Shown: piece by piece, positions 1 to 64,000 of the stretch
How the letters are laid out: each line of letters opens with the position of its first letter
How positions within the stretch are numbered: the first letter of the stretch is position 1
Assembly: GCA_964551605.1 (NCBI GenBank)
Contig: CAZKCV010000002.1
Location: 8,500 to 72,499, forward strand
DNA length: 64,000 nucleotides
Direction: 5' to 3'
Source: an uncultured Gammaproteobacteria bacterium
GTDB taxonomy: Bacteria; Patescibacteriota; Microgenomatia; Daviesbacterales; UBA10151
Made by a program: the position numbers and the translations under genes
Notes under the pieces: generated by a model
Databases searched by the model: none
What the model saw: the letters and a program-made list of their open reading frames with translations, nothing else
Told to the model about the DNA's origin: nothing

Positions 1-384
1 GATGATTACCCGGATTTTGTTTCCAAAGCAGCAGAAGCTGTATCAAAAGACCCGACCAGCAGGGGGATTATATTCGGAAGCTCCGGACAAGGAGAGGCAG
101 TAGTTGCCAATAAATTTAAGAATGTGAGAGCTGTAGTTTTTTATACGCCTTGTATCCCCAATCACCATGTAGATGTGACAGGCAGAGTTAGTGAAAATCC
201 TTTAGAGATGATTCGTTTAACCCGTGAACACAACGACGCGAATATTTTGTCAATTGGGGCAAAGATCTTAAAAGAGGAAGATGCATTAAGAGCTATCAAC
301 CTTTGGCTCAAATCTTCTTTTAATGGTGACGAAAGACATGTCAGACGCATTGAAAAAATCCGTAAGATTGAAGAATCTCTATAA
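1..384 (+). CDS. rpiB: ribose-5-phosphate isomerase B (RpiB/LacAB family), 5' end outside window
   Basis: Frame open from window start (DDYPDFVSKAAEAVSKDPTSRGIIFGSSGQGEAVVANKFKNVRAVVFYTPC...). Conserved RpiB C-terminal region. Stop overlaps start of next gene (TAATG). Confidence 0.75.
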   Translation, partial: DDYPDFVSKAAEAVSKDPTSRGIIFGSSGQGEAVVANKFKNVRAVVFYTPCIPNHHVDVTGRVSENPLEMIRLTREHNDANILSIGAKILKEEDALRAINLWLKSSFNGDERHVRRIEKIRKIEESL

Positions 385-1040
385 TGGTCCAAATTATTCC
401 GGCAATACTTTCTACAACAGAAGAAGACTACAACAGGGATATTTCCCGCTACAAAGCTTCTAAGTCCTTTCAGGATGGCTGGATCCATATTGATTTTATG
501 GATAATGTATTTGTGCCAAATAAAAGTATTGATGCTTCCTCTACGGCAAAGTATCCTACTCCTTTACATAAAGAAGCCCATCTTATGGTAGTACACCCTA
601 AAGATTGGGTAGATGATTTGGTCGAAGCAAATTATGAAAGGGTAATTTTTCATATTGAGATAGAAGATGATAAAGATAAGTGTATAGATTACATCAAAAG
701 TAAGGGTGTTGAGGCAGGATTAGCTATAAATAATGCTACTCCTCTGGAAAAACTGAAGCCTTTTTTAGGAAAAGTTGACTTGGTATTGGTAATGGGAGTG
801 GTGCCGGGATTCCAGGGTCAGCCGTTTATTCCCGAGAGCCTGGATAGAATTAAAGAGCTGGTGCTCATCAGGGCAGAAAACAATTACAATTTTAAGATCG
901 GCATAGATGGGGCGGTCAGGGATACTAATGTTAAAGATATTCACGATTCAAGAGTAGATTTTATTACCATTGGTTCGTATCTGCTAAAGGGTGATATTGA
1001 TCAAAACCTGGAAAATATTTGGGAAGCGATTAATGGATAA
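384..1040 (+). CDS. rpe: ribulose-phosphate 3-epimerase
   Basis: 218 aa, typical Rpe motifs (IIPAILS, HIDFMDNVFVPN, GQPF). Adjacent to rpiB and transketolase. Confidence 0.85.
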   Translation: MVQIIPAILSTTEEDYNRDISRYKASKSFQDGWIHIDFMDNVFVPNKSIDASSTAKYPTPLHKEAHLMVVHPKDWVDDLVEANYERVIFHIEIEDDKDKCIDYIKSKGVEAGLAINNATPLEKLKPFLGKVDLVLVMGVVPGFQGQPFIPESLDRIKELVLIRAENNYNFKIGIDGAVRDTNVKDIHDSRVDFITIGSYLLKGDIDQNLENIWEAING

Positions 1041-1668
1041 AAACCTCAAGGAAAAGAAGGTTATCAGTGTGCAAAATGTGGCCATTTTTGGCTATGCTGA
1101 CGCTTCGGAGAATGATCATCTGTTTCAGGAAGTCAGGGAAGCCAGTAAAGTTTTGGCAGAAGCCGGATATGTAGTGGTAGACGGGGGTGGGCCGGGAGTG
1201 ATGCGGGCTGCCACAATCGGAGCCAAAGAAGGCGGGGGAAAGGTGATCGGAGTAACCCTTTATTCGGAAGATATTCCCAATTTTGAAGGCAGGGACCCAA
1301 AAAATTTGTTTGACGAGGAGATAAAAACAACCAATTATGTGGAAAGGACTTTAGCTTTGATGAAAACAGGCCAGATCTATTTAGTATTTAACGGAGGCAC
1401 CGGGACGATTTCAGAATTCGGTATGGCCTGGGGTTTAGCAAAGCTTTATTTTGGACACCATAAGCCACTGATTTTATACGGGAAGTTTTGGGAGAATATT
1501 ATTAATGCTTTTAAGGAAAATATGCTGATGCGCCCTCAGGAGATGAAAGTGTATAAGATTGTTGAATCCCCGGAAGGGATACTGGATGCTATCCAGGATT
1601 TTGAAGATGAGCTAAAAAGAGGCATACACAACCACACTTTATCTGCAGACGGCAGTTTCAATATTTAG
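1033..1668 (+). CDS. LOG family protein (TIGR00730-like Rossmann nucleotide-binding; cytokinin riboside 5'-monophosphate phosphoribohydrolase-like)
   Basis: Motifs VVDGGGPGVMRA and GGTGTISE. Start chosen at ATG 1033 (MDKNLKEKK); the track start at 991 overlaps the rpe C-terminus. Confidence 0.65.
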   Translation: MDKNLKEKKVISVQNVAIFGYADASENDHLFQEVREASKVLAEAGYVVVDGGGPGVMRAATIGAKEGGGKVIGVTLYSEDIPNFEGRDPKNLFDEEIKTTNYVERTLALMKTGQIYLVFNGGTGTISEFGMAWGLAKLYFGHHKPLILYGKFWENIINAFKENMLMRPQEMKVYKIVESPEGILDAIQDFEDELKRGIHNHTLSADGSFNI

Positions 1669-1680
1669 TACAATAGGTTT

Positions 1681-2538
1681 ATGACCCTTGCTGCCCGGGA
1701 TATTCAAAAGCTGGAAGAAAAAGCTAATTTAATCCGCCAGGATATAGTGAAGATGCTTTTAGAGGCAGGTTCCGGCCATTCTGCCGGTCCATTGGGGATG
1801 GCAGATGTTTTCACTGCGTTATATTTTCATATCTTAAATCATGATCCGGAGAAGCCGGATTGGAGTGAGCGCGACCGGTTGGTCTTATCCAACGGCCACA
1901 TTTGCCCGGTTTTATATGCCAGTTTAGCTCATGCCGGCTATTTCCCGGTTCCCGAGCTTATGAGTCTCCGAAAGCTAGACAGCAGATTACAGGGACATCC
2001 CCATAGGAGTGCTTTACCCGGTCTTGAAACTACTTCCGGTCCCTTAGGCTCAGGATTATCCCAGGCAGTGGGAATGGCTTTAGCCGGCAGAATTGATAAA
2101 GCCAAATGGCAGGTTTATTGTTTAATGTCAGACGGTGAACAGGATGCCGGCAACACCTGGGAAGCTGTGATGTTAGCCGGAAAAGAGAGGTTGCATAATT
2201 TAACAGGACTAATTGACCGCAATAATATCCAGATAGATGGTTTTACCGAAGACATCATGCCGCTTGAGAATTTAAGGGCCAAGTATGAAGCTTTTAATTG
2301 GCATGTATTGGAAATTGACGGCCACAACATGCAGGAAATTATTGACGCTTTTGCAGAGGCAAAGGCAATTTTTGAAAAGCCGACTTTAATTATTGCCCAT
2401 ACAATTCCGGGCAAAGGGGTGGATTTTATGGAGAATAAGTTTGAATGGCATGGTAAACCCCCAAGTAAAGAAGAGGCTAAACTAGCTTTGCAAGAGCTAA
2501 GGACTTTACAGGGAAAAATTAAATCGGAGCATCAATGA
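1681..2538 (+). CDS. transketolase, N-terminal (TPP-binding) subunit
   Basis: 285 aa, transketolase N-terminal section (GHSAGPLGMADV, SNGH, DGEQDAGNTWEA). Stop overlaps the next start (ATGA). Confidence 0.85.
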   Translation: MTLAARDIQKLEEKANLIRQDIVKMLLEAGSGHSAGPLGMADVFTALYFHILNHDPEKPDWSERDRLVLSNGHICPVLYASLAHAGYFPVPELMSLRKLDSRLQGHPHRSALPGLETTSGPLGSGLSQAVGMALAGRIDKAKWQVYCLMSDGEQDAGNTWEAVMLAGKERLHNLTGLIDRNNIQIDGFTEDIMPLENLRAKYEAFNWHVLEIDGHNMQEIIDAFAEAKAIFEKPTLIIAHTIPGKGVDFMENKFEWHGKPPSKEEAKLALQELRTLQGKIKSEHQ

Positions 2539-3524
2539 TTAATAAAAACGCCCATTTAAATCCGAAGCTTTTTGATCCTGATATTGAACAAGCGCCATCC
2601 CGTAATGGTTATGGTGAGGGATTAGTCATAGCAGGTGAAGAAAGTGCTCAAGTAGTGGCCTTGTGTGCGGATTTAACTGAATCTACCAGGACTCAGGAGT
2701 TTGCGGAGAAGTTTCCGGAAAGATTTATTGAGATCGGGGTGGCAGAACAGAATTTGGTAACAGTGGCTTCCGGTATGGCCGCAGCTGGCAAAATTCCTTT
2801 TATTTCATCATATGCTACTTTTTCTCCGGGCCGCAATTGGGAACAGATCCGGACTACGGTTTGTTACAATGACTTGCCGGTTAAGATTGTGGGTTCTCAC
2901 GCCGGCGTAACAGTCGGCCCGGATGGCGCCACCCATCAAGCCCTGGAAGACATGGCAATTATGCGGAGTTTACCGAATATGATAGTAATCTCTCCGGCAG
3001 ATTCAATTGAAGCCAGAAAAGCTACTTTGGCTATGGCCAGACTGGCTAAGCCTTGTTATATCCGACTGTCGCGGGATAAAGTTCCGGTGGTTACCACCAA
3101 CCAAACTCCTTTTGAGATAGGTAAGGCTGAGGTTTTCCATGAAGGTAAAGATGTAGTTATAATAGCTACCGGTCAGATGGTATATAGAGCTCTCCTCTGC
3201 GCCAAAGAATTATCTTCGCACAAAATTTCTGTTCGGGTAATAAATTGTTCCACTATTAAACCATTAGATAAAAACACTATTCTAGAAGCCGCGGAAGAAT
3301 GTGGTGCTATGGTAACAGTAGAGGAACATCAGATAACAGGGGGTTTGGGAAGCGCAGTAGCAGAAGTTTTATCCCAGAATTTTCCAATACCCTTAAAAAT
3401 AATTGGTGTGGAAGACCGGTTTGGCGAGTCCGGTGAGCCTAATGAGCTACTGCAAAAATTCGGCTTGACTAAGGAAGCTATAATTAAGGCTGTTACTCAT
3501 GTTTTGCGCATGAAAGGAAAATGA
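2535..3524 (+). CDS. transketolase, C-terminal (pyrimidine-binding) subunit
   Basis: 329 aa, transketolase C-terminal section (EQNLVTVASGMA, HAGVTVGPDGATHQ). Confidence 0.85.
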   Translation: MINKNAHLNPKLFDPDIEQAPSRNGYGEGLVIAGEESAQVVALCADLTESTRTQEFAEKFPERFIEIGVAEQNLVTVASGMAAAGKIPFISSYATFSPGRNWEQIRTTVCYNDLPVKIVGSHAGVTVGPDGATHQALEDMAIMRSLPNMIVISPADSIEARKATLAMARLAKPCYIRLSRDKVPVVTTNQTPFEIGKAEVFHEGKDVVIIATGQMVYRALLCAKELSSHKISVRVINCSTIKPLDKNTILEAAEECGAMVTVEEHQITGGLGSAVAEVLSQNFPIPLKIIGVEDRFGESGEPNELLQKFGLTKEAIIKAVTHVLRMKGK

Positions 3525-3952
3525 TTTCTTCAGACTTATCTAACAGGTTGATCTTTGTCTTAAGTTTGCTGGGGCTTGGTGTAGCCTCATTTTTATTTTA
3601 TGAATACAATATTGCCGGTACCATTGTTTGTCCCACCGGCCAGGGTTGTGATATTGTGCGGCTTAGTCCCTATTCCAGTTTTTTTGGCATCTCCATTCCT
3701 TTTTTAGGGATTATTTTCTACTTAACCATGGCAGTTTTGTCTGTGGTGCGTACCCATGGTATTTCATCAAAAATACATACTCTCCAGCTGTTGATTGCGG
3801 CCTCCGGAGTCGGCTTCGGAATTTATCTGACTTACCTGGAAATTTATGTGATCAAGGCGATTTGCTTTTGGTGCGTATTATCGTTTATAATATCCATTGC
3901 GCTTTTACTATCGGTTATTATAGTCCGTAAGTATAATGAAAACAGAAACTAA
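3521..3952 (+). CDS. vitamin K epoxide reductase (VKOR) family membrane protein
   Basis: 143 aa polytopic protein with loop Cys pair (CPTGQGC) and TM CxxC (CFWC), the VKOR hallmark. Directly followed by a DsbA-like gene. Confidence 0.7.
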   Translation: MISSDLSNRLIFVLSLLGLGVASFLFYEYNIAGTIVCPTGQGCDIVRLSPYSSFFGISIPFLGIIFYLTMAVLSVVRTHGISSKIHTLQLLIAASGVGFGIYLTYLEIYVIKAICFWCVLSFIISIALLLSVIIVRKYNENRN

Positions 3953-4586
3953 AGTATTAGGTGCTATTTTAATAGGCACGTTGCTTCTGCTTGTAGGCGG
4001 TATATTTTTACTTAGCCGTGGAAGCTCAGGTCCGGCCGGGATCGAGGGAGCTTCTGTTTCGCAGATTGATTATTCAAAAGGGCAAAAAATCGGCAGTGAC
4101 AGCGCCAAGGTAAAATTGGTAGAGTTTTCCGATTTCCAGTGCCCGGCTTGTGAGGCGGCTGAGCCTTTTGTGAGAAATATCCGCACCAGCTATCCTAATG
4201 ATGTTCAGTTTATTTACCGTCATTTCCCGCTGCCCCAGCATGCCTTTGGCAGGGTAGCCTCAGTTTATGCAGAAGCTGCTGCTCTGCAGGGTAAATTCTG
4301 GGAGATGCATGAGAAGTTGTTTGAAACCCAATCAGAGTGGTCTGTCTTGAGTGAAAAAGAGGCTGCTGAGTATTTCTTAAAGATAGCCAAGGAGCTAGGT
4401 TTAGATGAAAATAAAATTAAAGATCAGGTTAGTGATAGTACTATTCAGGCTAAGATTGACAATGACCTGGCTGAAGGCCGCAATCTAGGGGTTAATTCTA
4501 CCCCGACATTTTTCTTAAACGGCAGAAAGCTTACTTTACAAAGATTTGAGGATTTGAACACCGCGGTTTCGAACGCTCTTAAGTAA
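3936..4586 (+). CDS. DsbA-like thiol:disulfide oxidoreductase (thioredoxin fold), membrane-anchored
   Basis: N-terminal TM anchor, then thioredoxin-like domain with active site FQCPAC. Confidence 0.75.
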   Translation: MKTETKVLGAILIGTLLLLVGGIFLLSRGSSGPAGIEGASVSQIDYSKGQKIGSDSAKVKLVEFSDFQCPACEAAEPFVRNIRTSYPNDVQFIYRHFPLPQHAFGRVASVYAEAAALQGKFWEMHEKLFETQSEWSVLSEKEAAEYFLKIAKELGLDENKIKDQVSDSTIQAKIDNDLAEGRNLGVNSTPTFFLNGRKLTLQRFEDLNTAVSNALK

Positions 4587-5222
4587 ACTAAACTTTTTGG
4601 CAGGCCAGAAGATAATTAATAACCTAACCGGTATCGCAATAGCAGAAAGCACAAAAGTAATCCGTCCCAAAAACCGCTTGATTACCAAAACTCCTTCTAC
4701 CTGTTCCATTAGATAAAAATGTCCGACAGCTAACCCTAGCGCCAGGTAACTGGTAATTTGGACAGTTTTCCAAGTCTTTGGGCTTAAAAGTTTTAGAGCC
4801 TTTTTGCTGGAGGTTAAAGTTACGAGGAAAAGAATAGTAATTGCGGCCAGTCCTGCCAGGATGCCGGGATATTTAGGATGGGAGTAGTCAACAAACCTTA
4901 ACAGATTAAATTTGTAAAAATAAATAAAGACTAAAGTCACATGAGCTAAAGCTGCTAAAAAGCTGGTAATACCCCAAAATTTACGGTGGGCTTTTAGAAG
5001 ATTCAAACCGGGAAACAATTTGCATATGGGGCCGACTAAGAGGGTAATCGCCAGAAGGCTGATGCTTAAAAGCCCGCTTGTTTTGACCATCTCCGGGGGG
5101 GTGATTTTGCCGAAATTATAAAAAAGAAAAAAAGCCAGGAAAAGCATAATAGGTACCCCTATGTCAAAAAGGCGACGGGTAGAGTTTTTTTCTACATGAT
5201 AATGATAGGGATGGTTTTTCAT
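4536..5222 (-). CDS. ferric-reductase-like transmembrane (MsrQ/YedZ-like) heme-binding membrane protein, tentative
   Basis: 228 aa, ~6 TM. Conserved His in TM helices (KAHRKFWG...ALAH; AVGHFY), typical of bis-heme ferric reductase-like TM domains. Confidence 0.4.
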   Translation of the reverse strand: MKNHPYHYHVEKNSTRRLFDIGVPIMLFLAFFLFYNFGKITPPEMVKTSGLLSISLLAITLLVGPICKLFPGLNLLKAHRKFWGITSFLAALAHVTLVFIYFYKFNLLRFVDYSHPKYPGILAGLAAITILFLVTLTSSKKALKLLSPKTWKTVQITSYLALGLAVGHFYLMEQVEGVLVIKRFLGRITFVLSAIAIPVRLLIIFWPAKKFSLLKSVRNRGVQILKSL

Positions 5223-5275
5223 TGACAGAGAAGTGTCTATATAGATAGTATGATAATAGAAAGAGTTTTGTCAAA

Positions 5276-6082
5276 ATGGATGATCCTGCCCCAAAAGATA
5301 ACTTACTAAATCTTTCCGGAAAAGTAGCCATTGTCACAGGTGGAGCTTTGGGGATTGGTTTTGGAATCGCTTATAGATTGGCTGAAGCCGGGGCAAAGGT
5401 AATGATTGCTGACTTTAAGGAGCAGGAAGCGGCAGCAGCAGTCCAGAAATTAACGGAAAAAGGTTGGACGGCAAAAGCGGTCAAGGTAGATATTTCCAAT
5501 GAGGCGGATGTTTCTAGAATGGTCTTAGAAACAGTTAGTGTTTTTGGAGGATTGGATATTTTAGTCAATAATGCCGGAATTTATCCTTCTATTCCGGTAC
5601 TGCAGATGAGCGTGGGGGATTTTGACCGGGTGATTAATGTAAATTTAAGAGGGGTTTTTCTTTGCACCAAATATGCCTCTGGACAGATGATTAAAGCCGG
5701 AAAAGGGGGCAAGATTATCAATGTTACGTCAATTGATGCGCTTCATCCTTCATCCATCGGACTTGCTCATTATGATGCTTCAAAACACGGAGTGTGGGGT
5801 TTTACCAAAAATGTAGCCTTAGAGCTCGCTGTGCATAAAATATGGGTTAATGCCATAGCTCCGGGAGGTATTGCCACGGAAGGGGTTAAGGCCATGCAGG
5901 CACAAGCGCCTACCGGGGTAGATATGTCTAAAGTGCTGGAAAGTTTTTTGGCTAAAATCCCCATGCACCGGATGGGGGAGCCGGATGATATTGGTAAAGT
6001 AGCCCTCTTTTTAGCTTCAGACATGTCTTCTTACATGACCGGCTGCCAGATTGTAGTGGACGGCGGGGTATTACTGAGTTAG
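5276..6082 (+). CDS. SDR family oxidoreductase (FabG-like)
   Basis: GKVAIVTGGALGIG cofactor motif, NNAG, catalytic Y-x3-K (YDASKHG). Confidence 0.8.
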   Translation: MDDPAPKDNLLNLSGKVAIVTGGALGIGFGIAYRLAEAGAKVMIADFKEQEAAAAVQKLTEKGWTAKAVKVDISNEADVSRMVLETVSVFGGLDILVNNAGIYPSIPVLQMSVGDFDRVINVNLRGVFLCTKYASGQMIKAGKGGKIINVTSIDALHPSSIGLAHYDASKHGVWGFTKNVALELAVHKIWVNAIAPGGIATEGVKAMQAQAPTGVDMSKVLESFLAKIPMHRMGEPDDIGKVALFLASDMSSYMTGCQIVVDGGVLLS

Positions 6083-6220
6083 CCGGAGGTGAGACAAATT
6101 ATAAGTTTGGACAAGAAACATGAGCATCAGACGGTATAAGATTTATATATATGAGTCATGATTCTAAAAAAGTTGCTTTTTCATGTACATAGTGGTACTA
6201 TGGGTTAATTAGTTTAGCTT

Positions 6221-7810
6221 TTGAGCAGAAGGCTAATTATGCAGACCATTGAAATGGATGGGGTAAAAGTTGAGAATCCATCAAACTTAAATCCGTCCGA
6301 CGGGCAACCGCCTGATTCCTCCGTGGCGTCACAACATCATCGACGGTCCCACCCTTGGGCTAATAAACTGATACGGTGGGGTTTAGGGTTTTTAACAGTG
6401 GCCGCCCCTGCAGCTGATACCGGTATTAATATTTCCCAGGCCACAGCCCAGGAATTTTCCAAACAACAACCAGTCCATACCTTAGTACAGGAAACTCCTT
6501 CACACGGCACAGTGGCTGAAGATGTAGAAAAAGTTAAATCCTTAATCAGTGCTACTGAATCACTAAGTAATACCATGGCTTTAATTAATATGACAGAGGA
6601 GGAGTTAAAAAATAACCCCCTGGATGTCCGGGGCAAGGGATATCTTAAAGATGCGGATGGCAATGTTACAGTACAATTCCGCCTGAATGGGGACAGGTCC
6701 ATAGACAGGTCCAGAGTAGATCCGTCTACTTCCCAGCTTGAAGCCTACCTGCCTTATGCCCAAAACACCCCTGTGGAATATCCCCAGGCCTTTGCACTCC
6801 ATCCCGAAGGCAGAATAGCAATTCAAGGTGGGAGCGAACAGCCTGGTGGTCTAGAAACCAGACTAGCAATAAATCTTAATTTTGACAGAAATGGCAATAC
6901 TTTTGAAGGAGTGCCCTGGACATTTGGGGCAGGAACCGGGGTGGTCACTGATATTATTTTCGTCCCCCAGATTAATAAGTGGCTGGTGACGGTCAACAGT
7001 ATTGAGAAAAACACCAGTATCTATATTATGACTGTGGGAAATTCAATAATTGATACCAATATTATTCCAACTAATCTTAAAGATAGAGTTGCGGGAGGAT
7101 TAACCACGGCTGCGTATGATGCCTCCAGCAATAAACTAACAGCTTATTCGGCTGGTTCGGCAGATATAATAGGCGGCTTGCTGGAATATGAAATTAATCC
7201 CCAGACAGGAGAGGCCAGCGTCAGGCAGCTGTTTCCGGATGCAGGCTTCCTGGATGGATTACTGGTGGAAAATGACAGCAGCGGGAATACCAAAACAGTC
7301 TATGCCAATAGTCCCAATCAGAGAGCATTTTATATTTTTGATGTAGTTAATGGGACTAGTAGAGCGGTCAATACCTCATTTAGGCAAGAGTTAGCAAGTA
7401 TTGATGGATTTTTAGATGCAAGATTTTACGCCACCAGAAAACTTAATGATACATTCATCTCCGCCGGTTATTATTTTAGGTCAACAGGGGTAGCAGGAGC
7501 GATTGTAATAACCTGGCGGGAGGGAGCGGGGCAAAACGCGGCTCCGGTCTTTCTCAGCAAACAAGTGGTAGCCTCAAGAGATGGAGAGGATAATCCCCTG
7601 ACTATTGTATATAACGGCCTGGAATTACTTAAGTTCGGTAATTCACCTGTGGCTTTGGCAAAGATTAACCCTTTAGGTGAAATGGCAGCTGCCATTGGCC
7701 CGGATGGTAAATTCAGCCCGGAGCGGTATTTTCCCAATAAAAAGGCTGAGCAAAGATTAACCCGGGTCTATCTACCTGCAGTTCACAAAAATTTTGGCGG
7801 ACACTGGTAA
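6221..7810 (+). CDS. hypothetical secreted protein (529 aa)
   Basis: Long ORF with no recognisable catalytic motif. Hydrophobic segment near N-terminus (LIRWGLGFLTVAAPAAD). Alternative start at ATG 6239 (MQTIEMDG). Confidence 0.5.
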   Translation: MSRRLIMQTIEMDGVKVENPSNLNPSDGQPPDSSVASQHHRRSHPWANKLIRWGLGFLTVAAPAADTGINISQATAQEFSKQQPVHTLVQETPSHGTVAEDVEKVKSLISATESLSNTMALINMTEEELKNNPLDVRGKGYLKDADGNVTVQFRLNGDRSIDRSRVDPSTSQLEAYLPYAQNTPVEYPQAFALHPEGRIAIQGGSEQPGGLETRLAINLNFDRNGNTFEGVPWTFGAGTGVVTDIIFVPQINKWLVTVNSIEKNTSIYIMTVGNSIIDTNIIPTNLKDRVAGGLTTAAYDASSNKLTAYSAGSADIIGGLLEYEINPQTGEASVRQLFPDAGFLDGLLVENDSSGNTKTVYANSPNQRAFYIFDVVNGTSRAVNTSFRQELASIDGFLDARFYATRKLNDTFISAGYYFRSTGVAGAIVITWREGAGQNAAPVFLSKQVVASRDGEDNPLTIVYNGLELLKFGNSPVALAKINPLGEMAAAIGPDGKFSPERYFPNKKAEQRLTRVYLPAVHKNFGGHW

Positions 7811-7825
7811 AACAAAAATAAATTT

Positions 7826-9853
7826 CTAAGGTAAAGTGGGATTAGCATTTTCCGGGATTGATCTTTCGTTGCCGTTGCTGTTCATAAGATAACCATAAGT
7901 TCCCCAGGTACGAGTTCCAAGGCCACTATAAAGTTCGACATTGAAAACAGGTTTAATACGTTGTGTAAGTTTGGTAATTGGTTCTGCATATAACACTCCG
8001 GGAATAGTAACCGGAAGCGGCTGCCACTGGGTTGAGTTACGGTAGTAAACATAATAATTCCCTTGATTAAGGGTTTGGCCGTTTATTGTCCTGGTTTTAT
8101 TGACGGATAAAAGCATAAAACCATTGTTGTTCCTGACATGATCCATCAGTTGTTGCAAATTGGCACCAGTGCCGGGGGAGCCGGCGCTTTGGGTGAATGC
8201 CACTCCTACCAGTGCAACATTATCAGGTGTAGCATTCTCTAAAGACTGGGCTATTTGTAGGGAGTTGTAGTATCCGCTGCCAGCTTGTGCTGCACTTAGG
8301 CCGCTGATGCCATAAGTCCCCCTTGTGTTATCGGCGCTAGTGCCTCTGGTAATTTGTAAACTTTTTAGTTGGGGAGCGGTAGTGGTACAGGTAACAGATC
8401 TGGGAGAACCGGGCAGGAGAGTATGGGTGCCGGAGCCGATATTAATGCCGTAGGCATAGATATTGTGGGATCTGCCGTCCCTAAGGGCATTAGCCGGAAT
8501 GGCATAAGAGAAACCATGGTTGGGATTGCCGCCGCATTGTGCTCCCACAGCTGCCTCTCTAACAACATTAGCCTGGGTGCTGGTTAAAGGGATACCTGCC
8601 CCGGCCGGACCGTCCGCATAGAAATCTACCCTTAGGGAAGCATTGTAATTATCCCCGTCACAGGTCCAGCCGGTGATGGCCGCGCAAGTCCCGCCTTCCA
8701 GATTCCCCACCGGATTATAGGTGGCTTCCCCGTAAATCTGCAGGTTGGCCATATCTCCGGTTGCTGCATTGTAGCCGGAGGTGGGAGGATAACCCGGGGG
8801 AGAATAATAAAAAGTATTAAAGTAGGCCCGGCCAGAAGTATAGGCATTCCGGGTATTGATGCCGTTGATAAAGACATTGCCCTTGCCGCAGAAAGGATTA
8901 TCCAGCCTGACCTGGGAGCCGGAGGTATTGGTGCCGAAAAGGTCAATCTGGCGGGGTTCATTGGGCCGGTCGCAGTTATACCTGCCCTGTTCCCAGTAGC
9001 CGCCTTCTTCAGTATCTCGGCCCTGATCCAGGTGGGATTGCTGGATGGAGAGGAAATACTGCTGGCCGGGAGTAACCGAATTGCCGGGCAGGTTAACTTC
9101 CAGATAATTCCCGCTATTATCCGTTCCCTGCCAAGAGACAGTTTGGGAAGTCCAATTGGGTCCGGTATATTTTGTGGGTAGGCTGTTGGGCGGGGGGCTA
9201 CTCCAGTCAAAGGTAGACTCGCCAAAGATTACACCGCTGCCATATGGTACGCCCCACTGTGACCATTCATCCCGGAGACTCTGGTCAGTAAGCATTTGGT
9301 AAGCCCGGGTCCATTCAAGGGCCCGGGGGCAGGGCCGCTGGGGATCATTAATGATCATTCTTCTTAAGAATAAAGCTTCAATGGAGTTCTGGTCCACTCC
9401 GCAAAGGCTGGCCAAATCATTGGCTAACTCACCACCGATAAAAATCCGTTCCTCCCTGGCTAACATCGGCCCGGTAGGAGAAATAACCGTGGTCCGGCCT
9501 TCATAGCCAAACGGGCTGGATTGTCCTTCGGGAGAAGTAGCCACTTGAGTAGAAGCAGTTGGTTCTCCGGCAAATACAGCCACAGAAACTATCCCACCGG
9601 TGTTGCCTCCGGCATGGCCCAGTTTAAAGTCGGTTAACCTGATCCGGTTGACTTTGACCACTCCCGAAGGGGCGGCAAAGCTTTGGCCGGCCAGGTGGTT
9701 ATCGGTCCAGCCTGCCTCAGTAGTATTGCTGCCGGCCGGACCATTGCCCGGGAAAATTTCAATTTCAGCGGCTGAGGCCGGGGAGGGAAGAATAAGTAAT
9801 ATAAGTAATAAGAATAAACATGTAATGCTGAATAAAGCTTGAAGTTTTTTCAT
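7826..9853 (-). CDS. hypothetical large secreted/surface protein (Gly/Asn/Thr-rich)
   Basis: ORF 7826..9898. Start placed at 9853 (MKKLQALFSITCLFLLLILLILPSPASAAE), a classic signal peptide. No recognisable enzyme motifs. Confidence 0.5.
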   Translation of the reverse strand: MKKLQALFSITCLFLLLILLILPSPASAAEIEIFPGNGPAGSNTTEAGWTDNHLAGQSFAAPSGVVKVNRIRLTDFKLGHAGGNTGGIVSVAVFAGEPTASTQVATSPEGQSSPFGYEGRTTVISPTGPMLAREERIFIGGELANDLASLCGVDQNSIEALFLRRMIINDPQRPCPRALEWTRAYQMLTDQSLRDEWSQWGVPYGSGVIFGESTFDWSSPPPNSLPTKYTGPNWTSQTVSWQGTDNSGNYLEVNLPGNSVTPGQQYFLSIQQSHLDQGRDTEEGGYWEQGRYNCDRPNEPRQIDLFGTNTSGSQVRLDNPFCGKGNVFINGINTRNAYTSGRAYFNTFYYSPPGYPPTSGYNAATGDMANLQIYGEATYNPVGNLEGGTCAAITGWTCDGDNYNASLRVDFYADGPAGAGIPLTSTQANVVREAAVGAQCGGNPNHGFSYAIPANALRDGRSHNIYAYGINIGSGTHTLLPGSPRSVTCTTTAPQLKSLQITRGTSADNTRGTYGISGLSAAQAGSGYYNSLQIAQSLENATPDNVALVGVAFTQSAGSPGTGANLQQLMDHVRNNNGFMLLSVNKTRTINGQTLNQGNYYVYYRNSTQWQPLPVTIPGVLYAEPITKLTQRIKPVFNVELYSGLGTRTWGTYGYLMNSNGNERSIPENANPTLP

Positions 9854-9911
9854 TAGATTAATTATACTGATGGCTAGTCTTTTGTACAATCTACCCATTT
9901 ACCAATATCTA

Positions 9912-9959
9912 TTGACATAATCCCCTATTTATTATATGATATCCCCCTAGGAGGGATAT
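9912..9959 (+). promoter_or_regulatory. sigma70-like promoter (TTGACA-17-TATGAT) plus inverted repeat ATATCCC-N7-GGGATAT overlapping -10/RBS/start of csoR; putative CsoR operator
   Basis: TTGACA at 9912-9917, TATGAT at 9935-9940. Palindrome 9939-9959 with G/C-tract arms resembles known CsoR operators (GC-rich pseudo-palindromes). Confidence 0.5.
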
Positions 9960-10230
9960 GGCATACAGACCTAAAGATACAGAAGAGAGGATTTTACACC
10001 GGTTAAAAATAGCCAAAGGACACTTACAAAAAGTGATCCAAATGGTTGAATCCGGCCATTATTGTATTGATGTAATCCATCAATCCCAGGCTGTCCAACG
10101 GGCTTTGCAGGAAGCTGACGGGTTGGTTTTGGAAAACCATCTCCAAACTTGCGTGGTAGAACATATAAAAAATGGAGAAGCAGATACCTCAATTAAAGAA
10201 ATAATGAATGTGTTTAAGAAAAGCAATTAA
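9958..10230 (+). CDS. csoR: copper-sensing transcriptional repressor, CsoR/RcnR family
   Basis: 90 aa. Clear similarity to B. subtilis CsoR (RLKxxxGxLxxVxxMVE...YCIDVxxQxxAVQ...HLxxC...FKK), including the Cys/His/Cys metal-ligand positions. Confidence 0.75.
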   Translation: MAYRPKDTEERILHRLKIAKGHLQKVIQMVESGHYCIDVIHQSQAVQRALQEADGLVLENHLQTCVVEHIKNGEADTSIKEIMNVFKKSN

Positions 10231-10238
10231 CCTGTCTT

Positions 10239-10739
10239 ATGGGTGAAAAGAAGCTTATTATTATATTCGTTGCAATAACAGCCTTAATTCTGGGTGGCGG
10301 CATTTTTGTTCTAAGCAGTTCCTCTCCTCCTGCTAAAATTACTGCTTCCCAAAATGCCAAAGCAGAAGTTTCTGAGAGAACTTTTGATTGGGGTAATATT
10401 CCTTACAGTGGGGAGAAGGCAACTAAAACTTTCACTATTAAAAATAGCGGGAGTGATGCGTTGAAATTAAGTGGGATAAAAACCTCTTGTACTTGTACCA
10501 AGGCTCAAATTTTAATAGAAGGGAAAACCAGCCCTTATTTTAGTATGCATTCTACATCCGGTTGGGTGGGTGAAATACCACCCGGTAAAGAGGCAGAGCT
10601 GCTGGTTATTTTTGACCAGGCTTTTCATGGCCCTAGCGGGGTGGGACCGATTGAAAGGTTGATTTCTCTTAACACAAATGATGTCCAAAACCCCACAATA
10701 GAGTTTTCTTTAAAAGGAGTGGTGGTTAAAGATAAATAA
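10239..10739 (+). CDS. membrane-anchored hypothetical protein (DUF1573-like Ig-fold?)
   Basis: N-terminal TM, then beta-rich domain with CTCT motif. Located in the copper gene cluster. Confidence 0.45.
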   Translation: MGEKKLIIIFVAITALILGGGIFVLSSSSPPAKITASQNAKAEVSERTFDWGNIPYSGEKATKTFTIKNSGSDALKLSGIKTSCTCTKAQILIEGKTSPYFSMHSTSGWVGEIPPGKEAELLVIFDQAFHGPSGVGPIERLISLNTNDVQNPTIEFSLKGVVVKDK

Positions 10740-10740
10740 T

Positions 10741-11676
10741 ATGAAAAAAACAAAAATACAGGGGATTTTGAATAAAGCAGTGCCTTTGTGGATGGTGATT
10801 GTGATTGTCTTAAACTCCACCATGGTAATGGGGTTTGCCCAGTATTATTTTTTAAGGCAGGAGATTCAAAGGAACCTTCAGGAACTGGCTAAAACCACCC
10901 AAAGTCCCGAGGAGTTAGTTCAGGTTTTAAAACAGGAAGTGTTGCCGCAGGCAGGATATAAAACCTCCTTAAAATGGAAGGATTTAGGGAAGCGATTAGT
11001 GGGGGCGGGAGCAATTGATAAGAAAAAGTATGAAGAAATTTTTGTTTCAGAAGCAGACGGGCAGGATCATATGAAATATCTGGATGGCAGTTGGGAAGAA
11101 AACATGGTCATTAATGAAACAAACTCCCGCTTTATGGTTAATACACTTTGGGCCCTGGGACTTGCTAATAAAAGCAAAGTATTAGATGAAGGTCAAATGA
11201 AAACAGGTGAGACCCCGACTGAGAATTTTGCTTCTACCGGAGGCTGGACTCTGGGGGTAAAGCCGGTTATGGAAATCTATTCTTCAGCCGAGATTATTCC
11301 GCTGACACCAGAGCAGCAGGAATTGGTAAAAAAGATTGCCGAAAATGTTTTCCGGCCTTGTTGCGGCAACTCAACAGCTTTCCCGGACTGTAACCACGGT
11401 ATGGCCGCCTTGGGTTATATTGAGTGGGCTGTTTATAATGGTCTGCCTGAAAACCAGATTTATAAAGATTTATTGGCCTTTAATACTTTTTGGTTCCCGC
11501 AAAATTATGTTGAGATGGCAGTTTTCTTTGATAAAGCCGGCACTAAGTGGAAAGATGTAAATCCTCAAATGGCTTTAAGCCGGGATTATTCTTCCGCCCA
11601 GGGTGCAGCTAAGATTAAGCAATCGATCCAAAATGTACCGGGATTACAAAACCAGGGAGGAGGCTGTGGTGTCTAA
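10741..11676 (+). CDS. membrane-anchored Cys-rich hypothetical protein
   Basis: 311 aa, N-terminal TM. Cys cluster RPCCGNSTAFPDCNHG and C-terminal GGGCGV. No known family recognised. Confidence 0.45.
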   Translation: MKKTKIQGILNKAVPLWMVIVIVLNSTMVMGFAQYYFLRQEIQRNLQELAKTTQSPEELVQVLKQEVLPQAGYKTSLKWKDLGKRLVGAGAIDKKKYEEIFVSEADGQDHMKYLDGSWEENMVINETNSRFMVNTLWALGLANKSKVLDEGQMKTGETPTENFASTGGWTLGVKPVMEIYSSAEIIPLTPEQQELVKKIAENVFRPCCGNSTAFPDCNHGMAALGYIEWAVYNGLPENQIYKDLLAFNTFWFPQNYVEMAVFFDKAGTKWKDVNPQMALSRDYSSAQGAAKIKQSIQNVPGLQNQGGGCGV

Positions 11677-12519
11677 ATGGGAATGGAAAATGTCTTGTTT
11701 CAAATTTCTTTGATAGCAGCTTTTGTGGCCGGAATGGTGGCCCTGTTTGCCCCTTGTTGCATCACGTTTTTGTTACCAGCCTATTTAGGCAGTGTATTCA
11801 AAGAAAAAGAGAAGGTTATTCTAATGACCTTGGTATTTGGGGCCGGGATCTTTGTCGTGCTTTTGCCGGCTGTTTTAGGGGTTGCTTTGGTTTCAAAATT
11901 TCTCTTCCGCTACCATGATCTGATTTATATAGTAGGTGGTGTAATTATGCTGGCAGTAGCAGTCACCACCTTTTTGGGAATTAAGCTGCCGATGCCTAAT
12001 TTAAGCGGTGTTAATTCCAGCGGCAAAACCGATGTTGTTTCAATTTTTACCTTGGGGATTGTGTCCGGTATTACCAGTGCCTGTTGCGCCCCGGTCTTAA
12101 TCGGCATTATGACTTTGACCCTTTTATCCCCCACTTTCTTTGGGGCCTTGCTGGTAGGCGGGATGTATGTGTTGGGGATGGTAGTACCACTGCTTTTAAT
12201 TGCACTTTTTCTCTCCGATAAGATGCCTAAGTTTATCTTTTTAAGAAAGCCGATTTTAGATTTGAAAATCTTTGGTAAAAGCTATGCGGTGGTAATGAGT
12301 AATTTGATTGCAGCTGTTGTTTTCTTGATTACCGGGATACTGGCTTTAGTCTTGACAATGACAGGGAAGCTATCTGCGGAGAATATGGATGCATTTACTA
12401 AAACCATTACTAATGCCTTAGGCAGTGTTAATGGGATGTTGGGGAATAATATTTTGATTAATGTATTGTTTGTGGGGGCATTAGCAGCTTTTATTTTTTG
12501 GGTGTCAAAAAAAGTGTAG
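11677..12519 (+). CDS. CcdA/DsbD-family thiol-disulfide transmembrane electron transporter-like protein
   Basis: TM1 motif FAPCCITFLLPAYLG closely matches the CcdA SPCVLPLYPAFL signature. Second Cys pair in a later TM (ACCAPVLIG). Confidence 0.6.
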   Translation: MGMENVLFQISLIAAFVAGMVALFAPCCITFLLPAYLGSVFKEKEKVILMTLVFGAGIFVVLLPAVLGVALVSKFLFRYHDLIYIVGGVIMLAVAVTTFLGIKLPMPNLSGVNSSGKTDVVSIFTLGIVSGITSACCAPVLIGIMTLTLLSPTFFGALLVGGMYVLGMVVPLLLIALFLSDKMPKFIFLRKPILDLKIFGKSYAVVMSNLIAAVVFLITGILALVLTMTGKLSAENMDAFTKTITNALGSVNGMLGNNILINVLFVGALAAFIFWVSKKV

Positions 12520-12543
12520 TATGGATTATGAGGGGGTGAGAAT

Positions 12544-12888
12544 ATGGCAATAAAAAATAATGGTAATAGTCCGGTCGCTTATCTAATAATAGCAGTATTG
12601 GTTGGTGGTTTAATTGGCTTTTTTGTTGGTCAAAATAACAGACCATTTTCAGCAGGTTACATGAACCAAACTGCCTCTATGATGCGTGATAACGGTTCCA
12701 ATATGATGCAAATGGGAAAGATGATGATGAACTCCGGTCAGATGATGCAGCAAAAGGGTCAAACATACGATGATCAGGAAATGATGCAGAACGGTAAGGA
12801 GTTGGAAGAGAATGGCTCGATGATGCAAAACAAGGGTGATGGCATGATGGAACGAGGTAACGGCATGATGCAAATGATGGGACAATAA
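12544..12888 (+). CDS. membrane-anchored methionine-rich repeat protein (putative Cu(I)-binding)
   Basis: N-terminal TM, then ~70 aa of MMQ-x-G type Met repeats (MMQMGKMMMNSGQMMQQKG...GMMERGNGMMQMMGQ). Sits between the CcdA-like gene and copA. Confidence 0.5.
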   Translation: MAIKNNGNSPVAYLIIAVLVGGLIGFFVGQNNRPFSAGYMNQTASMMRDNGSNMMQMGKMMMNSGQMMQQKGQTYDDQEMMQNGKELEENGSMMQNKGDGMMERGNGMMQMMGQ

Positions 12889-12906
12889 TCGAGAAAGGAG
12901 GTAAAA

Positions 12907-13170
12907 GTGTTAAACGCAAAAGTTTTTGCGAATGCAGCTGCTGCGGTAATGGCTATTTGGGTAGTTGTTTGTGCTCTATTGGCATACACAGCACCGGATT
13001 TATTATTTGCAGTTTCAGCGTCCTGGACGCATACCATTAATCTGGAAGCGGTCAGGTCAACCTTTAACCCAAATCCGGTTTCATTAATTTTGGGATTTGT
13101 AAGTGCAGTAGGATTAACTTGGGTGACAACATACGGGGTAATTTGGTTATATAACCGTTGGGTAAAGTAA
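12907..13170 (+). CDS. small 2-TM membrane protein, hypothetical
   Basis: 87 aa with two hydrophobic helices and its own RBS (AGGAGG upstream). Confidence 0.35.
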   Translation: MLNAKVFANAAAAVMAIWVVVCALLAYTAPDLLFAVSASWTHTINLEAVRSTFNPNPVSLILGFVSAVGLTWVTTYGVIWLYNRWVK

Positions 13171-13187
13171 TTGACTGAAAGGAGATT

Positions 13188-13550
13188 ATGTTAAGTATAG
13201 ATGAAATAGTAGTGGGTTTTTTCGGCCTTTTTGGGATAGTTTTTACCTTTTGGTTTTTTCTGATGAAAAAGGAAAAGGAAGTACAAACCCAAGGAGAAGT
13301 AGATATAACAGTGTCCGGCGGCTATTCACCGGAAGTGATTTCCGTGGCCCGGGGTAAAACTACGAAAATTAATTTTATCAGAACTGATCCGACTGATTGT
13401 CTGGAGGAGGTAGTGCTGTCTGATTTTAAGATCAGAAAACAGTTGCCGCTTAATAAAAAAGTCAGCATAGAAATTACACCGCAGAAAGCCGGGGAATTTG
13501 GGTACGCTTGTGGTATGAATATGTACCACGGAAAGATTGTGGTTAGGTGA
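13188..13550 (+). CDS. membrane-anchored cupredoxin-like small copper-binding protein
   Basis: N-terminal TM, then ~90-aa beta domain with Cys/Met/His ligands (TDC...[10 protein letters not shown]). Paralogous to the C-terminal domain of the 15747..16778 product. Confidence 0.5.
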
Positions 13551-15745
13551 TGGAAACGAAGATATTTCAAATTAAAGGAATGCACTGTGCTTCGTGCATC
13601 CGGGTGATTGAGAATTCCATTAAGAAGATCCCGGGGGTTAGCGAAGCTCTGATCAGTTTAGTAACCGAAAAAGCTACCGTGACTTTTGATTCATCTGCAG
13701 TTAAAGATGAACAAATTACCTCTGCTGTATCAAAAGTGGGTTATAAAGCCTTTCTGGAAGAAGAGGTAAGGTCGGAGGATGAAGAGAAAAAAGAAAAACA
13801 AAAAGAGCTTTTCAGCCTAAAAAAGAAAGCATTTATTTCTCTTTTTTTGGCAGCCTTAATTGTCTGGGGCAGCTTTCCTTTTTTGGAACAATTTGCTCCC
13901 CCGCTATTAAAAAACTTCTGGTTCCAGTTGATTTTGGCTTTACCGGTCCAATTCTGGGCCGGATTTATGTTTTATAAGGCTACACTTCCGGCTCTCCGGC
14001 ATCGGACAGCAAATATGGATACTTTAATTGCCATTGGTACTTCAGCTGCCTTTGGTTATTCCCTGGTAGCCACTGCTTTCCCGCAAGTAATCGCAAGCAC
14101 CGGGATTGAGCCGATGCCTTATTTTGATGTGTCAGCGGTAATTATTGGCTTGATTTTGCTGGGCAGGTATTTCGAAGCCAAAGCTAAAGCCGGCACCTCG
14201 GAAGCGATAAAAAAACTAATCGGTTTGCAAGCTAAAACCGCCCGGGTACTGTTGAATGGTAAAGAGGTGGATGTGCCGATTGATCAGGTAGTGATCGGGA
14301 ATGTTATCCGGGTGAGACCGGGAGAAAAAATCCCGGTTGACGGCAAAGTTAAAGAGGGGCAATCAGCGGTGGATGAATCAATGATTTCCGGGGAAAGTAT
14401 TCCGGTGGAGAAGCAAAAAGGAGATTTGGTGATTGGCGGCACCATTAATAAAACCGGGAGTTTTACTTATGAGGCTACTAAAGTCGGCAGTGATACCATG
14501 TTGGCTCAGATTATCAAGCTGGTCCAGGAAGCTCAGGCCAGTAAGGCGCCAATTCAGCGGCTGGTTGATTTAATTTCTTCTTATTTTGTGCCAATTGTCA
14601 TAATGCTGGCCATAGCTACTTTTACTATCTGGTATATTTTTGGTCCGAATCCGGCTTTCCTTTTTGCCCTTTTAAATTCAGTGGCGGTTTTAATTATTGC
14701 CTGTCCTTGTGCCATGGGACTGGCTACTCCGACTGCCATCATGGTAGGTGTAGGTAAGGGGGCAGAGCAGGGTATTTTAATTAGAAATGCCGAAGGCTTA
14801 GAGATCGCTCATAAGATAAATACTGTAATTTTTGATAAGACCGGAACATTAACAAAAGGTAAACCGGAAGTGACGGATGTTGTCGGTAATGTATTGCAAC
14901 TGGCTGCATCACTTGAGAAGGGATCTGAGCATTCTTTGGCAGAAGCCATCGTTAAAAAAGCTGAAGAAGATAAAGTTACCTTAAAAAAAGTAGATAAGTT
15001 TAAAGCTGTACCCGGGCATGGTGTGGAAGGCCGGATTGATGGAGAGTTCGTAGTTTTAGGAAACCGCAGGTTAATGAATAGGGAAAAAATCAAAATTAAT
15101 GAAAAAGAGGTAGAAAAGCTGGAGAGTGAAGGTAAAACCGTGATGATGCTTGGAGTGGCCGGGAAACTAGCGGGATTGATTGCGGTGGCAGATACTGTCA
15201 AGGAAACTTCTAAAAGTGCAATTAAGACACTGTCTCAAATGGGGATAGAGACGGTCATGATAACCGGAGATAACCAGCGGACTGCCCAGGCTATAGCTAA
15301 GCAAGTAGGCATTAAGAGGGTGTTAGCAGAAGTCCTGCCGGATCAAAAAGAAGCAGAAGTAAAAAAGATTCAGGCAGAGGGTAAGGTGGTAGCTATGGTA
15401 GGGGATGGGATTAATGATGCCCCGGCCCTGGCTGCCTCAAACATAGGTATTGCCATGGGGTCCGGGACTGATGTGGCAATGGAGGCTGCAGGCATTACAT
15501 TAGTAAGTAAGGATTTAAATGCTGTTGCAAGTGCTATTACCCTTTCCAAGAAAACCATGAGGACAATAAAACTTAACCTTTTCTGGGCTTTTGGGTATAA
15601 TATAACTTTGATTCCAGTTGCCATGGGAGTGCTATATCCTTTCTCCGGGATTTTATTAAATCCCATTTTAGCTTCAGCCGCCATGGCAATGAGTTCTATA
15701 TCAGTTGTTAGCAACTCTTTGTTGCTAAAGAAAGTGAAAATATAA
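13547..15745 (+). CDS. copA: copper-translocating P1B-type ATPase
   Basis: N-terminal HMA domain ([12 protein letters not shown]), CPC motif ([11 protein letters not shown]), [15 protein letters not shown]. 732 aa. Confidence 0.9.
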
Positions 15746-15746
15746 T

Positions 15747-16778
15747 ATGGATCTTTGGATAGTATTTTTAACCGGTTTAACAGTTGGAGGAGTTAGTTGC
15801 ATGGCGGTGCAAGGGGGGTTACTGGCATCCACCATTGCAGCCAGGGAAGAAGAAGATATCCGGGCAGGTGTTAATCATAAGCATACAGTTTGGCCTACCT
15901 TGGCTTTTTTAGCTACCAAGTTTATTGCCTATATAATCTTAGGATTCATTCTGGGTAGTTTTGGCTCGGCCCTGGCTCTATCTGATGGTGCCAGAATTGT
16001 GACGCAGATGCTGGCTGCCTTGTACATGATTTTGGTAGCGCTGAATCTTTTAAATGTCCATCCGATCTTTAGGTATGTGATTATTCAGCCGCCTCGGTTT
16101 TTAACCCGAATGGTCAGGAATCAATCCAAAAGTAAAGATTTATTTGCCCCGGCCTTTTTAGGAGCCATGACGGTTTTTATCCCCTGTGGGACTACTCTAG
16201 CTATGGAGGCTTTTGCCATCTCTTCCGGCAGCCCTTTTTTAGGTGCTGCCATCATGGGGGTATTCGTCCTGGGGACTGCCCCGTTATTTTTCGGGCTGGG
16301 GTTCTTAACCACCATTTTAGGTGATGCATTCAGAACCAAGTTTTTAAAAATAGCCGGGGTAGTTGTACTGTATTTAGGGATTACCTCTTTAAACGGAGCT
16401 TTGGTGGTAGCCGGCTCCCCCATTAATCTACAAACCATTGCTGATAGCTCCCCTATTCAGATAGATTTAGACGGAGGAGGAGAAGAGCAAACAGGGCTTG
16501 AAGTAGTTGGTGGCGTGCAGGAAGTAGATGTTCAGGTTTTGCCCGGCGGCTACAGTCCCGATTATGTTCAGCTTCAAGTTGGTGTGCCTGTTCGCATGAC
16601 TTTAACTGCCGGTAGCAGAATAGGCTGTGCCTCTCAGTTTAGGATTCCCAGTTTAGGGATAGCCAGGAATTTGGGACCAAATGAAGTAACTACTATTGAA
16701 TTTACTCCTGAAAAGAAGGGCAAAATAATCGGCACCTGCTCAATGGGAATGTATTACATGATTATGGAGGTAGTTTAG
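15747..16778 (+). CDS. polytopic membrane protein (Cys in TM1/TM4, DsbD_2/CcdA-like?) fused to C-terminal cupredoxin-like domain
   Basis: TM Cys motifs GGVSCMAVQGG and FIPCGTT. C-terminal 90 aa align with the 13188 product (GGYSP...C...CSMGMYYM vs GGYSP...C...CGMNMYHG). Confidence 0.5.
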   Translation: MDLWIVFLTGLTVGGVSCMAVQGGLLASTIAAREEEDIRAGVNHKHTVWPTLAFLATKFIAYIILGFILGSFGSALALSDGARIVTQMLAALYMILVALNLLNVHPIFRYVIIQPPRFLTRMVRNQSKSKDLFAPAFLGAMTVFIPCGTTLAMEAFAISSGSPFLGAAIMGVFVLGTAPLFFGLGFLTTILGDAFRTKFLKIAGVVVLYLGITSLNGALVVAGSPINLQTIADSSPIQIDLDGGGEEQTGLEVVGGVQEVDVQVLPGGYSPDYVQLQVGVPVRMTLTAGSRIGCASQFRIPSLGIARNLGPNEVTTIEFTPEKKGKIIGTCSMGMYYMIMEVV

Positions 16779-16993
16779 TGAAAAAGAAATTTAAGATTAC
16801 CGGCATGCACTGTTCTTCCTGTGCCATGACTATAGATATGGATTTGGAAGACCTGGAAGGGGTAAATAAGTCCCAAACCAGTTATGCCAAAGCAGAAACA
16901 GAAGTAGAGTTTGATCAGGGTAAGATCACTGATGATCTGATTCTCCAAACAATCAAAAAATCCGGCTACGGTGCATCTCCTGTTGATTTTTAA
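16778..16993 (+). CDS. copZ: copper chaperone CopZ (HMA domain)
   Basis: 71 aa with GMHCSSC metal-binding motif. Confidence 0.8.
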   Translation: MKKKFKITGMHCSSCAMTIDMDLEDLEGVNKSQTSYAKAETEVEFDQGKITDDLILQTIKKSGYGASPVDF

Positions 16994-17025
16994 GACCATA
17001 CCCTATACCCTATACCCTATACCCT
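16993..17025. repeat. tandem heptamer repeat (CCCTATA)x4.5
   Basis: accataccctataccctataccctataccctaa immediately after the copZ stop. Confidence 0.8.
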
Positions 17026-17032
17026 AATTTTT

Positions 17033-18016
17033 ATGTTTGATTTAATCTCCATTGGTGATGCCAGGATAGATAATTTTGTTCACCTGCCAAAGGCGCATAT
17101 TAGTTGTACCCTCAATAAAGAAAAGTGTGAGATTTGTTTAAATTATGGTGATAAAATTCCGATTGATGATGTTAAATCTTTAACTGCCGGTAATAACAAT
17201 AATAATGCCATTGGGGCAGCCAGGTTAAAGATGAAAACTGCCCTTTTCGGAAACATCGGCGGAGATGCTAATGGCAGGATGATTCTGGAGCATCTGAAAG
17301 AAGAAGGGGTGGATTTAAGGTATATGGTGGTAAATAAAAATATTGCCACTGAACAGTCAATTGTCCTAAATTATCAGGGAGAACGGACAATTTTGGTATA
17401 TCATTATCCCTGGAATTATAACCTGCCGGATTTAGACAGGACTAAGTGGATTTATTTTTCTTCAGTATCTTTTTCGTTTTCTAAAACTCCGTTGGTTTCT
17501 CAAATTGAACACTATATTGAAAGAACCGGAGCGGGTTTAGTTTATACACCGGGAACCCACCAGCTCAATTTCGGGGTCAAAAAATATCCCAAACTGCTTT
17601 CTTTAAGTAAGGTTTTTATTGTCAATAAAGAAGAGGCCAAAAAGGTTTTGGGGATAGATGAGACTAAAAAGGTGGAGATTAAGAAACTGCTTCCCGGTTT
17701 GGCTGATTTAGGCCCCAGGATGGTAATAATTACTGATGGCGGTGAGGGGTCGTTTGGATTTGATGGGGAAAAGTTCTATCAGATAGGTCTGTTTCCGGCA
17801 GAGCTTCTGGAGATGACCGGAGCCGGAGATGCTTATGCTACCGGGTTAATAGCAGGATTATTTCATGGTAAGCAGTTACCGGAAGCAATGAGATGGGGTG
17901 CAGCCAACGGAGCGGCCGTGGTAGAAAAAATCGGCCCTCAGGAAGGGTTATTAACTTTAAATCAAATGGAAGAAAGATTAAAGAAAAACTTTAAAATTGT
18001 AGCAAAGGAAATCTAG
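17033..18016 (+). CDS. PfkB-family carbohydrate kinase (ribokinase-like)
   Basis: C-terminal GAGDAYATGLIAGL motif. Contains a poly-Asn insertion (GNNNNNA). Confidence 0.75.
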   Translation: MFDLISIGDARIDNFVHLPKAHISCTLNKEKCEICLNYGDKIPIDDVKSLTAGNNNNNAIGAARLKMKTALFGNIGGDANGRMILEHLKEEGVDLRYMVVNKNIATEQSIVLNYQGERTILVYHYPWNYNLPDLDRTKWIYFSSVSFSFSKTPLVSQIEHYIERTGAGLVYTPGTHQLNFGVKKYPKLLSLSKVFIVNKEEAKKVLGIDETKKVEIKKLLPGLADLGPRMVIITDGGEGSFGFDGEKFYQIGLFPAELLEMTGAGDAYATGLIAGLFHGKQLPEAMRWGAANGAAVVEKIGPQEGLLTLNQMEERLKKNFKIVAKEI

Positions 18017-19650
18017 TTTTTTACCAAGTGTTTTAGGGAATATTCTAAAGTTGCATCTGTCTTTTTGTGGGGGTTAAAGATATTTTTGGGGTCAAAAATA
18101 TCTTTGACTTCTTTAAATAATTCATAAACCTTTTTGCCGTACATTAGTTCCAGATAAGGTCCTCTCACCATACCGTCATTGTGTTCTGCTGTCATAGAAC
18201 CTTTGTATTCAAATACCAGGTCATAAACCTTTTTGGATAATTCCGGGATAGCCTGAATAACCCGGGGATCGTTCATGTCTACTAAGGGAATAATATGGAA
18301 ATTGCCATTACCAATGTGCCCGGCAATGGTATAAGTCATGAATTTTTTGTAGGGCTTTAAGATATGCTGGAGTTTTGGTAGAAATTCCGGTAAAAAGTGA
18401 GGCTGGACTACTACATCATCAATAAAAGGGGCAGTCCGTTTATTGCCGGCATGATGTCGGAATAGATTAAAACTTTCTCTTCTTACTGTCCAGTATTTTT
18501 TGGCATCATCTTCATTTCTGGTGAGTCTGGATTTAACATGGAAATGTTTAATGGCTTTCTGAGTGGTCAGGCATTTTTTAGTTACTTCTTCTTCGCTGTC
18601 CCCGGTAAACTCAGCCAGTAAAATCAGCTTGGGAAAGCCGTGTTTTATAGTCATGTATGCTTCTGGAATAAAATTCCAGGCTAGAGTGAGCAGGTTTTTC
18701 GGATGGATCACATTAAGGAGTTCTGCCCAGAATTTTACGGCAAAACGGAAAGTCTGGTCATCGTAGCTTTCAAAGCTTTCCGGGGCAAACTTTAAGACTT
18801 CATCGACCATTTCGCCCACATGCTTGAGGCTGTAGAGAAAAATTACCAGCATTTTGGCATGTTTTTTAGGCGGGATCAATTTGAATTTGATTTCCGTAAC
18901 TATGCCAAGGGTGCCTTGGGCCCCACAGATTAGCTTGCTTAAGTCAAAGGTGTGGCCGTCCCAGATTCTCCAAAGTAAATAGCCGGCAGAGTTTTTAGAG
19001 ACTTTTGGCTCGGCATTTTGGATTAATTCCCGGTTTTGGGTAATTAGTTTATACATTCCTCGATAGATCTCGCCTTCAAAATCATCTTGAGCAATCTTTT
19101 TGTCCAATTCCTCTTTATTGAGAGGTTCAAAGGTGTATTCATTACCGTCAGAAAGGATGACTTTGAGGCTTTGAACAAATTTTTCCGTCTGGCCAAAGAC
19201 TAATGTTTTTTCCCCGGCCGAGTTGTTATTGACCATGCCTCCCAAAGTACAGATTTCTCTTGAGGCCGGATAAGTTGGTAACAGCAGGTTATTTTTTAAG
19301 GTTTCCGGTTCAAAATCCCGGTAAAAAACTCCCGGTTGGACTGTTGCCGAGGCCTGATCAATCCTTAAAATCTGATTGAAGTGTTTGGTCATATCCAGAA
19401 TTAATGATTCACTGACAGCAGCCCCGGACATGTCGGTGCCGCCGGAGCGGATGGTTAAGGATAGATGCTGGTCAGGATTATTACTGACAAATTTGATTAA
19501 ATTTTTAATGTCTCCGTTGCTCTTTGGATAAATAACGGCCAGGGGTTGGATTTGAAAAAAGGATGCATCTTTACTGTATTTTTGCAGGGTTAGTTCATCG
19601 TCTATAACTTCTCCCTCTAATACCTTTTGCAGATCGTTTTTTAGGGGCAT
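18013..19650 (-). CDS. FAD-linked oxidase (GlcD/D-lactate dehydrogenase-like, FAD_binding_4 + C-terminal domain)
   Basis: 545 aa with an N-terminal PCMH-type FAD-binding region (IRSGGTDMSGAAV). Confidence 0.7.
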   Translation of the reverse strand: MPLKNDLQKVLEGEVIDDELTLQKYSKDASFFQIQPLAVIYPKSNGDIKNLIKFVSNNPDQHLSLTIRSGGTDMSGAAVSESLILDMTKHFNQILRIDQASATVQPGVFYRDFEPETLKNNLLLPTYPASREICTLGGMVNNNSAGEKTLVFGQTEKFVQSLKVILSDGNEYTFEPLNKEELDKKIAQDDFEGEIYRGMYKLITQNRELIQNAEPKVSKNSAGYLLWRIWDGHTFDLSKLICGAQGTLGIVTEIKFKLIPPKKHAKMLVIFLYSLKHVGEMVDEVLKFAPESFESYDDQTFRFAVKFWAELLNVIHPKNLLTLAWNFIPEAYMTIKHGFPKLILLAEFTGDSEEEVTKKCLTTQKAIKHFHVKSRLTRNEDDAKKYWTVRRESFNLFRHHAGNKRTAPFIDDVVVQPHFLPEFLPKLQHILKPYKKFMTYTIAGHIGNGNFHIIPLVDMNDPRVIQAIPELSKKVYDLVFEYKGSMTAEHNDGMVRGPYLELMYGKKVYELFKEVKDIFDPKNIFNPHKKTDATLEYSLKHLVKN

Positions 19651-19672
19651 AAGATTATGGTACCATATTTAT

Positions 19673-20614
19673 ATGGATGCACTGCCCGAAATTTTTGACA
19701 CCATCATTATTGGCGGAGGAGCTTCAGGGACTTCAGCTGCAATTTATACTGTCAGGAAAAACCTAAAAGTTTTAATGCTGACTAAAGACCTGGGTGGTCA
19801 GGCAGCTTTGTCCGGAGATGTAGAAAATTACCCGGGCTACAGTATGATTTCCGGTGAAGAGCTGGCCAGAAAATTTAGAGCAGAGCTTTTAAACTTTGAA
19901 GGCCGGGGACTTTGGGTTAAAGACGGGGTGGAAGTTACTGATATATCCGGACAAGTGCCGAATTTTTTAGTTAAGACTTCTAAGGGAGAAGAATTTCACT
20001 CAAAAACCGTAATTATAGCTTCCGGTAGAACCCCCCGGATGCTCGGGATTTCCGGGGAAAAAGAACTTTTAGGCAGGGGTGTCAGCACTTGTGCCACTAA
20101 TAACTCCCCTTTTTTCAAAGATAAAGATGTGGCTGTGGTAGGTGGCGGAAACTGTGCTTTGGATGCGGCATTTTCCCTTATCAAAGTAGCCCGTTCCGTT
20201 ACCATTATCAATATTACAGATTCCCTAAAAGGTGATGAAGTGTTATTGAAGAATGTTACTTCTTCTGAAAAGGTAAAGGTTTTAAATGATCATGAAGCAG
20301 TGGAAGTTTTAGGTGAAGCATCCGTTGGAGGCATTAAAGTCAGAAGTAAATTAACTCAAAAGGAAGAGGTGCTGCCGGTATCCGGGGTATTTATTGAGAT
20401 TGGTTGGATTCCCTCAGCCCCCTTTGATAAGTTAACTGAAAAAAACGAAAAAGGGGAAATTAAAGTTGATCAATTCGGTGCAAGTTCCTTACCCGGTATT
20501 TTTGCCTGCGGAGATATTAATGATCAGGCCGGTGAACAGATTGTAATTGCTGCCGGAGAAGGTGCAAAAACCGGTTTAAAAGTGGCAGAATATATCTCCA
20601 AGCTTCCGGTTTAA
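19673..20614 (+). CDS. FAD-dependent pyridine nucleotide-disulfide oxidoreductase (thioredoxin-reductase-like, no canonical CxxC)
   Basis: IIIGGGASGTSAA, GGGNCALDAA, CGDIND motifs. The TrxB CATC redox motif is degenerate (CATN). Confidence 0.65.
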   Translation: MDALPEIFDTIIIGGGASGTSAAIYTVRKNLKVLMLTKDLGGQAALSGDVENYPGYSMISGEELARKFRAELLNFEGRGLWVKDGVEVTDISGQVPNFLVKTSKGEEFHSKTVIIASGRTPRMLGISGEKELLGRGVSTCATNNSPFFKDKDVAVVGGGNCALDAAFSLIKVARSVTIINITDSLKGDEVLLKNVTSSEKVKVLNDHEAVEVLGEASVGGIKVRSKLTQKEEVLPVSGVFIEIGWIPSAPFDKLTEKNEKGEIKVDQFGASSLPGIFACGDINDQAGEQIVIAAGEGAKTGLKVAEYISKLPV

Positions 20615-21333
20615 CGGACTACCACTCTGGTACCCGGATTTTCCGGGGTAGCCCGGACAGTATTTTGTCCTTCCGGCACCACCGGGCCGGCCCAGGCAAA
20701 AAGCTGGGCAACTGAGGCCAGTGGAGAGTTAACACAGCCGTGGCTCATGGGATGACCGAAATTATTGTGCCAATAAGCCCCATGGATTGCATAACCTCTG
20801 TGGAAAAACATATTATTGGGAACATTAGGAAGGTTGTAGTAAGTGCCCAATTCTTTTGAGCCGCCTTCCATTTTTTGATTGCGGGTTTTATACCAGATGT
20901 TAAAAGAGCCTTTTGGGGTCGGAGACCAGAGGCCGGAAGAGATCGGGAATTCCATTATCAATCTATTTCCTTCCCATGCCCGGAGTTTTTGTTCTTCCAA
21001 AGAAACATCAATCCATTTTTCCTCACCTGCTTCATTGGTAGTACCCAGCACTGCTTCATCTAAATCAGGTTGTTCTGCCATAGCTTGGCTGTAGCTGTAG
21101 GCTAAGGAAGTTTTAGGATAGTCTATGACTTTGTTATTAAAAATAGCCACTGAAGCATCTTCATCAAACTCTCCGTTGGACTTTGCCACTGCTTCGCCGT
21201 TGCAGCATGAGGTAGTAGTATCCCCGGAGATATTTAATTTGTATACAATAGTCCTTTCAATTGATTGGAAATTAAATGAGATAAAAATAATAGCCGATAC
21301 TAAAAGTAAAAGAGGTATAAGACGGTGCAGCAT
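20611..21333 (-). CDS. L,D-transpeptidase (YkuD domain) with N-terminal membrane anchor
   Basis: Catalytic motif HGAYWHNNFGHPMSHGCVN. Start placed at internal Met (MLHRLIPLLLLVSAIIF). The 208 aa the track adds upstream are antisense to dacA and low-complexity. Confidence 0.65.
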   Translation of the reverse strand: MLHRLIPLLLLVSAIIFISFNFQSIERTIVYKLNISGDTTTSCCNGEAVAKSNGEFDEDASVAIFNNKVIDYPKTSLAYSYSQAMAEQPDLDEAVLGTTNEAGEEKWIDVSLEEQKLRAWEGNRLIMEFPISSGLWSPTPKGSFNIWYKTRNQKMEGGSKELGTYYNLPNVPNNMFFHRGYAIHGAYWHNNFGHPMSHGCVNSPLASVAQLFAWAGPVVPEGQNTVRATPENPGTRVVVR

Positions 21334-21433
21334 AAGATTAGCGTGCCGTCTATCACACTGATTACATTGTGAAGCAGTTTGAATATAGCAGTCAAGAGGG
21401 AACTTGTGATATTTGATATGATTAGAAATCCTG

Positions 21434-22351
21434 ATGAAAAAATTTACTGTTTTGGTAAGTATCTTAATGACTTTAGTGGGAGCCGCAGTTATATATATCC
21501 CCTTCAACAAAAAGCCGCTGCAGTTGGTTTCGCCGCTTATTAAACAGGAAAATATTTTAGGGATAAACCAATGGTTTCCGGGAAATTCGAGAGAAGCAAG
21601 TATTGATGGTTTGCAGATTACTGCTAAAGCAGCCTTATTTGTGGAGACTAAAACAGGACAAGTCTTATTTGCCAAAAACCCTAGAGAAAAATTGCCAATT
21701 GCCTCTTTAGCGAAGGTGATGACTGTCCTAGTGGCACTGGAGAATAAAAAAATGGATGAAAAATACCTGGTTTCAGAGCGGGCAGCAGGAATGGAGCCGG
21801 ATAAAATGCTTCTGATTGCCGGGGAGAAGTTAACCTTAAAAGAACTCCTGGATGGGATTTTCCTGATTTCTGCCAATGATGCGGCAGAAGTTTTAGCAGA
21901 AGAAACTACCGGAGACAGAGATGAATTCTTAAGGCTGATGAATGATAAGGCCAAACAATTAGGGATGAAAGATAGTTATCTTGTAAACCCTACCGGGTTG
22001 GATGAGGATACCGGAAGTTCATATTCAACGGTTTATGATTTGGCTGTCTTAACCAGGTTTCTGATCCGCCGTTTTCCGGAGGTGGTAGAGATATCCAGGC
22101 AGGAACATATCTTCTTACCCCAGACAGAGGAGCATCAGGATTATGATATGTATTCCGGGATTAACCTTTTAACTACTTATCCGGGAGTGGTGGGTTTTAA
22201 AACCGGTTTTACCCCGGAGGCCGGTTTAACTTTAATTACTTTAGCCAGGAAAAATAACCATGAAGTCATAGGGGTACTTCTTGGGTCACAGTCCAGAAGG
22301 GACGAAGCCAGGGAGTTATTGGATTATAGTTTCAAAAAGCTCGGTTTGTAA
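21434..22351 (+). CDS. D-alanyl-D-alanine carboxypeptidase (PBP5/DacA family, S11)
   Basis: Signal/TM, SxxK motif (SLAKVMT), SAND-like region (ISANDAAEVLAE). Confidence 0.75.
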   Translation: MKKFTVLVSILMTLVGAAVIYIPFNKKPLQLVSPLIKQENILGINQWFPGNSREASIDGLQITAKAALFVETKTGQVLFAKNPREKLPIASLAKVMTVLVALENKKMDEKYLVSERAAGMEPDKMLLIAGEKLTLKELLDGIFLISANDAAEVLAEETTGDRDEFLRLMNDKAKQLGMKDSYLVNPTGLDEDTGSSYSTVYDLAVLTRFLIRRFPEVVEISRQEHIFLPQTEEHQDYDMYSGINLLTTYPGVVGFKTGFTPEAGLTLITLARKNNHEVIGVLLGSQSRRDEARELLDYSFKKLGL

Positions 22352-22603
22352 CGTTCCACGGCCGTTGCATGTTATGTAAACTGCACCCTACATAAAACTC
22401 CACGATCGTTACAAATAATGTAGGGGAGGTTAGGGATTGGAAATTGTTTTGGGAGAGTAGTATGCTTTAGGTATGATTAAAATGGTAAAGGAAGGCTTTA
22501 GGGTAGTGGCGGAAAGCGGCAGGAATATGGGGACTTATTCAACTAAAGAACAGGCGGAAAAAAGGTTAAGACAAATTGAAATGTTTAAACACATGAAGAA
22601 AAA

Positions 22604-22864
22604 ATGAAAAGATTTTTGGTCACTTTGGGGTTAAGTGTGGTGGTATGGTTGGTAAGTGGTATTGTGCAATTATTGATTCAGAAAGATACTGTTTCTGGTT
22701 TCTTCTCCTTTGGTGGTTCTTGTGAGATAACAGGCTACCCTATTGCTTTGTGTATTTCGAGTCATGATCAAACAAAGTTTATTCTAATTTCAATAACTAA
22801 TATAGTGTTGTGGTTTTGGGTAATTCATCTATTTTGGAATTGGTTTGAGAAGCGTCGTAATTAA
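22604..22864 (+). CDS. small membrane protein, hypothetical
   Basis: 86 aa, two hydrophobic segments, no homology recognised. Confidence 0.3.
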   Translation: MKRFLVTLGLSVVVWLVSGIVQLLIQKDTVSGFFSFGGSCEITGYPIALCISSHDQTKFILISITNIVLWFWVIHLFWNWFEKRRN

Positions 22865-25801
22865 ACAAAGCGAGGCCAGTGTGATTACGCCCCCGGAAAT
22901 CAGCATTAATCCTCCAAGAATTTGATCTACAAAATCTGTTTTAGTGGGAGTTAATTTTTTCTGCTGATCCAGCAAGCCGGAAACATTAATCTCGTCTGAA
23001 ATATGGCCGGGGTTTGGGAAATTAACACCTAAAATGTTGGGGTTGTCGTTCTGAGGAGCTGAAAGTATACTGGTTTGGTTGTCTGAGTTCACCCCGGGGG
23101 TGGGCTTTGACTCCCCCGGGGTGGTTGATGCACTGTTGGTGTTTGAAGTAGTAGAAGATGTAGAGTTAGAAGAGCTGCCGGAAGTAGTTGAAGTTACGGG
23201 AGCAGCTATCTGTATAGTAATAGTTTGCGGTATTTCTTCGTTACCTAAATTATCAATGGCTTTAATTTGTATATTAGTAGTACCTGGAGTAGAAATAGTA
23301 AATGGTTCAGTGTAAGTCAGGACTGTTTGGCCATTATCCAGGCTGTATTCAATTTTTAAGATCCCGGATTCGGCATCACCGCCGCTTAGGGTAATAGCGA
23401 CCGGGCCGGTATAAATTCCGGAAGAATTTTGTGTACCGGAAATTTGGATATTAGTTGCCGGCGGGGTTTGGTCGGTGGCAGGTCCCCCGCTTACTTCACT
23501 GGTCGGATCAATTAAACTGTTTTCCGGTTTTGTATCATCAGGGTAAAAAGTTAAAGATGGGGAGCTGTCAAGCGCCGGATCCAGGTCAAATTCAATTTTA
23601 CCTTTATTATCTAAAGTAATGTCTTTATAAATAGTGGTTTTAGAAATTTTATCTGCCTTGTATGTGCGCTTTTTAATGGTAGTTTTCTTACTGGTAGTGG
23701 CCGGGTTTTTGCGGGTAGCTTTAACTTTGACTTTGGCAGCTCTCTTTTTGACAAAAGCATGTTTGGTATTACCGGAAGTTGTACATGATACATCAGGGAT
23801 ATTTTCTTCCATCTCCCCGTTAGAATTTAATCCGCAGTGGCGATTTTGGTCATCATATAAATCAAGTTCCCCGTCATCTAAGGAAATTTGTTCGCCTTCC
23901 AAATATATTTTTTCCTCTTTTACTTCTACAGGCAGGGAATTGTCATTATCCAGAATTGACCTGACAGTCTGCATAGCAGTGCCGCTACTGGATACTAAGT
24001 CAGAATGTTTTTGCTCTACATAATAAATCTTAAATGCGCCGGAAATATCCAATGAATCGTTTTTAAGCGAGGCACTATATAAGGGGACTGTATCGTCGCC
24101 ATTAATAAATATTTCATCCCTTTTGGGTATTAGATTAACCGGCCAGGTAATCCACCAGGTCTCGTGAATCTGGCCAAGGGTAGGTTGGGCCGTGCCTACT
24201 ATTTCATAAATTGTTGTACCATTTGCCTGATTAAATAAAGAATCAATTAAAGCATGAAAAGATTCTCCGATATCAAATACTGTCATGTTGCTGCCGAGAT
24301 TAGATAGAAGTGTTTTGAGTTGGTTGAAATTTAAATCTCCTACGATATTATTGCTGTCAATATCACGATCATCTTTGTAAGGATAAGGGAGATCTATATC
24401 TGAATTATTGTAGAAGTCGTAATATTTTGCAGAAGGAATTAAGGAATGGTGTGCTGGGAAGTTTTGTAAGACATCTTTAACCTCATTTCCGTTTACACCG
24501 ATATTAATAATTTTAAAATACCATCGACCAACGGGTTCCCCGTAAACTAGAGCTTTAAGTCCACTGGTCGCGCCCAAATGTGGGACTCCTAATTCAATTA
24601 ACAGATTAACTTTAGCTGCTTTATTTGTGTCTGAAATATAATATCTGGCAACAAGGCCTCCCATAGAATGGACTACCAAATTTACCTGGGATTGGCCTGA
24701 AACTGTTTTAGCTGTTTCAATTAAGGCATCCAAACTATCCCTGCTGTTCCTGACATCCTTTCTCCAGTCATATGGGAAAACAAAAAAATTTGTATTTTTA
24801 ACATACCCCATGTCAGTAAAGAATGAATCTATATCCGAATACCCAAAGGAGGTTAAATCTCCGGTTAAGGTTAAATCCGCTTCCGGAGTTTCCCCATCTG
24901 CTTTTAACTTCAAAATATCAAAGTAATCATCATTCCCTAATTCTGCAGCTTTATCCTGATTAACCCAAATTTTTTCATTGCCGGCATAAGCATGGGAATA
25001 GATACCGCTATGCCCGTCATCTTTGGACCAGATAATATCCTGGGTGGCTTTCATTTCTGATCCTCCGATGCCGGGGATAAAAATTACCGGCAACCGGGGC
25101 GGCGGAGCATCATTATTTAGGATAAAAAATAAATCATCAGCAGCAGAAGTGAAAATATTGCAGCTTGAATTGGCGGTTTGTGAATTCCAAACGTAATTTG
25201 CGGGATTACAGGTTCCGTTATCAAATGAGTAACGGCTCCCCCCACCCGTAAACCTGTCAGATCCCCCGTGGCCGCCGTTACCATAAGCAGCAGTAGCAAA
25301 TTTAATTCTTTTTCCGCCGGAAGAAGGCCTATTGGCATTTGTAATCAGTATTAAATACCGGTGCCCGGGGATAAAACTATAATTCCGGCAGCTAAAATCT
25401 ATAGTTACATCCTCAAAGCCGGCAGGGACACCTTCTGTAGTAAAAGTAAGACCTCTTAAGGGATCTAAAGGATTTATGCCGGAAGGGACGCAGCCTAATA
25501 TATTGGAATTACTATTATCTTTATCATAAATACGGGCATTTTCAGCCGTAAAATCAAACTGGTTTAAGTTAGTAGAGGTAGTAGCAACCCGGAAAGTAAA
25601 AGACTCTGCAGTGCCGGATAAATTAGTTCCCAGTTCCTGGATAATCCGCCAGCTGTTTAGCTCGTCACTCCAGGCGCCGGTTTGCTCTGCAATGGAAACT
25701 GCCTGAGCTTGCGGGACAAAAGCCATGAGAAGCCACGTTATAAGGATAGGCCCTATCAACAGGCAAAACGGCAGTTTAGTATTCACTTTTAATTTAAGCA
25801 A
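22829..25801 (-). CDS. membrane-anchored secreted lipase/acyltransferase (alpha/beta hydrolase, LCAT/PGAP1-like) with Ig-like domains and Ser/Thr-rich stalk
   Basis: 990 aa with a signal peptide. Motifs YDWR and nucleophile elbow VVHSMGGLVARYY. Ig-like repeat region, S/T-rich linker, C-terminal TM helix. Confidence 0.65.
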   Translation of the reverse strand: MLKLKVNTKLPFCLLIGPILITWLLMAFVPQAQAVSIAEQTGAWSDELNSWRIIQELGTNLSGTAESFTFRVATTSTNLNQFDFTAENARIYDKDNSNSNILGCVPSGINPLDPLRGLTFTTEGVPAGFEDVTIDFSCRNYSFIPGHRYLILITNANRPSSGGKRIKFATAAYGNGGHGGSDRFTGGGSRYSFDNGTCNPANYVWNSQTANSSCNIFTSAADDLFFILNNDAPPPRLPVIFIPGIGGSEMKATQDIIWSKDDGHSGIYSHAYAGNEKIWVNQDKAAELGNDDYFDILKLKADGETPEADLTLTGDLTSFGYSDIDSFFTDMGYVKNTNFFVFPYDWRKDVRNSRDSLDALIETAKTVSGQSQVNLVVHSMGGLVARYYISDTNKAAKVNLLIELGVPHLGATSGLKALVYGEPVGRWYFKIINIGVNGNEVKDVLQNFPAHHSLIPSAKYYDFYNNSDIDLPYPYKDDRDIDSNNIVGDLNFNQLKTLLSNLGSNMTVFDIGESFHALIDSLFNQANGTTIYEIVGTAQPTLGQIHETWWITWPVNLIPKRDEIFINGDDTVPLYSASLKNDSLDISGAFKIYYVEQKHSDLVSSSGTAMQTVRSILDNDNSLPVEVKEEKIYLEGEQISLDDGELDLYDDQNRHCGLNSNGEMEENIPDVSCTTSGNTKHAFVKKRAAKVKVKATRKNPATTSKKTTIKKRTYKADKISKTTIYKDITLDNKGKIEFDLDPALDSSPSLTFYPDDTKPENSLIDPTSEVSGGPATDQTPPATNIQISGTQNSSGIYTGPVAITLSGGDAESGILKIEYSLDNGQTVLTYTEPFTISTPGTTNIQIKAIDNLGNEEIPQTITIQIAAPVTSTTSGSSSNSTSSTTSNTNSASTTPGESKPTPGVNSDNQTSILSAPQNDNPNILGVNFPNPGHISDEINVSGLLDQQKKLTPTKTDFVDQILGGLMLISGGVITLASLCLITTLLKPIPK

Positions 25802-25920
25802 ATTGTTGATCGTGAAAAAGGGTAATGCAATATATCTTTAAGATGATTAAAGGTAACAAACAAATACAGTTCCAGAGGTGTTGCAAAACGAGTTCCCGAA
25901 GTGGTATATACTTTGGACAG

Positions 25921-26601
25921 ATGTTTACCAACCAGAAAGTTCTAGGGATGATTCTGATTACCTTTATTATCGGAGCCGGGATCTATTTTACTGTTGCCAA
26001 ATTTAAGCAGGATTTAAGCGAGGTTAAAGCTTCACCTTCACCTTCTCCTACTCCTTTGGATTTTTCTTTAACTAAATCGCCGCAGCCGGGAACAGGGCAA
26101 GGAGAACCGCAGGAGCTGCCGCTTTCCCGGGATAAAAAGTTATCCCAATTTCCCGGTATTTTAAAGCCGGAAGATTTACAGAACAAGAAAGCCCTGATCC
26201 AAACCTCCAAAGGCCTCATCCAGCTTAAGATTTATCCCGAAGCTTCCATGGCAGCTTCCAATTTCATAATTTTATCTGCTAATGGGTTTTATGACGGTTT
26301 GACTTTCCACCGGATAGAGGATTGGGTAGTCCAGGGCGGTGATCCGGAAGGTACCGGCAGGGGAGGCCCGGGGGATCAATTCCCTGATGAGTCGGTAACT
26401 AGGTCGTATGTAAGGGGGATTGTAGCCATGGCCAATTCCGGCCCGGATACCAACGGCAGCCAATTTTTTATTCTTAAGAAAGATACCCCCCTGCCACCTA
26501 ACTACACTATCTTTGGCCAAGTCATCTCCGGCCAGGAGGTAGTGGATAAAATCACTGTGGGCGATGTTATGCAGAAAGTAATCATCCAACCTGTCCGGTA
26601 A
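25921..26601 (+). CDS. peptidyl-prolyl cis-trans isomerase, cyclophilin type, membrane-anchored
   Basis: Cyclophilin motifs (FHRIEDWVVQGGDP, MANSGPDTNGSQFFI). Start at 25921 (MFTNQKVLGMILITF TM anchor) preferred over 25825. Confidence 0.7.
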   Translation: MFTNQKVLGMILITFIIGAGIYFTVAKFKQDLSEVKASPSPSPTPLDFSLTKSPQPGTGQGEPQELPLSRDKKLSQFPGILKPEDLQNKKALIQTSKGLIQLKIYPEASMAASNFIILSANGFYDGLTFHRIEDWVVQGGDPEGTGRGGPGDQFPDESVTRSYVRGIVAMANSGPDTNGSQFFILKKDTPLPPNYTIFGQVISGQEVVDKITVGDVMQKVIIQPVR

Positions 26602-26654
26602 TTTTAGGTCTTGACAGCCTTGCTCTGCCAGTTGATAGAATAGGTTTCCCTATT

Positions 26655-29600
26655 ATGAAGAAAAGAGCAGATACTACCTCACAAATTATCTCCTTGCCCC
26701 GAACCAGAGGCCGCAGAAAAACTAACGGAGAACACCGTACTAATGGTTTAGATGCAAACGGCCGCAGCTTTGAAACCAGGTTCATGTCCCGTTATAAAAA
26801 AATCCCCTCCCTGCCTGCAGGTTTGCCCGTACCCACTTTTTCCGAAAGCTCCAATAAAATCCTGCAGGAGCGCTACCTTTTAAAAGGCGGCAACTTAGAG
26901 ATAGTAGAAACCATATCCGAGCGGTTTTGGCATATTGCCTATGATATTGCTTCCGGAGACTTTGATTTTAATGTAGCGGAAAAGCAGGTTTCTGATCTGG
27001 CCAAGAAGTTTTATTCCATGATGGTCCATCAGGAATTTTTGCCTAATTCCCCGACCATTATGAATGCCGGAAAACAAAACGGCCTGCAATATTCTGCCTG
27101 TTTTGTATTGCCGGTTGGTGATTCCTTGCCGGAGATTTTTGATTCCATCAAATATGCGGCTTTAATTCACCAGACAGGTGGCGGAACCGGGTTTGCTTTC
27201 TCACGTCTTAGGCCGGCCGGCTCGATTGTCAATACTACCGGCGGAGTAGCTTCCGGACCGGTTTCATTTTTACGGGTTTTCAATGCGGCGACAGAATCCA
27301 TTAAGCAGGGCGGTACCAGAAGGGGAGCCAACATGGGTATTTTGCGGGTGGATCATCCGGATATCCTGGAATTTATCCGTTGTAAGGCCGAACTGGATGA
27401 TCTCAATAAGCCGATTTATGAAGGCATTGCCCCGCTTTTGCCTGACGACTCTGCACGGGAGTATGCAAAAACACTGCTTTTGGACAGACAAATTGCCAAT
27501 TTTAATGTTTCCGTGGCTGCCACCGATAAATTCATGCAGGCAGTTGACAAGGGCGGGGATTATGAATTGATAACTCCTCATAATGGCGAGGTGGTGGGAA
27601 AGCTCAACGCCCGGGAAGTCTTTGATGAGATAATTGAAAGGGCCTGGAAAACCGGTGACCCGGGACTCATTTTCATTGACCGGATTAATGATTCCCCTGC
27701 TAATCCGGTACCCTCCATGGAAACAATTGAAGCTACAAATCCGTGTGTAACCGGGGATGCTTGGGTTCATACTAATGTAGGACCGAGACAAGTATCTGAT
27801 TTAACCGGTAGGCCATTTTTAGCCAGAATTAATGGCCGTGATCATCTCTCCGGCTTGGAAGGATTTTTTAAGACCGGTACAAAAAAAGTCATTAATCTAC
27901 AGACAATTGAAGGGTATGGTCTGCGTTTAACTCCAGATCATTTAATAAGAAAAATTACTTGTGTTGGATCTGATCAGGTTGAATGGACTAAGGCGGGAGA
28001 ATTAAAGATTGGAGATTATATTGAGATAAATAACCATAGGGCAAATAGTCAATGGTCCGGAAAATATACATATAAAGAAGGATATCTCATTGGTTTGTTG
28101 GTGGGTGACGGGACATTGAAAGCAGATAAAGCTGTTTTGTCTGTGTGGGACACTTCTAAATTATCAACAGCAGTACAGCCTAGCGGTGCACAAAGCATGA
28201 TGCAATTTGCTCTTCAGAGTACTGATTCAGTACCCCATCGAAGTGATTTCTCTGGTTGGATGTTTTTGCCTGATAGGAATGAGTATCGGATGGCGCTTGG
28301 GTATGTAAAACATTTAGCTCATGAGTTAGGGATGTATCCGGGCAGAAAAACTATTACAAAAGAAATTGAGAAAGCCTCGAGCGATTTTTATAAAGGTTTT
28401 TTGAGAGGATTATTTGATACTGACGGTTCTGTACAAGGTTATGAAGGCGGACGTGTCAGTATCAGGTTAGCTCAATCTGATTTGCCACTGCTTCAGGCAG
28501 TTCAGAGAATGCTACTGCGTTTAGGGATTTTTTCCCATATTTTTCAGAATAGACGCAAAGCAGGCAAAAAATTGCTGCCCGATGGAAAAGGCGGTTATAA
28601 GGAATATCCGGTTAAAGCACAACATGAACTCTCAATCACCATGGATAACATAGAAGTTTTTAATGAATTAATTGGTTTTGCCAATAGTGAAAAGTCAACA
28701 AAATCAGCACAGAAAATAGCATCTCATAGTACTAGAGGTTTTTACAAACAAAAATTTGCAGCAAGGATAAAAAGTATCGAATTTGAATCTAAAGAGGATG
28801 TTTACGATGTTAGTATACCTAAAGTAAATTATTTTGATGCTAATGGAATAATAGCCCATAATTGTGGCGAGCAACCGCTGGCACCCTGGGATGCCTGTAA
28901 TTTAGGCTCCATTAATTTAGGGAAATTTGTCTATGCTGATGGTTCCGGTGTGGATTTTGAAAAGCTAAAACAGGCCACCCATTTGGCAGTTCATTTTCTG
29001 GACAATGTAGTGCAGACAAATCCTTTCACCCTAAAGCAAATTTATGATGAAGTGCGCCAAAACCGGAGAATCGGTTTAGGGGTAATGGGTTTTGCCGATA
29101 TGCTGTTTAAGCTAAAAACCCCCTATAATTCTGATGAGGCTCTTGAGCTGGCTGAAAAAATAATGCAGTTTATTAATGACGAGGGCCATAAAAAATCAGA
29201 AGAGTTGGCTAAAGAGCGGGGTGCCTTCCCGAACTGGGTACATTCTATCTACGCTGACAGGGAAGCTTCGGCTTTCAAGAACAGGCCGGCTGCCTATGCT
29301 TACCAGGGAGGAAGAAAAATCAGAAATTCTACCGTGACTACTATTGCTCCTACGGGTACGATTTCCATTATCGGAGACTGTTCATCCGGCATTGAGCCGG
29401 TCTTTGCTTTGGCCTATATTCACAAAGCTAAAGCCAAAGGAGATCAGTATCGAATTCTGACGATTGCCAACCAAACTTTTACGGATATTGCCAAAAGGGA
29501 AGGTTTTTATAGTGATGACCTGGCTGCAAAGGTGCTGGAACACGGGTCAGTCATCGGTGTAACTGAGATGCCGGAGCAGTGGCAAAAGGTGTTTGTAACG

Positions 29601-30392
29601 GCCCAGGAGATTGACCCGGTCTGGCATGTTAAGATGCAGGCTGCATTTCAGCGGTTTACGGATAATGGCGTGTCTAAAACTATCAACCTACCGAATTCCG
29701 CTACCAAAGATGATGTGGCCCTGGCTTACCAGATGGCCTATGACACCGGCTGTAATGGGATCACCATTTACCGGGATGGTTCCAAGTCTACGCAGGTGTT
29801 AAATGTTTCATCCAGTCTTAATAAATCTGTTGAAGATCCGGCAGCTCCGGTGGCTGAGCGGCCCATGATCCTAAGGGGCCGGACTTATAAAATTTCTACT
29901 CCGGTGGGAGAAGCTTTTATTACCGTTAACCGGGATATAGCTGACCAGCCGTTTGAGGTCTTTGTCACAGTGGGCCGGGCCGGCATGCATACTATGGCAG
30001 ATGCGGAAGCCATGGGTAGGTTGGTTTCATTATCTTTGAGATTGGCCAGGGGAGCCAAAGAAACAGATCCCAAGGCCGTAGCCTTAAAGATTGTCGGGCA
30101 GCTTCGGGGGATCGGGGGAGCCTTAAGTGTAGGGTTTGGCAAAAACCGGGTGCAGAGTTTGGCAGATGCTATTGCCAAAGTCCTGGCAGAAGATTTGGCT
30201 CTGACTCCGGAAGAACGCCAGGTAGAAGCTATTCCATTGGATTTAGCCGTAAACGGAGATCCGGCACCGCTGTCAACCAATAGTGAATTCCCGGCTACCA
30301 ATGCTGATTTGTGTCCTGAGTGCGGTTCAGCCTCCTTTGTGATGGAAGAAGGCTGTAAGAAATGTCATTCGTGTGGCTATAGTATGTGCTGA
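26655..30392 (+). CDS. nrdJ: adenosylcobalamin-dependent (class II) ribonucleotide reductase, intein-containing
   Basis: Class II RNR blocks (active-site NPC|GEQPLAPWDACNLGSINL). C-terminal Cys-rich tail (CPECGS...CKKCHSCGYSMC). 373-aa in-frame insertion at the catalytic Cys. Alternative start ATG 26784. Confidence 0.85.
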   Translation: MKKRADTTSQIISLPRTRGRRKTNGEHRTNGLDANGRSFETRFMSRYKKIPSLPAGLPVPTFSESSNKILQERYLLKGGNLEIVETISERFWHIAYDIASGDFDFNVAEKQVSDLAKKFYSMMVHQEFLPNSPTIMNAGKQNGLQYSACFVLPVGDSLPEIFDSIKYAALIHQTGGGTGFAFSRLRPAGSIVNTTGGVASGPVSFLRVFNAATESIKQGGTRRGANMGILRVDHPDILEFIRCKAELDDLNKPIYEGIAPLLPDDSAREYAKTLLLDRQIANFNVSVAATDKFMQAVDKGGDYELITPHNGEVVGKLNAREVFDEIIERAWKTGDPGLIFIDRINDSPANPVPSMETIEATNPCVTGDAWVHTNVGPRQVSDLTGRPFLARINGRDHLSGLEGFFKTGTKKVINLQTIEGYGLRLTPDHLIRKITCVGSDQVEWTKAGELKIGDYIEINNHRANSQWSGKYTYKEGYLIGLLVGDGTLKADKAVLSVWDTSKLSTAVQPSGAQSMMQFALQSTDSVPHRSDFSGWMFLPDRNEYRMALGYVKHLAHELGMYPGRKTITKEIEKASSDFYKGFLRGLFDTDGSVQGYEGGRVSIRLAQSDLPLLQAVQRMLLRLGIFSHIFQNRRKAGKKLLPDGKGGYKEYPVKAQHELSITMDNIEVFNELIGFANSEKSTKSAQKIASHSTRGFYKQKFAARIKSIEFESKEDVYDVSIPKVNYFDANGIIAHNCGEQPLAPWDACNLGSINLGKFVYADGSGVDFEKLKQATHLAVHFLDNVVQTNPFTLKQIYDEVRQNRRIGLGVMGFADMLFKLKTPYNSDEALELAEKIMQFINDEGHKKSEELAKERGAFPNWVHSIYADREASAFKNRPAAYAYQGGRKIRNSTVTTIAPTGTISIIGDCSSGIEPVFALAYIHKAKAKGDQYRILTIANQTFTDIAKREGFYSDDLAAKVLEHGSVIGVTEMPEQWQKVFVTAQEIDPVWHVKMQAAFQRFTDNGVSKTINLPNSATKDDVALAYQMAYDTGCNGITIYRDGSKSTQVLNVSSSLNKSVEDPAAPVAERPMILRGRTYKISTPVGEAFITVNRDIADQPFEVFVTVGRAGMHTMADAEAMGRLVSLSLRLARGAKETDPKAVALKIVGQLRGIGGALSVGFGKNRVQSLADAIAKVLAEDLALTPEERQVEAIPLDLAVNGDPAPLSTNSEFPATNADLCPECGSASFVMEEGCKKCHSCGYSMC
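27744..28862 (+). mobile_element. intein with LAGLIDADG homing-endonuclease domain inserted at NP|C-GEQ of nrdJ
   Basis: Begins with Cys (CVTGDAWVHT), ends with HN followed by Cys (IIAHN|CGEQ). Two LAGLIDADG-type motifs (YLIGLLVGDGT, FLRGLFDTDGS). Removing it restores the canonical NPCGEQ motif. Confidence 0.8.
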
Positions 30393-30540
30393 CATTTCTT
30401 GCGAAATCTTCGCTTGTTATTGTAATCGTTGTTACAATAACGGCTACGATGTTCTTAAGAACTTGCTCACAAGTTCGCAAGACCTTGCGACAGCAGGCTG
30501 TCTTAAAAAGTGTCATTCGTGTGGCTATTCAATGTGTTAA
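30393..30540 (+). repeat. palindrome-dense ~100-nt element followed by a recoded duplicate of the last ~14 nrdJ codons
   Basis: 30496-30540 encodes GC-L-KKCHSCGYSMC*, matching nrdJ 30351-30392 (GCKKCHSCGYSMC*) with only synonymous changes plus one extra codon. Between the copies lie nested inverted repeats (cttgcgaa/ttcgcaag; ttattgtaa/ttacaataa; gttcttaagaac). Confidence 0.6.
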
Positions 30541-30558
30541 TTTTGATACAATCAAACA

Positions 30559-30804
30559 GTGAAACAAAAGTTAATTGAGATAGTTGGATGGTATGGGGCT
30601 ATTGCCATAGTGGGAGCCTTTGCTTTATCCAGTTTTTCCCTGATTAAACCAACTGATTTGGTATACCAATTACTTAATCTTACAGGAGCAATAGGAATAG
30701 TGGCAGTTTCCTTATATAAAAGAGCTTACCAGCCAGCCGTTTTAAATATCATCTGGACACTGATAGCTTTGGTGGCTGTAGCCAAAATTTTCCTGAATAT
30801 TTAG
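30559..30804 (+). CDS. small 2-3 TM membrane protein, hypothetical
   Basis: 81 aa, hydrophobic, immediately upstream of the left 40-bp repeat. Confidence 0.3.
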   Translation: MKQKLIEIVGWYGAIAIVGAFALSSFSLIKPTDLVYQLLNLTGAIGIVAVSLYKRAYQPAVLNIIWTLIALVAVAKIFLNI

Positions 30805-30813
30805 CTTTCTATC

Positions 30814-31566
30814 CCGAGGTGTCAATACACTTCCACCCCCGAGGTGGAAGCACGAATTAATCTTCGCTATCCAATAGTTGGTGTTTAATTACCTCCAACT
30901 TTTGTGCATAGTCAATTTGGTCATCAACGAACTTTTTGTAATCCATTACAGATTGAAAGAAATTGAGAATTTCTTTCTTTGTGCACATCCCTTTGCCATT
31001 AAGGTATTCATTATAAGACGACCATTCGTAATCTTCTGGCTTCTTAACTAGAAATGACGAGACAGGGTTTAAATGGATATACCGAGAGACATGGATTAAT
31101 TGTTCATCCGATTCTATTAGAACCGCTTTAAATTGTCCTTGCAATAGAGGTCCGACTCTGTCGAACTTAACATTATAGTATTTAGTATAACTATTGGTCA
31201 GTTTGCCGATGAATTCACTTACACCATTTTCTTTTAATTGTTTAATGAGAAAATGGAAATGATTAGGCATTAGGCAATAACAGATAATTTCAACAATCTT
31301 TTTATCAGGATCTGGCTCAAATAATTTGTATTTGATAAAGTTAGAAAACTTTGGTTTAGGTCCTTCTAATTGATAATAACCGATTGCCTGTAAAAACCTT
31401 GTGTAGGTTCTTCTATTTTCAAAAATCCGTCTTTTTTCCACTCCACGGTTGTATACGTGATAAAACTGACCATTAATTAGCGGAGTAATTCTATTTGGCA
31501 TATGAGATCAGAATAACTAAAAATTACCGAGGTGTCAATACACTTCCACCCCCGAGGTGGAAGCAC
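30814..31566 (-). mobile_element. RAYT/IS200-like element: Y1 HUH transposase gene bracketed by identical 40-bp hairpin-containing direct repeats
   Basis: Repeats at 30814-30853 and 31527-31566 (ccgaggtgtcaatacacttccacccccgaggtggaagcac), each with an internal hairpin cttccacc/ggtggaag. They flank ORF 30857..31501. Confidence 0.65.
30857..31501 (-). CDS. REP-associated tyrosine transposase (RAYT) / IS200-family Y1 HUH transposase
   Basis: Signature LMPNHFHFLI (HUH motif) and catalytic Tyr in YIHLNPV (the NPV variant typical of RAYTs). 214 aa. Confidence 0.7.
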   Translation of the reverse strand: MPNRITPLINGQFYHVYNRGVEKRRIFENRRTYTRFLQAIGYYQLEGPKPKFSNFIKYKLFEPDPDKKIVEIICYCLMPNHFHFLIKQLKENGVSEFIGKLTNSYTKYYNVKFDRVGPLLQGQFKAVLIESDEQLIHVSRYIHLNPVSSFLVKKPEDYEWSSYNEYLNGKGMCTKKEILNFFQSVMDYKKFVDDQIDYAQKLEVIKHQLLDSED

Positions 31567-31597
31567 AAATTGAAGAGTTCTTTGTTAGAATAAGCTC

Positions 31598-32131
31598 ATG
31601 AATCAGGAAAAGGGATTGGTGATTTTATATACCGGGGAGGGGAAGGGAAAAACGACGGCCGCTTTAGGATTGGTCCTGCGGGCAGTAGGATACAAAAGGA
31701 AATGCCTGATAATCCAGTTTGGCAAAATGTGGTTTACAGGAGAAGTTGCCGGAGTTAAAAAGCTTTCTCCTTTAGTCAAATTCATCCAAGGCGGCAAAGG
31801 ATTTGTTAAGATTTTAGGTGATAAACTGCCTCTAAAAGAGCACAAAAAAGCAGCATTGGATACGTTTAATTTATTAGAAAAAGAAGTGAAATCCGGCAAA
31901 TGGGATGTGGTGGTAGGAGATGAGATTGTGGGGGCTGTTTCCTCAGGACTATTATCTCTTACAAAGGTATTACGTCTTATTCATAATAAACCTACGGAGT
32001 TAGATTTAGTATTAACAGGCCATCATGCCTCTAAAAAATTAATGGAGATGGCAGATATAGTGACTGAGATGCGGGAGGTTAAACACCCTTATAAACAAGG
32101 CATTTTGGCAAAAAGGGGTCTTGACTTTTAG
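31598..32131 (+). CDS. cobO: ATP:cob(I)alamin adenosyltransferase (CobA/CobO/BtuR family)
   Basis: KGLVILYTGEGKGKTTAALG P-loop and conserved C-terminal DLVLTGHHA...VTEM...KHPY region typical of CobO/BtuR. Confidence 0.75.
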   Translation: MNQEKGLVILYTGEGKGKTTAALGLVLRAVGYKRKCLIIQFGKMWFTGEVAGVKKLSPLVKFIQGGKGFVKILGDKLPLKEHKKAALDTFNLLEKEVKSGKWDVVVGDEIVGAVSSGLLSLTKVLRLIHNKPTELDLVLTGHHASKKLMEMADIVTEMREVKHPYKQGILAKRGLDF

Positions 32132-32163
32132 CACTCAAAGTGCTATTCTGCTAATAATAAATT

Positions 32164-34584
32164 ATGGCTGATTTCATTAAACCAACTACAGAACCTCTTA
32201 AACTTAAGCCAACCATGCCTGTGGGACCACTGCGTGATACGGTGATTTTTCCCGGTAATTCCGTTCCCATTATTTCCGGTAGGCCAAAATCTAAAGCAGC
32301 ACTTGATGTAGCCTGGAATTCCGATAAATTAATCGTTTTTGTCACCCAAAAAAACTCCCGGATTGAAGATCCTACAGAGAAAGATCTTTATAAAGTAGGC
32401 ACTGTTTGTTTGATCAGAAGGGTGGTTAAAAACCCGGAAGGTGAATACACTTTGCAGGCTGAGGGTTTGAGTAGGGTTTTTTTGAAGAGCTTTACTAAGA
32501 TTGATCCATACATAGAGGCAGAAATAGAAGAAATTCCGGAACTTTATGAGAAAAGTGAACAGACAGAGGCTTTAATCCGGACTGTCCGGGAACAAGTCAA
32601 GCGTTACCTGGAACTCGGCGGCAACCCGTTTTTTGACCAGAGCACCTTTGCTAACTGGTCTTTATTTACCTACAGTGATGACCCGAACCAACTGGTTAAT
32701 TCCATCACCCAGGCGATTGATTTTAAGACCATAGATAAGCAGCAAATTTTAGAGATGGTTTCTGCGGCTGAGCGGTTGCAACGGCTTTCCGAACTGCTGG
32801 CCAAAGAGATCAGGATTTTGGAAATTTCCCAAAAAATCTCTTCCCAAACCCAGGAGCGGGTTTCCAAAATGACCAAGGAAGCAATTTTGCGGGAGCAGAT
32901 GAAAAGCATTGAAGAAGAGCTGGGAGGCGCAGATACCGAACACCAGGAGATTAAGGAATTTGAACTGAAAATTAAAAATGCCGGCATGCCCAAGGAGGTT
33001 TTGGAGCGGGCAAAGAAAGAGTTGGGTAGGCTTGCCAAAATGTCCTCTTACAACCCGGAAGCAGGTTACATCAGGAATTACTTGGAATGGTTAACGGATT
33101 TGCCTTGGAAATCGGCAAAAAGAGGTAAAGTTGATTTGAAAAAAGCGGAGGGAATTTTAGAGGAGGACCACTACGGGCTTAAAAAAGTTAAAGAAAGGGT
33201 TATAGAATACCTGGCTGTTTATAAGCTGGCCGGCAAGATGAGAGGGCCTATCCTTTGTTTTGTAGGGCCACCGGGTACGGGAAAAACTTCAATAGGGAAA
33301 TCTATTGCCAGGGCCCTAAACCGCAAATTTGTCAAAGTGTCGTTAGGCGGTATCCGTGATGAGGCAGAAATCAGAGGCCACAGGCGGACTTATGTCGGAT
33401 CCATGCCCGGCAGAATAATTCAGGGAATAAAGCAGGCAGGCGCCACTAATCCAGTTTTTATGCTGGATGAGATTGATAAAATTGGAGCCGATTATCGAGG
33501 TGATCCTTCGGCAGCGCTTCTGGAAGCACTAGATCCTGAACAAAACGAAGGGTTTTCCGACCATTATTTGGAGGTCTCCTACGATCTTTCCAATGTCATG
33601 TTTATTACCACTGCCAATATTTTGGATACCATTCCTTCGGCTCTGCGGGACAGACTTGAGGTGATCAGGTATCCGGGTTATACAGAAGATGAGAAATTCC
33701 ATATTGCCAAGCAGTTTCTTATCCCTAAGCAGGTTGAAAACCACGGTCTGACTAAAAATCAAATTGAGTTTGAGGATCAGGCGGTCTACTCGATTATCAG
33801 GGAGTATACCAGGGAAGCCGGAGTCAGGAGTTTGGAAAGGGAGGTTTCAGCAGTGCTTAGAAAAGTAGCCCGCAAGATTGCTGAGGGTAATGGAGAAGTG
33901 AAGAAATTTGTAATTACCCCGGCAGATGTCCACAAATTCCTGGGTCCTATTAAGTTTTTGCCAATCTTGGCTGAAAAACAGGACGAAATTGGCATGGTGA
34001 CCGGCCTGTCCGTGACTGAGGCAGGCGGGGAAGTTTTGTTTATCGAGGTAACTTTAATGCCCGGAAAAGGCAATTTACTTTTGACAGGGCAACTGGGAGA
34101 TGTGATGAAAGAATCAGGCCAGGCTGCGATGTCTTATGTCCGGTCACACTGGGCGGATTTAGGGTTACCGGAGCACTTTTTTCAAAAAGTTGATGTCCAT
34201 GTGCATGTGCCGGAAGGTGCTATCCCGAAAGATGGCCCGTCTGCAGGTATCTCTTTAACCACTGCCATAGTTTCGGCTTTCACTAAGATACCGGTCCGTA
34301 AAGAGGTGGCGATGACCGGTGAAGTGACGCTCCGGGGAAGGGTTTTAGAAATCGGCGGATTTAAGGAAAAGATTTTGGCAGCCCACCGGGCCGGAGTGAA
34401 AACCATTATTGCCCCGGCTGATAACGAAAAAGACCTGGAAGATATTCCGGATTTTGTCCAAAAAGACTTAAAGTTTGTTTTCGCCAAACACATGGATGAT
34501 GTATTAAAGTTAGCTTTAATCCGGTCTCCCCAACAAGTCTCCCGCAAAAGAATCCCGGTTTCTCCTCCGGTATATATAGCTTAA
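32164..34584 (+). CDS. lon: ATP-dependent protease Lon (LonA)
   Basis: LON N-domain, AAA+ (GPPGTGKTS), proteolytic domain (PKDGPSAGI). 806 aa. Confidence 0.9.
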
Positions 34585-34648
34585 ACTTCCTGCTTGACTA
34601 AATAGGGGATGATTGTGTAAATTTTAGTAACTGCTCCAATAAATTTTC

Positions 34649-36655
34649 ATGGATTTTGTCGTAAATAATACCAATTTAATTATCTGGGTTGCTGTGGCAG
34701 CTGCACTTTTATATGGCGGTTGGCTGATTGTAGATATATTAAAAAAAGATTCCGGTGATGAAAAAATGAAAGAGATTGCCGGGGCTATTCAAGTGGGAGC
34801 TGCTGCTTATTTGCAAAGGCAATATAAAGTAGTAGCCTTGGTTGCCATTGCCGTAGCTGTGTTAATTTACTTTACCCTGGGGCAAAATACAGCAGTTGGA
34901 TTTTTGATCGGAGCCACGCTTTCAGCCATGGCTGGTTTTATTGGTATGAGTGTAGCTGTCCGGGCCAATGTCCGGGTGGCACAGGAAGCTAAAAACGGTT
35001 TATCCCCGGCTTTTATCTTAGCTTATAAAGGCGGGGCAGTGACCGGATTTTTGGTGGTAGGTTTGGCCCTGGCTGCAGTTTATGGGTTTTATCAATACAC
35101 AGGAGGAGACTTAAAATCTTTAATTGGGTTGGGTTTTGGCGGCTCCCTTATTTCCGTCTTTGCCCGTCTGGGCGGGGGAATTTTTACCAAAGGTGCAGAT
35201 GTCGGAGCTGATTTAGTGGGAAAAATTGAAGCCGGGATTCCGGAAGATGACCCGAGGAACCCAGCTGTGATTGCCGATAATGTGGGAGATAATGTGGGTG
35301 ATGATGCCGGCATGGCAGCAGATATCTTTGAAACCTATATTGTGACTGCTATTGCGGCTATGATCTTAGGGCAACTCCTTTTCCCGGGATTTGACGGCGC
35401 CATTATCTTTCCGGTATTAGTTTTAGCCATGGGAGTTTTCGCTTCGGTATTGGGTTCTTTATTTGTCAGATTAGCAGGTAAAAATATTATGGGAGCGCTC
35501 TACAAAGGTATGATTGCGACCGCTATTTTATGTGTAATTTTATTCTATCCTGTTACTTCCGCTTTAATGGGTGATAATGGTGCAGTTTCAGTATTAAATC
35601 TTTATCTGGCAGCACTCATCGGAGTGGTGGTCACTGCCGGGATGGTGATAATTACTGAATACTATACCGGTACCCAATATTCCCCGGTGCAAAATCTAGG
35701 TCTGGCTTCAAAAACCGGTCATGCCACTAATATCATTGCCGGACTGGCGCTGTCTATGCGTTCTACCTTTTGGCCAATCATTTTAATCTCTGCTGCAGTG
35801 ATAGTCAGTTTTCTTTTGGCAGGATTATATGGAATTGCTTTGGCCGGTGTAACTATGCTTTCTTTGGCCGGTATTGTGGTAGCTATTGATGCTTTTGGCC
35901 CGATTACTGATAATGCCGGGGGAATTGCGGAGATGGCTAACATGCCTTCAAAAGTCCGTGGGGTAACAGATCCTTTGGATGCAGTAGGAAATACCACAAA
36001 GGCAGTGACTAAGGGCTATGCTATTGGTTCAGCAGCTTTGGCAGCCATGGTGCTTTTTACAGCTTTTGCCCAGGAATTTTCTTCCATCGGTTCAGATCTG
36101 CAGTTTTCTTTGTCTGATCCAAAAGTTTTGGTAGGTCTTTTTATAGGTGGTGCCCTCCCCTATCTTTTTGCTTCATTTGCTATGGAGGCAGTGGGGAAGG
36201 CCGGCGGGGCAGTGGTGGAAGAGGTCAGAAGGCAGTTTAGAACTATTAAAGGTATTATGGAAGGTAAAGCCAAACCGGATTATGCCAAATGTGTGGATAT
36301 TGTGACTGCTTCTGCCCAAAAACAGATGCTAGTTCCGGCTTTGATCCCGGTTTTAGCACCGGTTATTGTCGGATTTACCTTAGGCCCGGTTGCCCTTGGT
36401 GGGATGTTGGTGGGTTCAATTGTGACCGGGATATTTGTGGCAGTTTCCATGACCACCGGAGGAGCTGCTTGGGATAATGCTAAAAAGTATATTGAGTCAG
36501 GTAAGTTTGGCGGTAAGGGTTCTGAAGCCCACAAAGCCGCAGTCACAGGAGATACAGTCGGTGATCCTTACAAAGACACTGCCGGTCCGGCAATCAATCC
36601 TATGATTAAAGTTGTAAATATTGTGGCTTTGTTATTAGTGCCTTTTCTTAGGTAA
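34649..36655 (+). CDS. hppA: membrane-bound proton-translocating pyrophosphatase (H+-PPase)
   Basis: 668 aa polytopic protein. Signature GGG(I/A)[34 protein letters not shown]. Confidence 0.9.
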
Positions 36656-36708
36656 ATTATAATCCTATAGTTGACAAATTGTTAATATTGTGGTAATATC
36701 TCCTCCTA

Positions 36709-37419
36709 ATGAAATCAAGAGAGACTATTATAAATGCCGGATTAGCATTGGCTTTATTTGGTGCTGCATTAACCAGTGGATGTGCCTCTAGTGATGGTAA
36801 AGAGGGTAAAGTAATACCTACTTCTGTCAAACCCGCTGCCGGAGCTACCCCAACTCCAGGTCCTATCTTACTTATCTATAGAAGTTCAGCTCCTGAGGAT
36901 CAACTAGATGAGTTTGATGCAAAAGTTGCATTAGAGCAAGGTTTAAAACCTAGCTTCTTAACAGCAGAGAATTTAGGGGGAAGTTTACAATTAGAACTTA
37001 TACCGAATTCAGAAGATTTATCTAGAGTGGGTAACAGATTCAAACGATGGCAAGTGGTCAATAATCACGGTTCAAAGTTGGAGGCTGTAATTGAGGCGGC
37101 CTATGGAACTGGGGGTCTTCAGACAGCCAAGGTTACAGGTCAAGTTAAAGGCGTTTTTTCTAGCGAACAACCCTTTGTTTATGTTAAAACAGGAGAAGCC
37201 AATAAAGTAGTATCAGAAATAGAGGAAAAAGGGGTTTTTAATTTGGGTGGAGGAAATATTACTGTAATTGAATTTCCTGGGCGCAGTCTTCCAGGTTCAG
37301 ATGAGACTGTAGAATTGATTATGGCAATTAGGAGAGTAGGAAAAACTATGGATGGACGATCAACAGAACTTACAGTTTCTCCTAATGGAAAATTTGAATA
37401 TTCAATATTACCTAAATAA
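36709..37419 (+). CDS. putative lipoprotein, hypothetical
   Basis: Signal peptide with lipobox-like LTSGC. Preceded by a TTGACA-17-TAATAT promoter at 36672-36700. Confidence 0.45.
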   Translation: MKSRETIINAGLALALFGAALTSGCASSDGKEGKVIPTSVKPAAGATPTPGPILLIYRSSAPEDQLDEFDAKVALEQGLKPSFLTAENLGGSLQLELIPNSEDLSRVGNRFKRWQVVNNHGSKLEAVIEAAYGTGGLQTAKVTGQVKGVFSSEQPFVYVKTGEANKVVSEIEEKGVFNLGGGNITVIEFPGRSLPGSDETVELIMAIRRVGKTMDGRSTELTVSPNGKFEYSILPK

Positions 37420-37460
37420 TAGTACCTCCCCTTGAGTAAAGACTTTGTAATTTAGCTTTC

Positions 37461-37480
37461 CACACCCGGTGTGTGTATTC
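37461..37480 (+). terminator. hairpin (cacacc-c-ggtgtg) followed by A/T-rich tract downstream of the lipoprotein gene
   Basis: Perfect 6-bp stem palindrome ccacacccggtgtgtg, then tattcaaaatt. Confidence 0.35.
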
Positions 37481-37689
37481 AAAATTATTATTAATTTAAA
37501 CCTCCAATCCGGGATTGTAGGTTCGAAGTTTCACTCATCAACATCAATCATTGTATGCTTGATTAGTTCCAGTTTTGCTCCATAATCTGCCTGATCAAGG
37601 ACAAATTTTTCATAATCTGCTGTCTCAATTCTAAAAGCTTTAACAGCTTTTGGAAAAACTAGTAGATATTGACACAAGAGAACTTAATC

Positions 37690-37715
37690 TATACACTGAT
37701 ACGTATGGGTGTATA
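37690..37715. promoter_or_regulatory. 26-bp palindrome TATACAC-TGATACGTATGG-GTGTATA immediately upstream of the YerC-like gene start
   Basis: Perfect outer arms tatacac/gtgtata and palindromic core atacgtat. Ends 1 nt before the ATG at 37717. A near-identical copy lies at 38263-38289. Confidence 0.55.
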
Positions 37716-37716
37716 A

Positions 37717-38259
37717 ATGGGTAAGTTTAATTATTTTTCTTATAAAGAAAAGAGATTGGAAAAATTCTCCCAAAAAGAACAAGAAGATTTGGTATTTGAT
37801 CTTATAAATGCATTTGCTCTGGCTAACAATCCATTCGATTCTGCGCTTTTGCTGCAGGATTTGTTAACTGAAGATGAAATAAAGGACCTTGCCAAAAGAC
37901 TACGTATTGCTAAGCTTCTTATTGCAGGAAGCACACATGAGCAAATAGTAGAAGAGCTTCATTGTAGTTTTGCAACAGTCACAAAAGTTAGGATTTGGTT
38001 AGACAATGCCGGTGATGGTTTTAAAAAGATTATCAAGAAACTGCCGCCGAGAAGAGAAAGATTCGTACCTAAAAAAATACCAGGTGTGGGCTATGGTTTG
38101 CTGAATATACTGTCTTACTATGTTTCTACTAGTTTAAAAGAAAAAGAGAAGAAAAGATTAGCGAATTTTTTGGGCAGTGTGAAGGTTAAGACTTCTGTAG
38201 ATAAAGATTTAAAAGAAGAGGTAAGTACAGGATTTAGAAGTTTGAAGAGTAGGAGATAA
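37717..38259 (+). CDS. YerC/YecD (TrpR-like) helix-turn-helix DNA-binding protein with Lys-rich C-terminal extension
   Basis: Residues 20-95 resemble the YerC/TrpR fold (DLxxAFxxxNNPFDSALLLQDLLTEDEIKDLAKRLRIAKLLIAGSTHEQIVEELHCSFATVTKV). Confidence 0.55.
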   Translation: MGKFNYFSYKEKRLEKFSQKEQEDLVFDLINAFALANNPFDSALLLQDLLTEDEIKDLAKRLRIAKLLIAGSTHEQIVEELHCSFATVTKVRIWLDNAGDGFKKIIKKLPPRRERFVPKKIPGVGYGLLNILSYYVSTSLKEKEKKRLANFLGSVKVKTSVDKDLKEEVSTGFRSLKSRR

Positions 38260-38262
38260 TTA

Positions 38263-38289
38263 AAGTTTACGATATACACTCATACGTAT
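38263..38289. promoter_or_regulatory. second copy of the TATACAC...ATACGTAT...TGTATA palindrome, downstream of the YerC-like gene
   Basis: atatacactcatacgtatggatgtatag, 22/26 identical to the upstream copy. Confidence 0.5.
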
Positions 38290-38341
38290 GGATGTATAGT
38301 AACAATACACTAATTGGTTTTATCAAGCTCTCATCGGCATA

Positions 38342-38761
38342 TTATTGGGTAGAAGTTGGAGTCGGGGGAGGGGGAGGTTGGCCACCGAAAAGAGCATTTT
38401 TGACTTCATTAACTACCTGGTCCGGAGTATAGGAGGCTTTTATTAAATAAGCCTGTGCCCCCAATTCAAACCCTTCCTTAATTACTGCCTCCTGTCCTAA
38501 ATTAGTTAATAAAATGGTAATCATGGGGGAATTTGGATTGTGGGTCTTAAATTCCCTTAAAAGCTGCAGGCCATTAATCCCCGGCAGCATGATATCCAAA
38601 AGCAGCAGGTCAAAAGCTTCTGCTTTTAACATATCTAAGCCGGTTTGTCCGTCCGGAGCGCTTTTTACAAAAAACCCGGCTTTGGTTAGCTGTCTGGTAT
38701 ATAGTTCTCTGATGAAATCTTCATCCTCTACCAGTAAAATTCTTTTTGAAGCCGGATCCAT
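38342..38761 (-). CDS. stand-alone response-regulator receiver (CheY-like) with Pro-rich C-terminal tail
   Basis: ILLVEDEDFIRELY, phospho-acceptor LLLLDIMLPGING, K in ILLTNL, tail GGQPPPPPTPTSTQ. No output domain. Confidence 0.8.
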   Translation of the reverse strand: MDPASKRILLVEDEDFIRELYTRQLTKAGFFVKSAPDGQTGLDMLKAEAFDLLLLDIMLPGINGLQLLREFKTHNPNSPMITILLTNLGQEAVIKEGFELGAQAYLIKASYTPDQVVNEVKNALFGGQPPPPPTPTSTQ

Positions 38762-38785
38762 ACTAAACTATTTTATATGATTAAC

Positions 38786-40252
38786 CTAATAATTCAAGGT
38801 CCCAGATTGAAAAGCCTGGGAAGTAAACTGCTTGGTATCTAACATGCCGGCACTTTGGGTAACTACCGGTAGGGTAAAGGAAAACTTACTTCCTTTGCCA
38901 GCTTCTGATTCCACCCAGATTTTGCCATGCAGCTTTTCAATAATGGATTTGGAGATATAGAGCCCCAAGCCGGTGCCCTTATTGGCCTTTTGTTCCGTAT
39001 TGGAAACCCTAAAGAATTTATTAAAAAGATGGGGAATGGCCTGTGGCGGGATACCGATGCCGGTATCTGAAACCGTAGTTTGGACTTCAGTAGGAGAAAC
39101 TTTGGTAGTAATTTCCACCTTGCCACCAGCATTGGTATAATTTATGGCGTTGGCTACTAAATTAGTAACCACCTCGTCTATCCTGATAGGGTCAGCCATG
39201 ACCTGAGGTAAATTGTCCGTCGGGTTCAAATTTAAGACAATCCCTTTTTGATTAGCCTGGCTTCTTAAATCATTAACTGTCTTAGTTAAGATGGGTAGGA
39301 AGTCAGTCGGTTGGGGAGTCACGGCCAGCTGTTCCCGTTCTATTTTATTGACATTTAACAAATTGGAAATTAAGGTCTGCAACTGTTGGGCTGCAGTAAG
39401 AGCTTTATGCAAAAGGTCATAGCTTTCCTTGGGGATATTTTTTTGGTTCTCTTCCAGAAATACTGATAGATAACCTACAATGCTGGTTAAGGGGGTTTTT
39501 AACTCATGAGAAGCCATGGAGACAAAATCCAGTTTCATCTGCTCCAGTTCTTCCTCTTTAGATAGGTCATGCAATATCAAGATGCAGTTTAGATTGGTTT
39601 GAACAGCAGCTGTCACCTGGGCAGTCATGACATGCACTTTTGTTTGTTTGCCCTGTTTTCCGATCAGCTTGGCAGTCTGATTGAAACTGCCCTGCGAATA
39701 AGCCTTTGATAGAATCTCTACGTTATCGGAAAAAAGGTGAATAATTTCATCAATTTTTTTGCCCTGTATTTCTGCCAGACTAAAATTTGTCAGCTCTTCT
39801 GCAGCTTTATTAAAGAATAGAATGTTTTTGTTAAAGTCTAAGGCGATAATGCCGTCTATGACGGAAGATAAAATTTCATTAAATTTATTCCTTTCGGCAA
39901 CGGCAGCTGCTTCCCGGTTCTCGATATTTTGGATAGTCCTGGCTATTTTTTCCGCCATCAGGTTAAAGGAGCTGCCGGCTTCTTCAAATTCATCCCCGGA
40001 TCTTAGATCCAGTCGTCGGCTTAGGTTACCGTCGGAAAAATCCCGGGCGCCTTTGATTAATGACTTAAGAGGTTTTAATACCCAGAATAAAAACAAAATA
40101 GCCAAAATAGCGCTGGCCACTGCTGCTGTAAGGTAAAGTATCGGGGTTAAAGGAAAAAATAATCCCATCAGGCCGGGAACCAGGGCTGCAAAGATAGCGG
40201 TTAAGCCCACTTTTAGATGAAGGGTTTTTTTAGGTTTGGCAGTTGGGGTCAT
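38786..40252 (-). CDS. sensor histidine kinase (TM-HAMP-PAS-HisKA-HATPase)
   Basis: Two N-terminal TM helices, HAMP, PAS-like region, H-box SHELKTPLTSI, N/G1/G2 boxes (GTGLGLYISK). Confidence 0.85.
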   Translation of the reverse strand: MTPTAKPKKTLHLKVGLTAIFAALVPGLMGLFFPLTPILYLTAAVASAILAILFLFWVLKPLKSLIKGARDFSDGNLSRRLDLRSGDEFEEAGSSFNLMAEKIARTIQNIENREAAAVAERNKFNEILSSVIDGIIALDFNKNILFFNKAAEELTNFSLAEIQGKKIDEIIHLFSDNVEILSKAYSQGSFNQTAKLIGKQGKQTKVHVMTAQVTAAVQTNLNCILILHDLSKEEELEQMKLDFVSMASHELKTPLTSIVGYLSVFLEENQKNIPKESYDLLHKALTAAQQLQTLISNLLNVNKIEREQLAVTPQPTDFLPILTKTVNDLRSQANQKGIVLNLNPTDNLPQVMADPIRIDEVVTNLVANAINYTNAGGKVEITTKVSPTEVQTTVSDTGIGIPPQAIPHLFNKFFRVSNTEQKANKGTGLGLYISKSIIEKLHGKIWVESEAGKGSKFSFTLPVVTQSAGMLDTKQFTSQAFQSGTLNY

Positions 40253-40295
40253 AATTTAAGCGTAACAAAAGTGGAATTTTGAATCAACAAGCTAG

Positions 40296-40369
40296 TAGCG
40301 CGTACGGGAGTTGAACCCGTGATTTTCGGAATGAGAATCCGACGTCCTAGGCCACTAGACGAACGCGCC
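40296..40369 (-). tRNA. tRNA-Glu (anticodon CUC)
   Basis: Reverse complement folds as a cloverleaf: acceptor GGCGCGU/ACGCGCU, anticodon stem UCGGA/UCCGA with loop UUCUCAU (U33, A37), T-arm ACGGG-TTCAACT-CCCGT, discriminator A. CCA not encoded. Confidence 0.7.
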
Positions 40370-40489
40370 ATGATTAAATTATATCATTTCTTGAGCCTGT
40401 GAGGTGTATTACTGAATAGCAATTGACAAGCGATCAAAATTAAGAGTAGAATCTGCTCAATTTGCTGCTTTCTGGCAGAAAGGTTTATT

Positions 40490-40978
40490 ATGTCTAAAAT
40501 CAATGAAAACCCGAAGCTTAAAAAAAGTGTTTATTTAACAGCTCAGGGTTTGGCAGATGCTAAGGAAGAGTTAGAGCTTTTGAAGCATACTAAAAGAGGG
40601 CAGATTGCCGAGATTATTCATCAGGCAAGGCAATACGGAGACTTGGCTGAAAACTCAGAATATGATGCTGCGCTAGAAGAGCAGGCTATGGTAGAAAGCC
40701 GCATCTCTGAACTGGAAAATATCTTAAAAAGCGCCAAGGTTATAAGTAATCAGCATACCGAGGATTTTGTGGTCATCGGTTCTACAGTCAAAATAGAAAT
40801 GGATGACGGGATTGATGAATTTACCATCGTAGGCAGGGTAGAAGCAGACCCTTCCAAAAAAAGGATCTCCAATGAGTCCCCCTTAGGTTCATCTTTGATA
40901 GGAGCTAAAAAGGGAGAGGTAGTTGAGGTTGCAACACCAATAGTAAGGTATAAGTGTAAGGTTCTCGATATAAGATGA
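40490..40978 (+). CDS. greA: transcription elongation factor GreA
   Basis: N-terminal coiled-coil (LTAQGLADAKEELELL...ENSEYDAA) and C-terminal FKBP-like domain. 162 aa. Confidence 0.85.
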   Translation: MSKINENPKLKKSVYLTAQGLADAKEELELLKHTKRGQIAEIIHQARQYGDLAENSEYDAALEEQAMVESRISELENILKSAKVISNQHTEDFVVIGSTVKIEMDDGIDEFTIVGRVEADPSKKRISNESPLGSSLIGAKKGEVVEVATPIVRYKCKVLDIR

Positions 40979-41056
40979 GAAGCGCAATTGTATCAAGAAC
41001 CTTGCCTTTTACTAAGGTAAAACGTAAAGTTTTAGAAATTAAATAGGAGTAAAATT

Positions 41057-42370
41057 ATGGCTAAGCAGTCCAATCAAGGAGCGTTAATAGAATTTAATCC
41101 CAAATTACCTAAACTTTCTCAAAACGAGAAAAAAGTTTTAAAACTGTTAGTGGAGGCTGCTAAGCTAATTGCCCCAATTTATCTGGAGCAAGAAAAACAG
41201 GCAAATAAGCTGGATAAAAGAGAGATTGAAAAAGCAGCGAAAAAAGATCCTTCTCTTCTGTCGCCTTATACTGTTGTTGAAAAAGTTGACGGAAAACTTA
41301 ATGCAGTTCCTTATCACATAAAATATGCAAAACTTCTAAAGCCGGTTGCTGAAGAATTAGAAAAAGCAGCAGGTATTACTGACAACAAGGAGTTTGGAAG
41401 AGCTTTGAAGTTGCAAGCAAAGGCTCTTTTAAATGGTTTTTATGACGAGGCAACTGTTGCCTGGTTAAAAATTAAGCCGTATGTTTTAGATATTTCCATA
41501 GGGCCAGTCGAGCATTTTGATGACGAAGTATTCTTTGCAAAAGCTGCTTATCAAGCTTGGGTAGGAACAGTCAATGAAGACGGAACAAAGAGGCTTAATT
41601 TTTACAAAAAAATAATACTAAGTGCAAGAAGAGAAGCTTTGATACTTGGAGAACGCTTGGATAATTACGAGAGGGTTAAAGCAAAAATAATTGATGTGCT
41701 TGTTTTTTCGGGACTTATGGCTAAAACAAAATTTGTGGGGGTAAACTTACCAATGAACCTTAATATTATTGAAAAGTATGGTTCAGAAGTTACACTTTTT
41801 AATCAAATTAATGACTTGAGGTTAAAAGAGCAAATATTGCCTACATTCAATAAAATTTTTTCACCGGCATTTAGGAAAGGATTTAGTGCGGAAGATTTGA
41901 GAAGAGGCAGCCGGTCCTATGTAGCTCTTCATGAATTAGCTCATAATTTTTTATACTATAAAAATTCTCCTAAGAACCTCCAAGATTTACTTCCCTGTAT
42001 TTATGAGCTTACAGCAACTCTTTTAGGAATGAGAATAGCAGGGTCGCTTCTTCTGCAAGATATAATTCCAAGTAAAAAACTAGAATCTATGATGGTGGCC
42101 TTTATATGCAGAAGCTTTGATCTTATAGAAAAGAGTAGGAAAGATAGCTCTATGGTTAATTATGCTTTAGGTGGTGCTATTTTTATTAACTTTATGCTTG
42201 AAAGTGGTGCATTAAAACAAAAGAAAGGAATGGCGATACCTAATTTTATGAGGATTTTTGTATCTTTACAGGAACTGTCATATATAATGGAGCGTTTACT
42301 TTCCTCAGGTACCAGAAATGATGCAGAGGTTTTTATAAAAAAGTACGGACAATTACGTAAAATTTTATAA
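41057..42370 (+). CDS. hypothetical protein with HExxH motif (possible zinc metallopeptidase)
   Basis: 437 aa. VALHELAHNFL HExxH motif with a Glu ~21 residues downstream. No confident family assignment. Confidence 0.45.
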   Translation: MAKQSNQGALIEFNPKLPKLSQNEKKVLKLLVEAAKLIAPIYLEQEKQANKLDKREIEKAAKKDPSLLSPYTVVEKVDGKLNAVPYHIKYAKLLKPVAEELEKAAGITDNKEFGRALKLQAKALLNGFYDEATVAWLKIKPYVLDISIGPVEHFDDEVFFAKAAYQAWVGTVNEDGTKRLNFYKKIILSARREALILGERLDNYERVKAKIIDVLVFSGLMAKTKFVGVNLPMNLNIIEKYGSEVTLFNQINDLRLKEQILPTFNKIFSPAFRKGFSAEDLRRGSRSYVALHELAHNFLYYKNSPKNLQDLLPCIYELTATLLGMRIAGSLLLQDIIPSKKLESMMVAFICRSFDLIEKSRKDSSMVNYALGGAIFINFMLESGALKQKKGMAIPNFMRIFVSLQELSYIMERLLSSGTRNDAEVFIKKYGQLRKIL

Positions 42371-42432
42371 AATTTACGGTTGGTTAAGAAGTAAGTTGCA
42401 ATACCTACACATAGCGAGTATAATTCCCGATT

Positions 42433-43248
42433 ATGGTTACATTCAGGGGGATAGAAAGCAGGGGGGCAAATCCAACGAGCGAAAGAGATTCTGTTAAAAA
42501 GAAAAATGGACATCGCGGGCCTACAACTATAGATTTTTTAGGCTCGGGTTATAGTGCAGACATTTTTTTTAGAGGCTCCTATATTGCAGAAGAAACTGAA
42601 TTGGCTCAAAAAACGGAAACGCTAATTGTAAAAGCAAATCTTTGGACTCCAGAGGTAGCAAATCAAATGGTAAAGATAGGTTTGAGCGGAAGAGATTCAC
42701 AGAGAACAAGCTGGATAGGCTTCAGAAGATTAGATGTACCTACGGGCGAATACGTCGGATTAGCATGGCAAGAAGAGGTTAATGTGCGTTCTGCTAGAGG
42801 AGATCGTAGACTACTTTATATGAAATTAAGAGCATTTGAACCAGAAGCCCAGGGGAAGCATCTGGGGAGGATAGCCATGCAATTAGCTCTCGGTGTACAT
42901 ACTGATGTTGAGTATATCGCACACAGAACAGGTAATCCTCTTTCAGTACGCTCTTGGTTGGAATCAGGCGTTTTTAATCATGGACTGCGTTTCCCTTACG
43001 ATCAACCATTTGCTAGGGATATTGAACTAACAAACTTACTGTTATGGGTTTATGACCGATTTAATACAGGGGGGAAAATGCCAAATCTATCTACCGGAGT
43101 AAGTATAGGTGATTACCTTGAACCAAATGGAGCTATCCCCGATCAGATACATGGTTCTGCTAAAGATACTCTTGAATGGATGACAGGAAGATTAAGGATG
43201 AATTTAGCCAGAGGAGATGCGTTATACGAAATTGGTAAACTTAAATAA
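42433..43248 (+). CDS. hypothetical protein
   Basis: 271 aa ORF with consistent codon usage and no recognisable motifs. Start uncertain. Confidence 0.35.
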   Translation: MVTFRGIESRGANPTSERDSVKKKNGHRGPTTIDFLGSGYSADIFFRGSYIAEETELAQKTETLIVKANLWTPEVANQMVKIGLSGRDSQRTSWIGFRRLDVPTGEYVGLAWQEEVNVRSARGDRRLLYMKLRAFEPEAQGKHLGRIAMQLALGVHTDVEYIAHRTGNPLSVRSWLESGVFNHGLRFPYDQPFARDIELTNLLLWVYDRFNTGGKMPNLSTGVSIGDYLEPNGAIPDQIHGSAKDTLEWMTGRLRMNLARGDALYEIGKLK

Positions 43249-43299
43249 AATTTTTGATCTCTCCTTTAAAAAACTTCTAGCTTCAGTTATACTTTAGCC

Positions 43300-44865
43300 A
43301 TGTATTGGGCTGACAGGGTAGCAAAGGAAATTATAGATTCAAAAAAGTATAAGCCGTACTGGGTAGATGATATGAAAACCCTCTCCGGCTATCCGACAGT
43401 CGGATCCTTAAGGGGCCCTTTAGTTCATGACTTTATTTATAAAGCATTGCTTAAGGCAGGGGTTGATGCGAAATTTACTTACATATTTAACGATTTTGAT
43501 CCTATGGATGAAGTTCCTCCGGAACTGAAAGAAAAATTCTCACAGTATTTAGGTTTACCTTTAAAAAAGGTTCCTTCACCCAAAGAAGGATATCCTAACT
43601 ATGCAGATTATTTTGCCGCAGATTTTGGAGAAGTTTTAAGAGGATTGGGGGTGGAAGCGGAATTCTTATCGTCTTGGAATATGTATCAAAATGGTAATTT
43701 TGATGGGGTTATTAGGGAAGCTTTAGATAATGCTGAAAAAATTCAGGATATCTACAGAAAAGTTTCCGGAAGTAAAAAAAGGGACATAGGCTGGTTGCCT
43801 CTGCAAGTTATTTGTGAGGAATGTGGCAAGGTAGGGACTACCAGAGTACATGATTGGGATGGGAAAACAGTTGCCTATATCTGTGAGAAAAATATGGTGA
43901 AGTGGGCAGAAGGTTGTGGTTTTACAGGTAGAATTTCGCCTTTCGGAGGAAATGGAAAATTGCCATGGAAAGTTGATTGGCCGGCACACTGGAAGGTTTT
44001 AGGAATTACAATTGAAGGGGCTGGGAAAGATCACTCATCAGCCGGAGGTTCGAGAGATATTGCAGCGGAGCTTTGTAAGCAAGTTTTCCATATTGAAAAT
44101 CCATATAATTTGCCTTATGAATTTTTCCTGCTTGGGGGAAGAAAAATGTCCACTTCGAAAGGTATCGGACTAAAGGCTCGGGATATCACAGAGTTGTTGC
44201 CCGCGTCAGTTGCAAGGTTTTTATTTTGCAGAAGCGATTATCGACAAACTGTTGAGTTTGAGCCAATCGGAACTATGGCTATTCCTGATCTTTTTGATGA
44301 ATACGACAGATGTTTTAAAGCTTTTATTGATGATTCAGACGAGAATTTATCCCGGGCTTTTGAGATGTCGCAGATTGGGGAAATCCCTCACAAAAAAGAA
44401 ACTCTTTTACCTAGATTTCGGGATGTAGTCAATTATATCCAAATGCCTAATGTGGATGTTCTTAAAAAGTATGAAGAAATTAAAGGTGCAAAATTGTCAG
44501 ATATAGAAATAAATCTAATAAATGAAAGAGCAAAATATGCCAAAATTTGGCTGGAAAAATATGCGCCGGAGGAGTTTAGAATAAAAATAAGTGAAAGTTT
44601 ACCTCAAAAAGTAAAAGATTTAAGCAAAGAACAAAAACAGTTTCTAAAAAAGGCAATTGATTTAATTGAAGAAAATGATGACCCGGAAAAATTGCAGCTT
44701 GCTTTATATGATCTGACAAAAAAACTAAAAGTTGACGCCAAAAAATCTTTTTCTGCTATTTACATGGCTTTAATAGGCAAAGAATTCGGTCCGAAAGCGG
44801 CCTGGTTTTTACTGCAATATCCTAAAGAACAGGTAATTAAACGTTTAGAGGAAGCGACAAGATGA
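43300..44865 (+). CDS. lysK: lysine--tRNA ligase, class I (archaeal-type LysK)
   Basis: Class I LysRS architecture with KMSKS-type motif (KMSTSKG) and Zn-binding Cys cluster (CEECGK...CEKNMVKWAEGC). 521 aa. Confidence 0.8.
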   Translation: MYWADRVAKEIIDSKKYKPYWVDDMKTLSGYPTVGSLRGPLVHDFIYKALLKAGVDAKFTYIFNDFDPMDEVPPELKEKFSQYLGLPLKKVPSPKEGYPNYADYFAADFGEVLRGLGVEAEFLSSWNMYQNGNFDGVIREALDNAEKIQDIYRKVSGSKKRDIGWLPLQVICEECGKVGTTRVHDWDGKTVAYICEKNMVKWAEGCGFTGRISPFGGNGKLPWKVDWPAHWKVLGITIEGAGKDHSSAGGSRDIAAELCKQVFHIENPYNLPYEFFLLGGRKMSTSKGIGLKARDITELLPASVARFLFCRSDYRQTVEFEPIGTMAIPDLFDEYDRCFKAFIDDSDENLSRAFEMSQIGEIPHKKETLLPRFRDVVNYIQMPNVDVLKKYEEIKGAKLSDIEINLINERAKYAKIWLEKYAPEEFRIKISESLPQKVKDLSKEQKQFLKKAIDLIEENDDPEKLQLALYDLTKKLKVDAKKSFSAIYMALIGKEFGPKAAWFLLQYPKEQVIKRLEEATR

Positions 44866-45452
44866 ATACGACTGATTTAAAAAAGATCTTAAAAGTTTTT
44901 TTGACACTGCAGTGGGCTAAAGAACTCCCCAGACAGGGTTTTATTGCCTTAGGCTTTAAAAGGAATGAGGCAGACTCAGTTGCCGCACATTCTTTTGTGA
45001 CGGCACTCCTTGCTTATTTTCTGGCCAAGCAACTACAAAAAGACGGGGTAAAAATAGATCCGGAAAAGGTTTTAAAAATGGGGCTTTTCCATGATGTCGG
45101 GGAAACCATAGTAGGGGATGTCGGAACTTTTGTTAAGGGTATGGCCGGAGGGGTGTTTAAAAATATTGAGGAGGAAGGGGTAAAGGCCTTGGTAGAAGGC
45201 TTGGATTCAAAGGAGGAAATTATCAAACTGGTGGAAGAATACAATGAAAGAAAGTCCTTAGAAGCAAGAGTGGTTAAAGCTGCCGATAACCTGGATGCCC
45301 TGGCTCAAGCCAAGGGTGTACCGGGAGCCCAGGATGCGCTAAAATATTTTAAGAGGGTTTATCATATTACCAAATTTGATTGGCATAAAAAGGCAGTTGA
45401 TTTAATTTTGAGTGGAGAGGTAGAACCCGGAAGAGAGTGGCAAAAAAAATGA
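44862..45452 (+). CDS. HD-domain phosphohydrolase (YfbR-like)
   Basis: H...HD motif (AAHSF...LFHDVGE...D). 196 aa. Confidence 0.65.
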   Translation: MNTTDLKKILKVFLTLQWAKELPRQGFIALGFKRNEADSVAAHSFVTALLAYFLAKQLQKDGVKIDPEKVLKMGLFHDVGETIVGDVGTFVKGMAGGVFKNIEEEGVKALVEGLDSKEEIIKLVEEYNERKSLEARVVKAADNLDALAQAKGVPGAQDALKYFKRVYHITKFDWHKKAVDLILSGEVEPGREWQKK

Positions 45453-45453
45453 T

Positions 45454-46686
45454 ATGTTAGATATTAATTATATTAAAGAAAATAAATCCAAAATTCAGAA
45501 GGTTATTCAAGATCGTGGCATGTCTTTCGATATCGATAAATTTCTAGTGGTTGATAATACCAGGAGAGATCTAATTCAAAGAGTTGATGATTTAAGAAGG
45601 GAAAGAAACAAAGCAGCTACTAATAAAGATATAGAATCAGGTAAGAAAATTAAGGGTGAGTTACAGAAATTTGAAAAACAATTAAAAGAAGTTGAATTAG
45701 AATGGAACAATTTAATGTTGTACATCCCTAACATCTTATTGGAGGAAGTACCGTTAGGAGATGCCAGTCAAAATAAAATTATCAGGAAAGAGGGAGAGCC
45801 GCCCAAGTTTTCCTTTAAACCCAAAGACCATATCGAATTAGGAAAACTCTTGAACATTGTTGATTTTGACAGAGGAGTGAAAGTTGGGGGATTCCGGGGG
45901 TATTACCTGAAAAATGAAGGAGCCAGATTACACTGGGCAGTTTTACAATTTGCTTTTGATTATTTGGTGCAGAAAGGATTTTCGCCGGTAGTTCCTCCGG
46001 TAATTAATCGTAGATTTGCATTAATAGGCGGGGGACAGTTTCCCTGGGGAGAAGAGGATACTTACAAAGTAGACGATGAAGACTTTTTAGTGGGGACTGC
46101 CGAAATTCCGTTGATGGCTATGCATTCGGATGAGACTTTTGATATTAAAGATCTACCCAAGAAATATGTTGGTATGTCAGCTTGTTTCCGGACGGAAATC
46201 GGCTCATATGGAAAAGATACCAAGGGTTTATACCGGGTGCATGAGTTTTATAAAGTAGAGCAGGTAGTTTTATGCGAAGCAGATGAACAGCAGTCTTTAG
46301 GTTTTTTTGAAGAGTTACAGGATAACAGCGAGTTTTTATTGCAGGAGATGGGACTTCCCTATCAGGTAGTAGCTTTATCTTCGCAGGACATGGGTAAAAA
46401 AGCTGCCATGACTTATGATATAGAAACCTGGATGCCGGGCCGGGAAGGTTACGGTGAAACCCATTCCAACTCCATGGTTTTAGATTTTCAGACCAGAAGG
46501 TTAAAGATTAAATATAAAGACAAAGACGGGAATGTTAAATTCTGTCATGCTTTAAATAATACCGCCATTGCTTCCCCCAGGATTTTAATAGCACTCTTAG
46601 AAAATTTTCAACAGGAAGATGGTTCAGTTAAAATCCCGGAAGTTCTACAAAAATACACCGGTTTTTCTGAGATAAAACCAAAATAG
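45454..46686 (+). CDS. serS: serine--tRNA ligase
   Basis: N-terminal coiled-coil arm, class II motifs (FRTEIGSYGKDTKGLYRVHEF, AIASPRIL). 410 aa. Confidence 0.9.
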   Translation: MLDINYIKENKSKIQKVIQDRGMSFDIDKFLVVDNTRRDLIQRVDDLRRERNKAATNKDIESGKKIKGELQKFEKQLKEVELEWNNLMLYIPNILLEEVPLGDASQNKIIRKEGEPPKFSFKPKDHIELGKLLNIVDFDRGVKVGGFRGYYLKNEGARLHWAVLQFAFDYLVQKGFSPVVPPVINRRFALIGGGQFPWGEEDTYKVDDEDFLVGTAEIPLMAMHSDETFDIKDLPKKYVGMSACFRTEIGSYGKDTKGLYRVHEFYKVEQVVLCEADEQQSLGFFEELQDNSEFLLQEMGLPYQVVALSSQDMGKKAAMTYDIETWMPGREGYGETHSNSMVLDFQTRRLKIKYKDKDGNVKFCHALNNTAIASPRILIALLENFQQEDGSVKIPEVLQKYTGFSEIKPK

Positions 46687-46689
46687 TAC

Positions 46690-46959
46690 ATGGCAACTAT
46701 CCAAGAATTAGAGCAAGAAATTAATAAGATTAAGGAAAGAAATAATAAGGTTGAAGTAGACAAAAATTGGGAAACAAGCTGGGCGAGAAAAATTATTATT
46801 TCAATATTTACTTATTTGGTAATTGCTCTTTTCTTTCTTTTTGCAGGAATTTTAAATCCTTTTGTTAACGCGATAGTTCCGGCTCTGGCTTTTATTTTAT
46901 CAACAGCATCCCTGCCCTTTTTGAAAAATTTTTGGCTGAAATATATTTATAAAAAGTAA
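46690..46959 (+). CDS. small membrane protein, hypothetical
   Basis: 89 aa, two TM helices. Confidence 0.3.
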   Translation: MATIQELEQEINKIKERNNKVEVDKNWETSWARKIIISIFTYLVIALFFLFAGILNPFVNAIVPALAFILSTASLPFLKNFWLKYIYKK

Positions 46960-47748
46960 TCATCCTTCCATTTTTGCAAATTGTCCAGTATTTCTAGATT
47001 TTTTAAACATGATATTAAAGAACCAAAGGGCAAACAGAAAGTAAATAATGTTAAGCAAAGATGCAATTCCGGCAAAATTCCAGTTTACAGAAGGATCTGT
47101 TAATGCATTCCTGGCAGCTTCAAATACATACGTTGGTGGAAGAGTATAGGCAATTGTTTTTAAGAAGTCAGGGAGAATTTTTAACGGAAAAAATGCTGCA
47201 GTTAAGGGTTGGAAAAGGAAGATTAACCCCCACGCAAGAGCTTGAATTCTTGTTCCAAACCTGAAAATAAGACCAAGGATCGCTATTCCGGTAGTCCAGG
47301 AAAATATAATTAAGTTAACAAAACCTAGAGAGAGGTTAATCACCCCTATAGAGAAGATATTAAAATTGAAGATCATTGTTGCTATAAGCGATATAAAGAT
47401 GAATGTAAAAAAGGCTTTTACTGTTGAAGAGAGCATATAAGCAAACATAAATTCTTTTAAAGATAAAGGGGTTATAAACATATTACTTAAATTCCTTGAC
47501 CATATATTCCATAAAGCCCCAACTGACATGGAATACTGACTAATGCGGATTATTTCCCACATCAGAATGCCCAGTAATAAATAATGTGCTGCGATAGGAT
47601 TTACCGAACCGGAAAGGAATAAAGAAACAAACCCAAACACGGTGACACTCATAATTGAGAAAAAGAATAAATCTATGATAATCTCAAGTGAGTTTTTGGT
47701 TATACAGTATTCTTGATATAAAATTGCTTTGATTCTGTTGCCTGACAT
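46960..47748 (-). CDS. ABC-2 type transporter permease
   Basis: 262 aa, 6 TM, immediately downstream of the ABC ATPase gene. Confidence 0.65.
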   Translation of the reverse strand: MSGNRIKAILYQEYCITKNSLEIIIDLFFFSIMSVTVFGFVSLFLSGSVNPIAAHYLLLGILMWEIIRISQYSMSVGALWNIWSRNLSNMFITPLSLKEFMFAYMLSSTVKAFFTFIFISLIATMIFNFNIFSIGVINLSLGFVNLIIFSWTTGIAILGLIFRFGTRIQALAWGLIFLFQPLTAAFFPLKILPDFLKTIAYTLPPTYVFEAARNALTDPSVNWNFAGIASLLNIIYFLFALWFFNIMFKKSRNTGQFAKMEG

Positions 47749-47750
47749 AA

Positions 47751-48668
47751 TTATTTACCTCTGGCAATTTCTAAAAAAACATCTTCCAGTGTTGGTTTTT
47801 CAACTTCAATATCCGTAATCCAAATACCCGTATTGCTAAGTCCGAATATTATTTTAGGAATTAGTTTCTCTTCTGTATTTATTACGACAGTATTTTTATT
47901 TAGGACTTCAAAATTCTGTTTTGCACCTTTTAAATATTCTTCAATTTTATCCTTTTGGCCATCGAACACAATTCTTAATTTTGCAAAAGGAATCCTTTTT
48001 GTTAAACCGAGTGGTGTATCTTGGGCAACTATTTTGCCGTGATCCAAAAAAATAACTTCGTCACAAATTCTGGTTACCTCTTCCATGTTATGACTTGTAA
48101 ATAGGATTGACAGCTCATGTGATTTCCGGAGTTTTTCTATTAAAGACAAAGTTTTATCTGCGATATCGGGATCCAAGGAAGCAGTTGGTTCATCCATTAG
48201 AATCATTTGAGGATCATTGAGTAAAGACTTTATTATATTAACTCTGGTTTTTTGTCCAGACGATAAGTCCCAATAGCGTTGAGGAAGCAGATTTGTGATT
48301 TCAAAATACTCCGCAAGCTCGGTTATTTTCTTCTCGGGTTTCTTTACTGCATAAAGGTATGCAAAAACTAAAAGATTTTCCCGGACAGAAATTCTTCCCT
48401 GGAGAGTATTGAAGGCAGAGGCAAAATTAATCCTTTGTAAGCAATACTGCTTATTTTTATAAAAGTCTTCACCAAAATATTTAATAGTGCCGCCATTAAG
48501 TAATGTAATTCCCAATAAGACTTGAATAGTAGTAGTTTTTCCGGCCCCGTTTGGACCCAATAAACCAATGACTTTTCCTCCGGGTACTATAAACGAGATA
48601 TCGTCAACTGCTTTGAAAGAGCCATAGTTTTTAACTAAATTTTTAACTTCCAATATAGGATCGGACAT
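47751..48668 (-). CDS. ABC transporter ATP-binding protein
   Basis: Walker A GLLGPNGAGKTTT, signature LSSGQKTRV, Walker B ILMDEPTASLD. Confidence 0.85.
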   Translation of the reverse strand: MSDPILEVKNLVKNYGSFKAVDDISFIVPGGKVIGLLGPNGAGKTTTIQVLLGITLLNGGTIKYFGEDFYKNKQYCLQRINFASAFNTLQGRISVRENLLVFAYLYAVKKPEKKITELAEYFEITNLLPQRYWDLSSGQKTRVNIIKSLLNDPQMILMDEPTASLDPDIADKTLSLIEKLRKSHELSILFTSHNMEEVTRICDEVIFLDHGKIVAQDTPLGLTKRIPFAKLRIVFDGQKDKIEEYLKGAKQNFEVLNKNTVVINTEEKLIPKIIFGLSNTGIWITDIEVEKPTLEDVFLEIARGK

Positions 48669-48722
48669 AATTTAGTTTATTGTACGCTAAGAGTATATAT
48701 TGAAACAATAATGGAGGGAATT

Positions 48723-49880
48723 TTATATTCCCTGCTGGGATCTTTGGCGGAGGGTTTCTATGGTAGATGAATTGTTTGCTGGTGGTGTTTCCGTACCTCC
48801 TTCAACAGCTCCAAAGTTAGCTGATTCTGAGTCAGTAGGTTCTTCTGCAGGTTGGGGAACCGGCGTGGCAACAGGAGCAGGAGCTACTGCTTTTTTCTCC
48901 GGAACAGCTACAGCCGGTAAGCTGGTTGTTTTAGCCGGTTGGCCGATACCCAGGATAAAATAAGCAGAGGCTCCGATCACCAAAAGCAATAAGACTCCAC
49001 CCAAGCCAATCAGCCACTTAGGCACACCTTTATGCGCTTCGGCTGGCAGGTTAGGCACTACCGGATTCGGAACAGGTGTAGGTGCGGTAGTTGGTGCTTC
49101 CGGTGACGGCGGTGCTGCTTCCACTTGGGCAGTATTAGTAATTAAATGTGAAAGGTCTGTCGGAGCGGCATCTTGCGGAGATGGGGGTTGGGAATCGCTC
49201 GGAGTTTCGACGGGAGCGGTAACGGTATTTGTCCAACTGGGTTGAGTGGCGGGTTGTGATTCTCCGGCCGGGGCCTGGACAGGCACACTCCAGGGATTAT
49301 CTAGGGGGGAGGTTGACGGTGCCTGAGGTGTATCGCCTAGAGAGGATAAAGTGGGAGGCGTAAAGGTGGGGGTAGGCGGTGCCGGTGTTGCCGGAGCCGG
49401 TTCCGGTTGTATCGAAGGGACAGGACCTGACGCGGGTGGTGTGGAGGGTATTGTTGCCTGAGATAGGGAAGGCCAGGCTTCAGCAGAGGTGGATTCTGCC
49501 GGGGCCGGGGTCGACTCTGGCGCAGGCGGAGTTTGCGTTGATGGCGCTGGTGGCGCCCAGGGGGAGCTTAAATCAGCTGCCGGAGCGGGAGTATTGTTTA
49601 ACCCCAGATCAGCAGGAGCGGTGGGGGTAGGCGGATTAAATGCAGAAGCGGTGTCTGCTGGTAAAGGACTTGGATCTGGAGGTAGATTGGGAGCCGGGGA
49701 GGGTGTCAGGTCTGCCGCCTGAGAAGGCCAAGCCGCGGTTGCACCGTTACCGGCAGGTGCTGTGGGGCTGAAGCCGGAATCAGCCGGCACGGTAGGCTGA
49801 GGTGGCCAGCTGTCAGTTGGTGGCGTGGCTGAAGGGGAGCCTTGATTATTAAGCGGGTTTTGATTATTAGAATTATCCAT
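48723..49880 (-). CDS. proline/threonine/alanine-rich protein with single TM helix near C-terminus, hypothetical
   Basis: 385 aa, extreme low-complexity (P/T/A/S), TM WLIGLGGVLLLLVIGASAYFILG. GC-rich third positions unlike neighbours. Confidence 0.45.
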   Translation of the reverse strand: MDNSNNQNPLNNQGSPSATPPTDSWPPQPTVPADSGFSPTAPAGNGATAAWPSQAADLTPSPAPNLPPDPSPLPADTASAFNPPTPTAPADLGLNNTPAPAADLSSPWAPPAPSTQTPPAPESTPAPAESTSAEAWPSLSQATIPSTPPASGPVPSIQPEPAPATPAPPTPTFTPPTLSSLGDTPQAPSTSPLDNPWSVPVQAPAGESQPATQPSWTNTVTAPVETPSDSQPPSPQDAAPTDLSHLITNTAQVEAAPPSPEAPTTAPTPVPNPVVPNLPAEAHKGVPKWLIGLGGVLLLLVIGASAYFILGIGQPAKTTSLPAVAVPEKKAVAPAPVATPVPQPAEEPTDSESANFGAVEGGTETPPANNSSTIETLRQRSQQGI

Positions 49881-49956
49881 TCAGGCAGTTTTTTAAGATA
49901 CTGTTAGTGTATTAAAGGAAGTATTAATTGTCAATGTATCATATAATATACAAACT

Positions 49957-52692
49957 ATGTTAGGCTTTTTAGGTAAACTGCTGGATTCAAACGAACGGGA
50001 AATTAGCAGACTTAAAGTTATCGTTGAAGCTATTAATACCTGGGAAAAGAAAATAGCAAAATTATCAGACAAAGAGTTTCAGGGTAGCCTTGCCAAGTTT
50101 AAGCTGGAACATGAGCGGGGAAAAAGCCTTGATGAGCTTTTACCGGAGGTTTTTGCCTGCGTCAGGGAAGCTGCCAAAAGAACTATAAAGCAGCGCCACT
50201 TTGATGTGCAGCTTATGGCGGCCATTACCCTGCATCAGGGAAAAATTGCCGAACAAAAAACCGGTGAAGGGAAAACTCTCTCAGCGACGCCGGCTTTATT
50301 TTTAAATGCCATCGCCGGTAAAGGTACACACCTCGTAACGGTTAATGACTACCTCGCTCAGCGTGACTGCGGGTGGATGGGGCCGGTCTTTCATGCCTTG
50401 GGCGCAAGTTGCGCCACCATCATTCATGATGCCGCTTTTATTTATGACCCGAAGCATAAAGATACAACTCATAACGATAAACGACTGCAACACCTTAGAC
50501 CTATCAGCAGAAAGGAAGCTTACAATGCGGATATTACATACGGCACCAATAATGAATATGGTTTTGATTACCTCAGGGATAATATGGCTTTTAGGCTTTC
50601 GGATCAAGCGCAAAGGGGACATTTTTTTGCCGTAGTTGATGAGGTGGATTCAATCTTAATTGATGAAGCCAGAACCCCTTTAATTATTTCCCAGCCGGCA
50701 CAGGAAGCAACCGAAAAATATTACCAGTTTGCCAAAATTATAGATTCGCTGTCGCCTTCTGACTACAGTATAGATGAAAAGTTAAGGACAGCTCACCTGA
50801 CCGAGCATGGCACCCTGAAGATTGAAAAAATGTTGGGGGTAGATAATCTCTATGAGAAGGATTTTTCCACCCTGCATCATCTGGAAGAAGCGCTGAAGGC
50901 TAAAACGCTTTTTCAAAAGGATAAAGATTATGTAGTCAAAGACGGGGAAGTAATCATTGTGGATGAATTTACCGGCCGATTGATGTTAGGAAGAAGGTAT
51001 TCGGAGGGTTTGCATCAGGCAATTGAAGCTAAAGAAGGCGTGACTATCCAACAGGAGTCGCAAACACTGGCTACTATTTCCTTTCAGAACTACTTCAGGA
51101 TGTATGAAAAGCTCGCCGGCATGACCGGGACTGCTGCTACAGAAGCAGAGGAGTTTAACAAGATCTACAAATTAGAAGTAGTGGTTATACCCACCAATAA
51201 TCCGATGATCAGGGAAGATCATTCTGATACCATCTATAAAACCCAAGCCGCCAAGTACACGGCTGTGGCAAACTTGGTGGAGGAGCTGCATAAAAAGGGG
51301 CAGCCGGTTTTGGTTGGCACCACCGCCATTGATAAAAATGAATTCTTGTCAGATCTCCTAAAAAGAAAAGGTATATCTCATGCGCTCTTAAATGCCAAAA
51401 ATCACGAAAAAGAAGCGGAAATTATCTCCCGGGCAGGTGAAAAAGGGGCTGTCACGGTAGCTACCAATATGGCCGGCAGGGGAGTGGATATCATTTTGGC
51501 AAAGGGTATTGATAAGTTAGGAGGCTTATATGTCATAGGTACGGAAAGGCATGAATCAAGAAGAATAGATAACCAGTTGCGGGGCCGTTCCGGCAGGCAG
51601 GGTGATCCGGGAGAAACCAGGTTTTTTGTGTCTTTGGAAGATGATCTGATGAGGATTTTTGGCGGAGAACAGGTTTCCAAAGTAATGAATTTTCTGAAAA
51701 TGCCGGAAGATGTGCCGATTGAGCATGGCTTAATTTCCAAAGCTATAGAAGGAGCCCAGAAAAAGGTGGAAGGCCACAATTTTGATATCCGTAAACATAC
51801 TGTTGAATACGATGACGTCATGAATCAACAAAGAAAAATTATCTATGAAATCAGGAAAAAGATTCTGGAGACTGCTGAAAACAAAGATGTTTCTTTAAAG
51901 GAAGAAATCCTGGGCAAAATTGAAAATGAAATCAGAAGTGTTGTTACCATTTATTCTTCAGAGGGAATTGATGCTAAAAAAATCAGGGAAGAATTCTCCG
52001 GCATTATCCCGATAGATGAAAGAAGCCAGGAAGAAATAGAGAAAAAAATTGCCGGTTTTGGCAACCCGGATGACATAGTTAAGTTTTTAGCTGATTTATC
52101 CGTAAATTTTTATAACCAGCGGGAGGAAAGAGTCGGCGGAGAGATTGCCAGGCAAATGGAGGTATTTGTGTACTTAAATACCATTGATACTTTGTGGATT
52201 GAACATTTAGATACCATGGATGATTTGCGATCCGGCATCGGGCTTCGGGGATATGCCCAACGGGATCCGCTGATTGAATATAAACGGGAAGGGTTTGATC
52301 TGTTTGAAAAGCTGATGGTGACTATTGATTATGAAGTTGCCCATCGAATTTACAAGGTGGCAGTTCAGGGAGAAGCTCCGAGGCACGAGCCGATTAAGGT
52401 AGAAGAAAAACATCCGGAAATAGAGGTGGGAGTGAGAGAAGAAGCGTCCGAGGTGGGAGCAAAAGTTAAAATCGAAAGGCCGGATGCTTCAGTTGCCAGG
52501 GTGGAATCTGAACCGGTACCTGCTGAATCCGGTGAGACAAAAGTAACTATTGAAAGGGGCGGTGAAGTGATTGCCCAGCAAACTTATGGTAGCCAGGGGC
52601 AATTAACCAAAACCCACGGCAAAGTCGGCCGGAATGATCCCTGCTGGTGTGGCTCAGGCAAAAAATATAAACGTTGCCATTGGCCTAACTGA
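49957..52692 (+). CDS. secA: preprotein translocase subunit SecA
   Basis: DEAD motor motifs, C-terminal zinc-binding tail CWCGSGKKYKRCH. Preceded by a TTGTCA...TATAAT promoter. 911 aa. Confidence 0.9.
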   Translation: MLGFLGKLLDSNEREISRLKVIVEAINTWEKKIAKLSDKEFQGSLAKFKLEHERGKSLDELLPEVFACVREAAKRTIKQRHFDVQLMAAITLHQGKIAEQKTGEGKTLSATPALFLNAIAGKGTHLVTVNDYLAQRDCGWMGPVFHALGASCATIIHDAAFIYDPKHKDTTHNDKRLQHLRPISRKEAYNADITYGTNNEYGFDYLRDNMAFRLSDQAQRGHFFAVVDEVDSILIDEARTPLIISQPAQEATEKYYQFAKIIDSLSPSDYSIDEKLRTAHLTEHGTLKIEKMLGVDNLYEKDFSTLHHLEEALKAKTLFQKDKDYVVKDGEVIIVDEFTGRLMLGRRYSEGLHQAIEAKEGVTIQQESQTLATISFQNYFRMYEKLAGMTGTAATEAEEFNKIYKLEVVVIPTNNPMIREDHSDTIYKTQAAKYTAVANLVEELHKKGQPVLVGTTAIDKNEFLSDLLKRKGISHALLNAKNHEKEAEIISRAGEKGAVTVATNMAGRGVDIILAKGIDKLGGLYVIGTERHESRRIDNQLRGRSGRQGDPGETRFFVSLEDDLMRIFGGEQVSKVMNFLKMPEDVPIEHGLISKAIEGAQKKVEGHNFDIRKHTVEYDDVMNQQRKIIYEIRKKILETAENKDVSLKEEILGKIENEIRSVVTIYSSEGIDAKKIREEFSGIIPIDERSQEEIEKKIAGFGNPDDIVKFLADLSVNFYNQREERVGGEIARQMEVFVYLNTIDTLWIEHLDTMDDLRSGIGLRGYAQRDPLIEYKREGFDLFEKLMVTIDYEVAHRIYKVAVQGEAPRHEPIKVEEKHPEIEVGVREEASEVGAKVKIERPDASVARVESEPVPAESGETKVTIERGGEVIAQQTYGSQGQLTKTHGKVGRNDPCWCGSGKKYKRCHWPN

Positions 52693-52895
52693 TTGGATTG
52701 CTGTAATAACCTAAACCCTATATTTTAGTACCACATAGAATAACCTTTTTGCTATATAAAGGTTAATCAAAAACGGAACATTAATTTTTGAGATATTTCC
52801 AACTATAAGTCTCCAAAAGTAATCATCGGGTACCGCATGGTTTGGAATTTTCGGTAAATAAATATGTTAATATTTCGGTATGGTAATTTTTATAG

Positions 52896-53195
52896 ATGAA
52901 TCTGGAACTCATAAGGCATTTAGTAATTGAAGAGAATATTAAAAAGATCATGATTGATGGTAGAAAACCTAAATGGTATTCACTTAAATTAAAAAAGGTT
53001 CTAAGGGATAAAGGAATTTCAGTTAAAAAGGTAACTACAGTTAGAAAAGATAAATCCAGCCCGGGAATAAGGGTATCAGATTGTTTGGCAGGACTTTTTA
53101 GATATTATTATGATAATCCTGAAAGTAGAGCTTCGGAGTGGCATAAGAAATTAACAAAAGCCAAAAAGATTGAATTTGAGTTAACTTCCCATTAA
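52896..53195 (+). CDS. hypothetical basic protein (99 aa)
   Basis: Lys-rich ORF. Its 3' end including the stop codon lies in a perfect 36-bp tandem duplication. Confidence 0.3.
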   Translation: MNLELIRHLVIEENIKKIMIDGRKPKWYSLKLKKVLRDKGISVKKVTTVRKDKSSPGIRVSDCLAGLFRYYYDNPESRASEWHKKLTKAKKIEFELTSH

Positions 53196-53236
53196 AAAAG
53201 AAAGATTGAATTTGAGTTAACTTCCCATTAAAAAAG
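53165..53236 (+). repeat. perfect tandem duplication (2 x 36 bp: aaagattgaatttgagttaacttcccattaaaaaag)
   Basis: Direct sequence comparison. Followed by an imperfect hairpin gccccgctt-aaa-agcgaggc. Confidence 0.8.
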
Positions 53237-53413
53237 CCCCGCTTAAAAGCGAGGCCAGTTATCCAGGTAGTTCCAAATTGCTTTGAAACTCGGCGGCTCA
53301 CCGTCCTTTGTCCCTGGTAACTTGTTGTAGATGTATACTATCATAGACGCTCCCTAAATGCAAATTTAAGCATAAAAATGATAAAATAACCTCTGAAGGC
53401 TATTAAAATAATT

Positions 53414-53911
53414 ATGAATGAAGCTGAATTATTTATTATAACTGGAGCAAGTGGAGCTGGAAAAACTGCACTTATCCCATTCCTACAAAAACAAATTCCT
53501 GATAAATTTAAAATATACGACTTCGATGAAATTTTACGACCCTTTGATGGAACTGACGAATGGGCTTTAGAAGTTATAGATAAAATGATGCAGCTTACGG
53601 ATAAAAATAGAAAAGATGGATTTTCAACGATTGTGGCTGGTTTGATTAGGCCATTCCAGGTTGAAAAAATTGTACCTCATTATGGTATCAATAACATTAA
53701 ATTGCTCTTGCTAGATATTACTACTGAAGAGCGAGCTAGGAGGTTAACTGAAAGAGGCGATACTATGGAATTGATTGGAGATATTGAGGAGCATGAGGGT
53801 TTTAGGAGCTGGATTAATGAGGCTCGTTATCCTTCGGAGGTCATAGATACTTCAGATAAAAAACCAGAAGAAGTAGCCAGAGAAATCTCAAATTGGATTA
53901 ACAGCAATTAA
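53414..53911 (+). CDS. P-loop NTPase / small nucleotide kinase-like protein
   Basis: Walker A ITGASGAGKTAL. 165 aa. Family not resolved. Confidence 0.55.
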   Translation: MNEAELFIITGASGAGKTALIPFLQKQIPDKFKIYDFDEILRPFDGTDEWALEVIDKMMQLTDKNRKDGFSTIVAGLIRPFQVEKIVPHYGINNIKLLLLDITTEERARRLTERGDTMELIGDIEEHEGFRSWINEARYPSEVIDTSDKKPEEVAREISNWINSN

Positions 53912-53915
53912 TTCT

Positions 53916-54824
53916 ATGAGATACCCTATTTGGATGACAGTTCAAAAAATATCATTATCCCAATTGATGAATAAGGAGTCTACACAGTTAACTAAAGAAT
54001 GGGTAGCTGAAAGATTACCAGTTAGATCCAGAGATGCAAATAAAGGGACATTTGGGAAGGTGTTGGTGGTGGCCGGGTCGGAAAATTATCCGGGGGCGGC
54101 GTATTTGGCTTGTGCTGCTTGTTACCGGGTTGGGGCAGGGCTGGTAACTTTGGCAACTGAAGAAACAGTTAAAGTGATAGTCTCCAGGAAATTGCCCGAG
54201 GTTACTTTTTTATTGCCTGATGAAGTGGCGGCAAATATAAATAAATATGATGTGCTTCTGGTTGGTCCTGGTTTGGGGCAAAGTGGCCAGGCCATAGAGT
54301 TGGTGGAAGGTATTCTAAGGGGCAAACTGCCTCCTACAGTGATTGATGGTGACGGACTAAATATTTTATCCAAAAAAGGGGAGTGGTGGAAAAGATTAAG
54401 TGATAAGACGGTACTGACCCCTCATCCGGGGGAAATGGCCAGGTTAACTGGCTTTACGGTTTCCAAGATCCAGTCTGACCGAATCAATGTCGCACAATAT
54501 TTTGCCAGGGAATGGGGGAAAGTAGCAGTGTTAAAGGGAGCTAATACGGTAGTGGCCTCCCCCGCCGGGCAAGTACTTCTCAGCCCTTTTGCAAATCCTG
54601 TTCTTTCTACTGCCGGTACCGGTGATATTTTAGCCGGAATAATTGCCGGTTTGCTCGCCCAGGGTTTAAGGCCTGTGGATGCAGCTTCGGTTGGGGTATA
54701 TATTCATGGCCTGGCAGGGGAAATGTTAAGTAAAAAAATCGGATTGGCCGGCAGTTTGGCAAGCGATCTTTTGCCTGTGTTGCCAAAAACTTTACTCCAC
54801 ATAACCAAACATGGGATCGGTTAG
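53916..54824 (+). CDS. NAD(P)H-hydrate dehydratase (YjeF C-terminal/Nnr family)
   Basis: KGTFGKVLVVAGSENYPGAAYLACAAC...GTGDILAGIIAG, characteristic of the YjeF_C carbohydrate-kinase-like domain. Confidence 0.8.
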   Translation: MRYPIWMTVQKISLSQLMNKESTQLTKEWVAERLPVRSRDANKGTFGKVLVVAGSENYPGAAYLACAACYRVGAGLVTLATEETVKVIVSRKLPEVTFLLPDEVAANINKYDVLLVGPGLGQSGQAIELVEGILRGKLPPTVIDGDGLNILSKKGEWWKRLSDKTVLTPHPGEMARLTGFTVSKIQSDRINVAQYFAREWGKVAVLKGANTVVASPAGQVLLSPFANPVLSTAGTGDILAGIIAGLLAQGLRPVDAASVGVYIHGLAGEMLSKKIGLAGSLASDLLPVLPKTLLHITKHGIG

Positions 54825-56267
54825 ATTGGTGTTTTGCCCACTGCATGCGTCTTCCATTAATGCTTTGGGAGGTTTATCCTTCGGCGGTATGACTCCAATA
54901 TGCCCGAATTTAACCTTGACTTCCTTTAAGGCATACTCATCCGGGATGACGATGGAATATACCGGACTCCCCCTTCCAGGTACCGCAATATGGGTATTTC
55001 TCAGAAAGAAGAAGTATCTAAAACCGACATTTTCTCCCGGAGAGGTAATATAATTTAGGGAAAAACAGGGAAAACCTCTATTCCTGGCGTCGGTTATTAT
55101 ATAGTCTACTGCCGCCTTTTTTTCTATATAACCTTTATGGTAAACATCCTGGGTAATTAAGAAAAAAGCGTTTTTTAATGTAACAAATATTAATAGCCCG
55201 GTCACTAATTTTTTGCCTGTGGCTGAAGAATTGAAAATAAGATAAAGGAGCAGAGTCACAAAGGCCAGGAAAATAATTTCAATGTTATAGAAATAATATT
55301 CGGAAATCGGAGAAGAAGAAATTGAGAAAAATATCACAACTGCAAAACCCCAGCCAAAAAGAGGGATTAATTCAGAAACGGTTATCAGTTTTTTCTTAAC
55401 CAGCAGGAAGGAAGTTGCAAGGATAACTAGCGGAAAGAGGATATTGTTGGTCAGCTTAAAAGATTGCGGTGCAAAAAATAAACTATTAATATTTTTGGTA
55501 ATCATCTCTGTTACGGTTTGAAACTTATAAAAACCTTTAGCACCTTCCCTGGCCACAGCAAAATTTTGTAATAAATTTATTGTTTGTTGGAAGTTATGCC
55601 TTAATTCAAACAGAATAAGCGGAAGTGAAATTATAAATAAGGCAATAAAAAACTTTACTGTTTGTGAAGCCTTGGGAAGTTTTCCGGCTACTAAAAAGGC
55701 TAGCGGAACTGCAAAAAGTGACGGCAGTAGGGCAATATGCAAATGCCAAATAAGACCTATCAGAACTCCCAGTAACGGTAAAACCTTGAATTTTCCCCGG
55801 GCTAACATGATTACTGTGTAAAAATACCAAATAGTCCAAAGATTAGTGGGAGTAGAAGGAGCCAGTCTTCTGTCAAACCAAACCGACATGCTGATTAAAA
55901 CTGCATATAAAAGGGAAGCTATCAGGCCGACTTTAGTATTGAATAATTTGGAGAACACCAGAAAGTAGCTAATAACAGTCAGAACTCCTACGATAGTAAT
56001 GGGGAAATGAGCGGCCACCGGGTCCATATTAAATAAAAGATAAAATGGGACTAAAGAGTAATAAAAAAAGGGGCCGATAAAAACACCCGGAGCAGAAGTT
56101 TCCTGCCCAACTAGCCTAAAATGTTGGTTTACCACCAGATCTTTGACAATCCACGAATACAAATCCGCGTCATGTCCGAAATCTGTCCTTTCTACTACTT
56201 GATAGGTTCTGAAAAAAATTCCCAAGGTGATGATTAAGAACAAAACCAAAATTTGAGACCTTTGCAT
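54792..56267 (-). CDS. GT-C family membrane glycosyltransferase (GT39/ArnT/PMT-like)
   Basis: 491 aa, ~12 TM. N-terminal FFRTYQVVERTDFGHDADLY loop typical of ArnT/PMT-type enzymes. Confidence 0.6.
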   Translation of the reverse strand: MQRSQILVLFLIITLGIFFRTYQVVERTDFGHDADLYSWIVKDLVVNQHFRLVGQETSAPGVFIGPFFYYSLVPFYLLFNMDPVAAHFPITIVGVLTVISYFLVFSKLFNTKVGLIASLLYAVLISMSVWFDRRLAPSTPTNLWTIWYFYTVIMLARGKFKVLPLLGVLIGLIWHLHIALLPSLFAVPLAFLVAGKLPKASQTVKFFIALFIISLPLILFELRHNFQQTINLLQNFAVAREGAKGFYKFQTVTEMITKNINSLFFAPQSFKLTNNILFPLVILATSFLLVKKKLITVSELIPLFGWGFAVVIFFSISSSPISEYYFYNIEIIFLAFVTLLLYLIFNSSATGKKLVTGLLIFVTLKNAFFLITQDVYHKGYIEKKAAVDYIITDARNRGFPCFSLNYITSPGENVGFRYFFFLRNTHIAVPGRGSPVYSIVIPDEYALKEVKVKFGHIGVIPPKDKPPKALMEDACSGQNTNLTDPMFGYVE

Positions 56268-56271
56268 CTTA

Positions 56272-57045
56272 GTGTTAAACTACCATACCATGGAAGTTAA
56301 GGCAATAAAAACCAGAAAATTCTTACCTCCCAAAGATGATTTGTGGGATTTGATGACAGGGGTAAAAGATTTAAAAGAAAACTCAATTGTGGCAGTAACC
56401 TCTAAGGTGGTGGCAATCGGGGAGGGCCGCTGTATCCCTATGTCTGATATGCAAAAGGATGAACTGATTGCCAAGGAATCGGATAAGTACCTGCCGAGGA
56501 AAATCTTCCGTAAAGAATGGACAATGTATACGATAAAAAATAATCTGTTAGTGGCAGCAGCCGGGATTGATGAAAGTAATGCAGACGGCTTTTACATTCT
56601 TTGGCCCCAGGATCCTGATCTTTCAGCCAAGAAGATCTGCAATTTTTTAAGGAAAAAATTTAGGCTTAAAAACTTAGGGGTTATAATTACTGATTCCCGG
56701 GTCACTCCTTTAAGAAGAGGAGTTCTGGGAATGGCGATTTCATATTTTGGCTTTAAGCCCTTAAAAGATTACCGGGGAACTAAGGATATTTTTGGAAGGA
56801 AATTTGAAATGGAAACTACTGATATACCGGACTCCCTGGCCTCAGCAGCGGTTTTGGAGATGGGGGAAGGAGCAGAGCGCCAGCCCCTGGCAGTAATTAC
56901 CGATGTGCCGTATATTGAATTTATCCGGGAAAAATATATTCCAAAAGATGCTGACTCAGGCTTTGAAATCCCGGAAAAAGAAGATCTGTTTTACCCCTTT
57001 TTATCTTCGGTCCCCTGGCAAAAAGGTGGCAGTGGAAAAGACTAG
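56272..57045 (+). CDS. CofE-like protein (F420-0:gamma-glutamyl ligase family fold)
   Basis: Conserved blocks shared with CofE (VAVTSKVVAIGEGR; AAAGIDESN; GVIITDSRVTPLRRGVLGMAISYFG; AVLEMGEGAERQPLAVI). Confidence 0.65.
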   Translation: MLNYHTMEVKAIKTRKFLPPKDDLWDLMTGVKDLKENSIVAVTSKVVAIGEGRCIPMSDMQKDELIAKESDKYLPRKIFRKEWTMYTIKNNLLVAAAGIDESNADGFYILWPQDPDLSAKKICNFLRKKFRLKNLGVIITDSRVTPLRRGVLGMAISYFGFKPLKDYRGTKDIFGRKFEMETTDIPDSLASAAVLEMGEGAERQPLAVITDVPYIEFIREKYIPKDADSGFEIPEKEDLFYPFLSSVPWQKGGSGKD

Positions 57046-57102
57046 CACTTTTCAGAAGGGTACCATAATTTCGCAATAGCGAAAAAATGGAACCATTGAA
57101 AA

Positions 57103-58017
57103 TTAGAGGTGGCTATAGTAATCAATGGTTTTCTTGAGACCTTCTTCCAGACTAACTTTTGCTTTCCAGCCCAGCTCTTGTTGGATTTTTTGGGATGAGG
57201 CGACCAGTGCCGAAACATCCCCTTTTCTTTCCCCTTTATCATCAATCGGAACTTCATACCCGACAATCTCAAAAATCTTTTTCACAACATCAATGACCTT
57301 GGCGCCTGCTTCTGTGCCAATGTTATAAATATGAAAGCCGGATAGCGGCAATGCCAATACATGGGCTTCTGCCAAATCTTCTATATAAATAAAATCCCTG
57401 ACCTGTTCGCCTTTCCAATAAAGCGGAATCGGAGTTTTGCTTAAAGTAGATTTAATGAAATTAGGAATGGCATGTGTTTCCGGTGTATGCAGTTCTCCCG
57501 GGCCATAAGGATTAAAGTAGCGAAGCAGAATTACATCAAAACCATGAAGCATATAGTAAAGTTTGCAGAAATCCTCCATGGTAACTTTGGTGATTCCATA
57601 TGGATTTTCCTGTTCCCCTAAAGAGTCATCTTCGGTAATGGGCAGTTTCTGGGGTTTTCCATAAACACAGGCACTGGAGGAAAAGATAATTTTCCTAACC
57701 CCGGTATTTTTCATTGCTTCAAGTAATTTAATAGTCCCGACGATATTATTCTGGCTAAACTCCACCGGGTTCTTGACTGATTCGCCAACTTCAATGTAAG
57801 AGGCCATGTGAATCACTGCTTCATGTCCGGGAAGGATTTTTTCTACTGCCTCCTGATCATTAAGGCTAATCTGGTGAAAGGTCGTCCTGGGATCTACTGA
57901 GTCTTTGTGTCCTTTTGACAAATCATCAATTACCGTTACCGTATGCCCCTGGTCTAAGAGTAATTTATTTACGTGATAGCCGATAAATCCGGCGCCTCCG
58001 GTTACCAAAACTTTCAT
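57103..58017 (-). CDS. NAD-dependent sugar epimerase (UDP-glucose 4-epimerase GalE-like)
   Basis: VLVTGGAGFIGYH Rossmann motif, YxxxK, SDR-extended architecture. 304 aa. Confidence 0.8.
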   Translation of the reverse strand: MKVLVTGGAGFIGYHVNKLLLDQGHTVTVIDDLSKGHKDSVDPRTTFHQISLNDQEAVEKILPGHEAVIHMASYIEVGESVKNPVEFSQNNIVGTIKLLEAMKNTGVRKIIFSSSACVYGKPQKLPITEDDSLGEQENPYGITKVTMEDFCKLYYMLHGFDVILLRYFNPYGPGELHTPETHAIPNFIKSTLSKTPIPLYWKGEQVRDFIYIEDLAEAHVLALPLSGFHIYNIGTEAGAKVIDVVKKIFEIVGYEVPIDDKGERKGDVSALVASSQKIQQELGWKAKVSLEEGLKKTIDYYSHL

Positions 58018-58052
58018 GAGATTATTCTAACATAAATGATTTATAAGCAAGA

Positions 58053-58198
58053 AAACCCCACTTTCTCAAAGTGGGGTTTCACTGACAATAGCTTTCAAAC
58101 TTCCGCATTTGGTATAGGAATCAGCCGAAGAATGGGTTTTCTTGAAAGCTTGAAAACTTGGAAGAAAACCGCGGACTTTTAAGTCCGCGGAAGTTTAT
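58053..58198 (+). promoter_or_regulatory. structured leader with two strong hairpins and mutually exclusive long-range pairings upstream of a GT-C-like gene
   Basis: Hairpin 1: aaaccccacttt-ctc-aaagtggggttt (58053-58079). Hairpin 2: ccgcggac-tttt-aagtccgcgg (58170-58191). Alternative pairings: aaacttccgc (58099-58108) with gcggaagttt (58187-58196); agctttcaa (58092-58100) with ttgaaagct (58138-58146). Confidence 0.4.
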
Positions 58199-59729
58199 GG
58201 TTCTTGCAAAAAGGTTTAAGTGTGGTTACATTAAAGGAGTGTTTAAAGCAATGTTAATTCTGGTAATTTTGGCATTTGTAGTCCGGATACTATTTATTTT
58301 CTCCGGCGGGGTTTCTTTCCACTACGACATGGCCCGGGATGCTTTTGAAGCAAAAGAAATATGGCAGGATTATAATCTGAAAATTCAAGGTCCGCCTACT
58401 TCCACACCCGGTCTTTTTCACGGTGTTTTTTATTACTATTTAATTGCTTCTTTCTATCTATTGGGCCAGGGGGATCCCAGGATAGTGGCAGTTTTTCTTT
58501 CATTACTTAATAGTTTAGTTATTATCCCAATCGTAATTTTGGCCAACAATCTTTTTAGGAGTAAAAAATGGGCCCTCCTTTCAGGCTTTCTCTTTGTAGT
58601 TTCCTTTGAGGCTACCCAGTATGCTCCCTGGATTTCAAACCCGGCACCGGCAGTACTAACAATTGCTTTATTTTTTCTGGGCCTTTACTGGTGGCAAAGG
58701 CAAAAAAATTACGGATTATATTTAGCGGTTTTATCAGCCGTTTTATCTGCCCAGTTTCAGTTCTTTTTAGTTTATATGCTGCTACTTCTTCCCCTGTTTG
58801 GAATTATTTTCAGAATCAGGACATCAGTAAAGGCAATCGGATTATCGTTGACGATAGTTTTATCGGGACTGCTGACTTTTATAGTAGCTGCAGTGAAGTT
58901 TCAGACAATTACCCAGATTCTTAAGGGATTTCTAAATGTTGGAGAAGCCGGTCCAATTGATTTCCGGACTCAGTTTGCGGAAAGTTTATTAAATTACCTC
59001 AACCGATTTACGGAAATTTTTATCTTTAATTTTTTTCCGACAAATGTTTTTATAGGAGGAATCCTGGCATTAGTGGTTTTATATGCCATAAGGCGCGAGC
59101 GGCTGCTGCTTTTTTTCCTTTTTTCCAACCTACCTATATTTATGTTCGGGGGCCATACCAATACTTATGCCAATGTCGGGTTGGTAGTCCCGGCAATTTT
59201 ATCCTTGACTTTGTTTTTGCGGAATATTTGGAAAATAGACAAAAGATTTGTCTATCTGATTATTGGTCTTAGTTTAATTTCCAACCTGGTAACAATTTTT
59301 AAGATAAATCCGGAAGGTCAAATAATCTTAGTTATCCCGAATGGTATGAACCTAAAAAATGAGTTTAAGTTAATAGATGAAACATACAAAATTGCCGCAG
59401 GTGAGAAATTCTCCGTCAATACCATTACTCTCCCGCTCTGGACCAATACCACTTGGGCTTATCTTTATGACTGGTATGGAAAGGGTAAATACGGATATGT
59501 GCCGCAGTTTCTCGGGCATGACCAGATCGGCTTATTGGGAGCTGGTGCTTTACGGAAAATTGATAAACCTCTTAATAGATCTTTCTTAATTATTGAACCA
59601 ACGGAAGGAATCCCGCCCAGATTTTACTCTGAAGAGTTGGATACGGAAAATAGCAGAACCAGATTGACTAAAGAAATAAATTATGGTTCCATTAAGCTTC
59701 AGGTCAGGGCCCCGCTAGAAAATGAATAG
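58158..59729 (+). CDS. polytopic membrane protein, GT-C-like glycosyltransferase paralog A
   Basis: 523 aa, ~12 TM. DMARD motif in first loop, C-terminal soluble domain with YGKGKYGYVPQF. Downstream ATGs at 58197 or 58248 are more likely true starts, since hairpin 2 lies inside the first 13 codons. Confidence 0.5.
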   Translation: MEENRGLLSPRKFMVLAKRFKCGYIKGVFKAMLILVILAFVVRILFIFSGGVSFHYDMARDAFEAKEIWQDYNLKIQGPPTSTPGLFHGVFYYYLIASFYLLGQGDPRIVAVFLSLLNSLVIIPIVILANNLFRSKKWALLSGFLFVVSFEATQYAPWISNPAPAVLTIALFFLGLYWWQRQKNYGLYLAVLSAVLSAQFQFFLVYMLLLLPLFGIIFRIRTSVKAIGLSLTIVLSGLLTFIVAAVKFQTITQILKGFLNVGEAGPIDFRTQFAESLLNYLNRFTEIFIFNFFPTNVFIGGILALVVLYAIRRERLLLFFLFSNLPIFMFGGHTNTYANVGLVVPAILSLTLFLRNIWKIDKRFVYLIIGLSLISNLVTIFKINPEGQIILVIPNGMNLKNEFKLIDETYKIAAGEKFSVNTITLPLWTNTTWAYLYDWYGKGKYGYVPQFLGHDQIGLLGAGALRKIDKPLNRSFLIIEPTEGIPPRFYSEELDTENSRTRLTKEINYGSIKLQVRAPLENE

Positions 59730-61257
59730 AAAATTACTGTTTTCAATTTTGTTAATTTTGTTGATTGGTATATTGTACCGACTGGTATTAACTGCCAACG
59801 GCAACTTTCTCTTTAATATGGATAATGCCCGGGACATGGTTGATGTCCGGGAAATGGTAGTTTTACCAAAACTTCGTCTGACAGGGCCGGCATCTGCCAT
59901 TGAAGGGTTCTATAATGGACCGGCCTGGTATTATTTGCTATCCATCCCCTTTTTGATATCCGGCGGAGATCCATATGCTTCGATTCTGTTGGAAATCGGT
60001 CTGTGGGCTTTAGGGGGATTTTTCCTGCTTAAATTAGTCAGCAGATGGGGTAATTGGCTGGTGGTGCCGGCAGGCGCTTTGTGGATTGCCTCAAATTATA
60101 TTGTCCTGACTAACCTTTATGCCTTCAATCCGAACCCGGTAACCTTGCTTTCACCCTTGTTTATATATTTACTGGTTGAATATTTAGAAAAAGGGAAATT
60201 GTTTTACATCATTACGGCCTGGTTTTTAGCAGGCTTATTTTTCAACTTCGAAATGAATTTCGGCATATTTACACCTTTTATTTTATTTGCTGCCGTTATT
60301 GCAACAGGTAACTTAAAACTTCTGAAACAAAAAGGATTCTGGGTAGGTGTAGGTTTTTTTATCCTGACCTTATTGCCACAGCTGGTTTTTGACTTAAAGC
60401 ACCAGTTTATTATGAGTAAAGCGGTTTTAAGGTATCTGTCAGAGGGTTCAGGTTCAGGGTTTGATCTATTAAACAGATTTCAGGTTATATCTTCAAGTTT
60501 TTATCAGACCTTTTTAGCCACCATGATGAACCATAAAATATTTACTCTCATCATTTTAATCTTTTCTTTGCCGGTAATTTACGGATTTTTCAAAGAGAAG
60601 AAAAAAGAGATTTCAGTCAGTGCAGTCTTACTGTTTATCCTGATTCCGTTTTTAGGTTATCTGATCTTACCGGTTACTGTTAACTCCTGGCATTTAGGCG
60701 GGGAAATGGCAGTTTCGTTGATCATGGTAGCTTTTATATTAAAGCAGTTAATGAGTGGGGGAATCATGAGTAAAGGCGTTTCATTGGTTTTATTGCTTGC
60801 AATTGTCTGGTTCGGATTTTTAAGTATCTTTGATTTTTTTGCACAAGACTTCGGAAGATCAAATTTGGACCCTTCCTTATATAAAAACGAAATAGCAGCC
60901 ATTGATTATGTTTACAAAAAGGCAGCCGGGCAAAATTTTAAGGTTTATACTTTTATGCCGTCAGTTTATGATTATCCCTATCAATATTTATTCTGGTGGT
61001 ACGGCCGGAAAAAATACGGATATATACCGGCAGAGTATGCATATGCTCCCAACAAGCCGCAGTATATTGGGAGCAAAGATAAATTTGAAGGATCAAAAGA
61101 TAACTTTAATGGCTTGATATTTTTAATTAAGGAACCAAACAGGGGGCATGATTGGAAAAGCGGTTGGGAGGCGGACTATAGATTTATGGAACTTTTATCT
61201 GTACAAGGATTGGGCTCTATTGATATAGAGATGAGGCGGGAAATCACGAAACAATAA
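59722..61257 (+). CDS. polytopic membrane protein, GT-C-like glycosyltransferase paralog B
   Basis: 511 aa, same architecture as paralog A (DNARD, YGRKKYGYIPAEY). Start overlaps the stop of paralog A. Confidence 0.5.
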   Translation: MNRKLLFSILLILLIGILYRLVLTANGNFLFNMDNARDMVDVREMVVLPKLRLTGPASAIEGFYNGPAWYYLLSIPFLISGGDPYASILLEIGLWALGGFFLLKLVSRWGNWLVVPAGALWIASNYIVLTNLYAFNPNPVTLLSPLFIYLLVEYLEKGKLFYIITAWFLAGLFFNFEMNFGIFTPFILFAAVIATGNLKLLKQKGFWVGVGFFILTLLPQLVFDLKHQFIMSKAVLRYLSEGSGSGFDLLNRFQVISSSFYQTFLATMMNHKIFTLIILIFSLPVIYGFFKEKKKEISVSAVLLFILIPFLGYLILPVTVNSWHLGGEMAVSLIMVAFILKQLMSGGIMSKGVSLVLLLAIVWFGFLSIFDFFAQDFGRSNLDPSLYKNEIAAIDYVYKKAAGQNFKVYTFMPSVYDYPYQYLFWWYGRKKYGYIPAEYAYAPNKPQYIGSKDKFEGSKDNFNGLIFLIKEPNRGHDWKSGWEADYRFMELLSVQGLGSIDIEMRREITKQ

Positions 61258-61663
61258 TCGTCCGGTTTTGATCATCCCCTTTTAGGATATTAATATTAAC
61301 AGCAGTTTCCGGTAATAAATCTTTAATTCTCTCTGCCCATTCAATCAGGACAATATTATCCGGGTTTGACCAGATTTCTTCCAGCCCCAAACTTTTTAAG
61401 TCTGCAGTATTTTCGAGACGATACAGGTCAATATGGTAGAGAACTCTTCGGGTGCCAGGTACCGGGTGTTGTCTGATTAAAACAAAAGTCGGGGAGATGA
61501 TTTTATCTTTAACCCCCAATCCTCTGGCAAAACCCTGGATAAAAACAGTTTTTCCTGCTCCCAGCTCACCGCTTAAAGCAAAGATATTTTCTTTGCTATT
61601 TTTTGCCAGATTTTCTGCTATTTGTTTTGTCTTTTCAGTTGAACTAGATTCGTATTTTGCCAT
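61244..61663 (-). CDS. tsaE: tRNA threonylcarbamoyladenosine biosynthesis protein TsaE (YjeE ATPase)
   Basis: LSGELGAGKTVFIQG Walker A and conserved SPTFVLI...Y.H.DLYR region. 139 aa. Confidence 0.75.
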   Translation of the reverse strand: MAKYESSSTEKTKQIAENLAKNSKENIFALSGELGAGKTVFIQGFARGLGVKDKIISPTFVLIRQHPVPGTRRVLYHIDLYRLENTADLKSLGLEEIWSNPDNIVLIEWAERIKDLLPETAVNINILKGDDQNRTIIVS

Positions 61664-62834
61664 TTTTGTAGTAAATATACCCTATTGAACTAACTCCGGC
61701 AATTATCAAGATTAATCCGGCCCAAAAAGCGGGGTTGGTCTGTTTTTGGCTTTTGATATCGACTTTAGTTTCTTTATTCAGAGGAGAAGCAGCGGTTGTT
61801 GCAGCTGCCACAGAGGCAATGCGATAGGTAAGTTTTCCGCTGCTTCTGGCCTGCATAGAAGAAGTACCTTTTGTTTTAGTTGAAGGTGAGCTGGCAGGGC
61901 TGGTAGCCGGAGAGGAAGCTGTGATAGTTTCTTCCGGTTGGTTTTCTACCGAAATAATTTTAATGGTTGATTCATTACTCCAGGTGGGCCCGGAGCCTGA
62001 GGCGGTATATCTGCCTACTTTAAAAACATAGTCCCCTGTTCCGGTAAAACCGGAATCACTGTCATCAGGCTTTGTTTCTAAAGTGCCTGACCAATTACCG
62101 GAAGAATCAGTGGTGATTTGGTGCTGGTTAGTAAAACTGCTGCTGTTTTTAACAAAGCTTCCGGAAACTAAAGTTTCCCCGAAATAATTGGAGCCATCAG
62201 GTTTCTTAAAAGCGCCCTTTAAATAAAATACTGTATTAGGATTAGATGGTAAGGAGAGGTTAACAGTAATATTAAATTGTTGATCAGAATTTATTTGGGA
62301 GGGGGTATTAGTTATGGTAAAAGAAGAAAGTGGTGTAGGTGTCGGGGTGGGGTTATTAGTAGGGGAAGGTGTGGAGATAGATGGAGGAAGAGAGTTAACA
62401 GTTATGGCAACAGAGTTATCTGCCCAAGAGTTACTTCCGCCTATGGTAAATCGTTTTAATCTTAATGTGTACATTCCGCTACCAGAAAATAAATTACTAT
62501 CTTGATCTAATTTTACTTTAACTATGCCGCTCCAATTTCCAGATTGATCAGTTGTTATTGATTTTAGCGTTAGGAAGTTGCTTGCTGTATATGGAACCCA
62601 TGAAGCATCGTTCCATGTTAGTCCAAAATAACTAGATGAATTTTCTTTTTTAAATGCTCCTTCTAAATAATATGTTTTATTATTTTGACCTTGAAGCGAT
62701 AAAATTACCGAAGTATCAATTTCTTGATTAAGATTAATGGTGGTCTGTGATGTGGTGAAGGTAAAACCGGCAAAGATACTACTAGGGAAAATTAAAATTC
62801 CCAATACTGCAAATAAAATTGCTAGTACAATCAC
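61644..62834 (-). CDS. cell-surface protein with two ~95-aa internal repeats and C-terminal TM anchor, hypothetical
   Basis: Signal peptide. Repeat units (YYLEGAFKKENSSSYFG...SGNWSG... / FYLKGAFKKPDGSNYFG...SGNWSG...). T/P-rich linker, C-terminal TM helix. Confidence 0.5.
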   Translation of the reverse strand: MIVLAILFAVLGILIFPSSIFAGFTFTTSQTTINLNQEIDTSVILSLQGQNNKTYYLEGAFKKENSSSYFGLTWNDASWVPYTASNFLTLKSITTDQSGNWSGIVKVKLDQDSNLFSGSGMYTLRLKRFTIGGSNSWADNSVAITVNSLPPSISTPSPTNNPTPTPTPLSSFTITNTPSQINSDQQFNITVNLSLPSNPNTVFYLKGAFKKPDGSNYFGETLVSGSFVKNSSSFTNQHQITTDSSGNWSGTLETKPDDSDSGFTGTGDYVFKVGRYTASGSGPTWSNESTIKIISVENQPEETITASSPATSPASSPSTKTKGTSSMQARSSGKLTYRIASVAAATTAASPLNKETKVDIKSQKQTNPAFWAGLILIIAGVSSIGYIYYKNGKIRI

Positions 62835-62864
62835 ATCTCTATAGTATCACAGGGGTGCTTCGCG

Positions 62865-64000
62865 TTAGGGGATGTGCCAATACAAAGTGACCATGCCGTT
62901 GTGGTGATCAATGGCTACACCTTTACCAATAGTCCCCGTATATTTGCTGCAAGGTTGTGAATCTGAGAATGCGTAACTGTCACCGCTGTCAGCAGCGTAA
63001 ATTGGGGCTCCCCAATAATTAGCAATATCTAAACCGGTATGTGTGCCCATAATATATTGTTGCCCGAACCTAGTTGAAATGTCACCATTATGACAACTTG
63101 GTCCATCATCGTAGCTACACGCGTCATTATCAGTATATTCTGCGACTGGCTTAGGGAATTTGCCTTGTTGAATATAGGGTCTAGGATCCACTCGGTGATC
63201 TAATCCCCAGCCGATTAGTTGGCCGGAGCTGTTATCGACTATTTTACCACCATCGATCTTTGCCGGTGTAATTACCTCAAAGTGTAAATGTGAACCTGTT
63301 GAGCAGCCGGTATTACCGACTGCTGCGATTCGGTCGCCTTTATTGACTGAACCAATTTTTGCTCCACCCAAGGCCAACGCTCTTGCTAAAGAATCGGCAT
63401 CTGCCTTTAATTTGGCTATTAATTGTTGGTATCTTGCCTCATCATTTTGAGTTTCTTTTAACAGTTGATCTTTGACTTTCTTCTGTTCAGCAAGTTGAGT
63501 TTTATATTTTTCCAAATCATTATTTAATCTTTCAGCTTCAACCTGCCTGGTTTGCTTATCTTCTTTTTGGTCATTATATGCAAGTTTTGTAGCCTGCAGC
63601 TCATATAGTTTTTTCTTATCATAAGCTTGGGCGACCTGAATATACTTTAATCTTTCCAAAAGATCGGCAAACCCGTGAGAGGAAAATAGCAGGTCAATAG
63701 TGGAAACAGCATTACTGTATTTATAAGTTTGGATAATTCTTTTTAATAGTATTTCTGATAATTTATCAAGGGTAGTGCCGATTCGGGTAATCCTATTGGA
63801 AAGATCATTTATTTCTCTCTCGAGTTTTTCTATCTTCAGATTAGTTTCTTCGATTTTTAAAGTAGTAATTTTAGTTTGGCCATCAATAAGGTTAAGTTGA
63901 GATTTGAGGGTTTTTTCCTGTTTTTGACTTTCAGCAAGTTGACTTTGTACTTTGGCAATTTCTTGGTGTTTTTGACAAAGCTCATCACATTCATCAGCGT
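62865..64000 (-). CDS. M23 family metallopeptidase (LytM-like) with N-terminal coiled-coil; 5' end beyond window
   Basis: C-terminal M23 motifs (HxxxD...GNTGCSTGSHLHFEV). Frame stays open on the minus strand to position 64000 with a long coiled-coil region; the track's 63659 start is a TTG. Confidence 0.7.
   Translation of the reverse strand, partial: ADECDELCQKHQEIAKVQSQLAESQKQEKTLKSQLNLIDGQTKITTLKIEETNLKIEKLEREINDLSNRITRIGTTLDKLSEILLKRIIQTYKYSNAVSTIDLLFSSHGFADLLERLKYIQVAQAYDKKKLYELQATKLAYNDQKEDKQTRQVEAERLNNDLEKYKTQLAEQKKVKDQLLKETQNDEARYQQLIAKLKADADSLARALALGGAKIGSVNKGDRIAAVGNTGCSTGSHLHFEVITPAKIDGGKIVDNSSGQLIGWGLDHRVDPRPYIQQGKFPKPVAEYTDNDACSYDDGPSCHNGDISTRFGQQYIMGTHTGLDIANYWGAPIYAADSGDSYAFSDSQPCSKYTGTIGKGVAIDHHNGMVTLYWHIP

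Follow-up and report, generated by a model that had tools for sequence, protein, structure and literature searches.

A putative CsoR-repressed operon of Candidatus Daviesbacteria joins a copper efflux core to cysteine-rich envelope proteins

The window analysed here, a stretch of 64,000 nucleotides, carries ten open reading frames (g1 to g10) at positions 9958-16993, all on the + strand and tightly packed (spacing -4 to 24 nt). The DNA comes from Candidatus Daviesbacteria, an uncultured member of the Patescibacteria (CPR). On balance, we favour reading the locus as one operon under CsoR repression that would deal with copper on either side of the cytoplasmic membrane. Most likely, it would couple the efflux of cytoplasmic Cu(I) to an extracytoplasmic module, based on cysteines and supplied with reductant, for copper handling or thiol repair; we infer the thiol-redox function of the accessory proteins. 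An earlier note on this DNA had described a ten-gene copper-homeostasis island; all ten reading frames were recovered where it had placed them, and Pfam mostly bore out its domain calls.

Layout, promoter and operator

Position 9912, where the earlier note began the locus, is the start of the -35 box of a sigma-70-like promoter (9912-9940, + strand), read directly in the sequence as TTGACA, a 17-nt spacer and TATGAT. This promoter agrees with the consensus at 11 of 12 positions and is the top promoter-like site within 9000-18500. A putative CsoR-type operator (9940-9960, unstranded), likewise read directly as the palindrome ATATCCCCCTAGGAGGGATAT, shares one base, the last, with the -10 box and overlaps the ribosome-binding site and the csoR start codon; the spacer between the two promoter boxes contains a half-site-like AATCCCCTAT. 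The ATATCCCC-N-GGGGATAT / ATACCCC-N-GGGGTAT palindrome is also found 5' of csoR in many related loci, and in four of them (L017, L019, L062, L079), where csoR lies downstream, it stands about 30 nt upstream of the DUF1573 gene. A search for a terminator 3' of g10 found none, and transcription may therefore continue into pfkB. The GC content of the locus (0.40-0.45) is that of most of the window; as there is no compositional anomaly, the term 'island' is not apt.

The efflux core

The efflux core is canonical: the repressor is a Cu-type CsoR, the pump a P1B-1 CopA, and an HMA protein completes it. The gene inventory and the copper link that had been proposed are both upheld. The repressor g1 (90 aa; 9958-10230; PF02583, E=2.6e-23) carries the copper signature Y35, C36, H61, C65 and E81, residues that are kept in its homologues. 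The predicted Cu(I)-exporting ATPase g8 (732 aa; 13547-15745), which has one N-terminal HMA domain, matches the Pfam families E1-E2_ATPase, Hydrolase and HMA and scores 637.9 bits against TIGR01511 (cut-off 397); the motifs GMHCASC, CPC (386-388), DKTGT, YN(x)4P and MxxSS can be read in its translation. The last gene, g10 (71 aa; 16778-16993; PF00403, E=2.8e-9), encodes an HMA (CopZ-like) metallochaperone with the motif GMHCSSC, which falls below the cut-offs of the NCBIfam CopZ models (56.7 bits vs 95) and matches the MerTP and MerT/CopZ fusion models no worse.

The stand-alone cupredoxin-like protein, which had been listed among components with no described counterpart as an ensemble, is an orthologue of pneumococcal CupA, a membrane-anchored Cu(I) chaperone of cupredoxin fold. 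This protein, g7 (120 aa; 13188-13550; PF13473, Cupredoxin_1, E=1.6e-24), matches CupA (PDB 2mry/4f2e) with E=4.8e-24 and 38 identities over 88 aligned residues (43%). Its residues C71, C108, M110 and M112, invariant in all 32 homologues compared, correspond to the CupA Cu(I) ligands C74, C111, M113 and M115 (PMC5646241). The transmembrane helix has an acidic N-terminal and a basic C-terminal flank, and the positive-inside rule accordingly predicts a cytoplasmic CupA-like domain.

Membrane and extracytoplasmic proteins

Topologies were predicted by simple hydropathy and the charge (positive-inside) rule; this places the domains of g2, g3 and g5 and the cupredoxin domain of g9 outside, and CupA inside. 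In homologue alignments, cysteines are invariant in g2, g3, g4, g6 and g9. The DUF1573 Ig-like protein g2 (166 aa; 10239-10739; PF07610, 47.7 bits; PF22544) has an N-terminal signal anchor and a motif, S83-C84-x-C86-T87, that all 77 homologues compared share without change. It weakly matches the NCBIfam OS_HP2 (seleno)protein family, and DUF1573 has variants with selenocysteine at this Cys motif, the selenoprotein forms bearing UGC (PMC9312934).

The next gene, g3 (311 aa; 10741-11676), founds an uncharacterised Cys4-His family that comprises 492 clusters at 50% identity from at least 585 species genomes. A signal anchor and a helical extracytoplasmic domain are predicted for it, with the invariant signature RPCC…DCNH…C and a flexible C-terminal GGxCG tail; some homologues have a lipobox or a signal peptide, and fusions with HMA, rhodanese or a CPxCG membrane domain also occur. 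We found no Pfam match for g3 and no convincing match among solved structures, the best being a weak CcmH-like subdomain. Neither g2 nor g3 has a thioredoxin fold.

The membrane protein g4 (280 aa; 11677-12519; about seven TM helices), which had been called CcdA/DsbD-like, has no Pfam match on its own, and its AF2 model (pLDDT 54) is too low in confidence for use. The assignment to a divergent branch of the CcdA/DsbD_TM family stands through its relatives: orthologues match PF02683 (E about 3e-6, ~27 bits), some are named CcdA by NCBI, and the family profile aligns with Thermus thermophilus CcdA (5vkv, E=1.7e-5) over TM1-TM5. Vicinal cysteine pairs lie in TM1 (APCC) and TM4 (CCAP); C27, C28, C136 and C137 are kept in 59-60 of 60 homologues, H80 is invariant, and the CcdA redox cysteines align with the first cysteine of each pair. 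The fusion of a second cupredoxin-like domain to a Cys-containing polytopic membrane protein, as noted earlier, is confirmed in g9 (15747-16778), which joins a six-TM DsbD_2 domain (PF13386, E=3.3e-30) to a C-terminal CupA-like domain (PF13473, E=7e-9; against CupA, E=7.3e-10). C18 in TM1 and C147 in TM4 are conserved in its homologues, and the C-terminal domain contains C294 and C331-S-M-G-M. The positive-inside rule predicts that both termini of g9 are outside, which would make its cupredoxin domain extracytoplasmic.

Two small proteins complete the set. The DUF5676 two-TM protein g6 (87 aa; 12907-13170; PF18926, E=9.7e-15), present in 32 of 80 g3 loci, has C22, W40 and H42 invariant in 35 of 35 homologues. 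The protein described as a Met-repeat protein, g5 (114 aa; 12544-12888), is identified by composition and topology: it is indeed 19% Met, with a TM helix at its N-terminal end and a Met-rich tail that is predicted to lie outside, but it has no family match and was not found in the 80 related loci. In several relatives (L001, L004-L006, L009, L010, L030) its slot holds a Met/Gly-rich single-TM reading frame of 32-48 aa. By this distribution g5 is lineage-specific and not a conserved component.

Conservation among related genomes

The gene order recurs in other Daviesbacteria and in Levybacteria, and is shared by L001 and L002; variants of it occur across 80 species-level g3 loci, so that the arrangement is not due to chance. 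Of these loci, 64 contain DUF1573, 55 contain g4 and 69 contain csoR or copA. Among the 38 loci with complete flanks (at least 5 kb on both sides of g3), csoR or copA lies within 6 kb of g3 in 37, and the neighbours of g3 are usually DUF1573 and the CcdA-like gene. More broadly, g2, g3, g4, g6, g7 and the g9-g10 pair, whose members adjoin wherever both are found, recur with csoR/copA in many classes of Patescibacteria and in some Chloroflexi. The accessory genes are thus conserved and syntenic with csoR/copA across Patescibacteria, which is what the earlier note had asked of them, with the Met-rich g5 as the exception.

Comparison with known systems

With the csoR-copA-copZ operons of Firmicutes and Actinobacteria (B. 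subtilis copZA, L. monocytogenes csoR-copA-copZ, M. tuberculosis cso), the locus shares a Cu-type CsoR with C-H-C ligands, a GC-tract palindromic operator at the promoter, a P1B-1 CopA with an HMA domain and an MxCxxC HMA protein. It differs in having seven further genes in the same operon, a CupA chaperone among them, and in the partner of its HMA protein, which is a DsbD_2 protein and not copA. As in copY-cupA-copA of S. pneumoniae, the CupA protein is membrane-anchored and encoded directly 5' of copA, which it overlaps; however, the regulator here is CsoR and not CopY, CopA has an HMA domain and not a CupA-like N-terminal domain, and there is a second CupA-like domain, predicted to face outward, on the DsbD_2 membrane protein. 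An earlier description restricted CupA to a few streptococci (PMC5646241). A DsbD_2-type protein in a copper context is not new: COG2836 was associated with copA and CsoR sites in the 2016 CsoR meta-regulon (PMC4938975). Those proteins carry an HMA domain, whereas g9 carries a CupA-like domain and the HMA protein is a separate, adjoining gene.

The likeness to Scs that had been suggested holds as an analogy: the module appears to resemble Scs in logic, not in membership. Like ScsABCD and DsbD/DsbC-CueP, the locus is copper-linked and combines a reductant conduit of the DsbD superfamily with extracytoplasmic Cys proteins; DsbD-alpha and ScsB-alpha are Ig-fold thiol domains, and g2 is Ig-like with a CxC motif. 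No homology between g2 and DsbD-alpha was detected. Domain scans found neither the ScsB architecture (eight TM helices with alpha and gamma domains) nor a thioredoxin-fold ScsC or ScsD, and no TlpA-like partner in the operon, and control is by CsoR in place of CpxR. The Daviesbacteria cell is presumably monoderm, in contrast to the Gram-negative periplasm of Scs hosts. Relative to the CcdA and CcmH of cytochrome c maturation, g4 has doubled cysteines and an additional C-terminal TM helix; g3 is four times larger than CcmH, has RPCC…C…H with a tail Cys instead of RCxxC, and does not match PF03918; and the context is copper, not heme.

Alternative explanations

A rather unlikely alternative is pure envelope thiol repair by the logic of Scs and DsbD, without dedicated copper binding, in which electrons from g4 would pass to g3, as a CcmH-like reductase, and to DUF1573, which would reduce or isomerise the non-native disulfides and sulfenic acids that copper makes in surface proteins. 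The CcdA-like nature of g4, the CcmH-like best structural neighbour of g3, the rhodanese-g3 fusions and the precedent of Scs proteins as copper-induced reductases all fit this, as does a thioredoxin-fold or peroxiredoxin-like reading frame with a CxxxC motif (by eye) in the corresponding slot of L050 and L053. However, Cu-ATPase genes are linked to g3 in 34 of the 38 complete loci, and together with the occasional HMA fusion this points to the metal itself; moreover, the invariant Cys3-His cluster of g3 with its tail Cys looks more like a metal site than a CXXC redox centre. Thiol repair and copper binding are not mutually exclusive, since ScsC and ScsB themselves bind Cu(I), which they pass to CueP (PMC10907172). 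It is also unlikely that g4 and g9 are MerT-like, Cys-lined carriers, through which Cu(I) would cross the membrane by thiolate ligand exchange, for export or controlled import, with g10 in a MerP/CopZ role inside and the CupA-like domain, g3 and DUF1573 as acceptors or donors outside. MerT-type metal carriers typically have vicinal Cys pairs within their TM helices, and what g4 and g9 move could therefore be Cu(I) and not electrons; the pairs of g4 are invariant, g9 and g10 are always paired, g10 fits the Mer-type and CopZ models equally, an HMA-g3 fusion is known, and DsbD_2 belongs to Pfam clan CL0292, which includes metal transporters. Against this, g4 aligns with CcdA with the redox cysteines in register, domain scans detected no MerT homology for g4 or g9, ATP-driven CopA is already there for export, and a passive Cys relay would have no obvious driving force under copper stress.

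We consider it very unlikely that the module serves cuproprotein maturation and not detoxification, with g2-g3-g4 and the outward CupA-like domain delivering Cu(I) to an extracytoplasmic copper enzyme and a CcdA-type reductant readying the acceptor cysteines, as with TlpA-ScoI at CuA sites. CcdA, TlpA and Sco provide a precedent, and two loci are suggestive: L085 has, after a long g3 homologue, a Cupredoxin_1/COX2-like protein, a rhodanese and a ferric-reductase-like protein, and L001 has VKOR, DsbA and Ferric_reduct genes immediately upstream. Yet the module shares its operon with csoR and an efflux pump behind a CsoR operator, which is on at copper excess and not at scarcity; copA-type pumps are linked in nearly all loci; and neither reading frames nor Pfam reveal a cuproenzyme gene in or adjoining the operon in the window. 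That the accessory genes are unrelated, fortuitous neighbours between cop genes is hardly credible: g5 is not conserved and gene order differs between lineages, but the synteny counts rule this out for every gene except g5, and operator sites stand 5' of the module.

Proposed function

Under the favoured reading, that of a CsoR-repressed operon acting on both membrane faces, a rise in cytoplasmic Cu(I) would cause CsoR to leave its operator, and CopA would export Cu(I) received from membrane-anchored CupA and possibly also from the HMA protein. Outside, the signal-anchored DUF1573 protein (SCxC), g3 (RPCC…DCNH…C-tail) and the variable Met-rich peptide would offer thiolate and thioether ligands, and may capture the exported Cu(I), reverse copper-catalysed thiol oxidation, or both. 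As a CcdA-type transmembrane thiol-disulfide conduit, g4 would keep the external cysteines reduced with electrons presumably drawn from cytoplasmic thioredoxin. A second conduit of similar design may be g9, with the HMA protein g10 as its cytoplasmic partner; its TM1 and TM4 cysteines could either keep the Cys pair of its own external CupA-like domain reduced or hand over Cu(I). The DUF5676 protein g6, with its invariant Cys, Trp and His, would be a membrane accessory. For pneumococcal CupA, the reductant that restores the cysteines after oxidation has yet to be identified (PMC5646241).

The operon thus joins an ordinary copper pump to conserved, unstudied Cys-rich envelope proteins, whose probable role is to handle copper outside the cell or to mend the damage that it does there.

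Organisation and composition of the operon

By its best protein matches the window belongs to Candidatus Daviesbacteria (Microgenomates, Patescibacteria/CPR). We found ten plus-strand ORFs separated by intergenic spacings of only -4 to 24 nt. In order, they encode the regulator CsoR (g1, 9958-10230, 90 aa; PF02583), a DUF1573 protein assigned by Pfam (g2, 10239-10739), the founder of a Cys4-His family without Pfam or NCBIfam matches (g3, 10741-11676), a divergent CcdA-like protein recognised through orthologue and family-profile matches (g4, 11677-12519), a protein identified as Met-rich by its composition (g5, 12544-12888; 19% Met), a DUF5676 protein (g6, 12907-13170; PF18926), an orthologue of CupA (g7, 13188-13550; Cupredoxin_1, PF13473), the P-type ATPase CopA with its HMA domain (g8, 13547-15745; TIGR01511), a DsbD_2 protein fused to a Cupredoxin_1 domain (g9, 15747-16778; PF13386) and a 71-aa HMA protein (g10, 16778-16993; PF00403). 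Pfam supported the calls of CsoR, DUF1573, DUF5676, Cupredoxin_1, the ATPase with HMA, DsbD_2 plus Cupredoxin_1, and HMA.

The earlier note had called the locus an island. With a GC content of 0.40-0.45, the operon does not differ from most of the window and forms no island in composition; we reject a horizontal-transfer island on this GC content and on the conservation of the right flank in the related locus L001.

No terminator-like site was found after the last gene, g10, and transcription may therefore run through into pfkB, which starts at 17033. The gap between the g10 stop and this start is spanned by a heptamer array, (TACCCTA)x4 at 16999-17027, without a hairpin and without a purine-rich ribosome-binding site. 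L001 and L004, the nearest relatives, have a slightly degenerate copy (GTACCCT x4) at the same position, and the array is absent from more-distant loci. A thioredoxin-reductase-like flavoprotein is encoded 2.7 kb downstream of the operon (19673-20614, +), and L001 has a Pyr_redox_2 gene at the equivalent position. The window protein reads CATNN where TrxB has the redox-active CATC; with the second Cys missing, its activity as a genuine thioredoxin reductase is doubtful.

Just upstream of csoR, L001, whose g3 is 85% identical to that of the window, carries VKOR, DsbA-like and Ferric_reduct genes (L001 4560-6284). At that position the window has genes for two large uncharacterised secreted proteins (6221-7810, +, and 7826-9898, -; GC 0.50-0.52). 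Elsewhere in the window, the DUF3800-II RNA motif of Rfam matches at 53253-53328 (-) with 60 bits (gathering score 43.2), and a GC spike of 0.557 at 48723-49880 (-) corresponds to a 385-aa Pro/Ala/Thr-rich low-complexity protein which, by eye, has a hydrophobic TM-like stretch and adjoins a secA-like ORF.

CsoR and its predicted operator

In CsoR, Cu(I) is bound by Cys36, His61 and Cys65, with Tyr35 and Glu81 in the second shell (M. tuberculosis numbering). The window protein matches PF02583 (E = 2.6e-23; 82.7 bits, cut-off 22.8) and has Y35, C36, H61, C65 and E81 at exactly those numbers. Among its homologues, conservation is 54/54 for C36, 52/54 for H61, 41/54 for C65, 50/54 for Y35 and 52/54 for E81. 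Because the C-H-C set occurs together with Y35 and E81, the ligand set is of the copper type, and we reject an assignment as a CstR-type persulfide sensor or as an RcnR- or FrmR-type regulator.

No site in the region resembles a promoter more closely than TTGACA-17 nt-TATGAT at 9912-9940, which agrees at 11 of 12 positions; its -35 box coincides with the start at 9912 that the earlier note gave for the locus. A palindrome, ATATCCCCCTAGGAGGGATAT, at 9940-9960 begins at the final base of the -10 box and extends over the Shine-Dalgarno sequence and the start codon of csoR. Many related loci have this same GC-tract palindrome (ATATCCCC-N-GGGGATAT or ATACCCC-N-GGGGTAT) ahead of csoR. In L017, L019, L062 and L079, csoR lies downstream of the accessory module, and the palindrome precedes the DUF1573 gene by about 30 nt, which links the accessory genes to regulation by CsoR regardless of gene order. 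The operon is placed under a predicted CsoR operator.

The Cu(I) efflux core

CopA scores 637.9 bits against TIGR01511, the copper subfamily of NCBIfam (cut-off 397), and its translation contains GMHCASC, CPC (386-388), DKTGT, YN(x)4P and MxxSS, the P1B-1 Cu(I) signature. The gene upstream, g7, overlaps copA by 4 nt and encodes a protein with a TM helix at about residues 7-25. It matches PF13473 (E = 1.6e-24) and the CupA structures 2mry/4f2e (E = 4.8e-24; 38 of 88 aligned residues identical). Its C71, C108, M110 and M112, invariant in 32 of 32 homologues, align with C74, C111, M113 and M115 of CupA, the residues that form the two Cu(I) sites of that protein (PMC5646241). Acidic residues flank the N-terminal helix on its N-side and basic residues on its C-side; by a simple charge rule this predicts a cytoplasmic location for the domain, which is also where CupA has it. 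Judged by its sequence, g7, the 'stand-alone cupredoxin', is orthologous to CupA, the Cu(I) chaperone of the pneumococcus.

CupA has been described as restricted to a few streptococci (PMC5646241), whereas g7 is found under CsoR in a CPR bacterium. Its setting also differs in the partner pump: no CupA-like N-terminal metal-binding domain was found on the window CopA, which begins instead with an HMA domain, and the second CupA-like domain of the operon sits on g9.

The product of g10 matches PF00403 (37.6 bits, cut-off 24.8), and its GMHCSSC fits MxCxxC. Against the CopZ models of NCBIfam it scores 50-57 bits, below their cut-offs of 91-95, and MerTP-type HMA models score equally. Wherever both g9 and g10 were found they form a pair, sometimes divergent from csoR. 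The core genes are predicted to encode a full route for the efflux of Cu(I) from the cytoplasm.

Conservation of gene content and order

The earlier note proposed checking whether the gene order recurs in related genomes, and it does: the same order is present on a Daviesbacteria contig (g3 85% identical) and on a Levybacteria contig. We then retrieved 80 species-level loci with the g3 profile and used the window proteins as queries against all ORFs in the six frames of each. DUF1573 was found in 64/80 loci, g4 in 55/80, csoR in 50/80, copA in 59/80 and either csoR or copA in 69/80; DUF5676 was present in 32/80, cupA in 28/80 and g9 in 26/80. Flanks of at least 5 kb to either side of g3 are available for 38 loci; 37 of these carry csoR or copA within 6 kb, and 34 carry copA. 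The accessory proteins are conserved, carry invariant Cys, Met or His residues and are genomically linked to copper pumps. Given these counts and the shared order, the accessory genes cannot be said to lack conservation or synteny in relatives, and the explanation that they are chance neighbours of the copper genes is refuted for every gene except g5.

Although 19% of its residues are Met, g5 is not conserved in relatives, and we reject the Met-repeat protein as a conserved accessory component; neither it nor the window g4 has a Pfam or NCBIfam match. The slot that this 114-aa protein occupies in the window holds, in L001 (about 9780-9940), a conserved unannotated ORF of 32-48 aa (MMGYGFGGMMNSG…LIDLILLGIWLWKQ) whose product has a single TM helix and an N-terminal tail rich in Met and Gly; the recorded gene call there uses another frame. 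The same ORF lies in the gaps between g4 and DUF5676 of L004, L005, L006, L009, L010 and L030. Lineage-differing inserts occur between g4 and DUF5676 in L050 and L053, as a gap ORF in L027 and at the N-terminus of protein P0171; some look by eye thioredoxin-fold or peroxiredoxin-like with C-x-P-x-C, and others are a small membrane protein with 'CCVHH'.

Accessory thiol and membrane proteins

The DUF1573 protein (PF07610, 47.7 bits; cut-off 26.1) is a predicted signal-anchored Ig-like protein in which S-C-x-C-T is invariant in 77 of 77 homologues. Selenoprotein members of this family have U at the first Cys of the motif (NCBIfam OS_HP2; PMC9312934), which marks the site as redox- or metal-active. 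Its sole relative of solved structure is 2qsv (E = 0.0014). The alpha domains of DsbD and ScsB are Ig-fold thiol domains (PMC10907172); the search returned only 2qsv, and a free-standing DsbD-alpha is without sequence support. The DUF5676 protein (PF18926, 55.7 bits; cut-off 27.6) has two predicted TM helices and the invariant residues C22, W40 and H42.

The assignment of g4 as CcdA-like stands in part. The window protein alone has no Pfam match, but three orthologues (67-74% identical) score 25.8, 27.0 and 27.3 bits against PF02683 (cut-off 27.1), and the family profile matches T. thermophilus CcdA (5vkv) with E = 1.7e-5. Two invariant vicinal Cys pairs, in APC27C28…P34 of TM1 and C136C137AP139 of TM4, are doubled relative to CcdA, and the first Cys of each aligns with a CcdA redox cysteine. 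The AF2 model is of low confidence (pLDDT 54). These matches support a divergent member of the CcdA/DsbD_TM family.

The DsbD_2 portion of g9 matches its family directly (PF13386, 105.9 bits; cut-off 24.9), with C18 in TM1 and C147 in TM4 kept in 28 of 28 homologues. Its C-terminal domain matches CupA (E = 7.3e-10) and has C294 and C331-S-M-G-M. By the simple positive-inside rule the protein is N-out, with six TM helices, and C-out; this second CupA-like domain should therefore face outward. We found no description of the fusion in the literature searched.

The g3 family

The family founded by g3 corresponds to no family known to the databases searched: 55 members scanned up to E = 10 gave no Pfam or NCBIfam match. 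It is nonetheless large, with 6169 matches in a 90%-identity database, 492 clusters at 50% identity and a spread over at least 585 species genomes. All members share W137, R205, C207, C208, N210, D216, C217, N218, H219, G220 and C309, within a motif RPCCxNxTxFPDCNHG and a C-terminal GGxCG. In the confident AF2 model (pLDDT 92.9), an extended N-terminal helix leads into a globular domain made of helices, and C309 lies in a disordered C-terminal tail. Foldseek of this model against the PDB gave no match at E <= 0.001, and All4940, the sole match from the profile search of the PDB, is spurious.

A possible relation to CcmH was also considered. None of the 55 members matched PF03918 (CcmH/NrfF/CycL), even at E up to 10; the CcmH active site LRCxxC is replaced by RPCC, and only C208 aligns with a CcmH Cys. 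By hhalign the probability is 0.4% against a 2-sequence CcmH profile and 4.6% (P = 0.0088) against a 33-sequence profile; residues 188-241 pair with the first two helices of the three-helix CcmH bundle and the Cys loop between them, with C208, N210, D216, N218, A222 and G235 in register. We treat this weak link as a lead.

Family members are fused to HMA (P0190), rhodanese (P0128, and P0151 with a lipobox) and BNR repeats (P0150), as well as to an unclassified N-terminal domain of about four TM helices in long homologues. Fusions of this kind suggest that the family works in metal and thiol chemistry outside the cytoplasm. The four-TM domain, found in P0136, P0140, P0153, P0157, P0165, P0168, P0170, P0176, P0192, P0194, P0197, P0198, P0213 and P0261, has the conserved motifs 'QTTT' and 'G.CP.CG…GLE.K' and matches nothing in Pfam. 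It could be a further thiol or metal module of the membrane that substitutes for the CcdA-like gene.

Comparison with known systems and a proposed pathway

By its core, the operon belongs with the csoR-copA-copZ operons, and g7 with the CupA family. The accessory part resembles Scs/DsbD-CueP in its working and is not a member of it. In Scs, Cu(I) is bound by ScsB and ScsC and then passed to CueP; ScsB is defined by eight TM helices with tandem Ig alpha and thioredoxin-like gamma domains (PMC10907172). In contrast, g4 and g9 have 6-7 predicted TM helices and neither domain, and none of the ten operon proteins has a thioredoxin-family match such as the partners ScsC and ScsD would give. The Scs-like logic of the earlier note thus survives as a likeness, and membership fails in the domain scans, on architecture and on the thioredoxin-fold partner.

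The earlier note saw no described counterpart for the rest of the genes as an ensemble. Among these, g7 is a CupA orthologue, and DsbD_2 (COG2836) proteins have already been seen in a CsoR meta-regulon (PMC4938975). In the library searched DUF5676 was mentioned in no paper, a DUF1573-copper link appeared in no title or abstract of the four papers containing both terms, PMC9312934 has DUF1573 only in its selenoprotein table, and the twelve top-ranked of 247 matches on Patescibacteria, copper, CopA and CsoR did not mention Patescibacteria.

A working model can be proposed as follows. Copper excess would derepress the operon, and CopA would receive Cu(I) from CupA, perhaps assisted by the HMA protein g10. 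Outside the membrane, the DUF1573 protein, g3 and the variable Met-rich peptide could capture exported Cu(I), mend copper-oxidised thiols, or do both, while g4 would pass reducing equivalents across the membrane in the manner of CcdA/DsbD. The g9 protein may reduce its own outward CupA-like domain or relay Cu(I) there, with g10 as its cytoplasmic partner. Rival explanations are that the products include MerT-like, Cys-lined Cu(I) carriers, that the pathway is one of pure thiol repair, or that it serves cuproprotein maturation, for which one related locus (L085) gives a hint.

We put forward only tentatively, and with the odds in our judgement against it, the full reading that g3 (a new extracytoplasmic Cys4-His copper/thiol-redox class, possibly derived from CcmH), DUF1573 and the vicinal-Cys CcdA form an unrecognised envelope copper-defence pathway widespread in Patescibacteria. 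On the same tentative reading, g9 would reduce its outward CupA domain in DsbD style, and cupredoxin-fold Cu(I) chaperones would stand on both membrane faces, the one as donor to CopA and the other as acceptor of what it exports.

Significance

As the proteins are small and offer obvious soluble-domain constructs, these hypotheses are directly testable in vitro and by heterologous expression. If true, they would give a testable function to the Pfam-less g3 family, to DUF1573, to DUF5676 and to the DsbD_2-cupredoxin fusion. The occurrence of g7 shows that the CupA chaperone extends beyond streptococci. PMC5646241 leaves open what reduces oxidised CupA, and g9, in which a CupA-like domain is joined to a CcdA-like conduit for reductant, would be a candidate electron source for resetting its cysteines. 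The pathway would also suggest how bacteria with small genomes, presumably periplasm-free, shield their surface thiols from copper.

Follow-up and report, generated by a model that had tools for sequence, protein, structure and literature searches.

By a wide margin, the closest relatives of the cupredoxin-like domains considered in this article are CupA of Streptococcus pneumoniae and the metal-binding domain of the pneumococcal ATPase CopA. CupA holds Cu(I) in a binuclear cluster built from two cysteines and two methionines, with a high-affinity bis-thiolate site (S1) and a methionine-rich site (S2) (PMC7558416, PMC5646241, PMC9470648). Two Cu(I) ions are bound, with affinities of ~10^-17.9 M at S1 and ~10^-14.8 M at S2 (PMC9470648), and Cu(I) is transferred to CopA. 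In reviews as recent as 2026, CupA is presented as a peculiarity of S. pneumoniae and a small number of other streptococci. On the membrane side, the COG2836 proteins of gut Firmicutes, which combine HMA, DsbD_2 and DUF2318 domains, have been placed in the CsoR copper regulon by bioinformatic inference, under a loose grouping with "chaperone-like" proteins and with neither a function nor a topology put forward for them (PMC4938975).

Here we analyze the copper genes found in a window, i.e., the whole analyzed stretch of 64,000 nucleotides, from a Candidatus Daviesbacteria (CPR) genome. Positions 9958-16993 (+) are occupied by a CsoR-controlled copper-efflux operon of 10 tightly packed genes, with csoR first and intergenic gaps of -4 to +24 nt, which is predicted to equip each membrane face with a CupA-type binuclear Cu(I) domain. 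The features of the operon and its upstream region are as follows (TM, transmembrane):

9912-9940 (+): promoter-like site TTGACA-17-TATGAT, the best promoter match of the region (11/12)
9939-9959 (+): inverted repeat ATATCCC-N7-GGGATAT, read from the sequence; a partial palindrome was detected computationally
9958-10230 (+): csoR, copper-sensing repressor (PF02583, E 2.6e-23)
10239-10739 (+): DUF1573 protein with an N-terminal anchor, conserved cysteines and an "SCTC" motif
10741-11676 (+): 311-aa protein with an N-terminal anchor, conserved cysteines and a "CCGNSTAFPDCNHG" motif; no family match
11677-12519 (+): divergent CcdA-type thiol:disulfide membrane transporter with CC doublets C27C28 and C136C137
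12544-12888 (+): methionine-rich 114-aa protein with an N-terminal TM helix, accessory
12907-13170 (+): DUF5676 two-TM protein, accessory
13188-13550 (+): free CupA-type protein, 120 aa (PF13473, E 1.6e-24)
13547-15745 (+): copA, Cu(I)-exporting P1B-type ATPase (TIGR01511, E 1.6e-191; CPC motif visible in the translation)
15747-16412 (+): fusion protein (343 aa), six-TM DsbD_2 core, residues 1-222
16413-16778 (+): fusion protein, acidic linker (residues 223-256) and CupA-type domain (residues 257-343)
16778-16993 (+): copZ, soluble HMA Cu(I) chaperone with a GMHCSSC motif (PF00403 and CopZ NCBIfam models)

The free CupA-type gene and the fusion gene are open reading frames on the + strand, at the coordinates given in an earlier sequence-only reading of this DNA, and they flank copA, as that reading had reported. 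The stop of the free gene overlaps the start of copA by 4 nt, the fusion gene starts 1 nt past the copA stop, and the start of copZ overlaps the stop codon of the fusion gene. The inverted repeat at 9939-9959 overlaps the ribosome binding site and the start codon of csoR and is a candidate CsoR operator, going by the general form of known CsoR sites.

The DUF1573 and 311-aa genes are accessory, being found in ~10% of the loci that encode the fusion, together with a CcdA-like gene (8-10 of 80). The methionine-rich 114-aa protein may be a Cu(I) binder. A Pfam scan with the single sequence of the 11677-12519 product gave no match; a profile of 11 orthologs matches CcdA (PDB 5VKV) at E 2.8e-15, and hhalign comparison with E. 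coli DsbD yields 96.5% probability (E 1e-9). On these profile comparisons, the product is a second, genuine CcdA homolog inside the operon, which the sequence-only reading overlooked. No gene for a thioredoxin-fold protein turns up in Pfam and NCBIfam scans of the operon; a general thioredoxin could come from another locus.

The free protein matches CupA (PDB 2MRY/4F2E) at E 4.8e-24 with 43% identity over 88 aa, and all four ligands align, namely C71 (codon 13398-13400), C108 (13509-13511), M110 (13515-13517) and M112 (13521-13523). The C...C-x-M-x-M pattern is present in 120 of 120 free homologs. A single hydrophobic N-terminal helix (approximately residues 7-26) is followed by KKEKE, and since lysine and arginine are enriched after the anchor helix across 118 free homologs, the domain is predicted to face the cytoplasm. 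Judged by homology, the free protein looks like a standard membrane-anchored CupA-family Cu(I) chaperone, and by inference from pneumococcal CupA it would capture Cu(I) at the Cys71/Cys108 and Met110/Met112 sites and pass it to the translationally coupled CopA. The free protein and CupA have in common the single N-terminal anchor, the predicted cytoplasmic side and the position directly upstream of copA, in addition to the cupredoxin-like fold, which is common to CupA and both proteins of the window. The two systems differ in host (streptococci, according to the reviews, versus a CPR bacterium), in regulator (CopY versus CsoR) and in the exporter: the cognate CopA of pneumococcal CupA carries a cupredoxin domain, whereas the window CopA has one ferredoxin-like HMA domain at its N-terminus (PF00403, residues 7-67), with no match to PF13473 or another cupredoxin metal-binding domain in the Pfam scan, and is accompanied by CopZ. 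A CopA with a Cup domain is encoded in only 2 of 80 related loci.

The second CupA-type domain forms the C-terminus of the fusion protein, where PF13473 (Cupredoxin_1) matches residues 258-339 at E 7e-9. Paralogy of the two domains, proposed in the sequence-only reading, is borne out by BLASTP (30% identity over 79 aa, E 8e-12), and so is their cupredoxin-like fold, as both proteins match PF13473 and the beta-barrel superposes on PDB 4F2E. Like C71/C108/M110/M112 of the free protein, the set C294 (codon 16626-16628), C331 (16737-16739), M333 (16743-16745) and M335 (16749-16751) aligns with the CupA ligands. Across 101 close fused homologs, the motif does not vary, nor do Q258, Y269, P271, P301, G325 and G334, and it is found in 78 of 80 membrane-proximal domains in an unbiased set of 50%-identity representatives. 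The ligand pattern Cys...C-x-M-x-M that the earlier reading had singled out is therefore conserved in both families; the Y/H that it appended to the pattern holds for the free family ("YH" follows CxMxM in 113 of 120 homologs) and varies in the fusion family. By sequence, the fused domain is a homolog of S. pneumoniae CupA (PDB 4F2E/2MRY), and copper binding by both the free and the fused domain is supported by homology. The N-terminal domain of pneumococcal CopA (PDB 4F2F) has the same fold and ligand motif and is likewise fused to a membrane transporter, but it is joined to an ATPase and cytoplasmic, whereas the domain described here is C-terminal to a DsbD-superfamily core and predicted to be external. 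CupA has a single anchor and a cytoplasmic domain; the second copy described here is tethered to a six-TM protein and predicted to lie outside the cell.

The membrane core of the fusion is covered by PF13386 (DsbD_2) at residues 6-212 (E 3e-30; E 1e-30 when the membrane part is scanned alone), and some homologs carry precomputed PF02683 matches as well. In an hhalign comparison with E. coli DsbD, a membrane-only profile scores 88% probability (E 2.8e-6, 166 columns) with both membrane cysteines aligned, and comparison of the core with the solved CcdA 5VKV gives E 8.6, i.e., no close similarity. These matches identify the six-TM core as a remote member of the DsbD superfamily, in agreement with the DsbD-like membrane part with TM cysteines described earlier. 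The two cysteines, C18 in TM1 (15798-15800) and C147 in the "PCG" motif of TM4 (16185-16187), are conserved throughout an alignment of 52 sequences (the window protein and 51 diverse representatives). C18 aligns with the cysteine of "FTPCVLP" in DsbD and C147 with that of "SPCTTAP", the redox-active cysteines of DsbD. The predicted structure of the fusion is of moderate quality (pLDDT 73.7).

Three independent lines of evidence predict that the N-terminus and C-terminus of the core are both out and that the fused CupA-type domain lies outside the cytoplasm: 1) positive-inside K/R counts are 11.3 vs 1.8, in 52 of 52 sequences, 2) all 29 of 29 relatives with the arrangement HMA-DsbD_2-Cup have an extra helix, TM0, between the N-terminal HMA domain, which is without a signal peptide, and the core, and 3) stand-alone relatives of the fused domain mostly have Sec or lipoprotein signals (16 vs 2). 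The two CupA-type paralogs are thus predicted to reside on opposite sides of the membrane, a point missed in the sequence-only reading. With DsbD/CcdA and the ScsB-ScsC-CueP copper-tolerance system, the fusion shares the remotely homologous six-TM core with its aligned TM1 and TM4 cysteines, the N-out/C-out arrangement (predicted here) and an external cysteine-bearing client domain.

The fusion is encoded in at least 569 species-level genomes of Patescibacteria, Chloroflexota, Actinomycetota, Firmicutes and other groups, and homologs occur in cultured strains of Deinococcus, Tsukamurella, Mycolicibacterium and Streptomyces. The CupA-type domain family comprises 2025 clusters at 50% identity matching at E < 1e-3 and occurs in four settings: anchored and facing the cytoplasm, secreted or as a lipoprotein, fused to CopA, and fused to the DsbD-like core. 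Among 80 fusion loci, copA is within the fetched flanks in 71 and directly upstream of the fusion in 50, while copZ lies directly 3' of the fusion gene in 73, usually overlapping it or within 20 nt, and keeps this position in 8 of the 9 loci whose fetched flanks lack copA. The gene conserved as a partner of the fusion is copZ, on its downstream side, and not copA, which the sequence-only reading also overlooked, and the fusion and copZ form a separate conserved two-gene module. Part of the copZ linkage could stem from both genes being members of cop operons. An HMA domain is fused on the cytoplasmic side in 29 of 80 DsbD_2-containing representatives, and these HMA-fused relatives have a metal-type TM1 motif, H-C-x-x-M-C-G-G. 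The COG2836 proteins belong to the same membrane family and likewise have HMA on the cytoplasmic side, but their C-terminal domain is DUF2318 in place of the CupA-type domain. We found no literature on the fusion protein; the module is widespread, conserved, without a described function and misannotated.

What the module carries across the membrane is probably copper or reducing power, and both of these leading mechanisms, for which we infer the relayed species and the direction of flow, fall within the earlier suggestion of copper hand-off or redox coupling at the membrane. Our tentative preference, at slightly less than an even chance, is that the fusion and CopZ constitute a thiolate relay for Cu(I). 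CopZ-Cu(I) would dock on the cytoplasmic face of the fusion, Cu(I) would move by ligand exchange to the C18/C147 pair, which would alternate its access as the DsbD/CcdA cysteines do, and the outer CupA-type site would receive it, thereby buffering surface Cu(I) alongside CopA-driven export; the outer domain may also take Cu(I) leaving CopA. The setting is one of copper, with CsoR, CopA and CopZ encoded in the same operon. In a broader form, which we regard as possible and hold more loosely, one branch of the DsbD superfamily has switched from electron transfer to transfer of Cu(I) from an HMA chaperone via the TM1/TM4 cysteines to an outer binuclear CupA-type site. DsbD and CcdA, the only characterized relatives of the core, move electrons and not metals, and energy coupling for outward movement of the cation is not apparent.

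The most serious alternative is a relay of electrons. In Salmonella, ScsB reduces cysteines in CueP, a copper chaperone of the periplasm, and the fusion could be a one-polypeptide counterpart of ScsB, in which electrons from a cytoplasmic thiol donor would pass through C18/C147 to C294/C331 of the outer domain in the manner of DsbD/CcdA, either keeping the outer site reduced and Cu(I)-competent in an oxidizing, copper-rich exterior or reducing Cu(II) to Cu(I) at the surface; Cu(I) exported by CopA would then be taken up by the outer domain. This is the conservative, homology-based reading, given the electron-moving relatives and the exactly aligned cysteine pair. The remote DsbD homology with PF02683 matches in some homologs, the predicted N-out/C-out topology and the position of copA directly upstream of the fusion in 50 of 80 loci are all consistent with it, the ScsB precedent is mentioned in PMC7785015, and CupA reduces Cu(II) via C74/C111 in vitro, with the source of its re-reduction reported as unknown (PMC5646241). 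We nevertheless consider an electron relay rather unlikely and favor the metal relay over it, because an electron relay leaves unexplained why 29 of 80 representatives have HMA, and not thioredoxin or nothing, fused on the cytoplasmic face, why copZ remains next to the fusion in loci without copA, and why TM1 of the HMA-fused relatives has extra His, Met and Cys residues. Moreover, the operon already has a genuine CcdA, whereas the DsbD_2 core is far more distant from the solved CcdA 5VKV, and the scans give no gene of the thioredoxin fold in the operon.

A relay of metal could also run inward, as in mercury uptake, where MerP lies outside, the cysteines in the membrane belong to MerT, and MerA has its N-terminal HMA domain inside. 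The outer domain would capture Cu(I), Ag(I) or Hg(II) and pass it through the membrane cysteines to CopZ or the HMA domain, which would deliver it to CopA, MerA or cuproenzymes. The MerT/MerP/NmerA relay follows the same logic as the fusion module (an outer metal domain, a membrane cysteine pair and an inner HMA domain), but the likeness is one of architecture only, as the NCBIfam scan of the fusion gives no MerT model and the outer domain is HMA in MerP and cupredoxin-like here. Mer genes do lie next to or near the gene pair in the two cultured loci inspected: in Tsukamurella tyrosinosolvens it lies between a P-type ATPase gene and merA with a multicopper oxidase gene on a metal-resistance plasmid, and in Deinococcus sp. 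QL22 it is near merB and a gene for a MerR-family regulator. Adjacency to merA would fit inward transport, yet it may be coincidental, since it is seen in one of the two loci, on a metal-resistance plasmid. We consider inward transport improbable: CsoR, a repressor that turns genes on at high copper, is encoded here and in 34 of 80 fusion loci, and the module is usually directly behind the exporter, where import followed by ATP-driven export would be futile. Because of this copper-efflux context, the outward direction is probable for the fusion module, unlike in the Mer relay.

The sequence-only reading had proposed a mononuclear copper site with a His/Tyr ligand, and both domains could accordingly be seen as type-1-like cupredoxins that transfer electrons through a Cys/Met/His-or-Tyr center. 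The cupredoxin-like fold and distant structural matches to CuA domains, nitrosocyanin and AcoP are in line with such a role, which we nonetheless judge very improbable, given that the closest relatives, CupA and the pneumococcal CopA domain, are binuclear Cu(I) chaperones (PMC7558416, PMC9470648), that no His is invariant in the fused domain among the 101 close homologs, where the Y/H position also varies, and that the operon context is copper efflux and not respiration. The proposed mononuclear site is accordingly not supported. The His-Cys-His-Met set of type-1 (blue) copper was rejected as well, there being no invariant His and classical cupredoxins being only distant fold matches.

That the 343-aa protein is a TauE/SafE-type sulfite/organosulfonate exporter with an incidental C-terminal domain, as implied by the NCBI name of many homologs ("sulfite exporter TauE/SafE family protein"), is barely credible: DsbD_2 and TauE presumably belong to the same broad transporter superfamily (Pfam clan), but scanning the membrane part against Pfam at E values as high as 10 gives PF13386 only and no TauE model, the neighbors are copA, copZ and csoR and not genes of sulfur metabolism, 78 of 80 representatives retain the fused copper ligands, and the invariant membrane cysteines align with those of DsbD.

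Contrary to the streptococcal-only view, the CupA-type domain with a complete ligand set is a large family. The fusion module is a candidate for Cu(I) handling at the outer face in bacteria that have neither a periplasm nor CusF, the periplasmic protein that accepts Cu(I) from CopA in Gram-negative bacteria (PMC5552934). The outer CupA-type domain may be a functional analogue of CusF, although CusF has an unrelated fold and unrelated ligands and is a soluble protein with no link to a cysteine-bearing membrane core. The fusion module is also a candidate source of the reducing equivalents for CupA-type cysteines, a source reported as unknown (PMC5646241). Since homologs occur in cultured strains, these hypotheses are open to direct genetics and biochemistry. 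If the proposed repurposing is true, this DsbD-superfamily branch would amount to a class of systems for Cu(I) export or surface buffering that is ATP-independent, and the CupA fold, thought to be a streptococcal peculiarity, would be a broadly used copper module on both faces of the membrane.

The ten genes between positions 9958 and 16993 all lie on the plus strand, with intergenic gaps of -4 to +24 nt. The operon and its control region comprise the following features; the last two entries are outside it.

9912-9940, plus strand: promoter-like site TTGACA-17-TATGAT, the best in the region, just 5' of csoR
9939-9959, plus strand: inverted repeat ATATCCC-N7-GGGATAT, overlapping the ribosome-binding site and start codon of csoR
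From 9958, plus strand: csoR (PF02583), first gene
Second gene, plus strand: DUF1573 protein (family match)
Third gene, plus strand: 311-aa protein without family match
11677-12519, plus strand: 280-aa membrane protein, fourth gene
12544-12888, plus strand: Met-rich 114-aa protein without family match, fifth gene
Sixth gene, plus strand: DUF5676 protein (family match)
13188-13550, plus strand: 120-aa free CupA-type protein (PF13473)
13547-15745, plus strand: copA (Cu-ATPase models; one N-terminal HMA domain)
15747-16778, plus strand: 343-aa fusion (PF13386 and PF13473)
16778-16993, plus strand: copZ, last of the ten genes
40295-40369, minus strand: tRNA-Glu(CTC), unrelated to the copper finding
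53253-53328, minus strand: Rfam DUF3800-II sRNA (60 bits; gathering score 43.2), unrelated to the finding

Given the general form of CsoR operators, we infer that the inverted repeat is a candidate autoregulatory CsoR operator.

The sequence-only reading described the free product and the C-terminus of the fusion as paralogous cupredoxin-like domains with a C-x-M-x-M-Y/H signature suggestive of a mononuclear copper site. The paralogy holds (30% identity over 79 residues, E 8e-12), and the PF13473 model proposed there as a check matches both products. The Cys...C-x-M-x-M part of the signature is real and deeply conserved, but the trailing Tyr/His is kept only in the free family, where 'YH' follows CxMxM in 113 of 120 sequences. 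The Cu(I) chaperone CupA is anchored in the membrane and has a binuclear cluster, in which two cysteines provide a high-affinity site S1 (10^-17.9 M) and methionines a low-affinity site S2 (10^-14.8 M) (PMC7558416, PMC5646241, PMC9470648). Residues C71, C108, M110 and M112 of the free protein, as well as C294, C331, M333 and M335 of the fusion, align with CupA C74, C111, M113 and M115. Since the ligands of both domains are those of the CupA binuclear cluster, and the fused domain has no invariant His, the mononuclear His/Tyr site is unsupported. The lack of an invariant His also effectively excludes the fused domain as a blue-copper electron carrier; classical cupredoxins are distant fold matches only. 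The full ligand set is kept in the membrane-proximal domain of 78 of 80 DsbD_2-containing representatives (diverse members of 50%-identity clusters matching the fused C-terminal domain) and less often in distal domains. This is the unbiased figure; the presence of CxMxM in all 80 fetched copper loci is circular, as CxMGM was part of the pattern used to find them. Judged by its sequence, the free protein belongs to the CupA family as a new member, from a phylum in which one would not expect it, and its CopA partner is non-canonical.

PF13386 (DsbD_2) matches the first 212 residues of the fusion (E 3e-30), and a profile restricted to the membrane part detects E. coli DsbD at the level of remote homology (88% probability, E 2.8e-6, 166 columns). 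In this alignment C18 of the fusion corresponds to the cysteine of DsbD 'FTPCVLP' and C147 to that of 'SPCTTAP', which we take to be the two redox-active membrane cysteines of DsbD. Both are kept in 52 of 52 aligned sequences, and the earlier description of the core as DsbD-like with transmembrane cysteines is therefore correct. The search for homologs with the membrane-only profile returned almost solely close Daviesbacteria relatives and left other architectures unsampled. The InterPro naming presumably links PF13386 to the nickel permease UreH as well, a link that carries no weight in our argument. The public gene call for the window fusion (325 aa) starts at Met19 and thus omits 15747-15800 (+) with the invariant Cys18, and many public calls for homologs (325–327 aa) likewise lack the first 18 residues (entries P0001 and P0024). 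The longer reading frame begins 1 nt after the copA stop codon and is supported by the invariance of residues 1–18 in homologs. An SD-like GGAGG, encoded by conserved 'VGG' residues just 5' of the internal ATG, probably misleads gene callers.

The fused C-terminal domain alone matches 2025 clusters (50% identity) at E < 1e-3. The architectures of the best 150 of these are as follows.

Domain architectures among the best 150 of 2025 clusters (some short entries are probably fragments)
Single domain: 42
DsbD_2 + one domain: 32
Two domains: 25
HMA + DsbD_2 + two domains: 25
DsbD_2 + two domains: 19
HMA + DsbD_2 + one domain: 3
CopA fusions: 2
HMA + DsbD_2 + three domains: 1
Three domains alone: 1

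The fusion is encoded in at least 569 genomes in one-genome-per-species data, and the matches listed include many Microgenomates lineages, Anaerolineae and other Chloroflexota, Dormibacterota and Actinomycetota. Full-length homologs are also encoded on plasmids of cultured Deinococcus, Tsukamurella, Mycolicibacterium and Streptomyces strains, where all are annotated as 'sulfite exporter TauE/SafE family protein', an identity that we consider effectively excluded. Larger relatives of up to 774 aa (P0242, P0243, P0252, P0318, P0322 and others) consist of an HMA domain, an extra transmembrane helix, a DsbD_2 core and two or three CupA-like domains, the distal one often without copper ligands; one subgroup has H-C-x-x-M-C-G-G in TM1 and M-P-C-G-P-L-Q-A-M-Q in TM4. 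Homologs with 64–100% identity carry the names Candidatus Daviesbacteria or Microgenomates, which identifies the window as DNA of a CPR bacterium. Loci from 'binchicken' assemblies (L001, L004, L005 and many others) are syntenic with Daviesbacteria/Microgenomates loci at 45–66% protein identity, and their titles, 'uncultured Gammaproteobacteria' or 'Pseudomonadales', look like placeholder or wrong taxonomy; because they conflict with this closeness to Patescibacteria sequences, the titles were not used for taxonomy.

Gene linkage was counted in the 80 fetched loci with flanks of up to 7 kb per side. A small copZ lies directly downstream of the fusion in 73 loci, mostly with gaps of -4 to +20 nt, including 8 of the 9 loci without copA in the fetched flanks. 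By comparison, copA is directly upstream in 50 loci and anywhere in the fetched flanks in 71, csoR is present in 34, and a free CupA gene in only 19. From these counts, the conserved unit is the pair of a DsbD_2-CupA fusion and CopZ, which corresponds, as a two-gene counterpart, to the HMA-TM0-DsbD_2-Cup polypeptides of other lineages. In an independent study, COG2836 proteins (HMA, DsbD_2 and DUF2318) were assigned by inference to the CsoR regulon of gut Firmicutes, with no function proposed (PMC4938975). On a Tsukamurella tyrosinosolvens plasmid (L082, NZ_LR134469.1 43250-54293) the pair lies between a P-type ATPase gene and merA with a multicopper oxidase gene, and CcdA and TlpA genes are nearby. 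On a plasmid of Deinococcus sp. QL22 (L081) it adjoins a two-component system, merB and a MerR-family regulator. Such mixed metal islands suggest that the pair may act on Hg(II) or Ag(I). Two MAG loci from Dormibacterota and Chloroflexi (L066, L070) encode, divergently from the fusion, a CopA of 922–1022 aa with CupA-like N-terminal domains, as in pneumococcal CopA.

The two CupA-type domains of the operon are predicted to face opposite sides of the membrane. The free protein has a single N-terminal hydrophobic helix followed by KKEKE, and in 118 homologs Lys and Arg are enriched after this helix (413 after versus 118 before), so that the domain is predicted to be cytoplasmic like that of CupA. 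In the fusion core, Lys and Arg average 11.3 in loops 1-2, 3-4 and 5-6 versus 1.8 in the rest (the N-terminus, loops 2-3 and 4-5, and the linker after TM6), a bias seen in all 52 aligned sequences (51 diverse representatives and the window protein). All 29 representatives with a preceding HMA domain have an extra hydrophobic helix between it and the core; as this HMA domain sits at the N-terminus and lacks a signal peptide, it should be cytoplasmic, and the extra helix would then place both ends of the core outside, as in DsbD and CcdA. Stand-alone proteins tell the two types apart in the same way: those with a domain like the fused type mostly carry Sec or lipoprotein signals (signal-like orientation 16 versus 2), and those nearer to free CupA have a CupA-type anchor. 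For the fusion, three independent lines thus predict the orientation opposite to that of the free protein, and the fused domain probably lies outside the cytoplasm. The structure model of the fusion has moderate confidence in the membrane part.

The mechanisms considered for these proteins are, like their topology, predictions. The free protein most likely acts by analogy with CupA, binding Cu(I) on the inner side of the membrane and passing it to CopA. The window CopA differs from its pneumococcal counterpart in having an HMA instead of a cupredoxin domain, and CopZ is also present. For the fusion we tentatively favor a transmembrane Cu(I) thiolate relay, in which copper would pass from CopZ inside to C18/C147 and then to the outer site C294/C331/M333/M335. 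The reasons for this preference are 1) that the partner conserved on the cytoplasmic side is an HMA metallochaperone, whether fused or encoded by the adjacent gene, 2) that TM1 of HMA-fused relatives contains the metal-type H-C-x-x-M-C-G-G, 3) that the operon has a separate genuine CcdA and 4) that the context is copper efflux. The main rival is the conservative reading of the homology, which we regard as somewhat less likely: electrons would flow via C18/C147 and either maintain C294/C331 in the reduced state or reduce Cu(II), and the outer domain would take Cu(I) from CopA. This would resemble the action of ScsB on CueP. An inward relay like MerT/MerP is suggested by merA adjoining the gene pair in Tsukamurella, yet it is hard to reconcile with CsoR control and an adjacent exporter and seems improbable.

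The separate CcdA of the operon is the 280-aa membrane protein, which contains the invariant CC doublets 'FAPCCITFLLP' and 'SACCAPVL'. As a single sequence it has no Pfam or NCBIfam match; a profile of 11 orthologs matches PDB 5VKV (E 2.8e-15) and, by hhalign, E. coli DsbD (96.5% probability), and this comparison shows it to be, by homology, a divergent CcdA. A CcdA does not usually have two cysteines at each of the two active positions. Its match to the DsbD_2 core is weak (20% probability by profile, 1.3% by single sequence), and we therefore rejected a close paralogy between these two membrane proteins of the operon. Together with the DUF1573 protein ('SCTC') and the 311-aa protein ('RPCCGNSTAFPDCNHGM' motif) it forms a conserved three-gene set (10239-12519, +), found in 8–10 of the 80 copper loci (also L001, L004, L006, L015, L053, L069 and L079), in which a CcdA may serve two cysteine-rich client proteins on the outer side of the membrane. 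The 114-aa protein, present in only 1 of 80 related loci, has one N-terminal transmembrane helix and an extremely Met-rich tail (M-x-x-M runs, MMQ) and looks like a Met-rich Cu(I) binder. Further downstream, a thioredoxin-reductase-like flavoprotein (19673-20614, +) carries 'CATNNS' in place of the expected C-A-T-C redox motif, and its second active-site cysteine thus seems to be missing.

In the literature on PF13386, on cupredoxin with DsbD and copper, and on TauE/SafE with CopZ, we could not find a description of such a fusion; it joins two known modules in an arrangement whose predicted topology is the inverse of that of CupA. Reviews still describe CupA as singular to streptococci. Stand-alone CupA-like proteins with a Sec signal or lipobox that keep C...CxMxM (P0316, P0325, P0334, P0335, P0380, P0385, P0386 and P0388) indicate that secreted CupA-type copper proteins exist in many bacteria, which runs counter to CupA as a streptococcal peculiarity. 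The electron relay, if true, would address what re-reduces the cysteines of CupA, the source of which was reported as 'currently unknown' (PMC5646241). If the core instead carries Cu(I) and not electrons, it would transport by a mechanism new to the DsbD superfamily.

Follow-up and report, generated by a model that had tools for sequence, protein, structure and literature searches.

The window, a stretch of 64,000 nucleotides, carries on its plus strand an nrdJ gene that is interrupted by a long in-frame insert. The features to which we refer throughout are the following:

26655–30392, plus strand: nrdJ precursor gene for a class II adenosylcobalamin-dependent ribonucleotide reductase (RNR), 1245 aa with the intein, end including the stop codon
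26655–27743, plus strand: N-extein, 363 aa, C-terminal end ...IEATNP (Pro −1), alignable with Thermotoga maritima (T. maritima) NrdJ up to ...STNP
27744–28862, plus strand: intein, 373 aa, class 1 HINT domain with a nested, predicted two-motif LAGLIDADG homing endonuclease (Pfam/NCBIfam, AlphaFold2, Foldseek)
27744–27767, plus strand: block A (CVTGDAWV) with Cys1, the nucleophile of the N–S acyl shift; TIGR01445 intein_Nterm covers residues 1–68
27918–27947, plus strand: block B (GLRLTPDHLI) with its T-x-x-H motif, Thr63 and His66, both invariant in alignment A1
28080–28115, plus strand: first LAGLIDADG motif GYLIGLLVGDGT, residues 113–124, acidic residue Asp122 (homolog alignment)
28395–28430, plus strand: second LAGLIDADG motif GFLRGLFDTDGS, residues 218–229, acidic residue Asp227; LAGLIDADG_3 covers residues 214–311
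28794–28862, plus strand: blocks F and G (EDVYDVSIPKVNYF and DANGIIAHN) with the block F Asp, His372 and Asn373; TIGR01443 covers residues 352–373
28863–28865, plus strand: Cys+1, putative C-extein splicing nucleophile and thiyl-radical Cys of the mature enzyme
28863–30392, plus strand: C-extein, 509 aa plus stop, comprising the remaining barrel, the TSCPD domain and a C-terminal Cys-rich tail (profiles, alignment)

The host protein belongs to the class II RNRs according to both its NPCGE loop and the equivalog-level NrdJ profile NF006417 (NCBIfam, 984.7 bits, cut-off 961); it also matches TIGR02504 NrdJ_Z (NCBIfam, 694 bits, cut-off 400) and the Pfam families Ribonuc_red_lgN, Ribonuc_red_lgC and TSCPD. 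Translation of 27744–28862 yields 373 codons free of stops, beginning with CVTGDAWV and ending with NGIIAHN, and the junctions read ...IEATNP, intein, CGEQPLAPWDAC..., so that Cys-Gly-Glu-Gln directly follows the insert. A preliminary description of this DNA had proposed an in-frame insert of precisely this length and position, starting with Cys, ending with His-Asn followed by Cys and carrying two LAGLIDADG-like motifs, and the translation bears it out in each of these points. Removal of the intein in silico produces an NrdJ of 872 aa with a restored NPCGEQ motif, which aligns without gaps across the junction with T. maritima NrdJ (1xje, E 1e-121): Cys+1 falls on Cys322 (...STNPCGEIGL), the radical site of the T. 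maritima enzyme, and the next cysteine falls on Cys333. The proposed split of NPCGEQ at the thiyl-radical Cys is thereby borne out as well.

Profile searches for the Hint N and C regions and for LAGLIDADG domains, suggested earlier as a check, gave scores above the curated cut-offs: LAGLIDADG_3 (Pfam, 90.6 bits, E 8e-26, cut-off 22.5), Intein_splicing (Pfam, 45.6 bits, E 8e-12, cut-off 35.8), TIGR01445 intein_Nterm (NCBIfam, 25.5 bits, cut-off 24.5) and TIGR01443 intein_Cterm (NCBIfam, 21.0 bits, cut-off 15.6). The match of the segment to inteins is far above chance. Of 32 aligned homologs, at least 90% have Cys1 (codon 27744–27746); alignment A1 shows no variation at Phe224, Asp225 and Asp227 of the second LAGLIDADG motif or at Val353, Phe364, Asn367 and Gly368, His372 and Asn373 are kept in at least 90%, and the Asp of the first LAGLIDADG motif is conserved as well. 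A sequence-only search of the PDB returned just marginal matches (Pho RadA intein, E 3e-3; the C-terminal region can be aligned with blocks F/G of that intein), which made a structure-based search necessary. The AlphaFold2 model of the intein (pLDDT 93.7, pTM 0.92) was therefore submitted to Foldseek: As a whole it matches TliVMA (7qsu, E 1e-17), PI-PfuI (1dq3) and PI-SceI (1vde) with E-values of 1e-17 to 1e-12, its splicing domain matches solved inteins including Mxe GyrA, and its endonuclease part matches I-DmoI and I-Tsp061I (E 3e-7 to 2e-6, target-normalised TM 0.55–0.65).

Cys1, the TPDH of block B, the C-terminal Asn preceded by His, Cys+1, the HINT fold of the model and the in-frame insertion at a site that is contiguous in orthologs all correspond to a class 1 intein. 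The nested domain, with two motifs that each hold a catalytic acidic residue and a predicted pseudo-dimeric α-β-β-α-β-β-α fold, corresponds to a single-chain LAGLIDADG endonuclease. Two features count against splicing: a Pro at position −1 disfavours the initial acyl shift of at least one intein from an RNR (Mth RIR1), and the often conserved His F:13 is missing from block F, which reads KVNYF here and GVNAF in the homolog consensus. This histidine is dispensable in some inteins (PMC4031507). We rejected an assignment to class 3, which is defined by the lack of an N-terminal nucleophile and by a Trp(B:12)-Cys(F:4)-Thr(G:5) motif (PMC4031507, PMC7664689), since the window intein has Cys1, an Asp in block F (VYD) and Ala at G:5.

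A set of 63 related genome loci was compared, from which the host was assigned to Candidatus Daviesbacteria. About 30 orthologs from Candidatus Daviesbacteria and related Patescibacteria, i.e. from the same candidate phylum, have a contiguous NPCGE at up to 86.5% extein identity, which supplies the intein-free comparison that the preliminary description had called for. In these intein-free alleles, the nucleotide sequence spanning the insertion point is conserved; in one of them (L009) the site reads ...GAAAGTACAAATCCA/TGCGGAGAGCAACCACTAGCC..., with the slash here and below marking the insertion point. Besides the window, only two of the related loci carry the same intein (L005, with 83% intein and 82.8% extein identity; L001, with 71% and 69.6%). 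In the extein tree the three intein-bearing genes are not monophyletic, and the nearest neighbour of each is intein-free. Such a patchy distribution could stem from repeated loss instead of transfer. In a wider protein collection, 254 homologs of the intein were found at E ≤ 1e-5 with at most 53% identity to it, and every junction-spanning homolog among the matches listed occupies the same TNP/C...HN/CGEQ site.

Selection was compared between host and insert with omega values that are rough because dS is near saturation in all comparisons: The intein is under purifying selection overall (about 0.09–0.11); against L005, the exteins are strongly constrained (0.04–0.05), and within the intein the endonuclease (90% aa identity, 0.05) is more constrained than the splicing parts (0.14–0.15). 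The intein also has its own codon composition, with a GC3 of 0.27 vs. 0.48 in the exteins of the window nrdJ, and in all nine loci the intein GC3 lies between 0.21 and 0.31 irrespective of a host extein GC3 of 0.23–0.51; these AT-rich third positions may account for part of the lower pS of the intein. These data bear on the idea that the insert is a decayed, non-splicing remnant in a pseudogene or else a genuine lineage-specific RNR domain. We rejected both versions, to which we give hardly any credence: The frame stays open over 1245 codons despite the AT-rich third positions of the insert, all splicing residues are intact, the exteins are constrained as stated, the insert is missing from the closest orthologs, and its fold is HINT plus LAGLIDADG and not RNR. 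The preliminary description had made its intein call depend on the residues of blocks A, B, F and G and on the insert not being an RNR domain; the block residues are present, the model supports the HINT and LAGLIDADG fold, and no RNR domain in relatives aligns with the insert.

A more serious competitor, albeit one we consider unlikely, is an intein that still splices while its endonuclease no longer homes, so that it would have become an immobile passenger, inherited vertically and at a late stage of the homing cycle. The nearly equal intein and extein identities to L005 and L001 are what vertical co-inheritance would produce. However, in the comparison with L005 no part of the intein is as constrained as the endonuclease, which is hard to explain if this domain is functionless, and both catalytic Asp residues are retained; moreover, the carriers are scattered among intein-free nearest neighbours in the extein tree, and the GC3 of the intein shows no drift toward the host value.

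With a probability of roughly 93%, we thus regard the element as a standard class 1 intein in which a LAGLIDADG homing endonuclease is nested, inserted into nrdJ of a member of Candidatus Daviesbacteria (Patescibacteria/CPR) after the Pro and directly before the thiyl-radical Cys in the NPCGEQ finger loop. Its catalytic residues, the strong purifying selection, the uniformly AT-rich third positions and the patchy distribution are, at the level of sequence, consistent with an active mobile class 1 intein, and we infer from them that it actually splices and that its endonuclease is active. The steps would follow the textbook class 1 pathway: The 1245-residue precursor should lack catalytic activity, its active-site loop being interrupted by the intein. 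Splicing would be initiated by an N–S acyl shift of Cys1 at the Pro-Cys1 bond, upon which the N-extein would be moved onto the thiol of Cys+1. Cyclisation of Asn373, assisted by His372, would then release the intein, and an S–N shift would form the Pro-Cys peptide bond of the 872-residue NrdJ, whose radical Cys would be the former splicing nucleophile. The freed endonuclease, in turn, would cleave the conserved DNA coding for TNPCGEQ in nrdJ alleles that lack the intein, and repair from the intein-bearing copy would spread the element by homing.

Another reading is a regulatory role, in which the intein would act as a conditional switch that gates RNR activation and dNTP supply in response to redox or another signal, for example via a Cys1–Cys+1 disulfide or via slow chemistry at the Pro(−1) junction. 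Cysteines at both 1 and +1 and the Pro at −1 would suit it, disulfide control and conditional splicing are documented for other inteins (PMC4031507, PMC5874633), and an R2 intein has been reported to improve cofactor loading (PMC8772380). Yet no sequence feature specifically points to regulation, the NP/C...HN/C arrangement is common to hundreds of homologs over several phyla, and the intein is dispensable, as the closest orthologs manage without it; we consequently deem such a switch very improbable.

Comparison with known systems shows a standard class 1 intein of the described kind to be real but ordinary, since its site is the commonest known in such enzymes: The preliminary description had named RNR catalytic sites as a classic intein target, and the position directly N-terminal to the thiyl Cys is indeed documented as the most frequent contiguous-intein site in class I and II RNRs. 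The bnrdE intein of the Bacillus phage SPbeta (SPBc2) sits at the same insertion point (KFSNL/CVTGETLL...GIVTGN/CSEVL vs. ATNP/CVTGDAWV...GIIAHN/CGEQP in the window), is similar over its full length (26% identity, E ~1e-20) and has Cys1, Cys+1 and the two-motif LAGLIDADG architecture in common with it, whereas its penultimate residue is Gly instead of His. [quoted passage not shown] Among solved structures, TliVMA/PhoVMA (7qsu, 7qst), PI-PfuI (1dq3, from the Pyrococcus furiosus RNR) and PI-SceI (1vde) display the same two-domain architecture as our model, in which the HINT halves flank a pseudo-dimeric LAGLIDADG endonuclease (TM ~0.55–0.63), at just 12–16% sequence identity; with 373 aa, the window intein is shorter than most, PI-PfuI, PI-SceI and full-length TliVMA having about 420–454 residues. 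The metagenomic split inteins NrdJ-1 and NrdJ-2 interrupt the same active-site loop of the same host enzyme, but they are split, are accompanied by a free-standing endonuclease gene and are integrated one residue further C-terminal (Dassa et al. 2009, PMC2677866), whereas the window element is in one piece and carries its LAGLIDADG domain in frame. From known contiguous RNR (RIR1) inteins it differs by its host, the class II NrdJ of a CPR bacterium. The list of phyla with RNR inteins in a 2015–16 survey does not contain Candidatus Daviesbacteria (PMC4760082), to which the documented range is now extended. In itself, one more LAGLIDADG intein at the best-known RNR site is of little consequence; its annotation keeps nrdJ from being miscalled as fused, frameshifted or over-long.

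A second lineage of inteins occupies the same site outside the window: Six sister Daviesbacteria (L002, L003, L004, L006, L042, L060) carry inteins at NP/CGE that end in Gly and that we term B-type, as do many metagenomic NrdJ proteins; of the 150 best cluster representatives, at least 70 have Gly-terminated homologs ending in [S/Q/N][R/Q/K]G/CGE. One of the long forms lies at 5598–6704 of L060. B-type and window inteins share the host gene, the insertion point, Cys1, Cys+1, the T-x-x-H of block B and the Asp of block F, and the long B-type forms likewise have two LAGLIDADG motifs. However, the two are only 22–24% identical and differ in their ends, Ser-Arg-Gly vs. Ala-His-Asn; the window intein is canonical and lies outside the B-type clade. 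Foldseek with the P0143 model (partial NrdJ with a B-type mini insert of 132 aa) retrieved RNR structures alone and no match informative on the insert; trimmed B-type inserts were then used in a profile search instead. Because of the terminal Gly in place of Asn, Gln or Asp, canonical Asn cyclisation is impossible in these inteins. To our knowledge, cyclisation of the Asn type is common to all three recognised intein classes. Purifying selection acts on the B-type inteins as well as on their host genes, and the codons for Arg-Gly show synonymous variation; therefore, the B-type inteins are seemingly removed or made harmless without Asn-type cyclisation. As a tentative proposal from sequence, which we hold to be possible but doubtful, they would thus represent a further mechanistic class of protein splicing. 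Our literature search found no report of inteins without a cyclisable C-terminal residue, and the Gly clade may already have been described. If Gly-terminated inteins splice, this would challenge the indispensability of such a residue, and we regard this large clade as a more valuable by-product than the window intein and as worth following up. Taken together, about 30 intein-free alleles, three with the window intein and six in which an unrelated one occupies the same codon form a compact natural system in which homing, loss and competition could be followed at one site. The window intein may be actively homing among CPR bacteria and competing with the Gly-terminated lineage for one target.

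Elsewhere in the window, an ORF of 57% GC at 48723–49880 was considered as an rRNA gene with intron-encoded endonucleases and was dropped after searches with Rfam and ARAGORN, which detected no rRNA in the window and only a tRNA-Glu and a DUF3800-II RNA. The preliminary description had further portrayed the nrdJ locus as a hotspot of selfish elements, drawing on a RAYT element and a 3′ duplication. Both are present in the window, as a Y1-transposase (RAYT-like) gene and as 33 nt of duplicated nrdJ 3′ end; the notion of a hotspot holds only in part, as the RAYT-like gene is no recent arrival. It is syntenic in about 20 relatives at 51–86% aa identity, diverging with its host, and judged by this pattern it appears to be a long-term resident.

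The insert in nrdJ, the gene for the class II, B12-dependent ribonucleotide reductase (RNR), is continuous with the reading frame on both sides:

26655..30392, forward strand: nrdJ precursor ORF, 1245 aa
27744-28862, forward strand: intein, codons 364-736, 373 aa, stop-free

In translation, the intein begins with CVTGDAWV, ends with NGIIAHN and is flanked by ...IEATNP upstream and CGEQPLAPWDAC... downstream, while the two LAGLIDADG-like motifs occupy intein residues 113-124 and 218-229; the coordinates and the makeup of the insert given in the preliminary description are thus exact. Searched alone, the insert exceeds the cut-offs of LAGLIDADG_3 (90.6 versus 22.5 bits) and Intein_splicing (45.6 versus 35.8 bits) in Pfam as well as those of intein_Nterm (25.5 versus 24.5 bits) and intein_Cterm (21.0 versus 15.6 bits) in NCBIfam. 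An AlphaFold2 model computed from an alignment of 32 homologs is confident (pLDDT 93.7, pTM 0.92), and its top PDB matches are the endonuclease-containing inteins TliVMA 7qsu (E 1e-17), PI-PfuI 1dq3 and PI-SceI 1vde; the nested endonuclease is matched by I-DmoI and I-Tsp061I, the splicing domain by Mxe GyrA. In sequence and fold the element agrees throughout with a class 1 intein and with a two-motif LAGLIDADG endonuclease. Assignment to class 3 was considered and failed.

The whole protein is recognized as NrdJ by the equivalog model NF006417 (984.7 bits, cut-off 961). After removal of the insert, the spliced NrdJ of 872 aa aligns to the T. maritima enzyme (1xje, E 1e-121) without a gap at the junction: NPCGEQ pairs with STNPCGEIGL, so that the +1 Cys, the first residue of the C-extein, corresponds to chain residue 322 and the next Cys to residue 333. 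Because the +1 Cys aligns with Cys322, the thiyl-radical site of that enzyme, the intein sits at the radical cysteine, as had been proposed. The interpretation as an intein is supported. One and the same cysteine would accordingly play two roles in turn: first splicing nucleophile, then catalytic radical.

The family is widespread: 254 homologs in the protein collection reach E <= 1e-5, the best with 53% identity, and they are spread over Proteobacteria, Nitrospirae, Chloroflexi, Firmicutes, Actinobacteria and DPANN archaea. The junction-spanning homologs among the matches listed all show TNP|C[VI]T... or ...HN|CGEQ. The intein segment of NF006207, the model of archaeal intein-containing NrdJ, aligns with the window intein. 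The closest phage relative is the annotated intein of Bacillus phage SPbeta bnrdE (26% identity over the full length), which occupies the homologous insertion point in a class Ib enzyme (SNL|CVTGETLL...GIVTGN|CSEVL). For contiguous inteins in class I/II RNRs, the position immediately before the thiyl-radical Cys is the commonest one on record. RNR ranks second among bacterial intein hosts, with 211 inteins (PMC4760082). Since CPR phyla are missing from the RNR-intein phylum list of that 2015-16 survey (PMC4760082), the host lineage is the sole mildly new aspect of an element otherwise of known type.

Species-representative genomes were scanned, giving 63 loci, of which the nearest come from Candidatus Daviesbacteria and other Patescibacteria MAGs; each nrdJ was aligned pairwise to the spliced window sequence. 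Around 30 close orthologs (74-86.5% identity) have a contiguous NPCGE at the insertion site, two of them carrying inteins elsewhere; the window-type intein recurs only in L005 (83% identity) and L001 (71% identity). The three genes that bear it are not sisters in a neighbour-joining tree of the exteins: there the window gene pairs with the intein-free L009, and L005 with the intein-free L015. Further insertion sites in relatives are GGG|C...HN|TGF (extein position 177), KQGG|C...[HS]N|[ST]RRGA (position 220) and SISK|C...HN|TIN (position 635), occupied in L006, L028, L029, L034, L036, L039-L041, L050, L051, L056 and L059; the nrdJ of L059, a member of Chloroflexia, contains four inteins in a 2684-aa open frame.

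Several observations bear on activity. The homologs conserve Cys1, the block B residues Thr63 and His66, the Asp of each LAGLIDADG motif and that of block F, and also His372 and Asn373. By the Nei-Gojobori method, omega of the intein is ~0.09-0.11 against L005 and L001 and that of the exteins 0.04-0.05; within the intein, constraint against L005 is strongest in the endonuclease (90% aa identity, omega 0.05) and weaker in the splicing parts (0.14-0.15). All these values are only rough because dS is near saturation. GC3 is 0.27 in the window intein versus 0.48 in both exteins, and across nine loci representing both intein lineages (the window, L001-L006, L042 and L060) it keeps within a low 0.21-0.31 in inteins regardless of the host exteins, which span 0.23-0.51; this fits a shared mobile pool not yet ameliorated to its hosts. 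The TNPCGEQ-coding DNA is well conserved in intein-free alleles, and a plausible homing target therefore exists. Conservation, omega, GC3 and target DNA together favour an intein that splices and still homes. The window holds a canonical LAGLIDADG intein, probably active, at the classic site in RNRs, ordinary to specialists.

What deserves separate attention is a clade of Gly-terminated inteins that occupies this site in relatives. Six Daviesbacteria loci carry, at the very codon of the window intein, a 369-aa intein with 22-24% identity to it:

L002:1734-2840, Gly-terminated intein
L003:2460-3566, Gly-terminated intein
L004:7084-8190, Gly-terminated intein
L006:5107-6213, Gly-terminated intein, beside a site-177 intein in the same gene
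L042:7042-8148, Gly-terminated intein
L060:5598-6704, Gly-terminated intein

These belong to a second lineage, unrelated to the window intein, that also takes in proteins P0123-P0146 and P0152-P0286. Their C-terminus reads ...EGIVSRG|CGEQ; as it ends in Ser-Arg-Gly and not in His-Asn, it offers no cyclisable residue. The terminal residues named in reviews are limited to Asn, Gln, Asp and Glu. The terminal codons vary synonymously among the six loci (CGT/CGC for Arg, GGA/GGG for Gly) and omega in exteins (0.06-0.15) and inteins (0.03-0.09) points to purifying selection on hosts and inteins alike; the genes are therefore alive, and selection acts on Arg-Gly. The lineage comprises endonuclease-containing forms and mini forms of ~125-158 aa, the latter undetected by Pfam; in the mini-form profile, the C-terminal ITEGYVSRG aligns to ITNGFVSHN of Mxe GyrA and the N-terminal half to 6rix and 6bs8, two DnaB inteins from mycobacteria (E 2e-7). 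An exhaustive profile search gave 275 cluster representatives at E <= 1e-10; among the best 150 of these, the NP|CGE insert ends in Gly in 70 (53 RG, 13 QG, 2 KG, 1 LG and 1 VG) and in Asp in 7. Ten representatives checked for source all derive from metagenomes or MAGs, and no description of Gly-terminated inteins was found in the searchable literature, most subscription journals lying outside its reach. Removal of the insert could, we infer, take one of three routes: transesterification followed by attack of Cys1 on the Gly-Cys+1 amide, yielding a cyclic intein; ligation after an N-S shift at Gly|Cys+1; or cleavage without ligation.

The nrdJ locus had also been called a hotspot of selfish elements on account of the intein together with a RAYT element and a 3' duplication; the latter two are indeed present:

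30356-30388: last 33 nt of nrdJ
30504-30536: copy of these, 148 nt downstream, 85% identity
30814-30858 and 31527-31571: direct repeats around the transposase gene, 45 nt each, 98% identical
30857-31501, reverse strand: Y1 (IS200-like) transposase homolog, RAYT-like, 214 aa (PF01797, 33.9 bits)
31598-32131, forward strand: ATP:corrinoid adenosyltransferase gene, CobA/CobO/BtuR (PF02572, E 2e-53)

Each 45-nt repeat holds a CTTCCACC/GGTGGAAG hairpin. The transposase gene is no fresh insertion, however: since tblastn finds it between nrdJ and cobO, just upstream of the latter, in ~20 related loci at 51-86% aa identity and not in others (L009, L061, L012, L013), it is a long-standing resident whose presence varies among loci. 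The second 33-nt copy likewise terminates in a stop codon, and the ~115 nt separating the copies hold a GTTATTGTAA/TTACAATAAC hairpin; the nrdJ end is single-copy in L009 and L016, and the sequence between the copies is shared with L032. One MAG (L004/L063) has an assembly break at this point, which fits a repeat there. In the window as in 37 related loci, the adenosyltransferase gene follows closely after nrdJ, and it likely forms a functional pair with the adenosylcobalamin-dependent RNR.

Elsewhere, an ORF at 48723-49880 on the reverse strand stands out by 57% GC in a 41.6% GC window; it has no Rfam match, which rules out an rRNA or other Rfam family. Structured RNAs matched in the window are confined to two:

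40295-40369, reverse strand: tRNA-Glu(CTC)
53253-53328, reverse strand: DUF3800-II RNA motif (Rfam RF02961, 60 bits, gathering score 43.2)
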